Below are positions 1 to 42,290 of a DNA stretch of 42,290 bases, piece by piece (within the stretch, counting starts at the first letter, position 1; every line of letters starts with the position of its first letter). The stretch covers positions 1 through 42,290 of IMG/VR virus record IMGVR_UViG_3300021387_000086. The stretch is one strand, 5' to 3'. The notes beneath the pieces were generated by a model. The model saw only the letters and a list, made by a program, of their open reading frames with translations. It was not told the DNA's origin and searched no databases. This stretch comes from a virus. Position numbers and translations under genes: made by a program.

Positions 1-107
1 AGCTGCATGATCTTGCACTCCGGCTTGACTCCCTTCCATTGGTTGACATAGCAAAGGAGCTTGTGTACCCGCAGAAGGAGGTCGTGCGTCGGTTTGTTCA
101 GCAGCTG
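1..107. repeat. 107-bp terminal overlap identical to 42184..42290 (circular closure or terminal redundancy)
   Basis: Base-for-base identity of the first and last 107 nt, read directly. Unique length is 42183 bp. Confidence 0.95.
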
Positions 108-1271
108 CGCAATCATATAGAGCTCGCGCTTGTCGGATCCGGAATTGTTCGACTGACTCTTGCCGGGCACGGAACCGACGAGGTTACTGTGCACTCCCAT
201 GACGAAGCACACCATGTTGATGGCTTCCTGGATATCACTCTCCCAGTCGCCACCCTCCTTCTTATCCTCGAGGTTGGTGATGGTGATATGCGGCACGGCT
301 TTGCCGGTCGCGGGATCGACATAACATCCGCTGAAGATAGCCCTTCCGGAGTTCTCTGCGCCGGTAAGGAAATTGATGATCTCCGTCTTCTTGTTATTGA
401 CGAACTCCATCTGTTTCTCCTCGTCGGTGATGCCGGCTTGCTGGAACTGCTCTTCCCAGAACTCGGTGGAGATGGTGATGATATACTTGAGCGGCGCAGC
501 GTTCTTGAGCTTGGAGTACTTACCGATGGCGATGAGCTGCTTGATGTCGTACCATTTGCCCTTGAAGAGGGAAGCGTAGTACGGAATCGGGTAGTAGGTG
601 CTATCCGGTGTCGGAATGCGGGTCACCATGGCAAACTGCACTTCGCCCTTGGTGCTTCCCTTCTCGCCCTTCATGTACTGCTCGAGGTCGTAGAGCGGAT
701 CATCCTGATCGAGGAGGATAAACCGCTGTACGTTGTCCGGAGTCTGTGAGTCACGCCAGTTGGCGTAGAACACATACTGACGAGCAGCGGACTTCGGGCT
801 GAAACGGCAGTACATCGCCTCCAGTCGTTTGATGGAAGCTATCTGCTGGCGGTTATTGGCAAGGGAGAAGAGGGTGACGGCGAACTGGAAGAACTTCATA
901 TCGGTGCAGACACCGAGATGATAGGAGGTCAGATCATTGTGCGCCTCGAACCGTTCTACCTCGGTACGTACTTTCTTCGGCGCATTCTCCGGTAGGATAT
1001 ACTCCAACCCTGCGGCGTAACAGTTCTTGATGTTATGCTGCTGGCAGGTGTTGATCGTCTCATCGGTCTCTATCTTATCGAGAATCTCGTAGGGGATATC
1101 GTTCTTGATACCCCACGGCATATACTCGAGACCGTTCTTGAGTTTAACGGGTTTGATGCTCTCGGAGTCCGCATCTTCCTTGAAGACTTGTTTGGCGGAA
1201 GCTACGAAAGCGGCAGCGAGTGCGCTGCGTTTGACCGTAAACTCGTGAAAAGTGATGGGTGTTGGTTTCAT
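1..1271 (-). CDS. Portal protein, N-terminal and central part (gene crosses the window junction; remainder at 42117..42290)
   Basis: ATG at 1271, open minus-strand frame to base 1. It continues in phase through the overlap to a TGA at 42117-42119, giving 445 aa in total. My own translation reads MKPTPITFHEF...NSGSDKRELYMIAQLLNKPTHDLL. It is the first gene of the operon that carries the large terminase, and its size is typical of portals. It is absent from the ORF track because it is split. Confidence 0.6.
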   Translation of the reverse strand, partial: MKPTPITFHEFTVKRSALAAAFVASAKQVFKEDADSESIKPVKLKNGLEYMPWGIKNDIPYEILDKIETDETINTCQQHNIKNCYAAGLEYILPENAPKKVRTEVERFEAHNDLTSYHLGVCTDMKFFQFAVTLFSLANNRQQIASIKRLEAMYCRFSPKSAARQYVFYANWRDSQTPDNVQRFILLDQDDPLYDLEQYMKGEKGSTKGEVQFAMVTRIPTPDSTYYPIPYYASLFKGKWYDIKQLIAIGKYSKLKNAAPLKYIITISTEFWEEQFQQAGITDEEKQMEFVNNKKTEIINFLTGAENSGRAIFSGCYVDPATGKAVPHITITNLEDKKEGGDWESDIQEAINMVCFVMGVHSNLVGSVPGKSQSNNSGSDKRELYMIAQLLNKPTHDLLLRVHKLLCYVNQWKGVKPECKIMQ

Positions 1272-1293
1272 AGTTGTGCGTTAATTTCGGGTG

Positions 1294-1301
1294 CAAAGAT
1301 A
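1294..1301 (-). promoter_or_regulatory. Bacteroides-type -7 promoter box (TATCTTTG) for the portal/terminase/tail operon
   Basis: Plus strand caaagata = minus TATCTTTG, preceded by TTTG, 22 nt upstream of ATG 1271. Confidence 0.6.
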
Positions 1302-1352
1302 CAAACACGCGCACGGAACCAAAAACCACACCCCCCTAATTGCCCAAGATCT

Positions 1353-1378
1353 GTCCAAAAAACACCCCTTTTTTGGAC
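1353..1378. promoter_or_regulatory. Perfect 10-bp inverted repeat GTCCAAAAAA-N6-TTTTTTGGAC between divergent promoters (operator candidate)
   Basis: Read directly; lies between the -7 boxes at 1294 and 1468. Confidence 0.5.
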
Positions 1379-1467
1379 AATTCGAGCTAAAACGCGCAAA
1401 AATACGAAAAAATGTATTTTTATTGCATTTTTTTGCCAAAAAATTTGCATAATACAAAAAAAAGTAT

Positions 1468-1475
1468 TACCTTTG
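1468..1475 (+). promoter_or_regulatory. Bacteroides-type -7 promoter box (TACCTTTG)
   Basis: ACAAAAAAAAGTATTACCTTTGCAC shares the extended consensus of the other promoters in this genome. Confidence 0.6.
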
Positions 1476-1501
1476 CACTGTATTTAAAAAACAAAGCGAA
1501 T

Positions 1502-1639
1502 ATGATTGAATTTACTGACAAAGAAGTTGAGCTGATTGAAGCAATCAGGAACTTCAAAGCCTCGAAAGGGCGGATGGGAAAAAGAGAAATCTTCGAAGAT
1601 TACATCAACCAACTGGTAACAGAACTGATGGAGAACTGA
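1502..1639 (+). CDS. Small hypothetical protein (45 aa)
   Basis: First ATG after promoter 1468. The ORF-track start 1412 lies upstream of the promoter, so I trimmed it. Confidence 0.45.
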   Translation: MIEFTDKEVELIEAIRNFKASKGRMGKREIFEDYINQLVTELMEN

Positions 1640-1684
1640 GAGAGGGGGAGACCCCTCCTCCCCTCTCCTTAAATTACAAATAAT

Positions 1685-1924
1685 ATGGACGCACAACTTT
1701 CACCAAAGCAGAAACTGCATGACATTTATCTGGATCTGAACATCCGGAGATTCGCCAACCGGTACTTTGAGAAGTCCGGAGGTTGGCTCTACCACAAGTT
1801 CGACCGCGTGGACGTGAACCAGAACGGACACCCGGACGACTTCTCAGACGAACAGCTCGCGCAACTGAAGGCGGGACTTTATGATCTGGCTGACCGTATC
1901 AGAGCGGCAGCCGACAAACTTTAG
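1685..1924 (+). CDS. Small conserved phage protein (79 aa)
   Basis: MDAQLSPKQKLHDIYLDLNIRRFANRYFEKSGGWLYHKF. It resembles small proteins common in Bacteroidales prophages (from memory) and is followed by terminators. Confidence 0.55.
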   Translation: MDAQLSPKQKLHDIYLDLNIRRFANRYFEKSGGWLYHKFDRVDVNQNGHPDDFSDEQLAQLKAGLYDLADRIRAAADKL

Positions 1925-1954
1925 GCTCAAACACTTTGTTTTTTAAATACACCG

Positions 1955-1990
1955 AGCCGTGGGGTTGAGCCGCCTCACGGCTTTTCGTTT
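1955..1990 (+). terminator. Intrinsic terminator
   Basis: Stem AGCCGTG/CACGGCT followed by TTTTCGTTT. Confidence 0.6.
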
Positions 1991-1992
1991 GC

Positions 1993-2023
1993 AAAAAAGC
2001 AGGGCGCTAACCCTGCTTTTTTT
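1993..2023. terminator. Bidirectional intrinsic terminator between convergent units
   Basis: A6-GCAGGG-cgctaa-CCCTGC-T7, so a U-run follows the stem on either strand. Confidence 0.7.
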
Positions 2024-2225
2024 CTCGTGCAACAATCTGCATGAAGACGAGGTGATTGAACCGCCACACCTGCCAGTACTCCTCGCAATCCTTTGCCAAC
2101 TCGACACCGCTGGAGCCGCTTATGAACTCCAAATGTGCCATAATTCTGCCGCTGTGCTCCAGCAACTCATTCAGCTGCTCCACCCGGCACGCTTCCAATA
2201 ACTCTTGAATGGTAACCATAATCAA
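2007..2225 (-). CDS. Hypothetical protein (72 aa)
   Basis: Its ATG overlaps the upstream stop; its 3' end runs into the terminator stem. Confidence 0.5.
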   Translation of the reverse strand: MIMVTIQELLEACRVEQLNELLEHSGRIMAHLEFISGSSGVELAKDCEEYWQVWRFNHLVFMQIVAREKKQG

Positions 2226-2497
2226 TAACTTTTTAACATTTTCTTATATCGCGGCGAGGCGAACGCCCGACCCGCTTCTATGTCCTTCAACTCTTGCTTG
2301 GCTTGCTCGCGGCATATCTGATAGATACGACCACCCCAACCGAACTCGCGAACCTCTTGCTCAAACGCCCTGCGCACCGCTGCGCTTATTCTCGCCGGCT
2401 CTTTCTTGACCTCGACCGGCTTAGAGGCTGCCGGCATGGGAACCGGCTGAACCTCTGCGGCTGCGAAAGCGGCGAACAAATCTAACTGCTTAATCAT
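2222..2497 (-). CDS. Hypothetical protein (91 aa)
   Basis: ATGA overlap with the upstream gene, preceded by GGAGGCGCACA. Confidence 0.6.
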   Translation of the reverse strand: MIKQLDLFAAFAAAEVQPVPMPAASKPVEVKKEPARISAAVRRAFEQEVREFGWGGRIYQICREQAKQELKDIEAGRAFASPRYKKMLKSY

Positions 2498-2823
2498 TGT
2501 GCGCCTCCTTTCTTAAAAGCGACTTGCGACGCTGCAAACAGGAACACCACCGGGCACCAGCTCTGACCCTCGCGCGGCTTACCCCAAAATGGGAGAGCCT
2601 TCTGACCCTTGCGAACCTGACCACCGCGACGCTTCCAGCCCTCGAATGTATGCAGCTTTGCGCCCTCTTTGATACCATACGCCTCACGGAGCAATTCATT
2701 TGCCTTAACTCCCGGACGACCTGCAATCTCGGCTTGCACATCCAACCCTGCGCAAAACTCTTTCAATGCTTTTCTAACTTCTACCATCTTCGTAGCTGAC
2801 TTCATTTCTAATTGCTCTTTCAT
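2494..2823 (-). CDS. ArdC-N-like (DUF1738-like) putative ssDNA-binding protein
   Basis: LHTFEGWKRRGGQVRKGQKALPFWG resembles the ArdC N-terminal motif F-x-x-W-x3-G-x-V-[RK]-K-G-[EQ]-K. Confidence 0.55.
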   Translation of the reverse strand: MKEQLEMKSATKMVEVRKALKEFCAGLDVQAEIAGRPGVKANELLREAYGIKEGAKLHTFEGWKRRGGQVRKGQKALPFWGKPREGQSWCPVVFLFAASQVAFKKGGAQ

Positions 2824-3181
2824 AATTGTACTGAATTTGATTGTTAATAACCTGTTGATAACTTAAATTTTTTAATGATTTACACTGCTATACAAGGTAG
2901 TGAATAGAGCGCTGCAAGACTTTACGCGATAAAAAATACTATCTGCAAGACTGGAGATTTTTTTCGCTAAACGCGCTCCGGCCTTGTTGCGAGAATAGGC
3001 ACGACTTAAACTTGCAGCGTAAATCAGGGAAAATAAGATCAACAGGAACAATCTCAGCACAAGAAGAGCAAAGGAATGAAGCCGAACGAAGAGAAGGAAG
3101 CTACACCCCACGTGCCGGGTTCCGGCATGTATTGAGCCGACGGATGGGAACCACCGGACAGAAGACACCTTCCGGCGAGAC

Positions 3182-3207
3182 AAAAAAAAAGCAGCCGGTC
3201 GGGCTGC
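3182..3207 (-). terminator. Intrinsic terminator ending the lipoprotein moron
   Basis: Minus strand GCAGCC-cgacc-GGCTGC followed by T9. Confidence 0.8.
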
Positions 3208-3223
3208 TCATTGAAAAGAATAA

Positions 3224-3667
3224 TCAGAAGGGAACGTCGATCACTGTCTTCCGGATGGACAAACCAAGCACCGAGTACTTGGTCTTCTGCCCAGCTTTTG
3301 AGACACTGGCCGATGGCATGCCGAACGTGTAGCCGTCGGAGGTAATGAACCGCTCCGAGGAAGAGAGGGTGCAAGTTCTGAGGACCTGCGCCTCCTCTTT
3401 CACCGGTAAACGATATGGATCCGGAATAGGAACAGTTACCGCATCAGCATAGAGCTTTCCTGTCGCGATGATACATACATGCCACTCGGTTGTGTCGGTC
3501 TGATAGACCATTTTGCTGACATCAGCGGAATGGTCACCAGGCTGCTCCGGCTCGTCCTTCTTTTTAGAACACCCGGGAAGGAGCACCGTTAGTACCGAAA
3601 TGGAAAGTGACAGGCACAGGATCGCCGGAAGCACACAATATGTTCGTGAAGTGAACTTCCTGAACAT
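3224..3667 (-). CDS. Lipoprotein (147 aa)
   Basis: Signal peptide with lipobox LLPGC followed by SKKKDE. Confidence 0.7.
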   Translation of the reverse strand: MFRKFTSRTYCVLPAILCLSLSISVLTVLLPGCSKKKDEPEQPGDHSADVSKMVYQTDTTEWHVCIIATGKLYADAVTVPIPDPYRLPVKEEAQVLRTCTLSSSERFITSDGYTFGMPSASVSKAGQKTKYSVLGLSIRKTVIDVPF

Positions 3668-3679
3668 GCGTCTCGGGCG

Positions 3680-4516
3680 TTAGAAAGTGACGTCGCTGTC
3701 CGCTCCCCATGATGTCGCAAGGCTAAGGAATGAACGTGTGCCGACAAACAGATTGCCGTGGAGCAGCGTCTTAGTGTTGCTGTTGATGGGCATCGTACCG
3801 GTCGCCTGGCCGATCACTTCGCCGCTGCCGTTAGTGGCAGTCAACGTGTAGGTCGTGGTGCTCTCGTTGCCATAGACCGGCGCAAGGATATTGAGTTTGT
3901 ACTGCACATCCGTTTGGCCTACCTTAGACGCGATGCTGACCGTCTGATCAAAATCACCAGAACGCACACCGGCAAAGGTTGTCGGATTCAGTCCTTTATA
4001 GTAATCGCCGAATTGGATGCGGAGGTTCGCAGCACCTGCAGGTATCTCGTCCTCAATGGTGATGACCACCATGCCGGTCAGACGATCCATGGTCACATAC
4101 TCATCCGACCCTCCTGTCACGTTCAGGTCGTAGTGCTTGCCGAAGGTCGCACGGAGGCTTGCGCAGTTCAGCACACCCTCATCATAACTCAGCTCTGTCG
4201 AGCGGGTGGCCACGAAATGCAGATGGTGCTCGCCTGCCGTGAGCATAACCGTCACGGTGCCGAAGTTCGGATCAGTATTTTGTTGCCGCATCAGATAGGT
4301 AGCACCATCGAACAGGATGAGGTCGGTCATCTGCGATCCGTCTTCATCCGTCAGCGGCGCAACCTTGCGCACCGCCGGAGCATTCATCGGCTCCGTCTCA
4401 ACGGCAAGTTGTGGAACACGGAAAGTGACTTGATGCTGTTGTACGGGCTCATTTTTGCCCTTGCAGCTAACGAATAAGAGCGCAACTATGGCGCTAAAGA
4501 AAAGATACTTTTTCAT
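3680..4516 (-). CDS. Surface lipoprotein, possibly fimbrillin (FimB/Mfa2)-like
   Basis: ATG at 4516 (the track start 4525 is TTG). MKKYLFFSAIVALLFVSC lipobox and a beta-rich body. The fimbrillin resemblance is weak and from memory. Confidence 0.7.
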   Translation of the reverse strand: MKKYLFFSAIVALLFVSCKGKNEPVQQHQVTFRVPQLAVETEPMNAPAVRKVAPLTDEDGSQMTDLILFDGATYLMRQQNTDPNFGTVTVMLTAGEHHLHFVATRSTELSYDEGVLNCASLRATFGKHYDLNVTGGSDEYVTMDRLTGMVVITIEDEIPAGAANLRIQFGDYYKGLNPTTFAGVRSGDFDQTVSIASKVGQTDVQYKLNILAPVYGNESTTTYTLTATNGSGEVIGQATGTMPINSNTKTLLHGNLFVGTRSFLSLATSWGADSDVTF

Positions 4517-4538
4517 ACTTATCAATTATTAGACGGTG

Positions 4539-4546
4539 CAAAGTTA
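4539..4546 (-). promoter_or_regulatory. Bacteroides-type -7 promoter box (TAACTTTG) for the lipoprotein moron
   Basis: Minus strand GAAAAAAGTGTAACTTTGCACCGTCTAA, 22 nt upstream of ATG 4516. Confidence 0.65.
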
Positions 4547-4568
4547 CACTTTTTTCGGCATATACGCA

Positions 4569-4609
4569 AGAAAAGAGGCACAAAATATTGCATTTTATAC
4601 CTCTTTTCT
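4569..4609. terminator. Long hairpin (10-bp stem AGAAAAGAGG/CCTCTTTTCT), terminator-like, ending the tail-fibre/lysis operon
   Basis: Read directly. The 3' arm is U-rich on both strands. It lies between the stop at 4627 and promoter 4539. Confidence 0.5.
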
Positions 4610-4626
4610 GCTCTAAAACATAAAAT

Positions 4627-4845
4627 TTACCGTTTTCTCCGTCTCCGGATGGCACGTTGGCGGTAGTTCTTACCCCAGCGGTGGGACTTGCTGGTCACGT
4701 GGAAGTAATGGCAGTAATGGCATCGATAGACCGAACCCTTACTTCGTTCGTGATGCCGGCGAGCCAATGCCCGCACCACACGTTCCGCCTCCCCATACCG
4801 GGAGAACTGCACCTTGCCACACCTCGGACAATAACCAACGACCAT
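4627..4845 (-). CDS. Small basic zinc-ribbon protein
   Basis: CPRCG...CHYCH four-Cys pattern, C-terminus RQRAIRRRRKR. Confidence 0.6.
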   Translation of the reverse strand: MVVGYCPRCGKVQFSRYGEAERVVRALARRHHERSKGSVYRCHYCHYFHVTSKSHRWGKNYRQRAIRRRRKR

Positions 4846-4862
4846 AATGCCCTCTCATTCCT

Positions 4863-5348
4863 TTACTCTTTGGCGGTCCACCTTGGTAGCAATCGATAGT
4901 TGACTCCGTCGGTGGTGACGAGGTCCTGACGGCGCTGCTTGCCGGACACTGTGAAATGACCCAGATGAACCCACTCGGAACCGTTGCGGGTCTCGTCGAT
5001 ATACTGGTCATACGGCGTCTGCGTCTCGTGCAGATAGTCACGGAAAGCCTGTTTGAACTCCGTGATCCGGCTCATGTCCTCCGGCTGCATGTCGATAGCC
5101 AGTCCTTCCGGATGGACCGAGGTCGATGAGGACTTCTCCAACTTGGCAATCTTCTCGAAACCCCGGAAGCACGATGTGACGCGTATCGGGCCGCCCCATC
5201 GTTGCCGGAAGGGTTCAATCACCTCGTAGATCATCCGGCAGAGGTGCACCGTCTGCACGGCGTTCGGCTCGTTGGGCAGACCTTTGGCTTTGGCGGTCTT
5301 GGAGGCAGTCAGTTCCTCCAGCGTAAAATGTTCGGTAATAGGTGTCAT
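4863..5348 (-). CDS. Endolysin, peptidase M15 family (zinc D,D- or L-Ala-D-Glu peptidase-like)
   Basis: ATG at 5348. FTLEELTASKTAKAKGLPN, SVHPEGLAIDM and WVHL match the H-x6-D...H zinc motif of M15 peptidases. Confidence 0.8.
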   Translation of the reverse strand: MTPITEHFTLEELTASKTAKAKGLPNEPNAVQTVHLCRMIYEVIEPFRQRWGGPIRVTSCFRGFEKIAKLEKSSSTSVHPEGLAIDMQPEDMSRITEFKQAFRDYLHETQTPYDQYIDETRNGSEWVHLGHFTVSGKQRRQDLVTTDGVNYRLLPRWTAKE

Positions 5349-5437
5349 AAATATACGATTATTAAGATTTTTTTGCGTCCGGCAAGACAAACCTCGAGAT
5401 ATCGTCTGCCTAAAGTTTACTATTATTAAGATTTACC

Positions 5438-6043
5438 CTATAAGAACGGTACAAATTTACGTGCAACAATGATATACGGTGCGGTCGCCGGGAACTTCTC
5501 CATCACCCAGCAGGCTACCTTAGCCAGCAGCAGTATCGCCGTGATCCAGAACCACCAGCTGCAGAACCGGTCATAGCCGGTGCGCGACTTCTCCACCACC
5601 TTCCGGTACTCGGACTGCAGGGTGTTGTACCGGTCGGCTATGCTGTCGGCGGAGTGCTTGTAGTCGGAAGCCAGCGCACGGTAGTAGTTCGTGCTGTCCC
5701 GTTGCTCATGGTGCGTGTCGGACTGCTGCACACCGGCTACGTTGGTCGCCTCGCCGGTCTTGCTGTTGTAGGTGCCGCCGCCCTGGGCGAACTGGATGAA
5801 CAGGCCGGAACTGTCGCGGACGGTGACGTGGTGCTCGATGATGTTCACGCTGTCCCGGATGTGCCACCGGATGCTGTCCTGCCAACGGATAGCCACCGAG
5901 TCGCGGATGTTGACATTCTCTGTCAGACTGCCGGGCGTCTTGCAGCTCGGGAAGAGCAGACACAGGGCAAGGGTGATGGCGAAAGCGGCTACCATGATCC
6001 AGAAGCCCCAGAAGCAACCGGTCGCGTCACGGTAGAGTCTCAT
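5438..6043 (-). CDS. Unimolecular-spanin-like protein (N-terminal lipobox plus C-terminal TM helix)
   Basis: LLFPSC lipobox at the N-terminus, FCSWWFWITAILLLAKVACWVM near the C-terminus, adjacent to the endolysin. Confidence 0.5.
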   Translation of the reverse strand: MRLYRDATGCFWGFWIMVAAFAITLALCLLFPSCKTPGSLTENVNIRDSVAIRWQDSIRWHIRDSVNIIEHHVTVRDSSGLFIQFAQGGGTYNSKTGEATNVAGVQQSDTHHEQRDSTNYYRALASDYKHSADSIADRYNTLQSEYRKVVEKSRTGYDRFCSWWFWITAILLLAKVACWVMEKFPATAPYIIVARKFVPFL

Positions 6044-6264
6044 ACCTCACCTCCTTCCTGCTCGGGTTCGGGTTGGGGATGCTCGCGGGCCAATTCTTGT
6101 TCATAGGCTACTTTGTCGGCGTCGGTGCATTGCAACCATGGCTCGGCATGAGGCGGCAGACCTACTTCATGTCGGAACATACGCGGTTCGTCTGCTTGGT
6201 CTTTGTACAGCCAGTCGAATCCCTCGTCCGGCGTTTGTACTCGTGTTGTAAATTCAGTTATCAT
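6040..6264 (-). CDS. Acidic hypothetical protein (74 aa)
   Basis: ATG at 6264 (track start 6288 is TTG); ATGA overlap with the downstream gene. Confidence 0.5.
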   Translation of the reverse strand: MITEFTTRVQTPDEGFDWLYKDQADEPRMFRHEVGLPPHAEPWLQCTDADKVAYEQELAREHPQPEPEQEGGEV

Positions 6265-6269
6265 AATCG

Positions 6270-7730
6270 TTATTTTGTTACAGTCCAATGTTTAATGTTG
6301 GTCAGATAGGCATAGATGGTCATGGTGCCCTCATCGAAAACGAACAGATGGCTTTCGTCTTTAATGGCATCATACACGGCTTGGGAGATGGTGAGGGTTG
6401 GTCCGTTGGAGTCGAAGGTAGCAAGGCGCAAAGCGATGTAGGTGCGGAAGTTCGAGAGGAACTGCTCAAGGTTGGAATCATCCAAGGTCGGAGACCACGA
6501 ACTCAATGGAAGACTACAATCTGTACCTTCTCCAAACTCAAAATGGATAAGGTTCACATTCGGTTGCAACGTGAAATATCCGGCAAGACTATGAATCGTT
6601 CCGAACTGAATTTTACGAAGGTTCACATAATTGGAACTTCCAAGGCTCGGAGAATATCCTACAATCCTCTCGCAGTCCGGCAATATCAACTCCTCTAAAG
6701 CCGGATAAGAACCGCTGATACATCCTCCGTTGTTAGCCTCAATAGCCGATAGACCATAAGCAACAAACCTCCGAAGATTAGCACTACCACCTGAAAGGAA
6801 TGAATTATAGCCCGTAGTCTCATAAGTAGAACCTTGTTCAAATACTACCGTCAATTCTTCTTGATCAGTATTGAACATCGAACAATACTCTAATGCTCCA
6901 TAGAAATGCACATGTTTCTTGAATACCAAGCGACGGAGTGCAGGAGAATAGATGCGGTGAATGTACCATGTCTCAAGGTTATCAAACACCATCTCCTCTA
7001 CGTTGCCTGTTATATTGATAACGTTACCTCCACCACGACTCCAACCAAGTGTCTTGACCTGTGGCATATGAAAGTGCGTAATGTTTGGTCCCCCATTGAT
7101 AACGACCACTTGCGCCGTTTGGCATCCAATCGTAATGCTCGTGAGGTTTGGCATCAGGGCTAATATACGAGATATAGTATCAGCAGCCAACTCTCCCCAT
7201 ACATTGTCATCTTCAAGTGTTGTTATTTGCAAAGACCTATCGCTAATTACACGAATGAGAGAAGAACCATCCGCGGCATCGGGGACACCGGAAATCTTGC
7301 GATCTGAGAGGAGAAGTGGAGCGGAGGGGAGGTCGGTGATGGACGAAAGGCGCGAAGGGATGCCGTAGGTCTCCGAACCCTGTAAGCGGGTGATGTAGTG
7401 GGACCACATGTCGGACAGCGAGCGGAGTGAGGCATCGTCCGACAGGGAGCGGAGAGTGCCTGTGCTGAAGGGGAACTGCCACAGCGCACGGAGCAGCAGC
7501 AGCAGGTTCGACTTCATCTGGGCGATGAACGACGCAAAGGTGTACGGTTTGTGCTGGGCAATGACCTCGGAATAGCCGTCATATCCGGCTTGGTGCAGGG
7601 CTTGCTGTTTCAACGGGTCAAGTGCTTCGTTCACCAGCGAACCGAAGTGCGGGTCTTGCGGCAGCGCAGACACCTCCGCTAATACGTCCTCGCCTCTGCA
7701 GGTCTCGATATTTTTCTTAATTTCACTCAT
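6270..7730 (-). CDS. Tail fibre / receptor-binding protein with leucine-rich-repeat-like C-terminal half
   Basis: 486 aa. Recurrent LRR-like segments: NLTSITIG, NITHFHMP, NVINITGN, LRRLVFKK, LRRFVAYG, LEELILPD, LRKIQFGT. Confidence 0.55.
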   Translation of the reverse strand: MSEIKKNIETCRGEDVLAEVSALPQDPHFGSLVNEALDPLKQQALHQAGYDGYSEVIAQHKPYTFASFIAQMKSNLLLLLRALWQFPFSTGTLRSLSDDASLRSLSDMWSHYITRLQGSETYGIPSRLSSITDLPSAPLLLSDRKISGVPDAADGSSLIRVISDRSLQITTLEDDNVWGELAADTISRILALMPNLTSITIGCQTAQVVVINGGPNITHFHMPQVKTLGWSRGGGNVINITGNVEEMVFDNLETWYIHRIYSPALRRLVFKKHVHFYGALEYCSMFNTDQEELTVVFEQGSTYETTGYNSFLSGGSANLRRFVAYGLSAIEANNGGCISGSYPALEELILPDCERIVGYSPSLGSSNYVNLRKIQFGTIHSLAGYFTLQPNVNLIHFEFGEGTDCSLPLSSWSPTLDDSNLEQFLSNFRTYIALRLATFDSNGPTLTISQAVYDAIKDESHLFVFDEGTMTIYAYLTNIKHWTVTK

Positions 7731-7790
7731 ATCATTTCAAGTTTTGAGAGCTACGGCAGAGCCAACTGCCATAGCCCGGGTTCGTGGGCC

Positions 7791-8348
7791 TTATCCCAGC
7801 ACATTGTCATCGGGGTTGTTTCCACCGCCATTCGAGCCGCCGTTGCCGCCTTGGTTCTCTTTGCGACGAATCAGCGGTTTGACGTGCGTCTCGTTGAGTT
7901 TCTTGCCCTCCAACTCATCCGCCAAAGCCTCGTTGCCACCGTCCTCGGTCTCGAAATAGAGACGAGCCTTGATGTCCTTCGGATTGACGAACTGCTTGGC
8001 GTTATCCTCGGTCAGTTCGGTGATGGTCGGGTCGATGGCCTGCACGTCCGCCAGACTGATATTCCTGTCGAGTTTCAAGTCCATGTAGATGGTGCAGAAG
8101 CGTTTGCCCTTGAAGCCGAACAGCGGTACGCGGATGCCTTGTGCGGCAAGGTGGATGAGCGTTTCGCCAAACAGTTCGACCGCATCTTGGCAGACCTTTT
8201 CGGGCATCAGACCGTTCATCAGGTGCATGTGCTTCGTGATGTCTTTGATGGATGCCGTACCGCGTGGAGACTCCTCGACGCTGATGGACGGACCCGAACC
8301 GAGCACTTCGTTGCCTTGATTGACGTTAATGTTATATAATGCTTCCAT
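7791..8348 (-). CDS. Hypothetical virion-associated protein with Gly/Asn-rich C-terminus
   Basis: 185 aa; ends NQGGNGGSNGGGNNPDDNVLG. Confidence 0.5.
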   Translation of the reverse strand: MEALYNINVNQGNEVLGSGPSISVEESPRGTASIKDITKHMHLMNGLMPEKVCQDAVELFGETLIHLAAQGIRVPLFGFKGKRFCTIYMDLKLDRNISLADVQAIDPTITELTEDNAKQFVNPKDIKARLYFETEDGGNEALADELEGKKLNETHVKPLIRRKENQGGNGGSNGGGNNPDDNVLG

Positions 8349-8394
8349 ATATTCACCCTGTGCGGCGGGATTTGTTGTTAGTCCGCACCCGTTT

Positions 8395-8465
8395 TTATAG
8401 TGTCGTTGGTTGCGTCGTTATAGTGACGCTTGGGTTGTTGTTATAGTGACGCCGACTTGGTGCCG
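8395..8465. repeat. Three tandem ~23-bp repeats (TTATAGTGWCGY...)
   Basis: Units at 8395-8417, 8418-8440 and 8441-8465, read directly; intergenic. Confidence 0.85.
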
Positions 8466-8477
8466 TTGGTAGAACGG

Positions 8478-9416
8478 TTAGGGGGTGGGTTCGCCTTCCA
8501 TCGTGAACGCTCCGCTTGATGCTGCGTTGGGATAGAAGATGCCTGTCACAAGGTCAATCATTCCAAGCGTGTCTTTTGCCTGCGCCACACCCGTTGATAC
8601 TTTGTCTGCGCTCCAAGCCTTACCAAGTCGGAAAGGCAAAAATGCTCTTACGAGATTACCAGACGATATAATGTTATATTTCCCATATCCGTATTTAGAA
8701 ATGAACAAATACCCTCCTGCGTCTCTTTGATACCATGCGTAAATGGCAAAATTAGTTTCGCGCGGTTCTCCGACACTTCCGCTATATGTTCCTTCCTTCA
8801 CTATGGTATCATCGGCTAATAACTTAAATCTTCCACCAGATGCCTCAAATGTGGATTCTCTGTCAAGTATATTGCTCCATGATACACCGAAGTTTTTATT
8901 CGCGTTCGATCCAAGGTTCGCGTATAATGTACTTCCTTGAAGATGGAGTCCAAAATATCCATTACCGGAACCATATCGACGTCCAAACATAAGATGCCAT
9001 CCGCTTGGTTCAGGAACAACCTTATGGACAATAAACTCTACTTTTATATTATCGTCGGGTAATGTTATATTAGCATTTAAGTAAGCCGTTCCATCTCCAA
9101 CCAGCCACCTCACCGGCATCGTCACTCCTTGCGGCTCCAGTCCGAGGCTGCATACCATCATCGGGTCTTCGTTGATGAACCCAGCCAGCGCGGTAGCCTT
9201 GGCCTTATCGCTCGCAGCGATGCCGTTCAGGTATTTATTCGTTGCCTGTATCACCGCCGGACCATCCACACCAAACGCCGCCATAATGGCTTGCGTGGCC
9301 CAAGGCTTCAGCCAACGGGACGTGCCGAGCATGTCGAGACTACCGAGCGATGCAGCGGTGATGCGGTATCGGCCGAAGCCTGCCGCCGTGAGATATTGTG
9401 CGCCCTTGCCGATCAT
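8478..9416 (-). CDS. Putative tail fibre / receptor-binding protein
   Basis: 312 aa. Beta-rich lectin-like C-terminal region GWHLMFGRRYGSGNGYFGLHLQGSTLYANLGSNANKNF. Sits in the tail-fibre block. Confidence 0.5.
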   Translation of the reverse strand: MIGKGAQYLTAAGFGRYRITAASLGSLDMLGTSRWLKPWATQAIMAAFGVDGPAVIQATNKYLNGIAASDKAKATALAGFINEDPMMVCSLGLEPQGVTMPVRWLVGDGTAYLNANITLPDDNIKVEFIVHKVVPEPSGWHLMFGRRYGSGNGYFGLHLQGSTLYANLGSNANKNFGVSWSNILDRESTFEASGGRFKLLADDTIVKEGTYSGSVGEPRETNFAIYAWYQRDAGGYLFISKYGYGKYNIISSGNLVRAFLPFRLGKAWSADKVSTGVAQAKDTLGMIDLVTGIFYPNAASSGAFTMEGEPTP

Positions 9417-9730
9417 ACCGTCACCTCCTCGCCTCCGATATACATGATGCTGTCATACACCGTGTGGCTGATGCTGCCCTGCCCGTCCTGCCAGTCTTGC
9501 GTCACAAGCCGCTCATGCTCGGTCTCACCCGTTCCCGGCTGCCGTGCAAACGCATTGACGATGCCCTCCACGTTGTCCTGCGTGCCGACATTGCGGATGG
9601 TGAATGTGTCCGCAATCTGCTGTGCCTGCTGTACCGGCTCAAGGATTTTGAGGTTGATGTACTCTATCAGCCACGTCGCCTTGACCTTGAACAAAAAGTT
9701 GTCAAATAGTTTTCTTACTGAATCTGTCAT
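9413..9730 (-). CDS. Hypothetical protein (105 aa)
   Basis: ATGA coupling to the downstream gene. Confidence 0.55.
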   Translation of the reverse strand: MTDSVRKLFDNFLFKVKATWLIEYINLKILEPVQQAQQIADTFTIRNVGTQDNVEGIVNAFARQPGTGETEHERLVTQDWQDGQGSISHTVYDSIMYIGGEEVTV

Positions 9731-9749
9731 ATCTCTTTGATTTTAATTG

Positions 9750-10322
9750 TTACTCCCCTGCGCCGCCTTCGGAACCGCTACCCGAACCGCTGCCGGAACC
9801 ACTGCCACTGCCGCTGCCGGAACCGCCGTGTATGATGGCTCTCGTGTCCGCCGTGATCGTGGCTGCTTGCTGTGGGGTGATATAGCCCATGTTCACGGCC
9901 ACATACTCCAGATAGTCGTACACATCGTCCTCGTCCATGAGGCCTACGGGTTCGACCACCTCCTCACCGCCATCCTCTGTCACCACCTTGACCGTCTCGC
10001 CATCCGAAACCAGGCCGAAGAAGGACTTGATGTCCGTTGCTGCATCCGACTCGACGGTATCGACGTAGATCTTGATGAGCAACTTATCACCCACCGCAAC
10101 AGGCGGAAGGTTGACGAACTGGAGCGTGTAGTTCCTGGTTCCATCCTCCAACGGCAAGGATTGAAACATCGTCATACTCATAAACTTGAGCGGCGTATAG
10201 ACAGCCTTGCCGGTTGTCTTATTGAGCACGCCAAGTATATTGTCCTTGGTCAGACCGGCGTCGTAATTGAAGTACGCCCGGTTGGCTTGTGTAGCCTCTA
10301 CATGTAGGATGATATCTCTCAT
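9750..10322 (-). CDS. Virion protein with C-terminal G(GS)9-EGGAGE tail
   Basis: 190 aa; tail encoded at 9753..9827 with mixed Ser codons (tcc, agc, agt, tcg). Confidence 0.65.
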   Translation of the reverse strand: MRDIILHVEATQANRAYFNYDAGLTKDNILGVLNKTTGKAVYTPLKFMSMTMFQSLPLEDGTRNYTLQFVNLPPVAVGDKLLIKIYVDTVESDAATDIKSFFGLVSDGETVKVVTEDGGEEVVEPVGLMDEDDVYDYLEYVAVNMGYITPQQAATITADTRAIIHGGSGSGSGSGSGSGSGSGSEGGAGE

Positions 10323-10324
10323 AA

Positions 10325-10915
10325 CTATAATACGATGCCTGCCGCCGCTAAGTCGTACAGGTCTTGGTTAACTTCATCTTGCGATTTCTCGAAATTCTCA
10401 TCATCGACCTCGTCCGTATCGTGGCGGTGACCGAGTTGGCTGTAGGTAGCATCCGCAACCTGTCTCCAGTCTTCGAAGGTAACGTAACCATCGGCGGTAT
10501 AGATAGACTCCTGACCGATGACACGTTGCGCAGCTACCGGAGCCGATAACTCGACCGTCACCTTCAGACCATTAGCCGCACTCGCTCCGGCTGTCGTGTC
10601 CTGCGTAGAGACCTCCGGAACAGAAGCCTTGCCGCCGATGAGCCACTTAGCTCCGGCAACCGTCTGCACGAGGAACACGTACCTCCCCGGCTTGAACTCC
10701 GAGAGGCAGGTGAACGTGAGCGTCACCTTCTGGTTGCCGCCGTTGTGCTCGTTGCTGTCGCTGATCACCAACTGACCATCGTCCAACACATAGAGCGCCG
10801 TGAACGTCAGACCGGCGATGTTCACCGGCAGACCTGCCATGCCCTGAATCTCGTAATCGTCCGGAACACTGGCTGCAGGGCAATATCCGATGTTCCTAAT
10901 GCCTGGTATTCTCAT
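10325..10915 (-). CDS. Hypothetical virion protein (196 aa)
   Basis: ATGA overlap with the upstream gene; beta-rich. Confidence 0.55.
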   Translation of the reverse strand: MRIPGIRNIGYCPAASVPDDYEIQGMAGLPVNIAGLTFTALYVLDDGQLVISDSNEHNGGNQKVTLTFTCLSEFKPGRYVFLVQTVAGAKWLIGGKASVPEVSTQDTTAGASAANGLKVTVELSAPVAAQRVIGQESIYTADGYVTFEDWRQVADATYSQLGHRHDTDEVDDENFEKSQDEVNQDLYDLAAAGIVL

Positions 10916-11472
10916 TTGCTGTGTTTTTTATTCCATTCTTGCTTATAGAGCCGGCGCCACATCTCGCTGATGGTGTGCTTGTGCTCGTAGTCGATGCCGT
11001 TATTCTCCATGAAGGCCTCGATGAACTCCGCCCGGTTCGGAGCGTACCCGCTTCGCACTGTTCTGCTACTGAAGATCACCTTACCCATGAACTTCGACAG
11101 CTCCATCCGGAAGTGGTTTCGGACGGTCTGCTCCAGCAGCTCCTCCGATGCCGGAGAGAGATAGTTGTAGTACTGCGTCGGTTTACCGAGAAATTCCGGA
11201 ATAAGGATGCAGATCGTTGCGTCCTTGGGAATAGGCTTCGGTATCGGGTCCGGCTGCTTCGCCAGACATTGCTCAAGTATCAGGTTCTCGATGGATCCTC
11301 TCCGGGTGACAACGACATCCAAATCTCTCGGTTCCACATCACACTCATACCGGAAAGGAGGCAGCGTCTTATTCTCATAGTTACGCAACCGGTGCATCTC
11401 ATGAGCGAACCACTGCGCCAGATAGCGCGGCCACCGAAGGTATAAGTAATATTTGTCTTGCCGTTTTTCCAT
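10912..11472 (-). CDS. Hypothetical protein heading the tail-fibre/lysis operon (possible late regulator)
   Basis: 186 aa; first gene after promoter 11489. Confidence 0.55.
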   Translation of the reverse strand: MEKRQDKYYLYLRWPRYLAQWFAHEMHRLRNYENKTLPPFRYECDVEPRDLDVVVTRRGSIENLILEQCLAKQPDPIPKPIPKDATICILIPEFLGKPTQYYNYLSPASEELLEQTVRNHFRMELSKFMGKVIFSSRTVRSGYAPNRAEFIEAFMENNGIDYEHKHTISEMWRRLYKQEWNKKHSK

Positions 11473-11488
11473 AGTTATAAATAGTTTG

Positions 11489-11496
11489 CAAAGTTA
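11489..11496 (-). promoter_or_regulatory. Bacteroides-type -7 promoter box (TAACTTTG)
   Basis: Minus strand TTTTAGTAACTTTGCAAAC, 16 nt upstream of ATG 11472. Confidence 0.6.
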
Positions 11497-11592
11497 CTAA
11501 AATTCTGCCAATTACGCAAAATTTTACTGTCCTATTATGAACTCATTTTCGCTACTTTTGACAGCTGCTATTCAGAGCGTCAGAAGTAGTGT

Positions 11593-11865
11593 CTAATTCC
11601 CCCTCCGGATGTTCATTTTTCCGGCTCTATCGGACCAATCGAAGCCGATGATCAGCTGCTGACCGTCGGACATGGGGCAACCGGCTGCTCTCATCACACT
11701 TGACAGAAGCAGTTCCTCCAACTTGCAGAGAGTGTTGCACTCCAGTTTCCGGTACACCGTAGAACGTGACCAACCTGCCCAATCCATGAGCACACGAAGA
11801 ACCCACCTCCGGGCAGACGCCGGAAGCGCATTGTATTCAGAAAGATGACCTTCAGAAACACTCAT
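11593..11865 (-). CDS. Small HTH protein, excisionase/regulator-like
   Basis: ATG at 11865 (track start 11874 is TTG). GWSRSTVYRKLE is a typical recognition-helix pattern. It has its own promoter. Confidence 0.55.
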   Translation of the reverse strand: MSVSEGHLSEYNALPASARRWVLRVLMDWAGWSRSTVYRKLECNTLCKLEELLLSSVMRAAGCPMSDGQQLIIGFDWSDRAGKMNIRRGN

Positions 11866-11925
11866 AACCGCCAATTCTTAAAAATGTACTATCTTTAAGA
11901 TTGGGCAGTGATTCAGAATCGGGTG

Positions 11926-11933
11926 CAAAGGTA
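11926..11933 (-). promoter_or_regulatory. Bacteroides-type -7 promoter box (TACCTTTG)
   Basis: Minus strand TGTCAAAAAAAAGTCGTACCTTTGCACCC. Confidence 0.6.
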
Positions 11934-12022
11934 CGACTTTTTTTTGACATATGCAAGTTTCGCCCGCATTTTTCCTATAGGAAGGAGAAAAAATTCTAGA
12001 AAGCCGGCTTCGCGAAAAATCT

Positions 12023-12154
12023 TGTTTCTTTGGGTTTAACTTACTTATTTATAGATACTTAGATAGAAACATTTAATGAAACAATATCGAAACATTGTGA
12101 AACACTTTGCACGCTAAAGAAACAAAATGAAACAAAATCGGTGCAAAATGTTTC
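12023..12154. repeat. GAAACA iteron array (six direct copies at 10-12 bp phasing, flanked by inverted TGTTTC copies)
   Basis: Direct copies at 12066, 12078, 12089, 12099, 12119 and 12129; inverted copies at 12023 and 12149. Confidence 0.8.
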
Positions 12155-12355
12155 GCGCTAAGTTGCTGATTTGTCGCATTTTAGAGCAGTTTGCCTACTT
12201 TGGAAACGAATTTTTCAAAAATCGGCGAGTTTTTAACCTCCTCCTACTTCTTATAATGGGGATAGGGCGTTAAAAAAAACGCCACCAAAAAGTGACGTTC
12301 CTTAATATTCGGCTCCGGCTTGCCGCCGTCGCCGGGAAAATTACCATCGGTCGGA

Positions 12356-12583
12356 TCACTGCGCTGCTGGTGACGGGTCAACCGGATGCAACTCCAGCTT
12401 CAGAGAGTAATGCTCATCGGAAACAGTGTCGAAGGTAGTAGTCAGACGCATCCTGCCACCTGCCTCCTCGACGAAGGTAAACTCCACCGGCTTGTGGTTC
12501 GGAGCTACGGACAGCGACAGAGTACGCAAGATCTTCCGAACACCGAGGTTCGAGAGATTGTCGGGGATAATGGCTTGTATCAT
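12356..12583 (-). CDS. Hypothetical protein (75 aa)
   Basis: Compact ORF 13 nt downstream of the preceding small gene. Confidence 0.5.
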   Translation of the reverse strand: MIQAIIPDNLSNLGVRKILRTLSLSVAPNHKPVEFTFVEEAGGRMRLTTTFDTVSDEHYSLKLELHPVDPSPAAQ

Positions 12584-12595
12584 AGCTGCACCCTC

Positions 12596-12799
12596 CTAAC
12601 ACATGAAGTTAATACAAAGGATCTTCCCGCCGATCATGGCCGTCATGGATGAATACGACTCATCCTGAACGAGTTGGGCTTTGACTGTCTCTCCTTCTGC
12701 CTTCAGACCGTTGGCAATCCGGAAGAGATGTTTCTTGATTTCATCGACATTGATGTTTTTCTCGATACGAAGGTTCGAGTTGTTTTCGCCTTGTAACAT
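12596..12799 (-). CDS. Hypothetical protein (67 aa)
   Basis: ATG 12799, preceded by the conserved leader motif. Confidence 0.5.
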   Translation of the reverse strand: MLQGENNSNLRIEKNINVDEIKKHLFRIANGLKAEGETVKAQLVQDESYSSMTAMIGGKILCINFMC

Positions 12800-12801
12800 A
12801 G

Positions 12802-12862
12802 CTTTTTAGTATTTAGACAAAATAAATATCGGTCACGACCCGCTGTCTAAGCTACTAAAAAG
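12802..12862 (-). promoter_or_regulatory. Extended imperfect hairpin sequestering the translation-initiation leader of gene 12596..12799
   Basis: TTAGACA (12813-12819) pairs with TGTCTAA (12845-12851), AGTA with TACT, and CTTTTT with AAAAAG. Confidence 0.45.
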
Positions 12863-12934
12863 AAGAGCTCGAGCGACCATTACAGTCAACTCACGGGTGT
12901 AACCGATACTACAATTCTGGTTAGACTGAGCATT

Positions 12935-12956
12935 AAAAAAAACCGCTCACTTGCGG
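12935..12956 (-). terminator. Terminator/attenuator about 50 nt downstream of promoter 12991
   Basis: Minus strand CCGC-aagtga-GCGG followed by T8; the stem is short. Confidence 0.45.
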
Positions 12957-12990
12957 CAGACTTCTCTCAGTCGCCCTTCTTTTATTTAAC

Positions 12991-12998
12991 TTAGACGG
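12991..12998 (-). promoter_or_regulatory. Bacteroides-type -7 promoter box (TATCTTTG)
   Basis: Minus strand TGTCAGAAAAAAGCAGTATCTTTGCACCGTCTAA. Confidence 0.6.
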
Positions 12999-13340
12999 TG
13001 CAAAGATACTGCTTTTTTCTGACATGACCAAATTTTTCGGCAAAAAAATGCGCTAACTCTTTCATTTTTCCGAAAATTAGCCGTTTTTTTGACATTTGTT
13101 TACTCACTTTTCTTCAATTCTTCCATAATTTGGAAAATTGAAAGCCTTGAAAAATCAGGGGGTGACAGGGGGAATTATCGAAAAAATTCCCCTTGTTTGC
13201 CTCAATCGAGCCCCCGCACTGCCTGCGTCTTGGGCGAGGAGCGCGCTTCATTTGGAAGCGGAATATGCAGAGGGGTTCGGGAAAGGAGAGAGTTCGACCG
13301 CGAGAGAGGTTCGCGCTGATGAACGAGATAGTCCACACGC

Positions 13341-13550
13341 GAGGACTATGGAGTTAGCGCGTGAGGTCTATGGGTTAGCACGCAAGAGTTTTTGCTCGAC
13401 ATAGGGGGAGGTTCGGAGGTGCGAGTTATACAATGAGTTATAACCCGAGTTATCGCGAGTTATTGCGTGAGGTCTATGTGTGGGGTCTATGGGTGAGGTC
13501 TATAGGCACATATAGAAAGAGTGCAACCTACAAAGAAAAAGGTGCAACCT
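13341..13550. repeat. Composite iteron region (GAGTTAT x4, GRGGTCTATR x4-5, GTGCAACCT x2)
   Basis: GAGTTAT at 13423, 13435, 13447 and 13457. GAGGTCTATG-type copies at 13363, 13469, 13482 and 13495. GTGCAACCT at 13521 and 13542. Confidence 0.85.
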
Positions 13551-13605
13551 AATAGGCTACACCTTGCGGGTTTTTGCTCATCTTATAAATGAGACAAGCA
13601 AAGGG

Positions 13606-13920
13606 TTACTCTGCTTCATCGTTCGGGGGTGGGTCGGAGGGGGCGGGGGTTCTGCCATTGCTACCATTGCCGCGTGCCTCCACCGAGAGGTTGCCGAGAG
13701 TTGTCTTGAAATAGTGTGCTTCTTGCAGAACGGGTCTAATCTGTGATACCGTTAGCGGCACGCACAACAGACAACCGTACTGAAATACCGATTGGTCAAT
13801 AATGCCGAGCGGCGGTACTACGAACCCTGCGACGCCCAGACCTATCATAGAGATGGTACTGAGCACGAACACCAGGCTATGCCATGGGAAGTTCTTCCAG
13901 TCGATTACTACCTTTTTCAT
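13606..13920 (-). CDS. Small membrane protein (two TM helices; holin-like candidate)
   Basis: SLVFVLSTISMIGLGVAGFVV and VFQYGCLLCVPLTV hydrophobic segments; Pro/acidic C-tail. Confidence 0.55.
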   Translation of the reverse strand: MKKVVIDWKNFPWHSLVFVLSTISMIGLGVAGFVVPPLGIIDQSVFQYGCLLCVPLTVSQIRPVLQEAHYFKTTLGNLSVEARGNGSNGRTPAPSDPPPNDEAE

Positions 13921-13922
13921 AC

Positions 13923-14387
13923 CTATTGAATTTTGAGATTGAGATTATCGAATGTGGTTGATATCATGCCGACGAACTGCTCCTGTATAGAGCGAGCCAT
14001 AAAGTCCTTCATGTTCATGATCGATGCGTAGTACTTAATAGAGAACCAGGGGCGCACCTCTCGAAACTTACGAGCCTTGCCGGCTTTGGTCACTTCCCCT
14101 ATATCGCCGGGATTGCCGATTGCTTTCTCTGCACCGGTACCGCGGTCTTGGAAGATACCGTATTCCGGAAAGGTGAAGTGCAACGCCAGTTCCATGTAGG
14201 TGTCGTCGTGCTTGACGGGGAAGTACATGAGGCTATCGATCAGGTGGGGCTGCCCTTGACGCTGCTTGCGCCGGGGTGCTTCGTACACTCCCAGCTTCAC
14301 AATGCGCTCCTGCCAGATCTTGGTCATGGTGGTGTTCCATGCCTCCACGTACTTCTGACGCTCTTCTATGGTCTGAACCTCTGCCAT
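13923..14387 (-). CDS. Putative head-tail adaptor (HK97 gp10-like, weak)
   Basis: 154 aa. DRGTGAEKAIGNPGD...REVRPWF resembles the gp10-family pattern. TAATG overlap with the upstream gene. Confidence 0.45.
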   Translation of the reverse strand: MAEVQTIEERQKYVEAWNTTMTKIWQERIVKLGVYEAPRRKQRQGQPHLIDSLMYFPVKHDDTYMELALHFTFPEYGIFQDRGTGAEKAIGNPGDIGEVTKAGKARKFREVRPWFSIKYYASIMNMKDFMARSIQEQFVGMISTTFDNLNLKIQ

Positions 14388-15361
14388 TACTCGATAGTGA
14401 TCATATCGTTACGCCTCGTGTCCGAATATACCATGGTCATCTCGATGGATATCGGTTTGTTGGGGTCGTTTGAATTGGTGAACTTATAGTCCTTGATGTA
14501 CAATTCCACTTGGGACTGGGTGAACGTAGTGCCGGCGGAAGTGTACGACTCCGACCGGAACACGTACCTTGACCGGAGCATATCGAGGATCCGGGCATAC
14601 ATGAACGACGGAAGCGAAGCGGATTTGACTTTCATCTCCAGCTTCTCCTCGATATCATACCGGCTCTCGATATTCTCCTGACAGGCGACCTCGAAGTCCG
14701 TCGATGGCTCTACTGTTACAGAGCAGGGAATAACGACGGTATCGATACAATTGAACTCGTTGCGATAGCTGAAGCGCTCGAAGGAGTCAAACTCCAGATA
14801 GTAGATCAGGAAATGGCGGTCACCCATCGTGACTTCCGCCTTCACGGCTCCGGTTCTGCCGGGAATGCCGATTGATCCGGCGCCTGCCTGACGGGTTGAG
14901 CCTTGATAGGTCTCGACGCTGCCATCGGACATGGTATAATCCACCTGCCATCCGGAAGCCTCCGTCAGGAAGTAACTGAGGCTGTAGTTATCGCCGGCAC
15001 AAGCCCATCCGGAGAGAAGATGAGAGAAGAACCTGCTTGCGCAGAAAGCATCGGCGGTGATAGACGGATGCTTGCGTACATCTTTCTCGAGGAACAGCAC
15101 ATTCCCCTCATACCGGTCAGTCCAAGCGTATCCGGAGTCCTTATACCAAGAGATCTGAAGGAACGGTGCCGACAGATTATTGAGCTTCATGAACGAAGCA
15201 ACAACCTCCCGCAGTCCCGGATACGTAAAGACGGAGCCGCTCTTGGTCATAGTAGCGTTCCTCACCAGGACCGTATTGCCTACGAGCACGGTGATTGTGT
15301 ATGAGGTGGCGGTGGCATCGGTCTTGCGAGCCTGAGTCTCTATGTCATTCAAGAATATCAT
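14387..15361 (-). CDS. Hypothetical virion protein (324 aa)
   Basis: Long ORF in the head/neck operon. Confidence 0.55.
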   Translation of the reverse strand: MIFLNDIETQARKTDATATSYTITVLVGNTVLVRNATMTKSGSVFTYPGLREVVASFMKLNNLSAPFLQISWYKDSGYAWTDRYEGNVLFLEKDVRKHPSITADAFCASRFFSHLLSGWACAGDNYSLSYFLTEASGWQVDYTMSDGSVETYQGSTRQAGAGSIGIPGRTGAVKAEVTMGDRHFLIYYLEFDSFERFSYRNEFNCIDTVVIPCSVTVEPSTDFEVACQENIESRYDIEEKLEMKVKSASLPSFMYARILDMLRSRYVFRSESYTSAGTTFTQSQVELYIKDYKFTNSNDPNKPISIEMTMVYSDTRRNDMITIE

Positions 15362-15379
15362 ATAGCAATTTCATTTTAG

Positions 15380-15613
15380 TTAGATCATGACCTCACAGCC
15401 GTTGACGGACATGATGAGGATATCGCGGATGGTACGGCACTGGCCGCTGTCGAGCTGTTTGATGCGGCGGGTACCTTTGTACAGGTCGAATTTCAGCCCG
15501 ACGCAGTTGTTAATCTCCAGTCGCCGGCCGTCCTTTGTCAGGACTATCAGGTCCACCGGATCAGGACGCTTGAGCATGTCCCGGACGGTGGTGATGTGTA
15601 TTCGTTGTGCCAT
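15380..15613 (-). CDS. Hypothetical protein (77 aa)
   Basis: ATG 15613, 3 nt after the stop of the PLD-like gene. Confidence 0.5.
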   Translation of the reverse strand: MAQRIHITTVRDMLKRPDPVDLIVLTKDGRRLEINNCVGLKFDLYKGTRRIKQLDSGQCRTIRDILIMSVNGCEVMI

Positions 15614-15615
15614 GT

Positions 15616-16143
15616 TTACTGCATTTTGATGTTGTATAACTCTTTCAAGGGTACCGAATGCCGGTCGCGTATCTCGGTGAAGGACTCCATGAGCTTCCGG
15701 AAGACGCCGGGATCGGTGGTGATGATAGCGGACTCGTGGCGGTTGCCTCGGGTGAGGTTCTGCGAGGTGATGATTGCCACCTGTGTCACTGTTCCGGCGG
15801 TATCGGACTCCAACAGGATGAGCTTCGAGTGATTGTCGGCGAGGTAGAGCCTGTTGATGGTCTGCACGAGGAACGGCCAGAGGCGCAGCGTCTTGTTGGT
15901 GGCTTTATGGTCAAGGACCAATTCGACTTGGGAGACCTTGCCGGACTTCTGGAGGTGCCATAACCGGCGGACGAACTCCTCGGAGATGGAGAACGATGTC
16001 TGCCGGAGGGAGACTTGGCCATCCATCTGCGCCATCGCCCATTCGACCACATCCGCCACCTGCAGTGTATTGGTGAGATACGCCTGCAGGGGGCTTTCGG
16101 ATAACGGGAACAGGACGCTGTCAACTGCCTTATTGCTCGTCAT
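15616..16143 (-). CDS. PLD-superfamily (single HKD, Nuc-like) protein
   Basis: ATG at 16143 overlaps the upstream gene end. NHSKLILLESD...VAIITSQNLT matches H-x-K...[GS/TS]-x-N of phospholipase-D/Nuc enzymes. 175 aa, similar to the size of Nuc. Confidence 0.55.
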   Translation of the reverse strand: MTSNKAVDSVLFPLSESPLQAYLTNTLQVADVVEWAMAQMDGQVSLRQTSFSISEEFVRRLWHLQKSGKVSQVELVLDHKATNKTLRLWPFLVQTINRLYLADNHSKLILLESDTAGTVTQVAIITSQNLTRGNRHESAIITTDPGVFRKLMESFTEIRDRHSVPLKELYNIKMQ

Positions 16144-16717
16144 CCACCGGCGGATAGGTATCGTATTTCTCCCAGTTAGCGTGATAGCGAGCGTCGAGCT
16201 CGATGATCTCCTTGACGAACGGATAGCGGTCGCCATCCGGACAGTTGGACTGATTCTCCGGAAGCGTGAGCAGTACGAGCTGCGCATGGCAGGCACGCAT
16301 GTTCTGCATCAGACTCAGGTTCTCGGCGTAGAGTGCCTGGATCTCTTCCGGAAGACGGTCGTGGTCGGGGCGCTTGCCGAGTTTGAAGTCATCGGTCTTC
16401 TCGATACGCTTGAGTACCGGCGCTTTGTCTTTGCCGGGAAGGGGTGCATTGAGACCTCTTTCGGCGGTGATGACGGTGACCTTGCGTGTCATCTGCACCA
16501 TATCCTCGTGCGTCACACCGGCTAAACGCATCGGCAGACGCTTGTTCAGTTGGTACTCCACCATCTTCATATACTTCTTGGGAAGCCTTTGGAAATTACC
16601 GGCGAGGATCTGGTTGCGAACTATCACGCGCACCAACCGTGCACCGGTCTCAATGTCTCTCTCCTCCGCAGGGGTATTCAACCACTGCTGAAGGTCTTTA
16701 GTTAATTTCTCGTCCAT
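16130..16717 (-). CDS. Hypothetical protein (195 aa) between the PRTase and PLD-like genes
   Basis: ATG at 16717 (MDEKLTKDLQQWL); the track start 16759 lies inside the repeat array. Confidence 0.55.
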   Translation of the reverse strand: MDEKLTKDLQQWLNTPAEERDIETGARLVRVIVRNQILAGNFQRLPKKYMKMVEYQLNKRLPMRLAGVTHEDMVQMTRKVTVITAERGLNAPLPGKDKAPVLKRIEKTDDFKLGKRPDHDRLPEEIQALYAENLSLMQNMRACHAQLVLLTLPENQSNCPDGDRYPFVKEIIELDARYHANWEKYDTYPPVDDEQ

Positions 16718-16736
16718 AATGATTGCTTTTTTGCTA

Positions 16737-16825
16737 CCCCCGGGGGTTAGGGTATGCAAACCCCGGGGATTATGGTATACAAACCCGGGGGGTTAGGGTA
16801 TCAAACCCCTATGGGTTATTATTGG
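16737..16825. repeat. Four tandem ~23-bp repeats, each starting with a CCCCGGGG-type palindrome
   Basis: Units at 16737, 16761, 16784 and 16806: CCCCCGGGGGTTAGGGTATGCAAA / CCCCGGGGATTATGGTATACAAA / CCCGGGGGGTTAGGGTATCAAA / CCCCTATGGGTTATTATTGG. Confidence 0.9.
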
Positions 16826-17490
16826 TTGTCCACGCCTACGATATAAAGGATGTTCTTGCCTTGTGGAGCGAGTAGGCGGTTCATCGCTCCGAGGGTCGAG
16901 CCGGTGGTGACGAAATCGTCAAAGCAGATCAGGTTCGCTTCATCCGGAATGTCTCCGGGCTCGAAGTCCACGCCGATGCGCTGCTTGGTGCGGGCGATCG
17001 CCACATCCGGACGGTAGGGAACTCCCAGCCTGCGCGCCATCTCCTCGGCGACCATACAGGCGAAGTTACGTTCCTTGTGCCGGCGGCGCGGGGTGGTGAT
17101 CACTGCCCAATCGCCTTGCCGGAGGTGTGTGCCGAGTACCGACTGCAGTGTCGGAACGAGTGCATTCACGAAGATGGGAATCATGGCATCGTCGGCTTTG
17201 ATCTCCGCGAGGGTCGGACCCTTGACGGTACGCTTCCAGATAGCTATGATCCGAAGCCCGACCTTGGGGAAGAGGTGCACATGTTCCTCGGAGAGGTCAC
17301 ACCGGGCGATATCCGCATGTTCGGCATGCCACGCCTTCCGGGGACCACCTTCGGCAAACAGGTCTTTGAGAGCCTGGTTACCGTCTCCTATGGAATCAAG
17401 AATGTCGGAGAATCCTGTCGGCCGAATGGTTACGGACTCCAGAACCTCCGACATCGACGGTAACTGAGCTATGTCAGGGTCGAGTAACAT
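16819..17490 (-). CDS. Type-I phosphoribosyltransferase-fold protein (ComF-like)
   Basis: PRPP-binding motif NLICFDDFVTTGSTLGA. An upstream PRRRHKERNFACMVA resembles the ComF RGFNQ region. ATG 17490 overlaps the TGA of the preceding gene (TGATG). Confidence 0.65.
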   Translation of the reverse strand: MLLDPDIAQLPSMSEVLESVTIRPTGFSDILDSIGDGNQALKDLFAEGGPRKAWHAEHADIARCDLSEEHVHLFPKVGLRIIAIWKRTVKGPTLAEIKADDAMIPIFVNALVPTLQSVLGTHLRQGDWAVITTPRRRHKERNFACMVAEEMARRLGVPYRPDVAIARTKQRIGVDFEPGDIPDEANLICFDDFVTTGSTLGAMNRLLAPQGKNILYIVGVDNQ

Positions 17491-18119
17491 CACTCGCCGC
17501 TGCCGCTGCCACTACCACTACCCTGCTCGTTGATGGTGCCGTCCTCGGTCTCGATCTCACCCTCATAGAAGGGAGCCGGAATCAGGTCGGTATGCTCGAC
17601 GTTGATGGTGGTCGTAGCCTTGCCGGTAGCACCTTGGCCATTGTCCTGTGCAACCGTGGCATTGCCCTGCCATTTGTCGTTACCGATCATACGGAACTTG
17701 CCATCCATATCCTGAACGAGAACGACCACGTCGTTGTTGTTCAGATAAGCAGCAGCCATCGTTGCTGCAGCATCCACTGCCGGGTGAACGGCGGTGAGCT
17801 TGTTGAGTTGCGTCTGGCTCGGCTTCTCGCCTTGGGCCTCGGAGGTCAACGAAGAATCGTTAACGAGGACATCGATGTGGTGGAACACCTTATCGGCTGC
17901 CATCTCGAACGAACCCTCCAGAACTGCGGAGGTCGGACGACCGAACTCATCTACCGGCAGCGTCGGCCACTTGGTGATGTTCGACTTAGCCGTGTAGTAC
18001 AGGCGGCGACGAATACCGGGGAGGACAGGCTTGCCCTCGCACCAACTCAATGAACCCTCAAGGGGTGAACAATTCGCTTTAGGCATATTCGTAATTGTTA
18101 ATGGTTTGACAATTGGCAC
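17490..18119 (-). CDS. Virion structural protein with C-terminal (GS)4-GE tail
   Basis: Immediately downstream of the capsid gene. The track start 18119 is GTG; an ATG at 18086 with an A/T-rich leader is an alternative start. The tail is encoded at 17493..17522. Confidence 0.65.
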   Translation of the reverse strand: MPIVKPLTITNMPKANCSPLEGSLSWCEGKPVLPGIRRRLYYTAKSNITKWPTLPVDEFGRPTSAVLEGSFEMAADKVFHHIDVLVNDSSLTSEAQGEKPSQTQLNKLTAVHPAVDAAATMAAAYLNNNDVVVLVQDMDGKFRMIGNDKWQGNATVAQDNGQGATGKATTTINVEHTDLIPAPFYEGEIETEDGTINEQGSGSGSGSGE

Positions 18120-18121
18120 CC

Positions 18122-18140
18122 CTCCGGCTCATCACCGGAG
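18122..18140 (-). promoter_or_regulatory. Stem-loop directly after the capsid gene (CTCCGG-N7-CCGGAG)
   Basis: 6-bp GC-rich stem with no U-run; possible partial terminator or mRNA stabiliser. Confidence 0.4.
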
Positions 18141-18153
18141 AGGTACGTTAACT

Positions 18154-19176
18154 TTACTCACCGCTTCCGCTTCCGGAACCCGAGCCGCTGCCCGAACCCG
18201 AACCTTCAGCACCGTAGAGCTTAGCTACGAGCAGACGGCGAGGATCGATGGACTCGAACTCTACACCGAAGAACATCGTAGCGACATACTCCAAGGTGAA
18301 TGCACTGAAGTGCTCGATGATCACGCTCTCGGTATCGGACATGAGGTCCACACCAATCAGCATGTTCTCCTTGGTGGTCAGGTGGATGTACGGAGAATCC
18401 TCCTTGCTCGACAGAGCTACGATCTCGCAGCGGCCGTTCGAGCCCTCGAGGATGTGCTGCTCGAAGCCCTTAACCCACGGCGTTGCGTTGTGGGTAGCGA
18501 AGTACGCATCTTCGTAAGCGTCCAGGATGTCCTGCGTTACGAACATGATCGTCTTCTGGCGACGGAGCTCGCGGTTAGCACTACGGTAGAGTTTCTTGAG
18601 AACATCTACCGCGTTGGTCTCGTCGATAGCCTCCTCCAGCTCGACATAGTTGCCTTTGCCGGCTGCGATAGTACCGGCGGTGATCTCCTTCGTCGTGATG
18701 GTGTCCCAACCGTTGAAGAGGTCAGCCGTGGTGGTACCGTTAGCCTTGCGGACTGCAGACCACAGAACAGCGTTGAGGTTCTCGCTCAACTTCTTGCAGA
18801 TCTCGACGAGGACAGCCTTCACGATCTCTGCGTTCTTCATCGCCTCACCCTTGGTCGCAGCCTTCTGACCGATGACCATGGTAGCGACGGAGTTCGGCTC
18901 GAACTCATAGTCAACTGCACCCATGAAGGTCTCCAGCTCGCGGAAGCTGAGTTCAGCGTCTTTACCGGCTTTGATGTCGTGCTTGTACGGACGGAACTGC
19001 GCATCGAGCGACAACGAACCTACCGTCTCCTTGTAGCGAATGCCGTAGCGAACGCTAACGTAGGGCATGATCTCCTCCAAACCGGTTACAGGCAATGCAA
19101 GAAATTCCTTGCGCCACTTGGTAGCAGCCTCTTGATACGCTTGAAGCTGCTCTCCAGTAATTTTACCTACAGGCAT
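18154..19176 (-). CDS. Major capsid protein with C-terminal (GS)7-GE tail
   Basis: 340 aa, directly after the protease/scaffold gene. The sequence resembles major capsid proteins of Bacteroidales prophages (from memory). The tail is encoded at 18157..18204. Confidence 0.8.
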   Translation of the reverse strand: MPVGKITGEQLQAYQEAATKWRKEFLALPVTGLEEIMPYVSVRYGIRYKETVGSLSLDAQFRPYKHDIKAGKDAELSFRELETFMGAVDYEFEPNSVATMVIGQKAATKGEAMKNAEIVKAVLVEICKKLSENLNAVLWSAVRKANGTTTADLFNGWDTITTKEITAGTIAAGKGNYVELEEAIDETNAVDVLKKLYRSANRELRRQKTIMFVTQDILDAYEDAYFATHNATPWVKGFEQHILEGSNGRCEIVALSSKEDSPYIHLTTKENMLIGVDLMSDTESVIIEHFSAFTLEYVATMFFGVEFESIDPRRLLVAKLYGAEGSGSGSGSGSGSGSGE

Positions 19177-19207
19177 AGTGTAAAAATTTTAGAGGTTAAT
19201 AATTAGT

Positions 19208-20323
19208 TTACTTCAGCATTTCGCGAGCCTTGGCGAGAGTCTCAGCCAATGCCTCTGCCGGAGATTTTTCCTCGGCGTCTTGGTGTTGGCCACCCGCTTC
19301 TACTACTTGCTGTGCCTTTGCAGCCGGACGTGCCTCCAACTCCGCAATGCGGGCTTCAGCGGCTGCCAACTTCGTCTCGGCATCTGCCTTGGCGGTCTCA
19401 GCAGCGGTCTTTGCCGCTTCTGCAGCCTCTTTGTCTGCCTTAGCCTGAGCCAAAGCGTCCTCGAGAGCCTGAACCTGAGCTTCGTCCAAAGCATAACTGC
19501 CGCCCTCTTTCGGCTCCTCCAGAGCCTTGAGGTTCGCAGCAGCCAATACAGCTGCTACCATCAGAAATACTTTTTTCATAACAGTTGTTTGAGTTGAGCT
19601 ATCAGGGTTGGCATCCGGTTCTGCCACTGCCTGGGCGGTAGTAGCCTCCTTCTTGCCGAACCATTTCTTGAACATCGCTTCCAGCTGCGCGAGCCAACCG
19701 TCCGCCTCGACCGGCATGTTATCCGGAAGAGGAATACCGGCAGCGGCCATTGCGTTTGCAACCGTCTGCGTGAGTTTCACATCCTCGGTACTGTCGATGA
19801 CCTCATCCACGAAGCCCCAATCCAATGCCTCCTGTGCGGTCAGCCATTTCTCCTCACGCATCAGGTCGAGAAGATCCTTCACCGGTTTCTTGCACCGGTC
19901 AGCATACGCGGTGGCGATGGTCAGATCAATCTTCTCCGCATCGGCAGCGGTCTTCATGTACTCCGCTGCTTTCTCCTTCAGCTGGTCGGCATTGAGAGCA
20001 GACCACTCGAAGATAGGGAACGAGCACTTGTGCACGAGGTACATCGCGTTCTTCTCGATGGCGATGTGCTTGGCTCCCATCGATGCGATAGTAGCGGCAC
20101 TCGCGTTCATGCCTCGATAATAGACATGCACGTTACCATGGTTAGCAAATGCAGAGGAAACAGACAGGGCGGTAGCGACAGAGCCACCGAGCGAGTCAAT
20201 GAGTACCGACACTTCTTTGTCGGCTGCTTTATCCAGAACATAGTCAACATAGTCGGAATCGAAGTCCCAACTGCCGACATAGCCTTTAAGTTTCAAATCG
20301 AATTTCTTTGCCATAGCGCACAT
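19208..20323 (-). CDS. Prohead serine protease (ClpP/S14-S49-like) fused to a coiled-coil scaffold domain
   Basis: DSLGGSVATAL and GMNASAATIASMG...LVHK match the ClpP-type pattern. Ala/Glu/Lys-rich C-terminus AEAAKTAAETAKADAETKLAAAEARIAELEA. Start is ATG 20323 or 20314, since the track start 20500 lies upstream of the promoter. Confidence 0.8.
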   Translation of the reverse strand: MCAMAKKFDLKLKGYVGSWDFDSDYVDYVLDKAADKEVSVLIDSLGGSVATALSVSSAFANHGNVHVYYRGMNASAATIASMGAKHIAIEKNAMYLVHKCSFPIFEWSALNADQLKEKAAEYMKTAADAEKIDLTIATAYADRCKKPVKDLLDLMREEKWLTAQEALDWGFVDEVIDSTEDVKLTQTVANAMAAAGIPLPDNMPVEADGWLAQLEAMFKKWFGKKEATTAQAVAEPDANPDSSTQTTVMKKVFLMVAAVLAAANLKALEEPKEGGSYALDEAQVQALEDALAQAKADKEAAEAAKTAAETAKADAETKLAAAEARIAELEARPAAKAQQVVEAGGQHQDAEEKSPAEALAETLAKAREMLK

Positions 20324-20338
20324 TTTTAATTCCGGCTG

Positions 20339-20346
20339 CAAAGGTA
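20339..20346 (-). promoter_or_regulatory. Bacteroides-type -7 promoter box (TACCTTTG) for the head operon
   Basis: Minus strand GGTGTTGTACCTTTGCAGCC, 16 nt upstream of ATG 20323. Confidence 0.6.
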
Positions 20347-20418
20347 CAACACCGGTCGCGCGACTGGCAAGTTCAATATAAACAGGAAAAACGCACGTCT
20401 CGCGTGCGTACGTAGAAC

Positions 20419-20490
20419 CGGAAAGAAACGGAAAGAAACGGAAAGATTTTTCTTTTTTCCGGAAAGAATTCGGAAAGAAACGGAAAAGAA
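20419..20490. repeat. Six copies of CGGAAAG(AAA) upstream of the head-operon promoter
   Basis: Copies at 20419, 20429, 20439, 20460, 20471 and 20481. Confidence 0.85.
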
Positions 20491-20522
20491 AAGGGGACAA
20501 ACTACCTTCCGTAGCTGTCCCC
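20481..20522 (-). terminator. Intrinsic terminator ending the early/replication operon
   Basis: Minus strand GGGGACA-N16-TGTCCCC followed by TTTTCTTTTCC. Confidence 0.7.
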
Positions 20523-20577
20523 TCGGAGCATAACTCCTAACAATAAATTACTAACAAACAAACATTAAAACACTATT

Positions 20578-21351
20578 TTATTCACCCGGCCACTCAAAGC
20601 GTGAGCGTTCCGGGAATAACTCTTTGAGATATTCCTCCACTCCGGAATGGATGGCAGAGTCGTATATCGAGAAGGCGATATCATTCTGGAGCAAGGCAAA
20701 ATCCTCGTCGGTATTGAGGTGCTGGAGTTTGATATCCTTGCGACAGAAGGTATTAATGTCGAGATAATGACGGCGGTAGATCAATGCCGCGATGGGCGAG
20801 TTGCACGACAGACCGTAACGGCTGTTGAACATCGAATCCTCGAAGTCTGCAACATACGGCCAGTTGTGCAGTTCATCCCATGCTTCACGGGTGTAGAGCT
20901 TGTTGATGTGCCCTTCCCAGTACCGAAGATCGAGAGCAAACTTCTCCATGAACGCCCGGGTGTCCGCCATCGTCTTCGTGTACCGCTTATCGCCTACGCC
21001 CTTGGTAGTATCTTTGGGCATCTCCTTCCCCTTATAGAACAGTGGCCACTTCTCCAAGTCCACCGGACGAATCAGGAAATGGTCATCGGAGGAGAGAAGG
21101 AACCTCTCTACCTTAGACATCTTAAACAGCCGGCACAACTTGTAATAGACATTCAGCGCCGGTTTGTTCGTCGTGATATCTCTCACATGGAGATACCGCA
21201 CGGTCGATGGGTTAATGAACGGTGGCAACTCATCGCCAACTATATACACCTCACCGAGGTTTGCGCCGAACTTAGCTATCGAGCGCAGGGAATAGCGCAG
21301 CTCATTATTATCCCACTTCGAGCCTGTACCTATTATATATACTACATCCAT
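20578..21351 (-). CDS. Stealth-like (CR1/CR2) sugar-1-phosphate transferase
   Basis: MDVVYIIGTG resembles Stealth CR1 (D-V-V-Y-T-W-V). NELRYSLRSIAKFGANLGEVYIVGDELPPFINPSTVRYLHVRDI parallels the CR2 core ELRYSLRS...IVT.GQ.P.WL...V..V.H.DI. SSDDHFLIRPV resembles NDD.F..RP. Confidence 0.6.
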   Translation of the reverse strand: MDVVYIIGTGSKWDNNELRYSLRSIAKFGANLGEVYIVGDELPPFINPSTVRYLHVRDITTNKPALNVYYKLCRLFKMSKVERFLLSSDDHFLIRPVDLEKWPLFYKGKEMPKDTTKGVGDKRYTKTMADTRAFMEKFALDLRYWEGHINKLYTREAWDELHNWPYVADFEDSMFNSRYGLSCNSPIAALIYRRHYLDINTFCRKDIKLQHLNTDEDFALLQNDIAFSIYDSAIHSGVEEYLKELFPERSRFEWPGE

Positions 21352-21353
21352 AA

Positions 21354-23960
21354 TCAGAACGGAACTTCAGTTTGTGAATCCTCTTGTTTGGTAGCCGGCG
21401 ACTGTGCTGCAGCTGAGTCGGGTTTCGCGCGGCGTTTCTTCATCTCCTCCAGATCTGACGGAGTGACAAAGTACTCGGCGGAGAAGATAAACGGACGACA
21501 TTGCTTGGACTCATGCGACCAATAAACGCTTCCTATATCTGCCTTCGAACCGTTGGCTTTGTCGGTTTCGGTAATGCGCATGGCAAAGCGTACGCGGTGG
21601 CTGTCCGGTGACTTGGTCACGCCCGGCATGTCGGAAAGCAGATTCCGGATGTACTGCTGATCCTTGCGGGCTGCGTCCGGAACATACTTCTGAATATACT
21701 CGGTGTCGAACTCCAGCTTCATTGCGCCGGTATCGCGGAACATCTCGCCAAGGAACTCGATGAGCGAGCCCTCGAAGTTGGATGCAGTACCCGCCATCAT
21801 GGTCGCAAGGTCGTCGTTCATGATACGCTTGGGGTCGAACCACATACGGCTGCTACCCTCTCGTTCCTGAACGAACATCTGCTTAGAGTTGAACCGCTTC
21901 TGCAGGAAGTACAGGAATGCTGGCACTTCCTCCTCTATATACTCCGAATACTTCTTTGTTGGGTCGTCTCCCTCGAGCAGTCCGTTATCACTCGCCCAGG
22001 GCGACAGTCTCATCACCCAGAAGCGGATCTCGTCCTTGGCAATGAAAACAGCCTTGCGGACCTCGTTAGAACAGAGGACAAACTTGAGGAACGACGGAAC
22101 CTCCTGCTTATCCTTACCCTTGCGCTCGACGAGGATGGTCTGTGTGGTGGAGAGGTACTTGAGCTTCTCACCAACGGCTTTATTCTCACCCAGGCAGGAC
22201 TCGTCGATGCCGACGATGAGTTTGCCGGCAAGCATAGAGTTGAAGTTCGTATCGAGCAGGTTGTTATCGCCGATGACGGTATTGTTACCGAAGATCGCCT
22301 TGAGCAGGTTGAGGAAGGAGGTCTTACCGGTGGCACGGTCACGACTGACGAGCATGATAATCGGCAGGAACTCCCTCGGGTAGAAGTACGCGACGGTGAT
22401 CCAGTCCAGCAGCATCTCGTAGTAATGGAACTTATCTTCCGGGTACTCCTTGGTGATCTGGCGCAGCAGCTTCTCGATGTGCGGCCATTTACCTTGCACC
22501 GGCTTCGAGGGCAGCGGGCTGTAGATGTTATAGAAACGGTAGTTCTGCGAGTTGATTATCTCGCGGCTGTAGTTGACATGATCCGGCTCGACGGTCGTCG
22601 ATATGAAGTGCTTGTACTTGTACAGCTTCTCCGATGTGCCTTTGCCGTATTGCGCATTGATGACCTTATCGGCGATGGTGTAGAAGTCCTGCACCGTGCC
22701 CGATTTGGCTCCGGGGATGGGCTTCTCCGTCACCAGCACTATCTCCGAACCGATGGCGACATAGTCCTTGAGCGATTGGTCCAGCAGCTGCACCAGTTTC
22801 TTCTCGCTCTCGAGGTAGCGGTAGGTAGCACCCTTGTAACGGAACTCGTGTCCTTTGATCTGCGGCTCCCATGCCTTGTAGAAATCCTCCGGCGACTGCA
22901 GGTTGAAGATTGCCCGGATGTTACCATCGTTGCAGGTACGCAGGTTCTTCTTGACGAAGTAGATACCTGTGCGGCCCGGATGATTGAGGTCATCGGCAAT
23001 GGCGGTGATCTCGTCCTTGAACTTATCTTCGACGATGAGGTCATCCAGTCCCTTGGGGCTATTGTTGACGGTGTACGGCTCGCCGGTACGCTCGTCGATC
23101 AGTTCCTCATCCTCGAACATCTTATTGACATACGCAAAGAAGATCTCGCAGGGGTTGCCCTGTGCGTTCTTGAACTCCAGCAGCAAGTCCTTCAGATTGA
23201 GCAAGGAGTGCATGAAGGCTTGCGGACGCTTGGAGAGGTCCGGCGTCTCACGCCATGTCTCCTTGCTGCCTGTCTTCCACGGGTTAGTGCAGTCACCGTC
23301 GTACAGGATGATGATGTTATCCGGCTTGACGGCGTTGAGGAAACGAACGATATCCGGATAGAGCTGCTTGGTCTTACCGTCCTTGTAGAGCGTGACCGAA
23401 CCGAGACCGATGACCGCCATGCCGTGAACGGAAGCCACCATCGCCTTCATGTAGCCCTCGGTGAGGATCACGGTCTCGATGTGCTCGCCCTTCAGATACT
23501 TGCGGTACAGTTCCGGCGGGAAGAAAGGATACGTGCCCTTCTTGGTCTCGCCGCCGGGGTACTTGTACTTGCCGGCATCCTTATCTGACTTCTTCGCCTC
23601 CTCCCAGTTCTTTGGCGACAGACGGGTGATGTAGTACAGATCCTCCACTTCTCCGTCGCTGTACTTGGGCTGCTTATCCCGGGTATAGGAGATGAGTCTG
23701 CCTTCGAGGGTATAGGGGTACATCCGAATGTTGTCATCCTGATCAGACTGGAAGAGTGGCCACTGCGGTACCAGTGTCCCCTCTCCGTTATCGGCCATAT
23801 AGACACGACCCATACCGATGGACTCGTCAAAGTCCTCCGGGTTGTGCCATTCGGCTACTTTCTTATGCCACTTCAGGGGTAGTGAGACCTGCTCACGGGT
23901 CAGACCACACAGGTCAAAGACGCGCTCCTGGAGATAGCTCTTTGTCTTCTCCTCTGCCAT
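21354..23960 (-). CDS. Toprim primase fused to an SF3 (P4/D5-type) replicative helicase
   Basis: 868 aa. ILTEGYMKAM (Toprim Glu), IIILYDGD (DxD), SRDRATGKTSFLNLL (Walker A), LIVGIDES (Walker B). Confidence 0.85.
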   Translation of the reverse strand: MAEEKTKSYLQERVFDLCGLTREQVSLPLKWHKKVAEWHNPEDFDESIGMGRVYMADNGEGTLVPQWPLFQSDQDDNIRMYPYTLEGRLISYTRDKQPKYSDGEVEDLYYITRLSPKNWEEAKKSDKDAGKYKYPGGETKKGTYPFFPPELYRKYLKGEHIETVILTEGYMKAMVASVHGMAVIGLGSVTLYKDGKTKQLYPDIVRFLNAVKPDNIIILYDGDCTNPWKTGSKETWRETPDLSKRPQAFMHSLLNLKDLLLEFKNAQGNPCEIFFAYVNKMFEDEELIDERTGEPYTVNNSPKGLDDLIVEDKFKDEITAIADDLNHPGRTGIYFVKKNLRTCNDGNIRAIFNLQSPEDFYKAWEPQIKGHEFRYKGATYRYLESEKKLVQLLDQSLKDYVAIGSEIVLVTEKPIPGAKSGTVQDFYTIADKVINAQYGKGTSEKLYKYKHFISTTVEPDHVNYSREIINSQNYRFYNIYSPLPSKPVQGKWPHIEKLLRQITKEYPEDKFHYYEMLLDWITVAYFYPREFLPIIMLVSRDRATGKTSFLNLLKAIFGNNTVIGDNNLLDTNFNSMLAGKLIVGIDESCLGENKAVGEKLKYLSTTQTILVERKGKDKQEVPSFLKFVLCSNEVRKAVFIAKDEIRFWVMRLSPWASDNGLLEGDDPTKKYSEYIEEEVPAFLYFLQKRFNSKQMFVQEREGSSRMWFDPKRIMNDDLATMMAGTASNFEGSLIEFLGEMFRDTGAMKLEFDTEYIQKYVPDAARKDQQYIRNLLSDMPGVTKSPDSHRVRFAMRITETDKANGSKADIGSVYWSHESKQCRPFIFSAEYFVTPSDLEEMKKRRAKPDSAAAQSPATKQEDSQTEVPF

Positions 23961-23964
23961 GGCT

Positions 23965-24291
23965 TCACTTGATTACTGAGTCGATATCCCATAGCAGATT
24001 GGTCATATTGGTGGTGTCATCGTCGTCGGATGCCTTGAACGAGATGTAGATATCTGAGCTCAGGACATACTCCTTCTGCACTCCATCTTCTCCCGGCACT
24101 TCCTCGATGCGGGCGGTGGGCTTCCACTGGTAGCCTTTCACCTCAAAGCCGTTGATCGGTGAACGCTGCTCCATGAGTGCCACCAAGGCTTTGCCATCTT
24201 CACGACTGAGGCAACGAACATGTGCCTCGTATGTACGACCGTCGAAAGTATCCAACTTTGCGACGCAGATCAATTCGATTTTACCTAACAT
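23965..24291 (-). CDS. Hypothetical early protein (108 aa)
   Basis: ATG at 24291 preceded by AAGTCTAAT. The track start 24348 is GTG and would place a 9-bp-stem hairpin inside the coding sequence. Confidence 0.5.
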   Translation of the reverse strand: MLGKIELICVAKLDTFDGRTYEAHVRCLSREDGKALVALMEQRSPINGFEVKGYQWKPTARIEEVPGEDGVQKEYVLSSDIYISFKASDDDDTTNMTNLLWDIDSVIK

Positions 24292-24308
24292 ATTAGACTT
24301 CCAAATGT

Positions 24309-24334
24309 GGGGGACGGAGAGGGAACCGTCCCCC
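24309..24334. promoter_or_regulatory. Strong hairpin GGGGGACGG-N8-CCGTCCCCC
   Basis: 9-bp perfect GC-rich stem read directly, between genes 24358..24744 and 23965..24291. Confidence 0.6.
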
Positions 24335-24357
24335 GGTTCTGTAATCACTGTCCAACC

Positions 24358-24744
24358 TTATCCCTCTTGGTTTTGGTTCTTGAGATTGATGACGGAGTCG
24401 ATGATCTCGTCATGATGGGTAGCGCCGAGGGTGTACCAATAGACTGCCGCTTCTCTCTGAATACCCATGTTCCAGATGCGGCGGGTTCGCTCACGGAACT
24501 CTGTCATCTTCTCCTCGGTCATCTTCGGCATCAGAGCGGCCATCTTCTCGACAAACGCATCCACGAAGCGGTCATAGTTGAGATTGACCGCCACGGTCAT
24601 CGCCATTGCACCCTTGGGTTGCGCCTCGATGGCGGCACGCACCTCTTCCGGAGTGAATGCCGACGCTTTCTCTACCATCTTCTTTACTACTTGCTCGTCG
24701 TGCTGACTGAGCTTCTGAATTGATTGTTTCTTTGCCATAGTCAT
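24358..24744 (-). CDS. Hypothetical early protein (128 aa)
   Basis: Preceded by the conserved leader motif at 24750..24766. Confidence 0.6.
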   Translation of the reverse strand: MTMAKKQSIQKLSQHDEQVVKKMVEKASAFTPEEVRAAIEAQPKGAMAMTVAVNLNYDRFVDAFVEKMAALMPKMTEEKMTEFRERTRRIWNMGIQREAAVYWYTLGATHHDEIIDSVINLKNQNQEG

Positions 24745-24786
24745 TTTCCCTTTTAGTTTTTAGACAATTGTTAAACATCTTGTGAG

Positions 24787-24860
24787 AGAGGGATGAGGTT
24801 TTCGACTCCTCGACCTCCGGGTTAATACCCTGGCGCTCTTACCAGCTGAGCTAATCCCCC
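24787..24860 (-). tRNA. tRNA-like gene with non-canonical anticodon and T loops (anticodon ATT if the loop is 7 nt)
   Basis: Minus strand GGGGGAT-TA-GCTC-AGCTGGTAA-GAGC-G-CCAGG-GTATTAA-CCCGG-AGGTC-GAGGA-GTCGAAA-ACCTC-ATCCCTC-T. The acceptor and D arms are good. There is an A-C mismatch in the anticodon stem, an A-A at 53:61 and G54 in place of T54. No CCA is encoded. Confidence 0.55.
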
Positions 24861-24985
24861 GTTGTGGGCAGCTATTCTCCCGAACCGCTAACCCTCTCAG
24901 TCTAATAATGATAAATCTTTTTTGTACCTGTAACCCTTGCGGGTTGTGAGAGAAGCCCGAACCAACGGAACTTCTCCCGTATGGA

Positions 24986-25297
24986 TCACTTTATCGGTTC
25001 AAAGTTCACATCTCCTGCGGATGGAGCCTCCTCCTCCGATAGTATCTGATCGATTCTCTCCTTGGAGATGCCATCTTTCTCTGCCTGTTCTCTTATCTCA
25101 GGCTTAGCCTTCAGCATCTCTCGGAACGTACGATGAACAGCATTGCCCACCGTCTTGTGCAACGCAGATTCAGCTGTGAAGATAGGCAGCGCAGCGGTAC
25201 TTGAGTAATTTACCTTCAGGAACGCTGCTACATCTTTCTGAAGCTCGTTAATCCGGAATGCCAAATCCATTCCCTGGTCAAATGTTTCTAAATCCAT
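24986..25297 (-). CDS. Hypothetical early protein (103 aa)
   Basis: ATG 25297; clean ORF. Confidence 0.6.
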   Translation of the reverse strand: MDLETFDQGMDLAFRINELQKDVAAFLKVNYSSTAALPIFTAESALHKTVGNAVHRTFREMLKAKPEIREQAEKDGISKERIDQILSEEEAPSAGDVNFEPIK

Positions 25298-25540
25298 AAT
25301 TATAATGTTTAATTGTTTACAAAAATTAGGTTAGCAGGCGAGTTCCGGGAATTCACAGAAGGCACTTGATTAAACTGCCTATCCGGATAACCGTCCCACG
25401 GAGAACCGCACTCTTCCAGCGGGGCACACACTTCCGTTCATAGGTATTTAGGAACGATGTAATAGATAGCCAACCGCCTGTCTTCTGCTTATCAGGGCTT
25501 CCTTACTCAGCCCCTAACCTGCTAATCAGTTATTCAAAGA

Positions 25541-25756
25541 TCACTTTTCAAAATCGAACAGCCTTATTGGGTGTAGCGGTTCGTCCGGATGATTAAACGA
25601 GTAGTGCAAGTCTTCCGGATAGACCTTGAACCACCGGTGCCCGTTGATACATTGGTAGATGTGCACATAAGCGTCCATCGGTCGGTTGTAGATGTAATTT
25701 CTTAGGACGGCCACCTTATCGCAGTCCGGGCAAATAATCGGTTCTGGATGTACCAT
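25541..25756 (-). CDS. Small zinc-finger-like protein (71 aa)
   Basis: ATG at 25756 (track start is TTG); CPDCDK...CINGH. Confidence 0.5.
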   Translation of the reverse strand: MVHPEPIICPDCDKVAVLRNYIYNRPMDAYVHIYQCINGHRWFKVYPEDLHYSFNHPDEPLHPIRLFDFEK

Positions 25757-25846
25757 ACTACTCAAAGATCAATGTTTCTCTCTATTGGCGAGATATCTCC
25801 TTTCTCGTCGGATGGGTATATATTGTCATCAGGAATATACACCCCG

Positions 25847-26164
25847 TTAAATATCCAAGCCATAGATCACATCTTTTAATTTTACTTGTATCGTCTTGCT
25901 CGATACTTTTCCTTTCCTCGGTACCAGCACCTGCAGGTCGTGATGGTCGAAACCGTAGTACCATCCAATCGCTTCCTGATAGGCGCTGCCGGTCATCATT
26001 AACCGTCGAGTATCTTCGTACACCTTCCGCTCAAACGAGGTCATCACGGAAAGCCCTTTCGGTTCGGGGAGCTCCGACGGTTGCCGGAAGTACCTGACCA
26101 CTGCGGCAAAGGCTCTGCTCTCGATATAACTCCGCCGTATCCGTTTACGTTCACGCTTTTTCAT
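25847..26164 (-). CDS. Hypothetical early protein (105 aa)
   Basis: ATG 26164; basic N-terminus MKKRERKRIRR. Confidence 0.55.
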   Translation of the reverse strand: MKKRERKRIRRSYIESRAFAAVVRYFRQPSELPEPKGLSVMTSFERKVYEDTRRLMMTGSAYQEAIGWYYGFDHHDLQVLVPRKGKVSSKTIQVKLKDVIYGLDI

Positions 26165-26387
26165 TGCTGTAATAAGTTGGTTGGTTAAGAGCCGGTCGGA
26201 TGGTTAGCTCATCCTCCGCGGCCAACTGGTTCAAATGCCGGACGATGGCGGAACGGCTCACGTCGGGAATGATTGCGGCTACCTCATCGAGTGTCACGCA
26301 ATCCGGATAACGGTGTCCGTCCCTCCGTATCAGTATCGCCGCCTCCACCGCCCGCAGCACTACCTCTTTCTGTCCTTCCTCGGTCAT
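26151..26387 (-). CDS. Winged-helix-like DNA-binding protein (78 aa)
   Basis: ATG at 26387 (TAATG overlap); VSRSAIVRHLNQLAAEDEL recognition-helix-like segment. Confidence 0.5.
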   Translation of the reverse strand: MTEEGQKEVVLRAVEAAILIRRDGHRYPDCVTLDEVAAIIPDVSRSAIVRHLNQLAAEDELTIRPALNQPTYYSNEKA

Positions 26388-26818
26388 TACCACACCCCTT
26401 CGTTAACAGATAAGTCAAAGTTAATAGCGCAGTGGCTGCAGAGGATCTTCTTGCGGTCTATCCACCAGCACGGCCCGACTTCAGCATGAACACAGGCATT
26501 GTCCTCCGTGCAGCCACAGATGGCACAGGTGCCAGGCTTCGGCATGTCGTCGCTGATCATGATGTACAGGATGGGTGTCCCGGTCATGGTCTGGATAGTG
26601 AACACACGCTCCATGCAACTCATCTCGTGCTCGGTCCAGAAGTACCGGCGCAGCTGCTGGTAATAGTCGAAGTCCTGCAGGTAGCGATGTATCGCAGACT
26701 TGACCTCCTCCAGCTTCTCGTCCGGAATGAACTTATCCCTCTCGACGGGCAGGTTAGCCAGCATCCGTAGCGCCCACATTGGGTGCTTCGACGGAATTAT
26801 ATTAGCTGTGACTATCAT
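26387..26818 (-). CDS. Hypothetical protein with C-terminal Cys-rich zinc-binding motif
   Basis: CAICGCTEDNACVHAEVGPCWWIDRKKILCSHC. Confidence 0.55.
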   Translation of the reverse strand: MIVTANIIPSKHPMWALRMLANLPVERDKFIPDEKLEEVKSAIHRYLQDFDYYQQLRRYFWTEHEMSCMERVFTIQTMTGTPILYIMISDDMPKPGTCAICGCTEDNACVHAEVGPCWWIDRKKILCSHCAINFDLSVNEGVW

Positions 26819-27141
26819 AACTCACCCCTTTCCTTTAGTATCTTGACCAGTTCCGTCTCTGCCAGTTGCAGCTTTCGGCCGACCTTGGCGCGGTCGGCAT
26901 CGAGTTGGTTAGCGGACTGCCGGAGCGCGAGGACGGACAGACGCTTCATATCCACCTCCTCCAGCTGGTAGTCGATGACCACCCGACCGGTCTTGGAGAC
27001 GTGCAGACTGCCGCCATTCTCCGTATTAATCTCAACAAAGAAGCCTTCCTGACTGCCGCCGAAATCCGACCGGTCATAGACCTTGCACGTCTCGTTCCGG
27101 ATAGCATCCTTCAGATCCTCCAATGATAACACCTTGCTCAT
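26815..27141 (-). CDS. Hypothetical early protein (108 aa)
   Basis: ATGA-type coupling on both sides. Confidence 0.55.
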   Translation of the reverse strand: MSKVLSLEDLKDAIRNETCKVYDRSDFGGSQEGFFVEINTENGGSLHVSKTGRVVIDYQLEEVDMKRLSVLALRQSANQLDADRAKVGRKLQLAETELVKILKERGEL

Positions 27142-27599
27142 TTCTCGTCCTCCTCAAAATTAACTGCGTTCAGTAACGACTCCGTCTGGAAGCCGAGTTC
27201 ACGGACGATGCCACGTGCAAGCTTCATTGCTTCCGCCTTGCTGTTGGTATTGACCACCACGTGATTCGCTATCCAATGAGCAAAGGCACGTTGCGCTACA
27301 TCCTTGCGGTACTGACCGGCGGCGGCACTCAAGTCCAGACTGTCATCGATGGCACACAGCAACCGCTGCCAATCCATATCGAACGTACGGCCAATAACCG
27401 GATTGCTAACATGCACCTCGGTAACAACGTGGCAGAAGCGTTGCTTGTCCTCGTCCGTCCACCGGTCCGGGTCGTTCTCGATATTCCTGATGAAGGTCTG
27501 CGCTTGCTCCCGAGTGCGGTAGAAAATACCCATATTCGCCTCTGACGGAACTATAGAGTCGTCATTCAGCCGTGCCAACTCAACTGCATAGATTGTCAT
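27138..27599 (-). CDS. Hypothetical early protein (153 aa)
   Basis: ATGA overlap, preceded by GGAGGCGCACA. Confidence 0.55.
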   Translation of the reverse strand: MTIYAVELARLNDDSIVPSEANMGIFYRTREQAQTFIRNIENDPDRWTDEDKQRFCHVVTEVHVSNPVIGRTFDMDWQRLLCAIDDSLDLSAAAGQYRKDVAQRAFAHWIANHVVVNTNSKAEAMKLARGIVRELGFQTESLLNAVNFEEDEK

Positions 27600-27955
27600 T
27601 GTGCGCCTCCTTCCTCTATATTAGTCAATGGTAACTCCAGCTGATTAGTCATATCCCAGCCACCGCGAGCAACTTCCTCCGGATCCTGAGACTCATACCG
27701 CTCGATGTAATCATCCACCTTAATTGCCTCGTCTGCCGTGTAGATAGTTTCCATGTAAGCACTATCCGCTTCATCGTAACCGGCATCAACGCTATCAACC
27801 TCAACATCCGAATCAGCGAAATCGTCGTCGTCCACCTCGCCTGTCCAGTTCTTAGCTATCTCCATAGCCTCGGTGGGACTACCGGCTTCGACATAGATAA
27901 CAGCACTGCGCGTCAGCGTCACGGTGTATATCTCATTAGTCAACGGCTTTTTCAT
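27596..27955 (-). CDS. Highly acidic early protein (possible DNA mimic / anti-restriction)
   Basis: 119 aa with a dense Asp/Glu run EVDDDDFADSDVEVDSVDAGYDEADSAY. Confidence 0.55.
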   Translation of the reverse strand: MKKPLTNEIYTVTLTRSAVIYVEAGSPTEAMEIAKNWTGEVDDDDFADSDVEVDSVDAGYDEADSAYMETIYTADEAIKVDDYIERYESQDPEEVARGGWDMTNQLELPLTNIEEGGAQ

Positions 27956-27966
27956 TGTGCGTCCTC

Positions 27967-28311
27967 CTAATTTAAGTTCTCGAACTCGAAGTGAAACTCA
28001 TCCTCTTTATCATCAGCCACGAATGACCGAACTCTCTTGAAGCTCAGAATGCGGAAGTTATCCGTGGCGTTCTTTGCCTCAAAGTGAAGATCACCACCGG
28101 CACCGTTGAGAACGATAGCCGGAATACTCGTTTTCGGATTGGCGTAGTGAAGCCTCTGAGCCAACTCAACCACCTTACCGTAGATAAACACACGCCCCTT
28201 GGCGGTACACAAGCGATGGTGGAAGTGTTTGTCACAATAGTCCTTCACCTCTCGCTCGATTTTAGTTCCCTGCTGAGTACCCACGTACTCAATAAAGAAT
28301 AAATCTTCCAT
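27967..28311 (-). CDS. Hypothetical early protein (114 aa)
   Basis: Preceded by the conserved leader motif at 28315..28331. Confidence 0.55.
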   Translation of the reverse strand: MEDLFFIEYVGTQQGTKIEREVKDYCDKHFHHRLCTAKGRVFIYGKVVELAQRLHYANPKTSIPAIVLNGAGGDLHFEAKNATDNFRILSFKRVRSFVADDKEDEFHFEFENLN

Positions 28312-28374
28312 AATCTTTTAGTTTTTAGACATTAATAATTTATTTATTCTTGCCCCAATTCCGTGAGGCAGCAA

Positions 28375-28578
28375 TCACAACGTATAAGGTTTCGGGTACC
28401 CGTACTTCTCCGCGATGGCGTTAATCTGACTCCACCACTGACTGTCCGGCTCACACATGCCTTTTCTCCAGTTCCGGAACGACTGAACCGAGATACCGCA
28501 CTCTGTCAGAATGTCATTTCGCATCGATTCAGTGTGCTTATTCCGCACATTTCCGAAAAATTCTTCAAATTTTGTCAT
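28375..28578 (-). CDS. Cro-like small HTH regulator
   Basis: 67 aa; ILTECGISVQSFRNWRKG; divergent from the repressor gene. Confidence 0.6.
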   Translation of the reverse strand: MTKFEEFFGNVRNKHTESMRNDILTECGISVQSFRNWRKGMCEPDSQWWSQINAIAEKYGYPKPYTL

Positions 28579-28617
28579 TTTATCTTGATTTTATTTGTTA
28601 CTTTGTTTAATTATAAG

Positions 28618-28639
28618 TAACTTTGCAACCGCAAAATTA
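28618..28639. promoter_or_regulatory. Palindromic operator candidate TAACTTTGC-N4-GCAAAATTA
   Basis: 9-bp arms with one mismatch, within the Cro leader. A second CTTTG-N6-CAAAG palindrome at 28641..28656 overlaps the -7 box. Confidence 0.45.
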
Positions 28640-28651
28640 ACTTTGACGCTG

Positions 28652-28659
28652 CAAAGGTA
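28652..28659 (-). promoter_or_regulatory. Bacteroides-type -7 promoter box (TACCTTTG) for the early lytic operon
   Basis: Minus strand TCAAAAAAATGTAGTACCTTTGCAGCGTCAAAG. Confidence 0.6.
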
Positions 28660-28800
28660 CTACATTTTTTTGAATTGACCAAATTTTTTTCACAAAAAAG
28701 TTAATTTTTCTGCATTTTTATTCACACAACCGTTAAATTTATGTATTGAGGAGTGAAATTTTCTTCAAAATTATAAACATATTATTAACAAAAAAATTAC

Positions 28801-28808
28801 TACCTTTG
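28801..28808 (+). promoter_or_regulatory. Bacteroides-type -7 promoter box (TACCTTTG) for the repressor operon; predicts a leaderless mRNA
   Basis: Only 4 nt (CATT) separate the box from ATG 28813. Confidence 0.6.
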
Positions 28809-28812
28809 CATT

Positions 28813-29145
28813 ATGATTGACTTACAAGAAAATCTGGGTGCTATCCTCAAAGAAAGAGGAATTTTGCACAAAAACGTCGCTCAGGCGATGGGTGTTACTG
28901 ACGCAGCTGTTAGCAACTGGTTCAACCGAACGGTCGAATTGAAGTTCAGCACCATTTCACAAATCTGTGAAAAATTTAATATCCCCGTTGTGGATGTCGT
29001 TACCTACCCCAAAAAATACATCCCGCAGGATAGTGTCAACCCCGAATGTGAGGAGTGCCGGAAGAAAGATGAGATGATTGAGAACCTCACCGAACTCCTC
29101 CGGCGCTACAAAGCCGAAGCCAAACAGAAACCCAAAAAAGAATAG
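28813..29145 (+). CDS. CI-like repressor (XRE-family HTH)
   Basis: KNVAQAMGVTDAAVSNWFNR helix-turn-helix; divergent from the Cro-like gene. Confidence 0.8.
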   Translation: MIDLQENLGAILKERGILHKNVAQAMGVTDAAVSNWFNRTVELKFSTISQICEKFNIPVVDVVTYPKKYIPQDSVNPECEECRKKDEMIENLTELLRRYKAEAKQKPKKE

Positions 29146-29148
29146 CCT

Positions 29149-29775
29149 ATGGAGATACTATTTTTCGTAATCTTCCTTGCCATCATTGTCGTCGTAGGTG
29201 GCATACTTGGAAACAAAAAAGACCAAGAGAAGAAAGCCGCCGAGCAAAAAGAGCGAGACCGGGAGACATTGGAAACAGTGTCCCTGATCAAGCTCGGCCT
29301 CACAGAAAAGAACGAAGCCAACAATCAGCGCATGGACGCATGGAAAGAGTGGCACGAGAATCATGCCGACCTCGGAGTACCAACGACGTACGTCGGCTTC
29401 TCGACACTCGAAGGCTGGCCATGGGAACGGAAGCATGTGAACCTTATCTTCGACGAAAGCAAATCACCAGACGGACAGTTGGATGATGTGCTGAACGGCG
29501 ACGCGTGCCTGATTCCGTACTTGGTGCCTGACTTCCGGAACTGCGCACTGTTCTTTAAGGATGCGCGTACAGCGTTCATCGGCGGCCGGTTCTTTAATCC
29601 GGAGGAGATACGCTTCGTCAAAAGCCGGACGGATAAGGAAAACGACCAGATCATCGTCACGGTAACCACTACGAGCCTCGACTGCCCAACCTTTACGATG
29701 GAGTTCGGAAAGGATGACCGCGAAGATGTGGACGAACTCAAAGCGGCTATAACCGCCTTCAAGGCACTCAAATAA
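29149..29775 (+). CDS. N-terminally membrane-anchored protein co-transcribed with the repressor (exclusion/abortive-infection candidate)
   Basis: MEILFFVIFLAIIVVVGGILG TM helix; starts 3 nt after the repressor stop. Confidence 0.65.
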   Translation: MEILFFVIFLAIIVVVGGILGNKKDQEKKAAEQKERDRETLETVSLIKLGLTEKNEANNQRMDAWKEWHENHADLGVPTTYVGFSTLEGWPWERKHVNLIFDESKSPDGQLDDVLNGDACLIPYLVPDFRNCALFFKDARTAFIGGRFFNPEEIRFVKSRTDKENDQIIVTVTTTSLDCPTFTMEFGKDDREDVDELKAAITAFKALK

Positions 29776-29782
29776 AAAGGCA

Positions 29783-30028
29783 ATGAGAATAGATGAGAAG
29801 ATCCTGATCGCTCAAATCAAAAAGAGCATCAGCGAGAACGTAGCTCCGGAAGATAGAGAAGCGTTCGCCGAATGTATCAAGTACAGGCTGGAGAATATGA
29901 TCTTCCTGTCGGATATCGATATCGAGAAGAAATACGGCGAACTGCTTTCCTATCTGATGGATATGATAGAAGAGGCGGATGCGACAGAAGGAATCAACCT
30001 CCACCTGATCGCAGCTGCTTTGCCATAA
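29783..30028 (+). CDS. Hypothetical acidic protein (81 aa), third gene of the repressor operon
   Basis: Tightly spaced after the previous gene. Confidence 0.5.
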   Translation: MRIDEKILIAQIKKSISENVAPEDREAFAECIKYRLENMIFLSDIDIEKKYGELLSYLMDMIEEADATEGINLHLIAAALP

Positions 30029-30065
30029 TGCGCGTACATGCGTCATTAGTCCGGCGCGCATTATG
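30024..30065 (+). terminator. 11-bp perfect inverted repeat CATAATGCGCG-N20-CGCGCATTATG at the end of the repressor operon
   Basis: Read directly. It overlaps the stop codon and has no U-run, so terminator function is uncertain. Confidence 0.4.
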
Positions 30066-30176
30066 CGCACGGGACTGATAACGCAATAAACGCACGCACG
30101 TATATAAATAAGGTGTAAACGGCACAGATACGGCACATAAATGCCGTGTCTTGCCGGACACCGACGATCCTAACGT

Positions 30177-30312
30177 ATTGAGAATAAGCACGAGTCAACT
30201 GTCCAACCGCCGCTGAATGTATCCCTAGTTCGATTCTCGGTGGCACCACGAGGGCAGGCTATTACAGGTCTGCCCTTCATTTTGGAAAACAAAATCGGCA
30301 CAAAATCGGCAC
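30177..30312 (+). other. att-region module A: ATTGAGAAT, tRNA T-arm/acceptor 3' mimic (30224..30248), terminator hairpin (30251..30276), 2x AAAATCGGCAC (30291..30312)
   Basis: CCTAG-TTCGATT-CTCGG-TGGCACC-A, then AGGGCAG-N12-CTGCCCT. There is no matching 5' acceptor strand or D arm upstream. Confidence 0.6.
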
Positions 30313-30423
30313 AACAGTTTTAAGTGGTGTGACGATGGCCAATCGCTCTTTCTTATTCTCAATTTCGGCACGAGGACGGCACGCAGCCGTCCGAGATGAT
30401 CCAAAACAAGAAATGTTTAACTG

Positions 30424-30569
30424 ATTGAGAATCAGGAAATGACGTTGCAAGCCCTGCCCCGGAATCCCCGGACCAATAGTCACTGGTTCGATTCCCGTTG
30501 GCACCACAAGGGCAGCAAATACAAGGCTGCCCTTAATTGTAACATAAAAAATCGGCACAAAATCGGCAC
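30424..30569 (+). other. att-region module B, a paralogue of module A
   Basis: CTGATTGAGAATCAG anticodon-arm mimic (loop TTGAGAA). ACTGG-TTCGATT-CCCGT-TGGCACC-A at 30482..30506. AGGGCAG-N11-CTGCCCT at 30509..30533. 2x AAAATCGGCAC at 30548..30569. Confidence 0.6.
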
Positions 30570-30574
30570 GAGAA

Positions 30575-30614
30575 ATGTTAACAGATGTTAACAGATGTTA
30601 ACAAATGTTGACGA
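30575..30614. repeat. Four tandem 10-bp repeats ATGTTAACAG (GTTAAC cores) upstream of the integrase
   Basis: 30575, 30585 and 30595 are exact; the 30605 copy is degenerate (ATGTTGACGA). Confidence 0.9.
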
Positions 30615-30671
30615 GCCGTGTGCCCGATGGACTTTCTTTCCGGTTCTCGCGAGAATTGGAAAGAAAAAAAA

Positions 30672-31889
30672 ATGTCTAAATCTCACACACAAGAGTTTAC
30701 CCCTTATGTTCCGGCGGTTCTGAGGAAGAACTGCCACGGGTATGTCATTGAGTATTACTTCCTGAACGGCTTGACCGGCGAGCAGGAACGGCGAACCATC
30801 AAGATGAACCGCATCCGGAAGCGGTGCCAGACCGCTGCCGAGTTCAAGCAGTACGCGCAGAGCGTGATCTGTAACCTCAACATCAAACTCGCTAACGGTT
30901 GGAGTCCCATGGGCGAGGTGCAGAACACCCGTGAGTTCGTGCCGCTGCCGCAGATCATCGACCAGTACATGCGGGAGAAAGAGAGTGAGCTGTCCACCAG
31001 TTCACTCCCGGCGTATCGTTCCTTCACCGGTCGTCTGAAGGAATGGATAGAGACGCAGTACCCGCAATGCAACTGTGCGCTGTTTACGAAACTCATGGCG
31101 GTGCAGTTCCTCGACTACCTCTGGAGCGGGAAGAGTGCCCGGTACAACTGCGGCAAGAAGATGAACCAGGCTGACAACCATATCAGCGAGCGAGCGTATA
31201 ACAGTAACCTCAAACTCGGCCGTGCGTTCTTCAGCTGGTGCATCAACAAGTGCTACGCGAAGGAGAATCCCTTCGAGACTATCAAGCCCAAGCGAACGAA
31301 ACAGAAGACCCGCACGCTCATTCCGGAGACGATACGGTTACAGATCGACGGGTACTGGGCAGAACATAACCCTGCGATGCAGCTCATGTGCCGGCTGGTT
31401 TATACGGCGCTGCTGCGTCCGGTGGAGGCGACGAGGGTACAAGTGCACCAGATACGGTACGACCGCGATTGTATCGTCATGCCTTGCGAGCAGACCAAGA
31501 ACGGCAAGGAACGTGTCGGGCGGTTGGATGCCAGTCTGAAGGCATTGCTGCGACAGTACACCGCCGGAGCCGGACCGACGGACTACCTCTTCAGCAACCG
31601 CGAATGGAAGCCCGGCAAGAAGCCCAAGAACAGCCAAATGTTCGCGAAAGAGTGGATGAAGATGCGCAAGGAACTGAAGCTGCCTGCGAAGTACCAACTC
31701 TATTCTCTCCGGGACACCGGCATCAGCGACCTCATGCACGATGGCGTTGCAGATATCGACGTGATGCACGCCGCCGGCCATAGTGACCTGAACATGACAA
31801 CGCGCTATGCAGACCATATCGACGATGACCTGATAGCGCGCATCAATTCCAAGAGCCAGTTCCGGAAGCGTCAGCCGACAATCTCGTAG
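30672..31889 (+). CDS. int: Tyrosine integrase
   Basis: ATG at 30672 after an A-rich leader. ALLRPVEA (Arg), YSLRDTG (Arg), AAGHSDLNMTTRYADH (His and Tyr nucleophile). Confidence 0.9.
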   Translation: MSKSHTQEFTPYVPAVLRKNCHGYVIEYYFLNGLTGEQERRTIKMNRIRKRCQTAAEFKQYAQSVICNLNIKLANGWSPMGEVQNTREFVPLPQIIDQYMREKESELSTSSLPAYRSFTGRLKEWIETQYPQCNCALFTKLMAVQFLDYLWSGKSARYNCGKKMNQADNHISERAYNSNLKLGRAFFSWCINKCYAKENPFETIKPKRTKQKTRTLIPETIRLQIDGYWAEHNPAMQLMCRLVYTALLRPVEATRVQVHQIRYDRDCIVMPCEQTKNGKERVGRLDASLKALLRQYTAGAGPTDYLFSNREWKPGKKPKNSQMFAKEWMKMRKELKLPAKYQLYSLRDTGISDLMHDGVADIDVMHAAGHSDLNMTTRYADHIDDDLIARINSKSQFRKRQPTIS

Positions 31890-33697
31890 AACTCGCCCTC
31901 GATGAGTTCGGACATGCCTTTCGTTGTGAAGTGAGCGGTGAGACGAAGACAGGCGTATCGTTTGCCTTTGATGACATAGATAGCCGTGGCGGATGGCAGC
32001 GAGGACGCAAGAAACTTGTACCGATAGAGCTTCGTCTCGTCCACTTGGGGAAGTTGAAAAAAATTTTGACCAACCTCATTACTATACGGCGTGATGGTAG
32101 CCCCATATACCATGAACCCGGTATGATACGTTGGAACATCGCCACCTGTAGCATTTATCGTTTGCTGAGCATACTCGGTACCGTACACCGGCTCCCACTT
32201 TCGAGTATTCAAGTTGTAACCATTCTCGTCATACGAACCACTATGTAGAACTACGAACAGTTTATCGTATTTCTCATCCAGTTCGCCCTCTTTCGCTTTC
32301 CGGAGATCTTCCGCAGAATACCCACCGGAATATAGTTGATCGATAGACAAACCTTTAATCTGAATAACAGGCATCTTATATGGAATGGAGATAGCTGAAT
32401 TCGTCTCAGTATATTCTCCGTCCGTGTCAATTTTACACCACTTGCCATAATATTTATGCTTTATCCTCATAGTTTGAAGGGTGCAAGGTATAACCTTCAA
32501 TTCTTCACCCTCCGGATCACTCCAATACTGATTGAGCAGTTCCATCTGAATGAAGTGCTCTTTATCAGATCCTCCAAGGTCGCTACGCTCTTGAATATCC
32601 GTAAAGGCAATATAACCGGCAAACAAGTTATACTGGTCATATAATTGATATAAAGCCGTTGTCTTCAGAACCGCACTGATATCATCGTTATGCGTTGCAG
32701 CATAAGTAGTTGAATATTGCTGATCCTCCAATTTACCTCGTACCTCTGTCATAGCTAGAATATTCTCCTCAAGCATCCATGGACATATATTGATGTTATC
32801 CGGATTGCACTCATCCGGAAGCTTTACTTTTATTGCTTTTAGATACTCGCCGCTTGCCTCTTGCTGTTCTACCTTGAACTCATCAACGACTTTCAACTCT
32901 TCCTCTCCATATATATAATACTTAGCAGGAGTGAACAGCACCCTATTCGACTGCGAGTCGATTGAAAGGATAAAGCCATACAACTTGGCTATCTCCTTAA
33001 AGAACTCTTTTACCGTCCAGTGAGGAAGAGTCTTATTCAATTGCATAAAACCCTTCAGTCCATAACGACCGTAACCATTTACATATTTAATATAATTCGT
33101 CGTGTTGCACACCACAAGCCTACTAAACCAGCTTGGCAAATTATTATAATTCACCGTTATTCCTACAGACTGAGCGATAAAGTCCACCAAGTGATAGAGA
33201 TATATATGCCGATACGTTGCGTTATTGTTCTGATCAGAATATACATCTTCCTTATCAGAATCCCAAACAGGCAGATCTACCCAACCGCTTCCCATTGCAT
33301 CAGCCACATGTTCTGCTACACCGTCCGTTCCATCGATAGCCGAGTAATCGATCTCGTCAATATAAACACGAAGATTGTCTCCATCAAATTGCTGTGTACT
33401 CATCCCCTCGAGGAACTGGGCTTTGACGGATACATCGTTGACCTCAGTGATGGTCAGGATACCGGACTTATTAAACGACTCCGTGGTGATCCGGCACGGG
33501 AACGTGACGGTGGAGATATTCACGCCCTTGACGTGCAGCGCACCGAAAATCAGAATGTTCTCCGGGCAGTCCTTCATCGGGAACTCAATCTCCAGCGTGT
33601 AATCCTCCGCTTCCGTGAACAGAGGGTTCTCCGACACATATTCAAACGAGGAGCCTGTTTTCAGGACTGCCTCTTTTCCGTTAACTAAGATTTTCAT
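31871..33697 (-). CDS. Distal tail / baseplate-type protein (608 aa)
   Basis: ATGA overlap with the tape measure gene; position typical of Dit/Tal-type proteins. Confidence 0.55.
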   Translation of the reverse strand: MKILVNGKEAVLKTGSSFEYVSENPLFTEAEDYTLEIEFPMKDCPENILIFGALHVKGVNISTVTFPCRITTESFNKSGILTITEVNDVSVKAQFLEGMSTQQFDGDNLRVYIDEIDYSAIDGTDGVAEHVADAMGSGWVDLPVWDSDKEDVYSDQNNNATYRHIYLYHLVDFIAQSVGITVNYNNLPSWFSRLVVCNTTNYIKYVNGYGRYGLKGFMQLNKTLPHWTVKEFFKEIAKLYGFILSIDSQSNRVLFTPAKYYIYGEEELKVVDEFKVEQQEASGEYLKAIKVKLPDECNPDNINICPWMLEENILAMTEVRGKLEDQQYSTTYAATHNDDISAVLKTTALYQLYDQYNLFAGYIAFTDIQERSDLGGSDKEHFIQMELLNQYWSDPEGEELKVIPCTLQTMRIKHKYYGKWCKIDTDGEYTETNSAISIPYKMPVIQIKGLSIDQLYSGGYSAEDLRKAKEGELDEKYDKLFVVLHSGSYDENGYNLNTRKWEPVYGTEYAQQTINATGGDVPTYHTGFMVYGATITPYSNEVGQNFFQLPQVDETKLYRYKFLASSLPSATAIYVIKGKRYACLRLTAHFTTKGMSELIEGEFYEIVG

Positions 33698-36600
33698 TTT
33701 GCAGACTTGTTTTTCATTAACTGATTATATTTCCGTTGCTGGCGGAGGATGCCTTTGTCGCCGGTCATGGTAGTGGCGGCATAGATACCGTTGTCGAGGG
33801 TTCGGTTCAGCCGGTCGATGGACTCGCTGAAGGAAGCGCTTCCGTTGGACTGTTGATGCGCTTCGGTTGGAGAACTGATGCGCTCCGATGAAGAAACGGA
33901 TGCGCTTGGACTCGGCTTGGAGAGTTGCCCGATGGTGTTGGTGCGCTGTGCTTGATCGAGCTGGGCGATGGTGGCTGCAGCGGTGGGGTTCGCCAGCAGT
34001 TCCTGCGAGGCAACCCATTCACCGGCATGGACGATACCGGCAGGTTGGTACTTGCCGCCCGGCATGGTATAACCACCGGCTGCATAACCCTGTGCCATCG
34101 CCGCTTCGTGTTGCTTCTTCATCGCATTGATCTGCAAGCCTGTTGCCATCAATGACATTCCTAACATCAAAGGACCAAGAACGAGACCGGCAGGGAAACC
34201 GGCACCCATACCGGCATTCCAAGCGTTAATGGCAGCCAAAGCTCCTTGAGCGATAGCAGAGAAGATATTCATTTTGAACTCCTTATCGGCAGCCTCGGTC
34301 TTCATCTTTCCTATCTCCTCCTGTTTCTTCTGCTCCAATTGCTCCACTAAGTCCTTATTATCTCCGGCAGCTGCTATTTCGGTATCATAACGCTTCTCTA
34401 TCTGTGCAGTCTGCAATTCCACTTCGGCTTGCATCAACGAAGTTACCCCTGAGAATAGATTACCGATAGCATCCGTAATGGCAGAGAATGCGTTGATGAA
34501 CTTCTTGGCTCCTTCCGTTTGCAGGAAGCCAGTCATTCTCTCAAACGTAGCACGAGCAGAGTCCTCTGTCTCCATACCGATCTGGTCATTATACTGCTTA
34601 GCCAGTTCGAAACGTGCAAGATGGTACGCTTCCTCTAACTTCAGACGCTCCTCCGAACCTTCCTCCGTCTTACTCTTCAAATGCTCATAGAGGGCATCTA
34701 ATTGTCCCAGCTGTTCCGCATAGCCATCGGAATCAGTCACGCCCAAATCCTTGATATCGAAGAAAGCCTTCTGCAGCTGCTCCTGAATACGCTTGGCATC
34801 GGCGGCGTGCTTCTGCTGAATGGCAGTCGATCGCTGCTGATATCGCTCCTCCGCTTTGAGGCGTTCCTTGGAGCCTTCCTCGTAGGTGTTGGCGAGGTTA
34901 CGGAGGTGCTCCAACTCGGCTTGCTCGGTAGCGAGCTGGTAGGCTTTGGCGGACAGTTCCGAATCGGCATAGCGTTGGTCGAGAACGGCTTTCACATCGG
35001 CATACCGCTTCTGCTCCGCCTCGACCGTCTGCCCGGTCTGCTGATCCTGCAGTTTCTTCTCGGCGGCTAACATGGCAGCCTGCGCCTCCAGATACTCGGT
35101 GCTGCCCTTCTGATAGAGCGACATCTTCTGCCTGTTGAAGTTCACCTCTGCCTGTATTTGAGCGGTGGTGTATGCCTCGAAATCTTTCTCTCCCTGCAGA
35201 TAGGCAACCTGATTGATCGCCATCTCTTTCTTCTTGGCATCCTCCAACTTCTGCAGCTTCTCCTTCAGGGCTTTCTCCGGATCCTCCTTCTCCGCTGCCG
35301 GAGTGGGTGTACTGTTATCCGGAGTGACCGTCTTCGTCTCCACCTCTACCGTAACCGGCACCACCGGCGGAATCTCTGCCATCTTCTTCTGCAGCTTATC
35401 GATCTGCGCGTTGGCTTCCTCGATATCCTTGTTAGCGGCTACCTGATTGGAGAAGGCTTTACCCTTGGCTTTTTTCTCGGAGCGAGAGAGAGCATTCCAA
35501 TCCTTATCATGATCCGTCTCTGCTCCGGCACGGTACATATACTCGTAGCCGTCGAGCTCGGCGGTGGCTTCGTCTTTCTGCAACTCTGCTTGCGCTTTCT
35601 TCCGGTACTGTTCCTGCAGCATCTCCTCATAAGCTTGCATCTTCAGCTTCCGGTCGAGCGCAGTCAGATAGTCATTGATAGCGTCGCGGTTATCATTGAT
35701 CAGCTTGCCCTCGTCGGTGAGAGAAGCATGATATCCCGGCACGATGGCTTGCAGTTCCTTGAGAGCCTTGCGCCGGTACTCCAATGACAGATTGTTATTA
35801 TTGACCGCTGCCGTCAGTTGATCGACCTTGGCCTTCTGTTCTGCAAAGGATTTCGCTGCCTGCTGATTAGCACGGCCAATCACATCCATTTCTTTTGCAG
35901 CCTCACGGGCTCTATGGACAAAGACCGCAATAGCAGTACCTACAGCAGCCAATACGGCGAGTACCGCACCCAGTGGGTTGGCAGCCAATGCGGCATTGAA
36001 TGCCCGAACGGCTACGACCGCCTTCTTGATGCCGGAGGTGAAAGCCGTCCAAGCCTCTTGTGCCTTGACCGCTGCATAATAAGTGACCAGCGCAGCGGTG
36101 GCAGTGAGAATCGCTACACGATACTCCTTGACGAACTGAATCACCTTGAGCAGCACTCGCATGGTCATCGAGGTGGATGATATCACCTTGGAGACGATAG
36201 GCATGAGTTCCTTGCCGAGCGTGACCGCCATCTCGGTGAAGCCCTTGCGTGCTTTCTCGAGACCGGCTTGGACGGTGGTGTTCTGCACCTCAAACTCTTT
36301 GTCGATGGATACTGCCTCGCTGAATGCCACATTCGCGGCTTCCTGCTGTTGGCGCACCATATCCACGTTGCCGGCAAGGGCAGCGAGGACTGCCGATGCC
36401 CGGGCACCGTTCTCTCCCATATCGGCGAACACCGGCGCGAGAGAGTCAATACCTCCGAGCTCATGGAGCCGTTCGAGCAACATGAGTAACCCCTCGTTGG
36501 TGCTGCGTTTGCAGGTCTCGGCGAACTCCTCCACGGCGAGACCGGTGGCGTTGGCTATCTTCGCCGGGTCCTTAAAGAGGTTCATGATGACCTTGGAGAG

Positions 36601-37605
36601 GGCGGTCGAGGACATCTCCAGCTTCTGACCTTGGCTATCGAGCACCGCACCGAAGCCCATGATCTCCGGAATAGTCATGTGGGCCTGAGCACCGACACCG
36701 GCGAGACGCTGGGCGAACTCTGCCAGATAGGGTGCAGCGGCGGTGGAGTTCTGCGAGAGCTCGTTGATGACCGAACCAACCGCCAACAGTGACCGTTCGG
36801 TACCGAGTGCCTGTTTATCGCCGAAGATATCCGTCAGCTTCGAGAGCGTCAGCGTGGCACCATCGCCCAAGTCATCGAGGGCGACGTTGATCTTATCGGC
36901 GGCTTTGACGAAACCTAACACATCCTCCTCGGATTGCAGACCGAGCCGACCGGCTTCCTGTGCAAGTTTGTTCAACTCCTCACGTGATGTACGAGTGTCC
37001 ATCTTCTTGAAAGCGTCGTTCAGATGGTTGACTTCCTCCTCGGTCATGCCGGTGTACTTGCGGACGTTGGCTTCCTCTTGTTGCATCTCGGCGTAGGTAT
37101 TAACGGCTTTCTTGCCTGCCATGACCACACCGGAGAAAGCAGCTACCGCACCGGCGGCCATTGCGCCCCAGTTCTGGATGCCATTCCTCATCCGGACGAG
37201 TAACGACTCCGATTGCTTCATCTCCGCATTGACCTTATCCAGTTCGGCTTTGACGAGTTGGATCTTCGCCACGTGTTCGTTCCAAGCGGACGAGCCACGC
37301 TCGATATGCTTGAGCTGATTATTAAGGGTGGTGAGTGTCTTCCGGAGCTCGTGGGGCGTCGCCTTATCGAGACGCGCCATGACATCCGCCACGTTCTTGG
37401 TGGAGGACTGCACCTGCTTGATGGTCTGGTTGACATCCTTGAGGGACTTATTCAGTTCCTTCTGCGCAGCCTTATCGCCACGACGGACAGCCTCCTCCAG
37501 CTGCTTGCCAAGGTTCTCGGCTTCCTTCTGCAGGATCGCCAGTGTTTTCTCTGCCTGTTTGCCATTGATGTACAGGCCTACGGTGGTATCGTTATTCTGT
37601 GCCAT
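33694..37605 (-). CDS. Tail tape measure protein
   Basis: 1303 aa. Long coiled-coil segments, internal hydrophobic helices, and a TP901-type core (LGDGATLTLSKLTDIF...ALSKVIMNLF). C-terminal GGYTMPGGKYQPAGIVHAGEWV. Confidence 0.9.
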   Translation of the reverse strand: MAQNNDTTVGLYINGKQAEKTLAILQKEAENLGKQLEEAVRRGDKAAQKELNKSLKDVNQTIKQVQSSTKNVADVMARLDKATPHELRKTLTTLNNQLKHIERGSSAWNEHVAKIQLVKAELDKVNAEMKQSESLLVRMRNGIQNWGAMAAGAVAAFSGVVMAGKKAVNTYAEMQQEEANVRKYTGMTEEEVNHLNDAFKKMDTRTSREELNKLAQEAGRLGLQSEEDVLGFVKAADKINVALDDLGDGATLTLSKLTDIFGDKQALGTERSLLAVGSVINELSQNSTAAAPYLAEFAQRLAGVGAQAHMTIPEIMGFGAVLDSQGQKLEMSSTALSKVIMNLFKDPAKIANATGLAVEEFAETCKRSTNEGLLMLLERLHELGGIDSLAPVFADMGENGARASAVLAALAGNVDMVRQQQEAANVAFSEAVSIDKEFEVQNTTVQAGLEKARKGFTEMAVTLGKELMPIVSKVISSTSMTMRVLLKVIQFVKEYRVAILTATAALVTYYAAVKAQEAWTAFTSGIKKAVVAVRAFNAALAANPLGAVLAVLAAVGTAIAVFVHRAREAAKEMDVIGRANQQAAKSFAEQKAKVDQLTAAVNNNNLSLEYRRKALKELQAIVPGYHASLTDEGKLINDNRDAINDYLTALDRKLKMQAYEEMLQEQYRKKAQAELQKDEATAELDGYEYMYRAGAETDHDKDWNALSRSEKKAKGKAFSNQVAANKDIEEANAQIDKLQKKMAEIPPVVPVTVEVETKTVTPDNSTPTPAAEKEDPEKALKEKLQKLEDAKKKEMAINQVAYLQGEKDFEAYTTAQIQAEVNFNRQKMSLYQKGSTEYLEAQAAMLAAEKKLQDQQTGQTVEAEQKRYADVKAVLDQRYADSELSAKAYQLATEQAELEHLRNLANTYEEGSKERLKAEERYQQRSTAIQQKHAADAKRIQEQLQKAFFDIKDLGVTDSDGYAEQLGQLDALYEHLKSKTEEGSEERLKLEEAYHLARFELAKQYNDQIGMETEDSARATFERMTGFLQTEGAKKFINAFSAITDAIGNLFSGVTSLMQAEVELQTAQIEKRYDTEIAAAGDNKDLVEQLEQKKQEEIGKMKTEAADKEFKMNIFSAIAQGALAAINAWNAGMGAGFPAGLVLGPLMLGMSLMATGLQINAMKKQHEAAMAQGYAAGGYTMPGGKYQPAGIVHAGEWVASQELLANPTAAATIAQLDQAQRTNTIGQLSKPSPSASVSSSERISSPTEAHQQSNGSASFSESIDRLNRTLDNGIYAATTMTGDKGILRQQRKYNQLMKNKSAK

Positions 37606-37617
37606 ATAATTATAATG

Positions 37618-39246
37618 TTATCCTACGCCATAGACGCTGATGGTGTTGGTCTTGACGGGTTTGTTATTCATGCCGATAAAGAGCGTATCGAAGGCATCGG
37701 TGCCGTCGGTACGGTGCTCGAGCAGGTTTTCCTCGGTCTCGCCGAGTTTCTCCCCTGCCTTGTATTTCTTGAAGCCGTTGGATCCCCGGATGATGCCGGC
37801 GGACTCGATAGCCACCAACAGGGCTTCGTTGTTATCGATATTGAAGTACGGAACGAGGCGCGCCTTGCCGGCAAAGCCCCGGTTGATGAGCAGGTACTTC
37901 TCCGTGTGCCGCATCGGGTGACCGAGATAGACGGACTTGATCTTCCAGCCATGGGAGATGAACTCCCGTTCGATGACTTTCTTGAAGTCGTCCTTATTGA
38001 CGGCATAGTTCGACCCGAGAGCGGTGGAGTCGTAATAGAAGATGACTTGCTTCTTGCGGTGGTTGCGGTAGTAGGTGCAGAAATCATCGACGAGTGCCGG
38101 TATCTTCCGCTCGAACTTGACATAGAAGGAGTGAATGACATTGAGCCTACCTTTGCACTCCTGCCCGGCTACTATCCAGTTGATGTTCGCGTTGTAGTCC
38201 ATGCCGATGCAGATAGGCTTATCCGGATCCACATCGCGGTCGGCTTGCGAGTTGAGCAGCTTCTGATACTCCTTCTCTGTCTTGCCATAGCCGAGTGAAG
38301 CCAGATACTCATTGTTGGCATCGTGGTACTTGTGCCGTTCGGTCATGGAGTTATAAAAGCCGTCCTGCAGAATGCCGATACGCTGGCAGAGGATAGAGGT
38401 GCGGAAGACGAGCGGCGGCAGGTCGCGCTTCATATCCTTGATATAATTGACTCCGACCACCTCGAGGTTCTCGATAGTGGAGACCTCGACGTACAGCACC
38501 GCCACCGATCGCAGCTGATTGAGCAGCCGGTTATTGGTGCGGAGGTGGTACTTGAGGTAGGACGGCACTTCCTCACCGGCGGCACGGAGGGCACGGACAC
38601 GCTCCTTCATTTGGAACTCCCGATTGACCAGCGTCTCGATGCAGCCAATGAGTTCCTCATTCATCTTCTCGCGGTAGTTGAGGAACCACGAACCCTTGGA
38701 GCCCACCGGCATATCCGACATAATCATTATCGAATGGTGGTAGGAGTGTTTGCCGAAATAGGCTTTGATACCACCGTTCGCCGGCAAGGTCTCGTCCTTG
38801 AGTTTCTCGAAGTTGATGAACTTGGCTTCGTCGATGAGCAGCCAGTCGAGGGTGAGGGAGTTGGAACTACCGGCTATGTCCTGCGATATGAGGACCGCCT
38901 TGGACCCATTATAGAAGGAAATCACGTGCTCGTACTCGCGCGGTTCGATGCGTGCTTCCCCGAAGCCCTTCGGCGGTTTCTTCCCGACCACGTAATGGAT
39001 ACCTTCAATCAGACCCATCGCCTTCCAGCAGCTGAACAGTCCCGGAAGGGTGTTGGTCAGACCGTGCCGGAAGGTCGGTACAACGATGCCGCCGGTAGAG
39101 CCGGGCATCCGCTGCATGTTCCGGTAGGCGAACGGCGCACCCATGCCGTAGGTTTTACCTGTACGGCGACCGGCAACGACAACGGTCGTCTTCGCTCCGA
39201 TGTACATCACCCGCTGTTGGATCTTATTGAAGTATAACTCTGACAT
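37618..39246 (-). CDS. terL: Terminase large subunit
   Basis: Walker A VVAGRRTGKTYG, Walker B WLLIDEAKF, nuclease-domain ICIGMDYN; 542 aa. Confidence 0.9.
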   Translation of the reverse strand: MSELYFNKIQQRVMYIGAKTTVVVAGRRTGKTYGMGAPFAYRNMQRMPGSTGGIVVPTFRHGLTNTLPGLFSCWKAMGLIEGIHYVVGKKPPKGFGEARIEPREYEHVISFYNGSKAVLISQDIAGSSNSLTLDWLLIDEAKFINFEKLKDETLPANGGIKAYFGKHSYHHSIMIMSDMPVGSKGSWFLNYREKMNEELIGCIETLVNREFQMKERVRALRAAGEEVPSYLKYHLRTNNRLLNQLRSVAVLYVEVSTIENLEVVGVNYIKDMKRDLPPLVFRTSILCQRIGILQDGFYNSMTERHKYHDANNEYLASLGYGKTEKEYQKLLNSQADRDVDPDKPICIGMDYNANINWIVAGQECKGRLNVIHSFYVKFERKIPALVDDFCTYYRNHRKKQVIFYYDSTALGSNYAVNKDDFKKVIEREFISHGWKIKSVYLGHPMRHTEKYLLINRGFAGKARLVPYFNIDNNEALLVAIESAGIIRGSNGFKKYKAGEKLGETEENLLEHRTDGTDAFDTLFIGMNNKPVKTNTISVYGVG

Positions 39247-39249
39247 ATA

Positions 39250-39867
39250 TTACTCCTTCTGCTCCGGAGCCTCCGGGAAGAGTGTATCTTCCTCCAAATC
39301 GGCTTCCTCGAAATCCACGTCCTCGATATCGGGGTTATCCATGGACATCTGTTTCTTGAGACGCGCTTTGACCTCATCGACGTTCGGGATGACCTTGAGT
39401 CCGATGATGGTCGGGTCGGAGGACGGGGTGAAGGGCTGAATGACAATCTGCTCGTAGGGCAGTATCTTCTCGTCCTCCAGATCGACGCGGTTGACCTTGC
39501 CCAGTTCCTTGGCAGCCATCGCCATGGCTTTCGTGTCCTTGCGTGCCTTCGCCATGTTGTAGGTCTCCAGCAGCATCTCGCTCACCTGCTTGCGGTAGAA
39601 CTCGCGGGATGCCGGAGCGAGAGCCGGCACCAGCTGCTTGACCAAAGCGAGGTCGGCATAGGCGGCGGACTGCGAGAGGTTGAACTTGCCGGTGAAGATA
39701 TCGATGAACTTGCGGTCCCGTTCGGAGGGGTTGGCAATCATCCAGTTGTACATCTCCCGGATACGCATCAGATGAGCGACACGCGCTTCATCGTATCGCT
39801 GCAGCAGCTCTTCCCGGGGAGTGAACATCTCCCGCTGAGCCAGTTCTATATTCTTGATCTGTGCCAT
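39250..39867 (-). CDS. Putative terminase small subunit
   Basis: 205 aa, immediately upstream of terL, acidic C-terminus; the call is positional only. Confidence 0.4.
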   Translation of the reverse strand: MAQIKNIELAQREMFTPREELLQRYDEARVAHLMRIREMYNWMIANPSERDRKFIDIFTGKFNLSQSAAYADLALVKQLVPALAPASREFYRKQVSEMLLETYNMAKARKDTKAMAMAAKELGKVNRVDLEDEKILPYEQIVIQPFTPSSDPTIIGLKVIPNVDEVKARLKKQMSMDNPDIEDVDFEEADLEEDTLFPEAPEQKE

Positions 39868-40145
39868 TACTCGTCATCCTCCATATCGAGCAGGTTATTA
39901 TGTGCGTTCTGCAGAGCGAGCGGCGAACCGACCTTGGCCAGCTGCATCTCCTGGGCGAGCAGTTCCGCCTTGGAGGTAGCCTTGCCGCGTCGGTACCGGC
40001 GACTGACCTCCGTGGACTCGTTGGATATCTCGGCGCGCAGCTGCTCCGGCTCGACCTCAATGATGAGCGCGATATCGGAGATCTTCATGTAGATAGAAGA
40101 CAGCTTCTCGACCTGCTCCAGTTGTGCCTCGGTTAACTCAATCAT
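39867..40145 (-). CDS. Small HTH-like protein (possible packaging DNA-recognition component)
   Basis: 92 aa; KISDIALIIEVEPEQLRAEI helix-turn-helix-like segment. Confidence 0.4.
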   Translation of the reverse strand: MIELTEAQLEQVEKLSSIYMKISDIALIIEVEPEQLRAEISNESTEVSRRYRRGKATSKAELLAQEMQLAKVGSPLALQNAHNNLLDMEDDE

Positions 40146-40635
40146 CCCACTCCTCCGGCTTGTACGACATATCCACGAACGTATCTACCGCCACCTCGAA
40201 CATACAGACGGCAGTACCGGGAATGAGTGCCGACGGTGCTTCCTGCAGGTTGATCCGGGGGTCGAGGTACTGCGCATTCTCCATGAGCAGCGTCTTCTCC
40301 ATCAGCAGCTTCGAACAGAACTGCCGGTTGATCTCCTTAATCGTATCGAGACACCGCTGCCGGGCATCCATGTCGCCGAGCTTATGACGCATGGCGATGA
40401 ACACGGTATTCATCTGGCGGATGTGCGGCGTAGGATCCAGCTCCGTATAACCGGCAGCGTTATCGGCTACCATGATGAAGTTCGGGGTGGACTGCATCTT
40501 AGCTATAGCCTCCTCCACGCCCTTCAGCCCGGAGACACGGACGAAAGCGAAATGTTTGCTCTGCGCCAACTTATTCTTCTCGGTCAGCCGTTTGTAAAAG
40601 TCCACGGCAGACCATGCGGTCGTTCTATTTTCCAT
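40138..40635 (-). CDS. Hypothetical protein (165 aa)
   Basis: ATG at 40635 (MENRTTAWSAV) overlaps the upstream gene end; the track start 40683 is extended. Confidence 0.5.
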   Translation of the reverse strand: MENRTTAWSAVDFYKRLTEKNKLAQSKHFAFVRVSGLKGVEEAIAKMQSTPNFIMVADNAAGYTELDPTPHIRQMNTVFIAMRHKLGDMDARQRCLDTIKEINRQFCSKLLMEKTLLMENAQYLDPRINLQEAPSALIPGTAVCMFEVAVDTFVDMSYKPEEWDD

Positions 40636-41329
40636 GATTATCGTATTTTTTTTTGAGATCCTCGTATTCCTGAGCCTGTGCATCGAGTTCGGTGAGGGCT
40701 CGCCACGTATCCATCTCGAATATCTCTTTCTCCTTGGTGATATCTCCCTTGGTGAGAGCGCGGATCTGCATGTTCCTTGCGTTCCTCAGGCGGTTGTATA
40801 TCGCCGCCTCGCTCTCCTCTTCCTCCCCGACCGGCGCCGGAACGAAGAAATGCGGAAAACGGGATGCGAACAGCTTCTTGACGGATGCTACCCATAGGAA
40901 GACACTGTAGGCTTCCACCGGCGACAGCTCCAGCCGTTTGCCGTACAGCACCTCGGCGATATCATTGAGCAGCGATATCTCTTTCTTGTGCAGATACCCT
41001 TGGTACTTGGCTTCGATGAGCAGATAGTCCTCGAACCGCAATCCCCGGAAGTCGGCATTCTCCTGTGCTTCGGTTCCTTGGATCTTCTCGAGGCACACCG
41101 GTCGGTCGGGTATCTCGAGCAGCCATTTCATCATCGGTAGGAAAGCCGCTATCTGTTCGGGCTTCAGCACCTCCAACTGTTCCTGACTCAGTTTGCCCCA
41201 CCGGATGAGACAGAGCGACATCACTTGATCCGGCGAATAATGCTCGGAGGACAGCAGGAAGAACGCATAGCGCTTCTGCTGTTCGGTCAGTTCGGACCAG
41301 GAGGTGGGGACGGTGATATCTATTCTCAT
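40625..41329 (-). CDS. Hypothetical protein (234 aa)
   Basis: ATG at 41329 in an ATGA overlap with the upstream stop (the track start is TTG). Confidence 0.5.
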   Translation of the reverse strand: MRIDITVPTSWSELTEQQKRYAFFLLSSEHYSPDQVMSLCLIRWGKLSQEQLEVLKPEQIAAFLPMMKWLLEIPDRPVCLEKIQGTEAQENADFRGLRFEDYLLIEAKYQGYLHKKEISLLNDIAEVLYGKRLELSPVEAYSVFLWVASVKKLFASRFPHFFVPAPVGEEEESEAAIYNRLRNARNMQIRALTKGDITKEKEIFEMDTWRALTELDAQAQEYEDLKKKYDNHGK

Positions 41330-42120
41330 AACCAATAGCCTCCGTATTTCTTATCGTTCTTGAAGGTGTAGTCTTTCCAGTACTTCGCCGCTTCGGATTG
41401 CTCCCAGTCGGGGAAGTCGGTCGGATGCTTGCGTATCCAGTCCACCATGCGGCGGGACTCCTCTTTCTCCTCGATCGGCGTCATCTTGCCGGTGATGGTC
41501 TTGATGACAAACTGCTTGACGTTGAACGAGAGGACGGAGAGGGTATGGTCATACTCGGTAGCACTGGCATAGGACCGGAGAGCGGTCAGCACATCGAACG
41601 ACAGCACCCGCTGCGCTAACTGTTCCTCCTCGGCGATGATCTGCGGACGGTCGGTGCGGTACTTGGCAAAGAGGTTCTTCGTTACCTCCTGCATCCGTTG
41701 CGCTTCATAGCCCTTGAAGATGGTGCCCTTCAGAACATCGCCGGCAAGGATGGTATCCAAGGCCTCGATGGAGTTATCCACCATCGCCTGCAGTCCGTCG
41801 AGCAGGGCATTGATCCGGTCACGGCTCGCCGGGGCTACGTTCCCGTTCGAGACGATACCGAAACCATTCTCCGTGAGGATGACATCCAAGGACGGAATAG
41901 CTCTCCGGAAGGCATCGTCCGCCACAATGATCTTCGCGTAGGTCATAGCGGATTCATTCTCATGGATATCGTCGTACTTGACTACGTTCGCCTCCAGCCA
42001 TGCTTCGGCTATCTCCAGATGGCTCTGCATCTTGGTGAACAGATCTTTCTCTCCTTCGACGGCGGTCACCACATTGGGGATGTACGTCATCAGCGTGTTA
42101 TTGTCGGGAATGTACCTCAT
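41326..42120 (-). CDS. Hypothetical protein (264 aa) downstream of the portal
   Basis: ATG 42120 overlaps the portal stop (ATGA), preceded by AAGGAGGA. Confidence 0.55.
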   Translation of the reverse strand: MRYIPDNNTLMTYIPNVVTAVEGEKDLFTKMQSHLEIAEAWLEANVVKYDDIHENESAMTYAKIIVADDAFRRAIPSLDVILTENGFGIVSNGNVAPASRDRINALLDGLQAMVDNSIEALDTILAGDVLKGTIFKGYEAQRMQEVTKNLFAKYRTDRPQIIAEEEQLAQRVLSFDVLTALRSYASATEYDHTLSVLSFNVKQFVIKTITGKMTPIEEKEESRRMVDWIRKHPTDFPDWEQSEAAKYWKDYTFKNDKKYGGYWL

Positions 42121-42290
42121 TGGTTGTCCTCCTTTCCTTGGTCGTTCGTTTGTTTGATATCCTTATGCTCATCGAGCGTGGTGAGCTGCATGATCTTGCA
42201 CTCCGGCTTGACTCCCTTCCATTGGTTGACATAGCAAAGGAGCTTGTGTACCCGCAGAAGGAGGTCGTGCGTCGGTTTGTTCAGCAGCTG
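42117..42290 (-). CDS. Portal protein, C-terminal part (continuation of 1..1271 across the circular junction)
   Basis: Same frame as 1..1271 through the overlap; ends ...KIMQLTTLDEHKDIKQTNDQGKEDNQ-TGA. Confidence 0.6.
   Translation of the reverse strand, partial: QLLNKPTHDLLLRVHKLLCYVNQWKGVKPECKIMQLTTLDEHKDIKQTNDQGKEDNQ
42184..42290. repeat. Second copy of the 107-bp terminal overlap
   Basis: Identical to 1..107. Confidence 0.95.

Follow-up and report, generated by a model that had tools for sequence, protein, structure and literature searches.

Phages and conjugative elements encode a distinct group of phosphoribosyltransferases (PRTases), which include fusions to MuF domains and solo forms near late genes, and whose role, called "enigmatic", has been proposed to lie at DNA entry (Iyer, Burroughs, Anand, de Souza and Aravind, 2017, J Bacteriol, PMC5512222). 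This work is probably the basis of the Pfam family PRTase-CE (PF24390). ComFC, which also has a PRT domain, binds single-stranded DNA (PMC9005727), and ShosT, from the ShosTA pair, is a stand-alone PRTase able to reshape purine metabolism (PMC11961720). The original prediction for the locus considered here singled out four genes in a phage head operon, the first encoding a PRTase-fold protein, the second a protein of 195 residues (unk195), the third a phospholipase D-like protein (PLD) and the fourth a protein of 77 residues (g77). It recognised no described system of this kind, and likewise none with the arrangement PRT-unk195-PLD was found. The features are collected in Table 1, where the window is the whole stretch of viral DNA analysed (42,290 nucleotides).

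Table 1. Positions of the trio, its neighbours, the terminase genes and the spacer repeat in the window.
Feature	Position	Strand	Length and basis
PRT	16819..17490	-	223 aa counted from the ATG; contains NLICFDDFVTTGSTLGA
unk195	16130..16717	-	195 aa
PLD	15616..16145	-	176 aa from the ATG; contains DNHSKLILLE...IITSQNLTRGNRHES
g77	15380..15613	-	77 aa
GS2 (conserved head-operon protein, C-terminus (GS)4GE)	17490..18119	-	209 aa
92-aa small protein (TerS-like/HTH by counterparts)	39867..40145	-	synteny, annotated counterparts
205-aa conserved protein, between small HTH protein and TerL	39250..39867	-	synteny
TerL, large terminase	37618..39246	-	542 aa; phrog_2; identity to Microcystis phage TerL; P74-26 profile
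23-bp tandem repeat, PRT-unk195 spacer	16738..16809	.	TRF 3.2 copies, score 109

The reading of the gene layout holds: the four ORFs are co-oriented on the minus strand downstream of two genes for GS-tailed proteins, the 195-aa and 77-aa ORFs are confirmed in the sequence, and in the string TGATG the stop codon of GS2 (17492-17490) and the start codon of PRT (17490-17488) have one base in common. The PLD ATG overlaps the 3' end of unk195 by 16 nt. Intergenic spacers at the locus measure 0-100 nt and the coding strand shows nothing resembling a terminator from 15200 to 18200, so that PRT, unk195 and PLD (the trio) can reasonably be inferred to share a transcript with the head genes.

Synteny was counted in 74 related prophages and phages with enough flank to be informative, and a genome scan for the prophage family gave 258 genome matches. 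The hosts are gut and rumen Bacteroidales (among them Prevotella, Leyella, Xylanibacter, Paludibacteraceae, Muribaculaceae, Bacteroidaceae and Alistipes). The gene order is always GS2-PRT-unk195-PLD, with unk195 kept in 73 of the 74 relatives and PRT kept at the same place in 72; one relative, L084, lacks PRT. PLD is followed directly by the 92-aa, 205-aa and TerL genes in 43 loci and by a block headed by g77 in 32. Identities across the relatives are 53-67% for PLD, 61-67% for TerL and 43-66% for the major capsid protein (MCP), while GS2 ranges over 56-80% across the family and PRT over 37-89%, its catalytic motifs being invariant. Judged by this sequence conservation, PRT, unk195 and PLD belong to the core gene set that a large family of temperate Bacteroidales phages carries, and they are located at the junction between head genes (ClpP protease, MCP, GS2) and the genes for packaging (small HTH protein, ~205-aa protein, TerL). 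Three of the best-conserved late genes of a prophage family widespread in gut and rumen Bacteroidales are without an assigned function. The fourth gene does not belong with them, as had been supposed: g77, itself a conserved protein, opens a separate block (g77...DUF6712 protein...181-aa protein) that takes one of two positions in the relatives, after PLD or after TerL. The protein g77 has no family match in the family-model and PADLOC searches. PRT and PLD do co-occur, being found together in 72 of 74 loci and joined in one natural PLD-PRT fusion protein, P0434 (such fusions have one solid and one weak representative). The association with GS-tailed capsid genes fails, the tails being present in 6 relatives only and the trio in more than 70.

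The PRTase fold predicted for the first gene is supported at the profile level, since the family profile searched against the PDB retrieves type-I PRTs only and 23 of 25 family members match Pfam Pribosyltran. The window protein itself reaches E 0.0047 and 16.7 bits (gathering cut-off 26.3), and the best values are E 1.5e-4 among the 25 members and E 2.3e-7 in fusion members. It is through the PRPP loop only that this sequence-based assignment is made. The loop (LICFDDFVTTGST in the window) has the form DDFVTTG(S/Q)T, is invariant in the 25 members and aligns with the loops of APRT, PurR and HGPRT; a second family motif is TTPRRRHxxRNF. The further designation as ComF-like does not extend to membership of the ComF/ComFC family. 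With ComFC and GntX the family shares the type-I PRT core and its PRPP loop, which is preceded by a Pxxx(R/H)xxRxF-like motif (by eye), and an association with DNA handling, in which DprA-like neighbours in other phages parallel the ComFC-DprA pair. However, the family-model scores are far below their cut-offs (14.6 bits against 233.55 for NCBIfam comF TIGR00201 and about 16 against 304 for GntX), the N-terminal four-Cys zinc finger is not found in the family, which has one conserved cysteine (C64), and the Helicobacter pylori ComF structure (7p0h) ranks no better against the family profile than PyrR, HPRT or PRPP synthase. ShosT gives the sole PADLOC match at the locus, a weak one (E 0.0019) covering 32 residues at the PRPP loop. 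It resembles PRT as a stand-alone PRTase domain with a DprA-like partner in some contexts, but PRT resides in a phage late operon and not in a host toxin-antitoxin pair, and in the window it has GS2 and unk195 as neighbours in place of an adjacent DprA-like gene.

The invasive-element PRTases are closer in their setting, being phage-encoded, near late or packaging genes, solo or fused to conflict or DNA domains, and retaining the catalytic DD motif. Eleven of the 25 members match PRTase-CE weakly (best E 0.0086); over all PRTase-CE matches, of which none exceeds the gathering cut-off, the best E is about 0.005 and the best score 17.2 bits against 27. The fusion partners differ (ParB_N and PLD here, MuF there), as do the hosts, Bacteroidales here and Proteobacteria or Verrucomicrobia there. 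That study mentions neither PLD nor HKD, and describes no constant pairing of the PRTase with a helical protein and PLD (PMC5512222). The PRT family is narrow, with 335 clusters matched in 1.84 billion representatives. Among the matches listed (150), 47 of 147 PRT representatives carry N-terminal extensions, of which 21 match Pfam ParB_N (best E 8e-10), and a profile of the ParB_N-PRT fusions finds ParB/Spo0J/Noc structures with E 5e-12. All PRT contexts recovered are phage or prophage and adjoin head or terminase genes; in seven other phage lineages the neighbours include TerS/TerL, ParB-N6/N4 DNA methylases, SAM synthetase and DprA/YAcAr SLOG proteins. In L098, L116 and L143 the fusion adjoins a DNA methyltransferase with the same ParB_N module. 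ParB-domain DNA methyltransferases beside the terminase occupy the same slot and, in these three loci, share this module, but carry another catalytic domain, with known methylation chemistry. A PRTase family repeatedly fused to ParB or PLD and placed beside DNA methylases raises the question of whether the PRTase fold acts on DNA, and the answer would bear on what the PRT domain does in competence proteins of the ComFC type.

The third gene had been read as a single-HKD protein of the PLD superfamily, and its structure model (AF2; pLDDT 86.6, pTM 0.85) agrees. In Foldseek the top matches are SauUSI, NgoAVII, NucT, Zucchini and BfiI (E 2e-6 to 6e-5), with the non-nucleases phosphatidylserine synthase (PssA) and PPK1 also among them. 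At E <= 1e-3 there are 41 matches in the PDB, all to the PLD superfamily except three to TrmBL2, an archaeal chromatin protein. The motif HxK(x)4D...(G/T)SxN is present as NHSKLILLESD...ITSQNLT, and the catalytic residues H105, K107, S127, N129 and E137 are invariant (the first four across 24 members). Pfam PLDc_2 scores 24 bits against the window protein (cut-off 27), many family members carry a precomputed PF13091 annotation, and the protein clusters matched by PLD number at least 3000. With the single-HKD nucleases (Nuc/NucT, Zucchini/MitoPLD, BfiI, NgoAVII, SauUSI N-terminal) it shares the fold (Foldseek probability 1.0, TM about 0.6), one HKD per ~175-aa chain and the invariant H, K, S/N and E; by analogy with them it would be expected to dimerise into one active site. 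It differs in its low identity (12-19%), the block QTSFSISEEFxRRL, which is invariant and specific to the family, a helical partner gene that looks obligate and a terminase-side position, and its nuclease role is a prediction, which the ranking of fold matches to the model favours. The presumed partner, unk195, is all-helical (AF2 pLDDT 91.6), with conserved motifs GKRPDHDxLPxxIQALY and CPDxDRYPFxKEIIxLDxxYxxNWxxYD. Its model finds no fold match in the PDB and two in BFVD, both uncharacterised Siphoviridae proteins.

Four other phages, namely Microcystis phage Mea-Yong924-1 (hhalign probability 96%, E 5e-9), faecal phage MT835542 (HMM E 2e-15), Flavobacterium phage FPSV-F7 (HMM E 7e-5) and laban6-1, whose gp033 (HMM E 3e-3) has a record note citing Pfam PF13091, carry a PLD homologue directly upstream of the genes for a small protein, a ~210-aa protein and TerL. 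In all four, the PLD gene overlaps a helical ORF that lies in front of it. Homology of unk195 to these ORFs is marginal for one (E 1.6e-4 over 38 residues) and was not detected in two others tested. PRT is missing from these phages. As a translationally coupled pair of long standing, older than PRT, the helical protein and the PLD of Nuc/Zucchini type travel with one type of terminase. Counterparts of the 92-aa protein are an annotated terminase small subunit in the Microcystis phage and an HTH protein in BT-TP2, where a DNA methyltransferase fills the slot occupied by PLD in the Bacteroidales family. TerL is 32% identical to the annotated Microcystis phage TerL, and its profile matches the P74-26 TerL ATPase domain. 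HNH endonucleases of the HK97 gp74 type are reported to adjoin terminase genes (Kala et al., 2014, PNAS). Like theirs, the PLD gene is a small nuclease-fold gene that many phages keep directly before the genes for both terminase subunits, but the folds are unrelated and the likeness is one of gene position. Since the C-terminal half of TerL keeps the conserved acidic residues D350, D406 and D517, a second nuclease is not obviously needed. In phages of Bacteroidota and of cyanobacteria alike the PLD pair accompanies one type of terminase, which poses the question of whether that terminase needs a PLD nuclease.

Because the PLD pair travels with the terminase, and because of the fusions and neighbours of PRT, a DNA-directed activity at packaging appears the likeliest role, and we tentatively regard the trio as a terminase-side module for processing or marking DNA. 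An invader-type PRTase was probably added beside the PLD pair in the Bacteroidales phages. DNA would be the substrate: late in expression and in the producer cell, the trio would act on the replicated phage genome around packaging. The PLD pair would bind and nick or cut DNA, as a positional analogue of the terminase-associated HNH nucleases, and PRT, with PRPP or a 5-phosphoribosyl ligand, would mark or handle that DNA. The DNA binding of ComFC counts in favour, as do the nucleases at the top of the PLD fold matches and the DNA methyltransferase in the PLD slot of BT-TP2. Against it stand PssA and PPK1 among the PLD fold matches, and the distance from PLD to the TerS-like gene, which is 6-18 kb in the window and 32 relatives. 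PRT could also, by analogy, be a small-molecule enzyme like ShosT (PMC11961720), and the MuF-PRTase fusions point to virion delivery (PMC5512222).

That last point leads to a possible, though rather unlikely, alternative, in which the proteins are made late, packed in the capsid and injected as early effectors for nucleotide production or sensing, handling of the incoming DNA or attack on host or rival DNA. The trio lies inside the head operon with PRT translationally coupled to a conserved head-operon protein, the MuF-fused invasive-element PRTases have a proposed role at DNA entry, PRTase-CE matches 11 of 25 members weakly, and the first ~40 residues of PRT, a variable extension, could be a targeting segment. 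However, every PRTase-CE match is below the gathering score, neither a MuF domain nor a portal fusion turned up, nor any signature of capsid targeting or of a protease site, PRT accompanies TerS and DNA methylases rather than head proteins in other lineages, and in distant phages the PLD pair goes with terminase genes and not with capsid genes.

It is improbable that the proteins serve counter-defence or nucleotide economy in the cytoplasm, with PRT salvaging bases or changing pools, for instance against nucleotide-depleting abortive infection, and PLD acting as an unrelated nuclease on host DNA. PRT chemistry is classically that of a base and PRPP, ShosT provides a precedent and a weak PADLOC match, and an NAD-dependent sugar epimerase gene precedes PRT in two lineages. 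This leaves unexplained the ParB_N and PLD fusions and the constant terminase-side position in at least 8 phage lineages, and PADLOC gives nothing else. The trio is late and fixed, unlike anti-defence genes, which as a rule are early and variable. Quite doubtful, too, is a new DNA-marking system in which PRT would put 5-phosphoribosyl on DNA or swap a base and PLD would carry out phosphodiester transfer or trimming on the adduct; such packaging-coupled hypermodification would protect the genome in the next host, and the ParB_N-PRT fusions would apply the same chemistry through a ParB clamp.

The original prediction offered two readings of its own. One, a moron for defence or anti-defence that was inserted into the late operon, is very unlikely as a recent event: the trio sits at the same place in 72 of 74 relatives with core-gene-like conservation, its GC content resembles that of neighbouring genes, it has no promoter or terminator signal of its own, and PADLOC offers the weak ShosT match alone. 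Patchy presence, own signals and atypical composition are thus all lacking in the present-day trio. What speaks for insertion is that both PRT flanks are real insertion hot spots (0.3-1.9 kb of extra DNA in ~12 relatives) and that PRT is missing in L084 and in the distant PLD-bearing phages, so that PRT itself probably entered as an ancient insertion. The other, in which the Ser residues of the (GS)n tails undergo PRPP-dependent phosphoribosylation and phosphodiester chemistry, has in its favour the coupling of PRT to the adjoining GS-tailed gene in the window but is hardly credible, since at least 60 relatives keep PRT-unk195-PLD with MCP and GS2 homologues that end without a GS repeat (...KVVKLKSA or ...INPKKAA, for example), the PLD pair occurs in Flavobacterium and Microcystis phages (whose capsid C-termini lie outside this comparison), and ParB domains, which bind DNA, occur fused to relatives of PRT.

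The GS tails follow another gene: they covary 6/6 with a Stealth homologue upstream of ClpP, and the GS2 tail is confined to Stealth-bearing relatives. Stealth is a hexose-1-phosphate transferase family, and the covariation suggests phosphoglycosylated phage capsids, of which we know of no earlier description.

The spacer between PRT and unk195 had been credited with a four-unit CCCCGGGG array. It contains three uninterrupted C-run/G-run palindromes (CCCCCCGGG, CCCCGGGG and CCCCCGGGGG) and one interrupted (CCCATAGGGG), so the count of four is approximately right, although the exact octamer occurs only twice. The degenerate repeat-unit pattern has 3 matches in the spacer against 0 expected from shuffles. 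The units are G/C palindromic hairpins with an RNA fold z-score of -2.0, not terminator-like on the coding strand. The repeat is absent from L004 and L005, where the spacer is 6 nt long, and a degenerate copy is present in L013; the 23-bp repeat is lineage-specific filler in an insertion hot spot.

The PRT gene, encoding a 223-aa phosphoribosyltransferase-type protein, starts within the stop codon of GS2, the 209-aa GS-tailed head-operon protein, and the overlap (TGATG) exactly matches the sequence originally described. The ATG of PLD (a 176-aa single-HKD protein) likewise overlaps the end of unk195 (a 195-aa helical protein) by 16 nt. Because the coding strand yields no terminator-like site when searched and GC content is uniform across the gene region, the simplest reading is that these three genes and g77, which encodes a 77-aa protein, belong to a single late transcript. 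The hairpin repeat in the PRT-unk195 spacer was considered as a terminator or attenuator splitting PRT from the rest and rejected: on the coding strand it does not resemble a terminator, its fold z-score is just -2.0, and close relatives, with a spacer of 6 nt, do without it. Insertions of 0.3-1.9 kb recur at both PRT flanks in relatives, at the PRT/unk195 junction (L006-L008, L012, L060, L075, L076, L089) and at the GS2/PRT junction (L068, L073, L090), and the repeat of the window occupies one of these two hot spots. Lying between Stealth and the first codon of ClpP, the two shorter tandem repeats may serve as a regulatory element where the head genes begin.

Features of the window and of related loci (positions in the window unless a locus is named)
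Feature	Position	Strand	Remark
Primase-helicase	21354-23960	-	DUF5906; farthest upstream of the genes listed
Stealth_CR2 protein	20578-21351	-	next gene; directly 5' of head protease
Two 10-11-bp tandem repeats	20414-20491		AGAAACGGAA x3.3 and CGGAAAGAAA x3
ClpP-type head protease/scaffold	19208-20323	-	after Stealth gene
Major capsid protein (MCP)	18154-19176	-	C-terminus (GS)7GE; tail 18157-18204
GS2, 209 aa	17490-18119	-	C-terminus (GS)4GE; tail 17493-17522
PRT	16819-17490	-	after GS2
23-bp tandem repeat, 3.2 copies	16738-16809		PRT-unk195 spacer
unk195	16130-16717	-	after PRT
PLD	15616-16145	-	after unk195
g77	15380-15613	-	after PLD; then g324, g154, g104
Very small ORFs only, ~1.7 kb	~11,900-13,600		within late operon
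g190, 190 aa	9750-10322	-	tail 9753-9794
92-aa protein	39867-40145	-	equivalent of gene directly 3' of PLD in relatives
205-aa protein	39250-39867	-	equivalent of gene between 92-aa protein and TerL
TerL	37618-39246	-	equivalent of packaging gene downstream of PLD in relatives
Region of unusual gene order	33694-39246	-	TerL, 1303-aa tape-measure-like protein (PhageMin_Tail), 608-aa protein, integrase
Integrase	30618-31889	+	
Short direct repeats	30289-30314, 30548-30569, 30575-30609		perfect or near-perfect; core AAAATCGGC; ATGTTAACAG x3.5
tRNA (Rfam)	24787-24860	-	early region
L098 SLOG	2981-3448	-	ParB-N6/N4 methylase, ParB-PRT, DprA/SLOG (opposite strand), HTH protein, TerL
L099 SLOG	2399-2728	-	TerL, PRT, SLOG
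L178 epimerase	4169-4996		NAD-dependent epimerase, PRT, TerS, TerL
L165 epimerase	4199-4975		order as in L178
L143 PRT locus			TerS, ParB-PRT, SAM synthetase, ParB-methylase
L116 SLOG	5863-6285		TerS, ParB-PRT, YAcAr SLOG, ParB-methylase
L104 SLOG	4429-4812		SLOG, ParB-PRT
L135 PRT locus			PRT, one gene, TerL
L096 DNA methyltransferase	10324-10998		Bacteroides phage BT-TP2
L096 PLD-type endonuclease	19355-20056		Bacteroides phage BT-TP2

Relatives were collected as 11 IMG/VR loci via PRT and 80 genome loci via the PLD profile, the latter from Paludibacteraceae, Prevotella, Leyella, Xylanibacter, Muribaculaceae, Bacteroidaceae and Alistipes. Cultured lysogens among these relatives include Prevotella merdae Marseille-P4119, Leyella stercorea DSM 18206, Xylanibacter ruminicola Ga6B6 and Prevotella sp. 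P6B1 (L038, L063, L068, L090). The common order is [g186-g196]-ClpP-MCP-GS2-PRT-unk195-PLD; where enough upstream sequence is available, unk195 is present in 73 and PRT in 72 of 74 loci, and L084 lacks PRT only. Identity to the window proteins reaches 53-67% for PLD, 37-65% for PRT and 37-70% for unk195, compared with 61-67% for TerL (the large terminase), 56-80% for GS2 and 43-66% for MCP, figures that are those of core genes, not of a moron. Downstream of PLD, 43 loci continue with the 92-aa protein, the 205-aa protein and TerL, while in the window and 32 other loci a block running from g77 to a DUF6712 protein and a 181-aa protein comes in between. In L038, L080, L083 and L084 this block lies after TerL instead, so g77, originally counted as the fourth member of the cassette, belongs to the next module. 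In the window the tape-measure-like gene comes directly after TerL, and neither Pfam nor PHROGs recognises a portal gene in any part of it.

None of the four proteins is matched in PHROGs, NCBIfam and PADLOC return only PRPP-loop noise, and PDB searches with the single sequences are empty. The window PRT matches Pfam Pribosyltran only below threshold. Its family (678 clusters found), which has a TTPRRRHxxRNF motif besides an invariant DDFVTTG(S/Q)T loop, does match, in 23 of 25 members, and in the PDB the family profile picks out type-I PRTs alone, every alignment falling on the PRPP loop. The predicted PRT fold is thus better supported at family level, through the PRPP loop. The label "ComF-like" fits no better than a generic PRT: scores with the comF and GntX models are far under their cut-offs, and among structures ComF stands no higher than ordinary PRTs. 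The PLD family comprises at least 3000 clusters, and the HKD-motif residues H, K, S, N and E do not vary. Its profile finds nothing relevant among PDB sequences, and the fold was therefore established through an AF2 model (pLDDT 86.6), whose best structural matches are the PLD-superfamily nucleases SauUSI, NgoAVII, NucT, Zucchini and BfiI. Unk195 is confidently modelled as all-helical (pLDDT 91.6); the model has no fold match in the PDB, and BFVD holds just two uncharacterised Siphoviridae homologues. For g77 every search made was negative.

A tblastn search with PLD and PRT gives zero matches in 50,697 deposited phage genomes, megablast of the region is empty as well, and TerL is the sole window protein that reaches deposited phages. 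Through TerL and local HMMs, the only route by which they were detected, PLD homologues are found in four of them, directly 5' of three genes for a small protein, a protein of ~210 aa and TerL: Microcystis phage Mea-Yong924-1 (annotated "polyphosphate kinase"; hhalign probability 96%, E 5e-9), faecal phage MT835542 (HMM E 2e-15), and Flavobacterium phages FPSV-F7 (HMM E 7e-5) and laban6-1 (gp033, 3e-3; PF13091 noted in the record). In each, a helical ORF of 226-328 aa lies ahead of PLD and runs into the start of that gene; homology of these ORFs to unk195 is marginal at best, with one marginal match. A local HMM search finds no PRT in any of the four. The helical-protein/PLD pair has thus long accompanied this type of terminase, and PRT joined it in the Bacteroidales lineage, where the head genes meet the packaging genes. 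Replacement of a degenerate TerL nuclease by PLD is unsupported, as the invariant acidic residues are kept in the C-terminal half of the TerL alignment; the TerL nuclease domain has no structure match. In Bacteroides phage BT-TP2 a DNA methyltransferase fills the slot of PLD, 5' of an HTH protein, a 226-aa protein and TerL, and a PLD-type endonuclease gene overlaps the end of the portal gene.

The PRT profile retrieves only 335 clusters from 1.84 billion representatives, a narrow family well apart from housekeeping PRTs. Of the 147 representatives that came back first (150 listed), 47 carry N-terminal extensions; 21 of these 47 match Pfam ParB_N, and a profile of these fusions aligns with structures of ParB/Spo0J/Noc N-terminal domains (E down to 5e-12). 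The representative P0434 is a PLD-PRT fusion with the same PLD family (hhalign probability 87.5%, E 3.6e-6; PLD HMM E 5e-7 over PLD positions 7-147), and P0443 is a second, weaker case. In gene contexts from seven other phage lineages, PRT recurs together with terminase genes, DNA-modifying enzymes and domains that engage DNA. Small DprA/YAcAr SLOG neighbours (L098, L099, L104, L116) repeat the ComFC-DprA and ShosT-ShosA pairing. One group of phage and conjugative-element PRTases is already recognised as distinct, with an "enigmatic" role and a tie to ComFC (PMC5512222); ComFC binds single-stranded DNA (PMC9005727), and ShosT, unlike ComFC, acts on purine metabolism (PMC11961720). One of the seven lineages, abundant with 37 IMG/VR loci, carries an NAD-dependent sugar epimerase/dehydratase gene that overlaps the start of a solo PRT (L178, L165), both directly 5' of TerS-TerL.

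The preferred reading, held tentatively and at somewhat less than even chances, is that PRT, unk195 and PLD form a terminase-side, DNA-directed module, for which we infer substrate and chemistry. The PLD pair would work as a nuclease or phosphodiesterase alongside the packaging machinery, and PRT would act on DNA or be brought to it, via PLD here and via ParB_N elsewhere. The main rival, in itself rather unlikely, is delivery of the enzymes in the virion as early effectors, with which the head-operon position and published MuF-PRTase fusions agree. A cytoplasmic role confined to metabolism or counter-defence is a good deal less probable and leaves the fusions unexplained. Hardly credible are the two readings of the original prediction, a defence or anti-defence moron, given the near-universal, core-like conservation of the genes, and enzymes acting on Ser tails, since more than 60 loci combine PRT-unk195-PLD with plain MCP and GS2 C-termini, making the set independent of GS tails. 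The component folds are already known, and phage PRTases are catalogued as a class. Literature searches returned nothing on PRTase-CE, on PRTase with PLD and Bacteroides prophages, or of relevance on PLD with terminase and packaging; no description was found of the fixed PRT/helical-protein/PLD set of a very large Bacteroidales prophage family, of a PLD pair tied to one terminase type across phyla, or of ParB_N-PRT and PLD-PRT fusions beside DNA methylases.

The tails themselves follow a different gene. Among MCP and GS2 C-termini extracted from all surveyed loci, (GS)n tails are limited to the window, L004, L013 and L021, exactly the loci with a Stealth homologue, and a Stealth-seeded search added L183 and L184, both GS-tailed (relatives listed: L004/L182, L013, L021, L183, L184). 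Tails thus accompany Stealth in 6 of 6 cases and are missing from more than 60 Stealth-less relatives. This covariation is not simple clade membership, because L005, with an MCP 86% identical to that of the window, has neither feature, yet L021, at just 67%, has both. Stealth proteins are hexose-1-phosphate transferases, and Ser-linked GlcNAc-1-phosphate is documented in Dictyostelium proteinase I. A proposal of the same linkage exists for an (X-Ser)n glycofibril (bioRxiv 10.1101/2025.09.30.679562). Should the tails be modified at all, the candidate enzyme is Stealth, and the covariation suggests Ser phosphoglycosylation at the capsid surface, perhaps a more surprising lead than the PRT-unk195-PLD set. 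A third late-operon protein, g190, has a GS-rich C-terminus (GSGSGSGSEGGAGE), and its L004 homologue ends in GGSGSGEGGEGGSGSGSGE.

An Rfam scan at gathering thresholds finds nothing in the stretch of very small ORFs. Rfam calls a tRNA at 43.3 bits (gathering score 29), whereas ARAGORN reports none in the window. The short direct repeats just 5' of the integrase gene may be arm-type or attP-related sites.

Follow-up and report, generated by a model that had tools for sequence, protein, structure and literature searches.

Enzymes of the Stealth family move hexose-1-phosphate from a UDP-sugar onto a hydroxyl, and to our knowledge all representatives that have been characterised biochemically transfer it to the hydroxyls of sugars. 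Sugar-1-phosphates are also found on proteins of protists, namely as GlcNAc-1-P-Ser in cysteine proteinases and a spore coat protein of Dictyostelium and as Man-1-P-Ser in Leishmania. We know of no report of such serine phosphoglycosylation in bacteria or in their viruses. Additions for display on phage structural proteins include the Ig-like domains of T4 Hoc and lambda gpV and the C-terminal extension of T7 gp10B, and in mycobacteriophages a second structural protein is reportedly modified besides the capsid protein. The capsids of mycobacteriophages are glycosylated by phage-encoded enzymes (Freeman 2023, as cited in PMC12363180, PMC11256854), with Che8, Corndog and Myrna as glycosylated phages and Che8 gp110 and Corndog gp38 as enzymes of the conventional glycosyltransferase type. 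Members of the Stealth family are GNPTAB (GlcNAc-1-phosphotransferase), the capsule polymerases of N. meningitidis and CpsY of M. tuberculosis (PMC1285062, PMC11418123). Transfer to a protein serine by a Stealth enzyme exists as a proposal only, made in 2005 (PMC1285062). For Dictyostelium, where sugar-1-phosphate is found on serine in serine-rich domains, the family-defining paper named Stealth proteins as candidate enzymes (PMC1285062).

Here, we show that Gly-Ser tails of the type (GS)n at the C-terminus of a phage capsid protein and of its companions co-occur strictly with a phage-encoded gene of the Stealth family, and that both were repeatedly lost together. The window, i.e., the whole stretch of 42,290 nucleotides that was analysed, belongs to a temperate phage of Bacteroidales from the rumen or gut; a megablast search with it against 50,697 phage records gave no match. 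Its major capsid protein (340 amino acids, 18154..19176, minus strand) was assigned by AlphaFold2, Foldseek, gene context and 345 homologues. The model (pLDDT 81, pTM 0.78) matches the shells of P4, GTA, T5, Che8 (8e16) and encapsulin in the PDB with a Foldseek probability of 1.0, with TM-scores of up to 0.55-0.62 against phage and encapsulin shells. Directly upstream lies a gene whose product joins a ClpP-type head maturation protease with a scaffold-like coiled coil (19208..20500, minus strand; phrog_94 E=5e-28, Pfam CLP_protease E=6e-16); the real start of this gene is probably inside the open reading frame. With the HK97 fold and the protease-scaffold gene upstream, the capsid identity assumed in the original prediction is borne out. 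An intergenic hairpin between the capsid gene and the gene that follows it (18116..18146, minus strand; 13-bp stem, -24.9 kcal/mol, z = -4.5) has an invariant stem and a variable loop in four relatives; it is context and stands outside the mechanism proposed below. We considered and rejected that the capsid protein is fused by frameshift or read-through with the product of the following gene, as all three frames are closed within 12 codons, before the start of that gene.

This following gene, conserved after the capsid gene, encodes P209 (17490..18119, minus strand) and was characterised by AlphaFold2, structure searches and homologues. It probably starts at the ATG at 18086 (198 amino acids) and not at the GTG at 18119. 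Its model (pLDDT 79) gives weak PDB matches to neck or tail-tube-like folds; in BFVD it matches uncharacterised Flavobacteriia phage proteins strongly and head-tail adaptors weakly. A sequence search of the PDB gave no matches. P209 is a candidate for a neck or connector protein, or for a surface protein. The third protein, P190 (190 amino acids, 9750..10322, minus strand), is modular: its N-terminal domain varies, and a C-terminal module of ~75 residues, which ends in the GS tail, is conserved; its location in a tail-fibre block, as claimed before, is not supported. All three had been called virion proteins; P209 and P190 are candidates for such a role. PHROG, Pfam and NCBIfam yielded nothing useful for the capsid protein, P209 and P190, only low-complexity noise such as a "Serglycin" match on a GS run.

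In the six frames of the window there are exactly three runs of (GS)n with n of at least 3, and each is a C-terminal tail on the minus strand. The capsid protein ends ...AKLYGAE(GS)7GE-stop (tail E-(GS)7-GE, 18157..18207), P209 ends ...NEQ(GS)4GE-stop (tail (GS)4-GE, 17493..17522) and P190 ends ...HG(GS)9EGGAGE-stop (tail G(GS)9-EGGAGE, 9753..9827). Translations and the six-frame scan agree on the positions for which these tails had been predicted. In the AlphaFold2 model the capsid tail is disordered (residues 326-334, pLDDT <50). The mixture of codons noted earlier is real: serine is encoded by TCG, TCC, AGC and AGT and glycine by GGT, GGC and GGA, with four TCN and three AGY serine codons in the capsid tail and four TCN and five AGY in that of P190.

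No single synonymous change converts a TCN into an AGY codon. Both classes are mixed in 21 of 26 GS arrays of those 14 relatives with the Stealth-like gene that were identified first, and each array uses 2-4 glycine codons. It is this mixture that indicates selection on the peptide. Together with the occurrence of the same tail type on non-homologous proteins of one genome it upholds the view of the original prediction that the peptide is maintained and not a DNA microsatellite. Neutral replication slippage, by which microsatellites would end genes by chance, could account for the fast shifts in repeat number among close relatives, from (GS)2 to (GS)14, and for the short runs of identical 6-nt units that are visible. 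It would leave unexplained the mixed serine codons, the presence of three runs where 200 dinucleotide-preserving shuffles of the window average 0.03 and never yield more than 1, the restriction of the runs to the C-termini of a few specific proteins, the co-variation of GS runs with one gene and the convergence of unrelated proteins on one peptide. We regard slippage as extremely improbable; as far as sequence can, the codon data refute a neutral microsatellite.

The exact end of the tails is less constant than had been assumed. Gly-Glu is the commonest ending of capsid and P209 tails in loci with the Stealth-like gene, being found in 8 of 18 tallied capsid tails (otherwise GN, SN, QG, AE, AA, GQ) and in 4 of 17 P209 tails (otherwise GN, AE, SN, NE, GD, DN, NS). 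Endings vary among relatives, so that termination exactly after Gly-Glu is no rule, and GE is common also among non-GS tails of the P209 family. As a conserved motif GE is ruled out by these variable endings and its presence on non-GS tails. Whether GS-GE tails recur in capsid homologues had been posed as a question with the original prediction: GS tails do recur, in loci with the Stealth-like gene, and the exact GE ending is not conserved among them. The frequency of GE is what could speak for a ligatable or cleavable tag, be it a tail like that of Pup or a signal that the prohead protease recognises. Besides the variability of the ending, the lack of any Pfam match to a ligase or deamidase in the window (open reading frames of at least ~90 amino acids and one of 77) and the lack of a frame that permits read-through or frameshift fusion beyond the stop codon argue against such a tag, which we can hardly credit. 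The proposed resemblance to Pup finds no backing in particular, since there is no conserved GGQ or GGE end and Pfam reveals no PafA/Dop-type ligase in the window reading frames searched.

A gene that was overlooked in the earlier work (20578..21351, minus strand) immediately precedes those for protease and capsid. From its Pfam CR2 match, profile matches and motifs, its product of 257 amino acids belongs to the Stealth family, of which it is a minimal and soluble form with predicted hexose-1-phosphate transferase activity. Four Pfam entries describe the family (PF17101, PF11380, PF17102, PF17103). Stealth_CR2 matches the window protein with E=4e-9 and 37.0 bits, which is 2.4 below the gathering cutoff of 39.4, and it matches six of six aligned relatives; CR4 gives weak matches in four of these six (E=0.013-0.064), and Pfam returned no separate CR3 match on the enzyme. 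A profile of the six relatives finds the solved catalytic domains of GNPTAB (E=2.7e-8), its Drosophila homologue and M. tuberculosis CpsY (2.4e-5). CR1 of Stealth proteins is a short N-terminal motif, IDVVYTF or similar (PMC1285062), and is represented here by MDVVYIIG (residues 1-8), of which M1, D2, V4 and Y5 are invariant in the six relatives. CR2 is the best conserved block of the family; it comprises ~100 residues and closes with the NDD site that binds metal and UDP. Here its sequence ELRYSLRS is identical (E17-L18-R19), and SDD (S88-D89-D90) stands in place of NDD. Key residues of GNPTAB are R322, N406-D407-D408 and the catalytic His956 (PMC11418123), against which E17-L18-R19, S88-D89-D90 and His148 of the phage enzyme can be set. 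In Stealth proteins CR3 holds the catalytic histidine; the invariant His148 of the phage enzyme (E-G-H) falls opposite A-H-M-P-H in the S1S3 enzyme, in a stretch of the HMM alignment that has lower confidence. The CR4 tetrapeptide is SIYD (F-S-I-Y-D, or F-S-T-E-E in L071) versus the near-universal CLND/CIND, and the adjoining FPxxSxFE motif aligns with FPIPSQFE of GNPTAB. No membrane segment is predicted (maximum Kyte-Doolittle mean over 19 residues 0.67). A search with the sequence of this enzyme in a library of 1.84 billion proteins places the enzyme in a family of mini-Stealth proteins of ~240 residues with 1,441 clusters at 50% identity. Among window reading frames of at least ~90 amino acids and one of 77, Pfam detected no other transferase, glycosyltransferase, kinase or ligase.

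All 19 loci that combine the capsid family with the Stealth-like gene have GS-dominated capsid tails (window, L003, L005, L006/L084, L009, L010, L071, L106, L111, L113, L116, L173, L175, L176, L180, L181, L183, L184 and L194). Homologues of P209 are GS-tailed in every gene-bearing locus in which P209 was complete and examined. After clustering at 95% capsid identity, GS tails are present in 14 of 14 clusters with the gene versus 0 of 21 without it; in the latter the tail is absent or composed of mixed Gly/Thr/Asn/Glu, and three of the 21 hold a lone GSGS inside long mixed tails. The gene is the only one of the window whose presence separates GS-tailed from other relatives, and a second accessory gene co-varying with the tails was sought among the window genes and not found. 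Firm predictions made in advance were correct in four of four cases (P0162, P0160 and P0126 with the gene, P0139 without), as was a leaning one (P0178, without). According to the original prediction, a lack of tails in close relatives would point to neutrality. Many relatives do lack them; these tails disappear, however, together with the enzyme gene, a pattern that favours function over neutrality.

With a distance of only ~1.4-4.8 kb between them, the Stealth-like gene and the capsid gene should to some extent be inherited together through linkage, and this proximity is one reason to consider that the tails might be nothing more than flexible hydrophilic bristles or spacers on the particle surface without modification. 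The gene would then act elsewhere, e.g., on a host surface polysaccharide, and accompany the tails only because of linkage or because the hosts share a lineage. Low-complexity tails of diverse composition are indeed general at the C-termini of both protein families, with or without the gene. Long Ser/Thr/Gly/Asn tails occur in its absence (L177, L178, L193 and P0159-type P209 proteins); P209 of L177, a locus that lacks the gene, ends ...SSGSGSGSGSGSGDE, and in some P209 homologues the SG-rich stretch merely links an additional folded domain. Co-variation is, however, perfect across lineages that are interleaved on the capsid tree, where the gene-less L075/L082, L011, L001, L007/L008 and L004 stand between gene-bearing ones. 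Two sisters of L111 and the window, L004 and L182 (83-86% capsid identity), lack the gene, and although their protein cores stay close, the tails of two genes distal to the enzyme gene, capsid and P209, have both changed to Gly/Glu/Thr. Linkage alone would not predict that enzyme alleles are uncoupled from capsid cores, yet enzyme divergence is uncoupled from capsid divergence: L184 has 93% capsid and 42% enzyme identity, and L173 63% and 60%. P190 too is GS-tailed at a distance of ~8-10 kb, and the success of the four advance predictions also counts against mere bristles. Both the bristles and the host polysaccharide as target of the enzyme appear to us rather unlikely.

The rule does not extend to all mini-Stealth genes of phages. 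No GS tails lie within 10 kb of distant homologues with 24-38% identity (L087-L110, L185-L187), which come from other viral contigs and from Paludibacteraceae MAGs. This fits with bristles as well and means that the family has other targets too. On an unrelated high-GC contig a Stealth-like gene lies beside extremely Ser-rich reading frames of the tail region.

From these sequence patterns we favour, as rather probable, that the enzyme adds sugar-1-phosphate to the tail serines and thereby provides the virion with an anionic glycan coat. The GS tails would be the acceptor sites of the phage-encoded 257-residue enzyme, which late in infection would encounter the capsid protein, P209 and P190 in the cytoplasm soon after their synthesis and transfer sugar-1-phosphate onto serine hydroxyls of their disordered C-terminal tails. 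The assembled virion would carry a dense, hydrophilic, negatively charged layer of sugar phosphates; if the head has T=7 symmetry, as the size of the genome suggests, ~415 subunits with 7 serines each would offer ~2,900 sites on the head alone. Serine as acceptor and exposure of the tails on the particle are presumed here, and the benefit may consist in shielding, colloidal stability or adhesion. The original idea of Ser-linked sugar-1-phosphate has gained strong circumstantial support by a Stealth-family gene that lies beside the head genes and co-varies with the tails.

Serines could also be subject to another chemistry, either O-glycosylation or phosphorylation by the host or a Stealth-like transfer of something besides hexose-1-phosphate. 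The divergent CR4 would be in line with this, as would Glu389 of GNPTAB, which contacts GlcNAc and has no clearly conserved counterpart in the phage alignments, and a gene with faint Pfam matches to glycosyltransferase family 2 (GT2) that adjoins the enzyme gene in one relative (L176). Conservation of the residues that bind UDP and metal and, in the lower-confidence alignment, of the catalytic histidine speaks for hexose-1-phosphate, and Pfam recognises no glycosyltransferase or kinase in the window reading frames of at least ~90 amino acids and one of 77. We consider another chemistry quite doubtful. A variant of sugar-1-phosphate transfer, in which the enzyme would polymerise hexose-1-phosphate chains primed on the tail serines by analogy with the Stealth capsule polymerases of Neisseria, seems unlikely; if true, the protein tails would be the base from which the particle grows a polyanionic coat similar to a capsule or to teichoic acid.

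The link between tails and enzyme suggests a previously undescribed coating of the virus particle with sugar phosphates. If transfer to the tails is true, some phages of gut and rumen Bacteroidales coat their particles chemically, for which a single small enzyme and a simple tag encoded in the genome suffice, and virion glycosylation extends beyond mycobacteriophages to a phosphodiester-linked sugar. It would be the first serine phosphoglycosylation in a prokaryote or virus; even with single additions it would be, as far as we know, the first case of protein phosphoglycosylation outside protists, and also the first pair of enzyme and acceptor for this modification that genetics has defined. 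The mini-Stealth family of ~240 residues would obtain a function. Such a coat would bear on the resistance of gut phages to proteases, antibodies and aggregation and on their sticking to mucus or capsules, and an enzyme of ~250 residues with a (GS)n acceptor would be an attractive tool for site-specific glyco-engineering of proteins or capsids. The rule can be checked in any metagenome: the enzyme gene is predicted wherever members of this capsid family have pure GS tails, and vice versa.

Compared with the described systems, the locus combines features of several. As in the mycobacteriophages, a phage transferase is proposed to modify its own HK97-fold capsid and to produce a glycan coat on the particle, and the fold of the window capsid matches, among others, that of the Che8 capsid (8e16). 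Unlike those phages of Actinobacteria, this Bacteroidales phage has a Stealth-type phosphotransferase, and Pfam detects no GT-A/GT-B glycosyltransferase of the Che8 gp110 kind in the window reading frames of at least ~90 amino acids and one of 77. The predicted linkage is a phosphodiester, anionic and acid-labile, and the acceptor would be a dedicated (GS)n tail. Like the Stealth family, to which its sequence belongs, the enzyme has a core that would run from CR1 to CR4, the ELR motif, the (N/S)DD motif and, in the lower-confidence alignment, the catalytic histidine. In contrast with other Stealth enzymes, it has only ~250 residues without accessory domains or membrane anchor, its CR4 tetrapeptide is divergent, its gene sits in a head-gene module and its proposed acceptor is a protein serine instead of a sugar. 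Protist phosphoglycosylation resembles the proposed reaction in that sugar-1-phosphate is placed on serines of serine-rich low-complexity stretches, and we take the GS tails to be similar to its Ser-Gly acceptor sequences; the protist process, unlike that of the phage, is eukaryotic and belongs to the Golgi or secretory pathway. Finally, the tails are, like T4 Hoc, lambda gpV and T7 gp10B, optional C-terminal additions to structural proteins that would project from the particle and that vary between relatives, and some P209 homologues end in a folded domain after an SG linker. Hoc, gpV and gp10B exert their effect directly, as folded domains or as products of frameshifting, whereas the GS tail consists of the repeat alone and is paired with an enzyme gene.

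Three proteins of the window, all encoded on the minus strand, end in glycine–serine (GS) tails: the 340-aa capsid protein from ORF 18154-19176 (...AKLYGAE(GS)7GE), P209 from ORF 17490-18119 (...NEQ(GS)4GE) and P190 from ORF 9750-10322 (...HG(GS)9EGGAGE). A six-frame scan of the 42,290 bases yields three (GS)n runs with n≥3 in total, all of them these C-terminal tails with a stop codon within a few residues, while the average over 200 dinucleotide-preserving shuffles is 0.03. The serine codons are TCG, TCC, AGC and AGT, and the glycine codons GGT, GGC and GGA; the original prediction thus located and described the tails correctly. Its view that the peptide and not a DNA repeat is maintained is also borne out: 21 of 26 GS arrays among the relatives use both serine codon classes and the capsid and P209 tails of one genome differ in DNA sequence, hence the shared feature is the peptide and not copied DNA. 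The proposed exact Gly-Glu ending, however, is frequent without being conserved and also occurs on non-GS tails, which leaves the suggested analogy with Pup unsupported. We assign no specific mechanism to it; speculatively, a polar or acidic last residue could keep a disordered end unlike a degradation signal.

An integrase (30618-31889), large terminase subunit (37618-39246), tape-measure-like protein (33694-37605), M15 peptidase (4863-5390) and primase-helicase (21354-23960) mark the window as the siphophage-like genome of a temperate phage of uncultured Bacteroidales; prophage relatives were found in MAGs of rumen Bacteroidales and Paludibacteraceae. It looks like a circularly permuted complete genome; the gene that precedes the DUF6712 gene in relatives and is conserved there appears to be split by the window ends (1-750 and 42120-42290). 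Repeats of 10-11 nt at 30289-30609 adjoin the integrase gene and may be arm-type or operator sites. Intergenic tandem repeats lie at 16738-16809 (23 nt x 3.2, CCCCGGGGGTTAGGGTATACAAA), flanked by two head-module genes, and at 8395-8452 (23 nt x 2.5). A head-neck module protein (15616-16296, minus strand) shows a weak PLD-like match (PLDc_2, E=4e-5) and is kept in relatives whether they carry the Stealth-like gene or not (L180, L182).

Neither Pfam nor PHROG offers a match for the 340-aa protein. Its structure, predicted with 59 aligned homologues (pLDDT 81, pTM 0.78), resembles HK97-fold shells including those of P4, GTA, T5, Che8 and encapsulins (Foldseek probability 1.0), and directly upstream lies a gene for a ClpP-type protease joined to a scaffold-like part. 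The 340-aa protein is the major capsid protein, with its final ~20 residues predicted to be disordered. P209 is the next gene after that for the capsid protein in all relatives. The model of its product (pLDDT 79) shows strong likeness to uncharacterised proteins of Flavobacteriia phages and weak likeness to neck, adaptor and tube-like folds; P209 is part of the head-neck gene module and is a candidate connector or surface protein. In some homologues (L069, L080, L177, P0181) an extra folded domain of 100-250 aa lies beyond an SG-rich linker at the tail position, an arrangement suggesting that this end of P209 faces outward on the particle. A strong hairpin (18116-18146, minus strand; 13 bp, -24.9 kcal/mol, z = -4.5) separates the capsid stop codon from P209. 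Its stem is invariant and its loop variable in four relatives, and it has no U-run; it may adjust capsid expression relative to that of downstream genes, or lend stability to the capsid mRNA. Because GTG 18119 falls within its 3' arm, the true P209 start is probably ATG 18086. P190 is modular: its conserved C-terminal module of ~75 aa (...GLMDEDDVYDYLEDIAV...TRAIIHGGSGSG..GE), with the GS tail at its end, is found across relatives behind four or more unrelated N-terminal domains (P0241-P0261). This reverses the usual fibre layout of conserved N-terminus and variable C-terminus, and the earlier placement of P190 in a tail-fibre block is not established.

Among relatives the conserved capsid core stops at ...FESIDxRRLxVxEL and is hypervariable beyond. 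A large clade from Bacteroidaceae MAGs has no tail and ends in ELAGL, ELAEQG or ELAD; other relatives carry either tails made up purely of 2 to 14 GS units or longer ones of mixed composition, rich in Gly, Ser, Thr, Asn, Gln, Pro and Glu. P209 tails vary in the same manner and the two tails of one genome are alike in flavour, for example GS with AAGS interruptions (L010), SGSA units (L071), GT/GE (L004) or short acidic ends (...AEGEE and ...PAGE, L001).

One gene co-varies with these tails. It encodes a 257-aa Stealth-like enzyme (20578-21351, minus strand, just upstream of the protease gene; Pfam Stealth_CR2, E=4e-9). Loci were collected with a capsid profile (82 viral loci), with an enzyme profile in viral, metagenome and genome collections, and by exact-protein look-ups. 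Capsid tails are GS-dominated in 19 of 19 loci with both capsid family and enzyme gene, and P209 has a GS tail in gene-bearing loci wherever it was complete and examined. Gene-less capsid clusters (95% identity, 5 kb or more of sequence upstream) show GS-dominated tails in 0 of 21 cases and a lone GSGS within long mixed tails in three, "gene-less" referring to mostly 10-kb flanks beyond which a distant copy is possible. Ser/Thr-rich tails without the gene occur in L177, L178 and L193. In the capsid-core tree gene-less lineages (L075/L082, L011, L001, L007/L008, L004) are scattered among gene-bearing ones; on this tree the pattern is not confined to one clade. The window and L182 form the clearest pair. 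In both, the primase gene is followed by those for protease, capsid and P209, but the enzyme gene that the window carries between the first two is missing from L182, whose tails are ...AASEEGTGEG and ...TGTGSGE. That enzyme and capsid genes simply hitch-hike as a single block is made less likely by L184, where 93% capsid identity goes with 42% enzyme identity, the two divergences thus being uncoupled. When every window gene was scored for presence or absence across loci, no other gene separated GS-tailed from non-GS loci. Predictions of the enzyme gene from P209 tails alone, recorded ahead of the final look-ups, were correct in four of four firm cases and one leaning case.

Six aligned enzyme relatives all match Stealth CR2 and four weakly match CR4; the window enzyme scores slightly below the Pfam cutoff. 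A profile built from the six relatives recovers the catalytic-domain structures of GlcNAc-1-phosphotransferase from human and zebrafish (E=2.7e-8), as well as the Drosophila homologue and M. tuberculosis CpsY. Invariant are the N-terminal MDVVY, ELRYSLRS and SDD, the last occupying the position where other Stealth enzymes have the metal-site NDD; an invariant histidine lines up, in a lower-confidence stretch of the HMM alignment, with His956, the catalytic residue (PMC11418123), and the C-terminal FPxxSxFE corresponds to FPIPSQFE of GNPTAB. CR4 is atypical, its tetrapeptide CLND being absent from the aligned phage enzymes. The 257 residues contain no hydrophobic segment, so the enzyme should be cytoplasmic, where capsid protein is synthesised. 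It belongs to a large, mostly unannotated mini-Stealth family of ~240 aa (P0262-P0411), which comprises 1,441 clusters at 50% identity (E≤1e-3; 510 with E≤1e-10), is listed as of unknown function in PHROG 7999 and has no NCBIfam model; near its distant members in other phages no GS tails were found. On an unrelated high-GC viral contig (L092, 6110-11400) a seemingly split Stealth-like gene directly follows two tail-region ORFs of extreme poly-Ser and Ser-Gly low complexity, which may be an independent pairing with Ser-rich structural proteins. In one relative (L176, 678-1913) the Stealth-like gene is directly preceded by a gene for 411 aa that gives faint Pfam matches to GT2 (glycosyltransferase family 2); the product of this gene could add further sugars to the sugar-phosphate.

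The simplest account, which we consider fairly probable, is that the tail serines are acceptors onto which the enzyme would add sugar-1-phosphate, a chemistry that we infer entirely. The original idea of glycosylation or phosphoglycosylation gains strength from this enzyme gene, which the original prediction had missed. Gene loss is accompanied by Glu/Thr in place of serines or by a short acidic tail, as expected if selection favours negative charge and hydrophilicity in the tail. The close gene-less relatives L004 and L182 carry Gly/Glu/Thr tails at the window's GS position at the capsid and P209 3' ends (KLFVAAGGEGGEGTGNGGSEADPGEGTGEGQ, ..TGTGSGE), and there it looks as though Glu charge replaces phosphodiester charge. 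C-termini of HK97-fold proteins generally lie on the outer surface (T7 and P22 display, encapsulins), which, like the SG-linked domains of P209, fits with tail modification. Stealth enzymes so far characterised use sugars as acceptors. Their donors of hexose-1-phosphate are UDP-sugars, and in Dictyostelium sugar-1-phosphate is found on serine-rich stretches (PMC1285062). Mycobacteriophage capsids are described as glycosylated by the phages' own enzymes (PMC12363180, PMC11256854). Our literature search found no published link between a Stealth enzyme and a phage particle. The proposed system would be a form of virion glycosylation in which a Stealth-type phosphotransferase acts on a dedicated GS tag.

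Follow-up and report, generated by a model that had tools for sequence, protein, structure and literature searches.

A minimal phage Stealth-domain protein co-varies with Gly-Ser capsid tails and may decorate them with sugar-phosphate

Mycobacteriophage-encoded glycosylation of capsid and tail-tube proteins has been described, and a role in antibody shielding was attributed to it (Freeman et al. 2023, as presented in PMC12363180). In Dictyostelium, GlcNAc-1-P is carried by the Ser-rich domain of the cysteine proteinase cprG (Ord et al. 1997, as cited in PMC4920372). The environmental glycofibril TLP-2 has a linear (X-Ser)n dipeptide core, each Ser of which was modelled with a phosphodiester-linked glycan (CryoSeek preprint 10.1101/2025.09.30.679562). 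Sugar-1-phosphate transferases of the Stealth family include GNPTAB, CpsY and the capsule hexose-1-phosphate polymerases. A full-text literature search found no paper linking Stealth proteins with phages. To our knowledge, protein phosphoglycosylation has not been described for bacterial or phage proteins. Here, we examined a Stealth-type gene in a viral genome of 42,290 nucleotides (IMG/VR record IMGVR_UViG_3300021387_000086; this whole stretch is called the window); the closest genomic relatives lie in rumen and gut Bacteroidales MAGs. The joint gain and loss of this gene and of Gly-Ser tails on capsid proteins suggests, on the basis of sequence comparison, that the phage may coat its own shell with sugar-phosphate.

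The gene and the recognizable motifs of its product are as follows.

20578..21351, minus strand: mini-Stealth gene, 257 aa, ATG start, encoding a soluble single-domain homolog of hexose-1-phosphate transferases
Residues 1-7, 16-24, 87-92 and 148 of the product: CR1-like MDVVYII, the CR2 segments NELRYSLRS and SSDDHF, and CR3 His148
Residues 227-231 and 246-253: the C-terminal motifs, CR4-like FSIYD and FPERSRFE

The plus-strand translation of this interval is full of stops, and the ORF lies on the minus strand. An earlier note, made from the sequence alone, had quoted the first three of these peptides from an ORF starting with MDVVYIIGTG, all of them exactly, and had proposed a Stealth-family-like sugar-1-phosphate transferase, to be checked by a Pfam CR1-CR4 search, structure prediction and active-site comparison. 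The assignment was borne out at the levels of sequence, profile and fold. In the Pfam search, Stealth_CR2 (PF11380) matched the protein significantly (E=4.1e-9; 37.0 bits, which is 2.4 below the curated cut-off of 39.4) and matched all 40 sampled family members, some of which exceeded the cut-off. The remaining part of this search gave less: the CR4 match was faint (E=0.064, with similarly faint matches in 9 of the 40 members), and the CR1 HMM did not match the protein, so that CR1 is recognized at motif level only. NCBIfam and PADLOC yielded no match for the window protein. In PHROGs it fell over its full length into phrog_7999, a group annotated as 'unknown function'. When the single window sequence was searched against PDB, Stealth enzymes were the only matches, all of them weak. 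A profile of the 40 family members likewise retrieved Stealth enzymes only, namely human (6e-18) and zebrafish (2.5e-17) GlcNAc-1-phosphotransferase, fly GNPT (1e-14) and Mycobacterium tuberculosis CpsY (3e-11), with alignments spanning CR2 through the CR3 His. Structure prediction was also in agreement: the AF2 model had a pLDDT of 96.3, the top 13 PDB matches in Foldseek (E 3e-10 to 4e-8) consisted entirely of GNPT and CpsY, and GT6/GT-A enzymes ranked below them, as expected for the GT-A-like Stealth fold. The protein contains no hydrophobic segment (maximum hydropathy 0.67).

For the active-site comparison, residue assignments were taken from PMC10668966 and PMC8913297. CR1 is defined by an IDVVYTF-like motif on the central strand (PMC10668966), which corresponds to MDVVYII of the window protein; within the family D2 is invariant and Y5 is at least 90% conserved. 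The metal motif N322-D323-D324 of CpsY, in which D324 is the Mg-binding residue (PMC10668966, PMC8913297), corresponds to S88-D89-D90; neither Asp varies among 40 sequences, and the fly counterparts are D178-D179. H148 is also invariant and aligned with the His of the GNPT CR3 segment 'AHMPHMIDR'. No conserved alignable residue could be found in the family alignment for the essential CR3 Arg (CpsY R419) or for the GlcNAc-contacting Glu (CpsY E305), and downstream of H148, K208 and D206 alone among the polar residues are nearly invariant. The CR4 sequence C(L/I)ND reads S228-I-Y-D231, with S228 invariant, and the conserved C-terminal FPxxSxFE aligned with GNPT and CpsY; thus, CR3 and CR4 are visible only as a conserved His and this C-terminal motif. 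In sum, the DD of the metal site and the His of CR3 were recovered, both invariant, and the CR3 Arg was not located. Judged from sequence and model, the 257-aa protein is a genuine, minimal and soluble Stealth-domain enzyme that is probably active.

An exhaustive profile search identified 7,983 clusters (50% identity) with E<=1e-3, of which 1,341 reached E<=1e-30, and nearly all members were 230-260 aa in length. No match to the window protein was found among 50,697 GenBank phage records. With a central family member (P0106) as query, 50 actinophages were recovered (34 of Mycobacterium, 7 of Gordonia, 7 of Microbacterium and 2 of Streptomyces), all of whose homologs were annotated as 'hypothetical protein'; gp6 of Fionnbharth, a mycobacteriophage used in therapy, matched the family HMM with E=4e-34. 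The mini-Stealth family is thus large (at least 1,341 clusters), unannotated and represented in cultured actinophages. Some members are fused to GT2_4/GT92, Glyco_transf_7C, Glyco_transf_11 or DUF5672 domains, and a GT2-like domain is a recurrent neighbor of mini-Stealth genes; with these fusions and neighboring GTs, the family works together with glycan enzymes. A GT2-like domain of ∼180 aa was found directly beside the mini-Stealth gene in L326-L330, L337, L340, L039, L063, L067, L074 and L363 (678-1913), and in L260 its place is taken by a DUF4422 protein (9325-9999). This suggests a recurrent two-enzyme glycan module, which is absent from the window. In L260, the DUF4422 and Stealth genes adjoin a gene (1-9328) for a 6,033-aa product with ART-PolyVal, PBECR5, LPD23 and ddrB-ParB domains; the 505-kb contig also encodes an SU10-type capsid protein and may represent a megaphage or a giant mobile element.

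The surroundings of the gene in the window contain the following features.

21354..23960, minus strand: primase/helicase-like protein, 868 aa (DUF5906, weak DUF3854)
20487..20522, minus strand: GC-rich hairpin 56 nt past the Stealth stop (-21.7 kcal/mol), with TTTTCT after it
20385-20409, downstream of the Stealth gene: second, weaker hairpin with a T-run
20322..20346, minus strand: invariant TACCTTTGCAGCCGGAA element just upstream of the protease ATG (20314)
19208..20314, minus strand: ClpP-like prohead protease with a fused scaffold-like C-terminal part, first gene of the head operon
30618-31889: integrase

Only 2 nt separate the TGA of the primase/helicase-like gene from the ATG of the Stealth gene. 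Since no space is left for a promoter of its own, the Stealth gene is probably expressed during lytic replication. The hairpin at 20487-20522 is likely an intrinsic terminator that closes the upstream transcription unit. In Bacteroidota, the -7 promoter consensus is TAnnTTTG. The TACCTTTGCAGCCGGAA element at 20322-20346 fits this consensus and is likely the promoter of the head operon; the conserved promoter-like element ahead of the head genes reads TACCTTTG. At the matching position in five relatives (L001, L082, L083, L261 and L363), the TACCTTTGCAGCCGGAA element was found again, together with hairpins whose stem sequences differ and whose pairing is kept. Hairpin and element also occur in relatives without the Stealth gene. 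The description of this gene as the last one of the replication operon, given in the earlier note, is thus correct for transcription in this genome, considering the 2-nt junction, the terminator after the stop and the promoter-like element before the head genes. Membership in the head operon was considered as well and was rejected because the terminator and the conserved promoter-like element intervene. Across loci, the position of the Stealth gene is fixed at the 5' edge of the head operon and its upstream neighbor varies (primase, M15 peptidase, or amidase plus GT). The presence of an integrase indicates that the phage is temperate. Elsewhere in this densely coded genome, a region of ∼1.7 kb (11875-13605) has no ORF of at least 90 aa on either strand.

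Three window proteins end in (GS)n repeats; they are listed here with a further gene of the head module.

18154..19176, minus strand: HK97-fold major capsid protein, 340 aa, with a disordered tail AE(GS)7GE (repeat 18163-18204); proposed acceptor
17490..18119, minus strand: 209-aa protein encoded next after the capsid gene, with the C-terminus Q(GS)4GE (repeat 17499-17522); proposed acceptor
9750..10322, minus strand: 190-aa protein ending in G(GS)9EGGAGE (repeat 9771-9824); possible acceptor
16819-17493, minus strand: PRTase-like gene with a weak Pribosyltran match and a weak PADLOC ShosT match (E=0.002)

After the promoter-like element, the head genes follow in the order ClpP-like protease/scaffold (probable start MAKKFDL at 20314), 340-aa, 209-aa and PRTase-like. 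The (GS)n tails, to which the earlier note had pointed, are real and C-terminal in all three proteins. Sequence profiles gave no annotation for the 340-aa protein, and its identity came from structure prediction: the AF2 model (pLDDT 75) matched HK97-fold capsids (P4/P2, T5-like and GTA; E=7e-12 to 1e-9), and the final 15 residues of the model were disordered. The 209-aa and 190-aa proteins matched nothing in PHROGs or Pfam, and their PDB matches were engineered GS linkers only. Codons within the repeats are mixed (TCG, AGC, TCC and AGT for Ser, and likewise several for Gly), a pattern that speaks for selection at the peptide level and against slippage of a microsatellite. In HK97-fold capsids, a C-terminal extension is expected to lie at the surface, as in T7 capsid display. 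Among the capsid homologs P0121-P0240, from a family of at least 345 homologs, this extension was hypervariable, being absent, (GS)n, long and G/S/T/N-rich (up to ∼70 aa), or acidic/Pro/Ala/Thr-rich; it resembles a fast-evolving surface 'brush', and among its classes (GS)n alone follows the Stealth gene. Two further low-complexity tails in the window (7791-8348 and 13606-13920, both minus strand) are Gly/Asn- or Pro-rich rather than GS (...NQGGNGGSNGGGNNPDDNVLG and ...GNGSNGRTPAPSDPPPNDEAE). We also searched viral contigs for (Gly-Ser)6-coding DNA; the matches listed were mostly internal linkers, giant-virus sequences and repeats in non-coding frames, with no Stealth gene, and such matches therefore say little about capsid tails.

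To examine the relationship between the gene and the tails, we compared 80 viral loci with a Stealth homolog and 57 with a capsid homolog, together with genome loci and contigs for selected proteins. In a simple NJ tree of the capsid core, built from 38 distinct sequences, contigs with the Stealth gene were also those with a (GS)>=3 capsid tail, L045 being the sole exception; absence of the gene here means absence within 7-10 kb on metagenomic contigs. Fitch parsimony required at least four changes for each trait, which fell on shared branches (main clade, L082, L083/84 and L360), four transitions being a small number. A GS-tailed capsid was present in 10 of the 10 Stealth-positive contigs (window, L001, L002, L004, L005, L261, L324, L325, L360 and L363), the 209-aa homologs were GS-tailed in all Stealth-positive relatives checked, and no Stealth-negative contig of the capsid group had (GS)>=3 on its capsid protein. 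An informative case is L082, whose capsid is 86% identical to that of the window and falls inside the positive clade: its Stealth gene is absent, and its tails read GGEGTGNGG... and TGTGESTGSGE where the window has (GS)n. The Stealth-negative L082 and L083/84 have changed to GT/GE-rich or PAT-rich tails, and L083 has kept the primase and has neither the Stealth gene nor GS tails. A 504-aa protein of L082 (3721-5235) contains a run of ∼12 'C..MSFSQ.C' repeats. The exception, L045, is a more distant eleventh Stealth-positive relative with the same capsid family; its Stealth protein is 27% identical, and it has poly-Ser/Ala tails instead of (GS)n on the capsid protein, on the 209-aa homolog and on two other proteins; its proteins ending in poly-Ser are the capsid protein and those of 201, 171 and 422 aa. 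The region of L045 that separates the head genes from the Stealth gene (6296-8707) encodes a Sulfotransfer_4 protein (E=9e-31), a 257-aa protein and PanD, an aspartate 1-decarboxylase (E=6e-41); it looks like a modification cassette (sulfate, beta-alanine?).

The earlier note had also placed the Stealth protein in a trio with the PRTase and a PLD-like protein. Support for such a functional unit was not obtained: PRTase and PLD-like genes persist in Stealth-negative relatives lacking GS tails and are therefore outside the gene-tail link. The PRTase-like gene is kept inside the head module of the nearer capsid relatives (L001-L005 and L082-L087) with or without the Stealth gene, which is an odd site for such an enzyme. 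As for the target, the note had considered the (GS)n tails, host surface glycans and DNA, and among these the co-variation of gene and tails favors decoration of the (GS)n tails as the putative function.

In the crAss-like phages L257/L007, the Stealth gene is an insertion with a portal-side gene on one side and scaffold/capsid genes on the other, and a 306-aa head-module protein of the Stealth-positive phages has an S/T-rich end (...TSSSTASTASTSGSGGGDA or ...ESSSSSAGGDA). Within this group, co-occurrence was mixed: Ser-rich tails were found in both Stealth-positive lineages and also in three Stealth-negative ones, and most Stealth-negative relatives lacked them. Among cluster-K mycobacteriophages, Fionnbharth and Eponine carry the gene and have a capsid C-terminus ...TPDAGSGS; in their close relatives Angelica, Mufasa and Niklas, the gene is absent and the capsid protein lacks the AGSGS ending. 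L045 and the crAss-like and Fionnbharth-type lineages appear to point the same way as the reading of the tails as target. It should be noted that most of the ∼70 distant Stealth-bearing phage loci had no Ser-rich tails within 10 kb, and that the gene lies mostly in GT/methyltransferase clusters in distant loci of aquatic type and among DNA-metabolism genes in Gaia and OneUp. Conversely, a (GS)6-tailed protein (L361), an S/T/G-rich capsid tail (L362) and S-rich tails (L265/L318 and L267) were found in loci whose retrieved range contained no Stealth gene.

From these observations we infer the following route, from catalytic activity and donor sugar to acceptor, Ser linkage and benefit. The mini-Stealth protein would be a soluble, cytoplasmic and metal-dependent nucleotide-sugar:acceptor sugar-1-phosphate transferase free of spacer and targeting modules. 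The gene would be transcribed together with the upstream replication unit, so that the enzyme would be present while head proteins are made, and sugar-1-phosphate would be moved from a UDP-sugar to Ser hydroxyls in the disordered (GS)n tails of the capsid, 209-aa and 190-aa proteins. An anionic sugar-phosphate coat of the virion, that is, protein phosphoglycosylation, would be the outcome, and it may serve shielding, adhesion to mucus or glycans, or capsid stability. That the virion tails are the target, whether or not a primer sugar is involved, appears rather probable, and phosphoglycosylation of serines within disordered virion-protein tails has about an even chance of being correct. The more specific version, in which the minimal enzyme acts alone as one half of an enzyme-plus-tag pair and directly O-phosphoglycosylates the (GS)n serines of the capsid, with the family, therapeutic mycobacteriophages such as Fionnbharth included, carrying out related virion chemistry elsewhere, is tentative and somewhat doubtful.

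Characterized Stealth enzymes phosphoglycosylate sugar hydroxyls and not protein serines (PMC10668966, PMC8913297), which counts against direct transfer to Ser. All of them use sugar acceptors, for example mannose or hexosamine; the sugar-1-phosphate might accordingly be added to a sugar already placed on the tail by another GT of host or phage, or a glycan might be extended. Consistent with this possibility, L363, an otherwise syntenic GS-tailed phage, has a GT2-like gene directly upstream of its Stealth gene, a homologous GT domain adjoins the Stealth gene in many loci, and GT fusions exist. However, tblastn of the window with the L363 GT as query detected no GT homolog, nor did Pfam scans of ∼20 window proteins, and most GS-tailed Stealth-positive relatives likewise lack a nearby GT; we also know of no enzyme in the cytoplasm of a Bacteroidales host that would O-glycosylate GS repeats. 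A sugar primer is thus considered unlikely, and since the window revealed no glycosyltransferase, direct transfer to Ser-OH is favored.

Less likely still is the addition of sugar-phosphate to a capsule, EPS or LPS precursor of the host, for lysogenic conversion or superinfection exclusion, with an indirect or coincidental link to the GS tails. Bacterial Stealth proteins do make capsule and exopolysaccharide phosphodiesters, the phage is temperate (integrase at 30618-31889), aquatic phages carry the gene in GT/methyltransferase clusters, and its place at a module junction, with a terminator after it, is like that of an accessory gene. Nevertheless, this explanation leaves four coincident gains or losses with the capsid tails unaccounted for, and it fits poorly with a gene that has no promoter space of its own and is probably expressed lytically, with a protein that has neither a membrane anchor nor an export partner, and with the location of the gene inside the head module of crAss-like phages. 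Modification of DNA, in which sugar-phosphate on a hydroxylated or hydroxymethylated base would counter restriction, could draw on the position after the primase/helicase gene in the window and on homologs that adjoin genes for DNA methyltransferase, SSB or endonuclease VII (Gaia, OneUp and several metagenomic loci). But no hydroxymethylase or other base-modifying enzyme was detected among the window proteins scanned, the fusion partners of the family are glycan-type GTs (GT11, GT7 and GT92) rather than nucleotide enzymes, Stealth-type enzymes are absent from a recent survey of glycosylated phage DNA, and the coupling to capsid tails would again be unexplained. Modification of DNA is the least probable of these explanations and very unlikely. 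Decoration of the virion tails is the reading that we favor.

If decoration of the virion tails by sugar-phosphate is correct, it would represent a second phage route to virion decoration, through phosphodiester rather than glycosidic bonds. The setting would be Bacteroidales phages of gut and rumen, whose adherence to mucus, recognition by the immune system and stability could be influenced by surface charge and glycans; such decoration would also explain the conspicuous Gly-Ser tails of these capsid proteins. A large 'hypothetical' phage family (PHROG 7999), including Fionnbharth gp6, would gain a testable function, and a compact enzyme of 250 aa with a portable (GS)n tag would be attractive for the display of glyco-phosphate on capsids and other proteins.

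With the known Stealth family, the window protein shares the GT-A-like fold, the N-terminal DVVY strand, CR2 with ELRYSLRS and (N/S)DD, the CR3 His and FPxxSxFE. It differs in its size of ∼250 aa and in lacking the spacer, Notch, DMAP, membrane and polymerase-accessory regions; in addition, its CR4 has S-I-Y-D for 'C(L/I)ND', and no residue could be recognized as the CR3 Arg or as the GlcNAc-binding Glu. Moreover, the window enzyme is phage-borne, and its proposed acceptor is a protein tail and not a glycan. As far as the Dictyostelium system is described in the citing source, the likeness lies in sugar-1-phosphate on Ser within a low-complexity Ser-rich domain, whereas that system belongs to the eukaryotic secretory pathway and involves no virus. 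An acceptor of this Ser-rich, low-complexity kind is present in the (GS)7, (GS)4 and (GS)9 tails, and the capsid tail is disordered in the model. The TLP-2 glycofibril is close to the chemical picture expected of Stealth-modified (GS)n tails, a likeness of chemistry alone. According to the account in PMC12363180, the systems of Che8 (gp110), Corndog (gp38) and Myrna are similar to the one proposed here in that decoration of capsid proteins inside the infected cell is ascribed to a phage transferase. As presented there, the Che8-type enzymes are conventional GTs that form glycosidic bonds and have been demonstrated experimentally, whereas the window system is a putative one, with a proposed phosphodiester linkage, proposed (GS)n acceptors and Bacteroidales hosts. 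In place of a conventional GT of the Che8 gp110/Corndog gp38 type, of which none was found in the window, there is a Stealth-type protein. Thus, compared with virion glycosylation as described in that source, the window system is an analogue, and not a member, of the Che8 type.

Follow-up and report, generated by a model that had tools for sequence, protein, structure and literature searches.

A temperate phage of rumen Bacteroidales carries tandem attP units that match two alleles of the host tRNA-Phe gene

The window analyzed here, a complete 42,290-bp virus record from IMG/VR with terminal repeats, represents a temperate phage of rumen Bacteroidales. Just upstream of its tyrosine integrase gene (int), at 30120-30570, it carries two units of ~250 bp with an identical order of elements, and it is close to certain that these form a tandem attP on tRNA-Phe in which the second unit (B) is active. 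The best explanation, to which we give an even chance of being right, is that both are complete attP units, B being the working one and A a second, allele-specific attP that has been kept by selection. The parts themselves are standard for a tRNA-targeting tyrosine integrase, and tandem arrays and the accretion of att-flanked relics are known. What sets this phage apart is the combination, in a free genome, of one integrase with two full attP units whose cores match two alleles of the target.

Organization of the attachment region

The att region lies within a 640-bp stretch without genes. To its left is a rightward operon composed of an HTH regulator (28813-29145), a 208-aa ORF and an 81-aa ORF, and to its right is the tyrosine integrase gene, a setting in which an attP is expected. 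The integrase (P0001) has a second, weak Pfam match to PF13102, and Pfam places ~90 N-terminal residues ahead of its SAM-like domain. The anatomy was worked out against related sequences that had been retrieved by integrase, by 81-aa ORF and by DNA pattern, and comprises the following features.

30024..30076, + strand: nested inverted repeats right after the stop of the 81-aa ORF (29783-30028), from a repeat search; likely the terminator and left border of the att region
30120..30221, + strand: P arm of unit A (P1), with CGGCAC at 30120 and 30131, the second within the dyad ACGGCA-N6-TGCCGT
30222..30249, + strand: core A, TCCCTAG-TTCGATT-CTCGG-TGGCACC-A-C, equal to tRNA-Phe(GAA) positions 47-73 (+1)
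30250..30312, + strand: P' arm of unit A (P'1), with a hairpin of the type AGGGCAG-N12-CTCGCCCT at 30251-30276 and two AAAATCGGCAC sites at 30291-30312
30313..30365, + strand: joint between the units, with the conserved block CAGTTTTAAGTGGTGTGACGATGGCC and an inverted CTCTTTCTTATTCTCAAT at 30346-30363
30366..30478, + strand: P arm of unit B (P2), with CGGCAC at 30366 and 30377, the second within the dyad GGACGGC-N5-GCCGTCC
30479..30509, + strand: core B, GTCACTGG-TTCGATT-CCCGT-TGGCACC-A-CAA, an exact tRNA-Phe match
30508..30569, + strand: P' arm of unit B (P'2), with the hairpin AAGGGCAGC-N9-GCTGCCCTT and two AAAATCGGCAC sites at 30548-30569
30575..30612, + strand: four 10-bp tandem repeats (ATGTTAACAG), from a repeat search
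30618..30671, + strand: int leader with a 15-bp hairpin (30633-30666) ending just 5' of an A-run and the ATG, from repeat search and folding
30672..31889, + strand: tyrosine integrase gene, 405 aa (P0001; Pfam PF00589 at 5e-17, PHROG 1 integrase at 4.6e-28)

Judged by its sequence, each module is a whole attP unit, in which a P arm and a GAGAAT dyad lead to the core and a replacement terminator hairpin and P' arm follow it. In the P arm the sites are arranged as CGGCAC-N5-CGGCAC, with the second site inside a strong dyad that in P1 folds at -21.2 kcal/mol (z -6.7). A GAGAAT dyad lies ~40-55 nt past the P-arm CGGCAC pair (TATTGAGAATA at 30176-30186 in P1, CTGATTGAGAATCAG at 30421-30435 in P2) and is followed by a non-conserved spacer and then by the tRNA core. 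Around these dyads TAACGTATTGAGAATAAG (30171) matches TAACTGATTGAGAATCAG (30418), the context of ATTGAGAAT being repeated at 83%, and exact ATTGAGAAT is found at three places in the 42-kb window, all of them inside the att region. Past the core come the hairpin and, ~46 nt beyond the tRNA end, the two AAAATCGGCAC sites. A repeat search found the T-arm/acceptor block (30222-30257 versus 30480-30515; 36 nt, 258 bp apart) to be 86% identical between units, and the block of hairpin and arm sites (30258-30312 versus 30515-30569; 55 nt, 257 bp apart) to be 80% identical.

The module elements named in the original prediction were all recovered in place by repeat search, motif counts and folding. Each module does have its own hairpin and arm-type repeats, the A and B hairpins folding stably (-19.5 and -15.9 kcal/mol, z -4.5 and -3.9) and CGGCAC pairs flanking both cores, and the inverted ATTCTCAAT that had been reported between the modules is present at 30355-30363. 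It forms the end of an 18-nt inverted copy (30346-30363) that is 89% complementary to P1, a score reached in 0 of 500 shuffles. CGGCAC, said to recur at least nine times, was counted eight times between 30120 and 30569, always on the + strand and in four pairs with 11-bp spacing (30120/30131, 30296/30307, 30366/30377 and 30553/30558-30569). It is also over-represented in the window as a whole, with 48 occurrences where 22 are expected, a count that none of 100 shuffles attained.

The paired CGGCAC sites around the core are conserved across the integrase family even at different tRNA targets. In more distant integrase relatives (61-66% identity) the CGGCAC layout of the P' arm is kept behind tRNA-Thr(CGT) or tRNA-Ala(GGC), which suggests that CGGCAC is the arm-type site of the family and the core is what lineages swap. 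The CGGCAC pairs are putative binding sites of the N-terminal domain of the integrase (Int), and the GAGAAT dyads are putative sites of an accessory factor. Outside the duplicated unit, the int leader is kept throughout the integrase family, and the slot at 30575..30612 is hypervariable, relatives of the phage carrying unrelated repeats there or nothing. A scan of 29700-30800 for promoter and terminator consensus sequences returned nothing, the loops of the att hairpins (9-12 nt) being above the limit of that scan. BLASTN of the att region against 50,697 GenBank phages gave zero matches. A search of 401 genomes from the family of one tRNA-Phe host with the integrase gave a single match, at tRNA-Thr, and among 401 genomes of the order there was none at E 1e-140.

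Two cores, two tRNA-Phe alleles

When one genome of each prokaryotic species was scanned for GTTCGATTCNCGNTGGCACCA, at least 120 loci came up. Among the matches listed, one was unrelated and not a tRNA and a few lay on contigs with other bin names; the rest came from Bacteroidales, and every full-length case was the 3' end of tRNA-Phe(GAA). The T stem of this tRNA occurs as three alleles that differ by compensatory changes at 49:65 and 52:62, represented among at least 119 Bacteroidales loci by at least 55 (CCTGG/CCCGG), at least 41 (ACTGG/CCCGT) and at least 23 (CCTAG/CTCGG). Core A reproduces the CCTAG/CTCGG allele exactly, starting at position 47 and running one base beyond the discriminator (at least 23 host loci), and core B is the exact ACTGG/CCCGT allele from position 46 (at least 41 host loci), so that the cores correspond to the 3'-terminal 28-31 nt of the host tRNA-Phe(GAA) gene. 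Of the original interpretation, which holds in part, the presence of phage-borne replacement tRNA 3' ends in the att region is borne out. The T-C mismatch at 51:63, described earlier for both modules, is indeed present in both, and it is not specific to the phage; U51:C63 occurs in all retrieved host tRNA-Phe genes and is therefore native to the host tRNA rather than a phage peculiarity.

Upstream of position 46-47 neither module resembles a tRNA. The ATTGAGAAT palindromes are consequently not anticodon arms, and the tRNA-Leu(GAG)-like anticodon arm proposed for module B has to be given up, the target being tRNA-Phe(GAA) with identity from position 46-47 only. The 46-nt spacer between this palindrome and the T arm is unconserved (27% against the reference relative L126). 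In one relative the CTGATTGAGAATCAG palindrome is replaced by CCTATGAGAATAGG, which argues that it acts as a dyad site and not as tRNA sequence. As predicted, there is no 5' acceptor strand or D arm, and neither ARAGORN nor Rfam calls a full tRNA.

Hosts that carry the A allele and hosts that carry the B allele are closely related, with flanks of the tRNA gene that share synteny at 70-80% nucleotide identity, and tRNA-Phe gave one strong match per genome in the five genomes checked. The host flanks of lysogens match genomes with ACTGG/CCCGT (L114, L011, L083 and others) as well as genomes with CCTAG/CTCGG (L099, L014 and L116), at 66-84% identity and with gene order kept. In a scan of IMG/VR for tRNA-Phe 3' ends, which yielded 53 stretches, all 52 other viral stretches examined were single-copy and none carried CCTAG/CTCGG. 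Another phage family, one with a 45-nt identity block, accounts for most of these 52.

Integration through unit B in natural lysogens

Junctions were sought in phages whose Int is 97-99% identical to that of the window or whose 81-aa ORF is identical. In the attL of L220 and L221 (Int 97% identical), host dNK and TrmO genes are followed by a promoter and a complete tRNA-Phe (ACTGG/CCCGT), and directly 3' of the tRNA come hairpin B, the two arm sites and int; P'2 thus stands immediately behind a regenerated tRNA-Phe in L220. The attR was found in four contigs from four samples (L226, L227, L228 and L230), in the order 81-aa ORF, P1, core A, P'1, joint, P2, core B, host terminator and host genes (Pyr_redox, LolA and FtsK). 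The host flank of attR is 95% identical to the rumen MAG RUG337 (L114), which has an unoccupied tRNA-Phe with the same terminator and so represents the empty attB. Free forms with both units intact are also present (L229, L234, L235 and L131). All six junction contigs (two attL, four attR), from a RUG337-like host, pass through B; attP, attB, attL and attR have all been found for near-identical phages, and the exchange lies at core B. Among two-module phages, no contig was found with a junction at core A, against six with one at B.

In these lysogens tRNA-Phe is regenerated at attL through core B, with a 3' end and a terminator supplied by the phage, and module A lies inside the prophage, adjoining attR. 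Int would recombine unit B with the tRNA-Phe gene of RUG337-like rumen Bacteroidales, so that the tRNA is rebuilt at attL beside int while unit A and the displaced tRNA fragment are left at attR; the hairpin of the unit would take the place of the tRNA's own terminator after integration. The attP, attB, attL and attR are identical across the whole 30-31-nt block. As a rule, an integrating element has to match only that part of the tRNA gene which lies 3' of the crossover, and in all lineages the identity begins at position 47 at the latest, which together point to strand exchange in the region of the T stem and T loop.

Heterology within the overlap should block strand exchange by tyrosine recombinases. 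If the overlap lies at positions 47-53, the two alleles differ within it and exchange with the mismatched core should be blocked. If the overlap is instead the T loop, mismatched pairing would join the host 5' strand to the phage 3' strand of a T stem with two of five Watson-Crick pairs. A mismatched core would accordingly lead either to heterology in the region of strand exchange or to a tRNA with a broken T stem, and only if exchange took place 3' of the T arm would the allele be irrelevant for tRNA integrity. By the counts given for the Islander catalogue, crossover in the T-stem region is one of two common classes (1836 of 3919 islands; PMC4383910), and experiments in mycobacteriophages have shown that an essential tRNA must be rebuilt at attL (PMC10865867).

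Conservation of unit A and the explanations for it

As a footprinting reference we used L126, which has the same A-plus-B arrangement and an Int 81% identical to that of the window. In unit A, the P1 site pair and the dyad are each 93% conserved, core A is identical at 28 of 28 positions, the hairpin is 82% conserved and the P'1 sites with a 29-nt extension are 90-96% conserved (96% for the arm sites), against 40-47% for the intervening spacers, a pattern that reads as a footprint of selection on unit A. Although the blocks were delimited only after the alignment had been seen, the contrast is large. P1 taken alone gives the same picture (blocks 93%, spacers 40-47%), as does unit B, where the P'2 hairpin is 100% and the arm sites are 91% conserved. 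At the left border the terminator repeats (30024..30076) are 91% conserved, compared with 20% for the 41 nt that follow.

Core A is conserved at all 28 positions in L126, L131 and L226-L235, and a third tandem lineage (L134-L137; Int 80% identical) has its first core cut by the contig end. The joint differs in length and content in L231-L233 and L134. Relatives with a single unit are found in hosts whose allele matches theirs: the attL of L138 (Int 82%) lies behind a CCTAG/CTCGG tRNA-Phe, L132 (Int 79%) behind an ACTGG/CCCGT tRNA-Phe and L224 (Int 83%) behind a fourth tRNA-Phe allele. Others (L139, L125/L002 and L222; Int 87-95% identical) carry only P2-B-P'2 and fare well in the absence of A, and P2 is almost identical in L139, L125 and L222. 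The layout of P'1 also occurs 3' of the tRNA in the lysogens L132, L138 and L220.

That A is a working, allele-specific alternative to B falls, in our judgment, just short of an even chance. It would allow integration into related hosts in which the single tRNA-Phe carries CCTAG/CTCGG. Its main rival, which we consider unlikely at present, is a conserved but idle relic of accretion. Stated more broadly, module A would be a passenger, either a leftover attL-attR scar or a second attP-int module from which int has been deleted, and only B would matter. Every observed junction passes through B, relatives with a single module exist, and the segment from A to B is homologous to a chromosomal scar (L124, described below), all of which would fit a passenger. 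So would the length of the joint, which varies between lineages (258, 331 and over 290 bp), and its weak resemblance to the int leader, a score that 5 of 500 shuffles reach for the window and 48 of 500 for L126. One P1 arm site is moreover mutated in the L226-L235 lineage, with CAGCAC instead of CGGCAC at the first position, which could be decay. A dead relic, however, should decay evenly, whereas the elements of A are 82-100% conserved against 40-47% for the spacers and 81% for Int, and core A is still an exact match to a living host allele. We therefore rate the passenger explanation as unlikely, though it is the most serious of the alternatives to a working A. The original prediction had also considered that one module alone might match a host tRNA, take every junction and leave the other unconserved in related phages; this applies to the junctions found for the lineage, all at B, and fails for the rest, both modules matching host alleles and A being conserved in related phages. 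Its two explanations, dual specificity or a captured att fossil, remain live.

An improbable alternative makes A an accessory of recombination at B, where the extra arm sites and core would attract Int or titrate it, perhaps together with an excision factor, and from their place beside attR in the prophage could tune the direction or frequency of excision. Unit A does directly adjoin attR in the lysogen, within 260 bp of core B it supplies two GAGAAT dyads and four CGGCAC sites that share one strand, and its blocks resembling protein sites are conserved. Left unexplained are the full 28-nt core with compensatory pairs of a different real allele and the separate terminator hairpin, and relatives with a single module integrate without A. 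It is more improbable still, to the point of hardly deserving credence, that the modules are expressed as tRNA-like RNAs (mimics or half-tRNAs) with a role of their own in infection. A T arm and acceptor strand followed by a stable hairpin might recall such an RNA, but the modules lack a 5' acceptor strand, a D arm and an anticodon arm, ARAGORN finds no tRNA and Rfam only chance-level hits (E up to 10) within 29900-30750, and no promoter-like site was found in 29700-30800. Their sequence is accounted for in full by tRNA-Phe 3' ends that join the host gene at attL. With no sign of an expressed tRNA-like RNA, the earlier name "tRNA mimic" is not apt.

A chromosomal scar and the origin of the tandem

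The chromosomal counterpart of the inter-core segment is found on a 110-kb host contig, L124. There a complete tRNA-Phe is separated from a second tRNA-Phe 3' fragment by a P'1-type arm, a joint and a P2-type arm, and the host terminator comes last. This scar measures 253 bp from core to core, contains no ORF and has host genes on both sides. Its joint shares CGCTCTTTCTTATTCTCAAT with that of the window, which points to a common ancestry of the scar and the A-to-B segment. Free phage genomes carry a cassette homologous to it between two cores, so this inter-core segment has had a chromosomal as well as a phage location, always between two cores. The scar has one allele at both cores, and bi-allelic use is not shown by the scar itself. 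Among 401 sampled Bacteroidales genomes, a search with the inter-core DNA gave chance-level matches of 20-40 nt only, with no scars and no prophages.

Accretion or duplication is our best reading of how the tandem attP came about. The tandem would arise or resolve through recombination by Int at alternative cores, a gene-free attL-attR cassette being gained or lost in the process. The phage could integrate at one core and excise at the other, or excision between the outer sites could pick up a scar. As a separate matter, a derivation of the joint from a truncated int leader was considered and set aside, the resemblance being weak at the shuffle counts given above (5 of 500 for the window, 48 of 500 for L126).

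Relation to known systems

The Bacteroides elements NBU1 and NBU2, at tRNA-Leu and tRNA-Ser, and phages P4 and P22 have attP sites that target the 3' parts of tRNA genes. In common with the attP of other tRNA-targeting tyrosine integrases, the present one carries the 3' part of its target, with the gene regenerated at attL and the displaced fragment left at attR; it also has the integrase gene next to it, putative arm-type repeats on both sides of the core and identity from the T-stem region onward. Unlike them, this phage pairs a single integrase with a tandem of two complete attP units whose cores match two alleles of one tRNA. Islander catalogues islands and phages that integrate into tRNA genes by tyrosine integrases and, in its account of arrays, lists 125 tandems of two or more islands (PMC4383910). 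As in such tandem islands at one tRNA gene, repeated 3' fragments here would reflect successive integrations, tRNA-Phe being a hot spot, but the fragments are 258 bp apart within a free phage genome and not between chromosomal islands.

Cis-mobilizable elements (CIMEs) and the site-specific accretion of integrative elements, conjugative (ICEs) or mobilizable (IMEs), offer a second comparison, treated in a review (PMC5704250) that cites Pavlovic 2004 and Bellanger 2011. The 253-bp cassette of L124 resembles a CIME in being flanked by att sites, without an integrase and located at the target gene. Integration of an int-bearing relative beside it, followed by excision of the composite through the outer sites, would yield P1-core-P'1-joint-P2-core-P'2, as in CIME accretion. 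The cassette differs from a CIME in having no cargo, consisting only of a P' arm, joint and P arm, and it is carried by a phage, not by an ICE, with the duplicated attP found in the free element.

For the selective logic of allele-matched cores, the closest parallel is tRNA-dependent lysogeny in mycobacteriophages, in which lysogens die if an essential tRNA is not restored at attL, unless the loss is compensated (PMC10865867). Mycobacteriophages compensate with a phage tRNA gene, whereas this phage would carry a matching 3' end for each allele. Within the literature searched, full-text phrase searches for natural tandem, duplicated or dual attP sites returned only engineered two-attP constructs.

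Site-specific integration is usually described in terms of one integrase, one attP and one attB, and to our knowledge little is known of how temperate phages answer differences in attB between the species that they can infect. We tentatively suggest, at somewhat less than an even chance, that one integrase with two alternative allele-specific attP units is an adaptation to T-stem polymorphism of tRNA-Phe among related host species. If so, spare attP units, one per tRNA allele, would be one such answer, widening the lysogenic host range while leaving an essential tRNA undamaged. Entry and exit through different cores would in that case shed or capture gene-free attL-attR cassettes that mark or modify the tRNA-Phe locus. 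Natural material for pursuing this suggestion is at hand in the two alleles, the phages with one and two units, the lysogens and the scar. The compact pairing of integrase and attP with a conserved, single-copy tRNA-Phe also holds potential for integrative vectors in uncultured rumen Bacteroidales. For software that delimits prophages the arrangement calls for caution, as the tRNA fragment 258 bp inside attR could pass as a prophage end.

Target tRNAs of the integrase family

Nearly all host loci that match the tRNA-Phe 3' end (L003-L122) are from Bacteroidales, and among these listed matches the 51:63 mismatch is constant in the tRNA-Phe(GAA) of this order. The same loci revealed at least three T-stem alleles of the Bacteroidales tRNA-Phe(GAA), whose changes at 49:65 and 52:62 are compensatory. 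A fourth (CCCGG/CCTGG), in which the mismatch is inverted to C51:U63, precedes a single-unit phage relative in L224 (1-45). We also identified another, abundant phage family that uses this tRNA-Phe (IMG/VR stretches L169-L219, e.g. L170 4940-5011 (-)), its block of identity to the tRNA spanning 45 nt and beginning in the anticodon stem. Truncated tRNA-Phe fragments are also present, among the host matches listed, at loci L017, L026, L047, L073, L088, L109, and L118. tRNA-Phe appears to be an integration hot spot in Bacteroidales.

Integrases 61-66% identical to that of the window are preceded by tRNA-Thr(CGT) or tRNA-Ala(GGC).

Integrase relatives behind tRNA-Thr(CGT)/tRNA-Ala(GGC)
L127, 2800-2990
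L236, 2700-2890 (-)
L129, 2790-2960

All three carry the same pair of arm-type CGGCAC sites, ~45-60 nt past the tRNA. The integrase family swaps its tRNA target with the arm sites retained.

Variable and conserved elements near int

Three two-unit relatives, L231 (990-1110), L232, and L233, share a variant of the joint between the units, with a core-to-core distance of 331 bp, two additional TTTCGGCAC sites, and a pair of copies in inverted orientation (GTACTGCCGAAA). These phages are near-identical apart from the joint variant. Within the tandem, the joint shows the greatest plasticity. A hypervariable slot also lies between the arm sites of P'2 (the P' arm of unit B) and the int leader.

Content of the slot in the window and phage relatives
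Window, 30575-30612: 10-bp repeats, ATGTTAACAG x4
L139 (2785-2925) and L002, single-unit: ATGCAGATATT x5 and TAGGATGTTTT x4
L131 (2950-3010) and L229, two-unit: inverted repeat
L126, two-unit: empty

The slot repeats may represent swappable operator arrays governing int.

A 15-bp hairpin (30633-30666; -17.6 kcal/mol, z -3.7), kept throughout the integrase family, stops 5 nt upstream of the int A-run and ATG. Its centre, TTCTCGCGAGAA, is similar to the att-arm dyads ATTGAGAAT/ATTCTCAAT, and one factor might act on both the leader hairpin and these dyads.

A tRNA-like gene outside the att region

A tRNA-like gene at 24787-24860 (-) scored 43.3 bits with the Rfam tRNA model, and ARAGORN called no tRNA at this position. 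Its features include GTATTAA as the anticodon loop, an anticodon stem with an A-C mismatch, and an unusual T loop, GTCGAAA.
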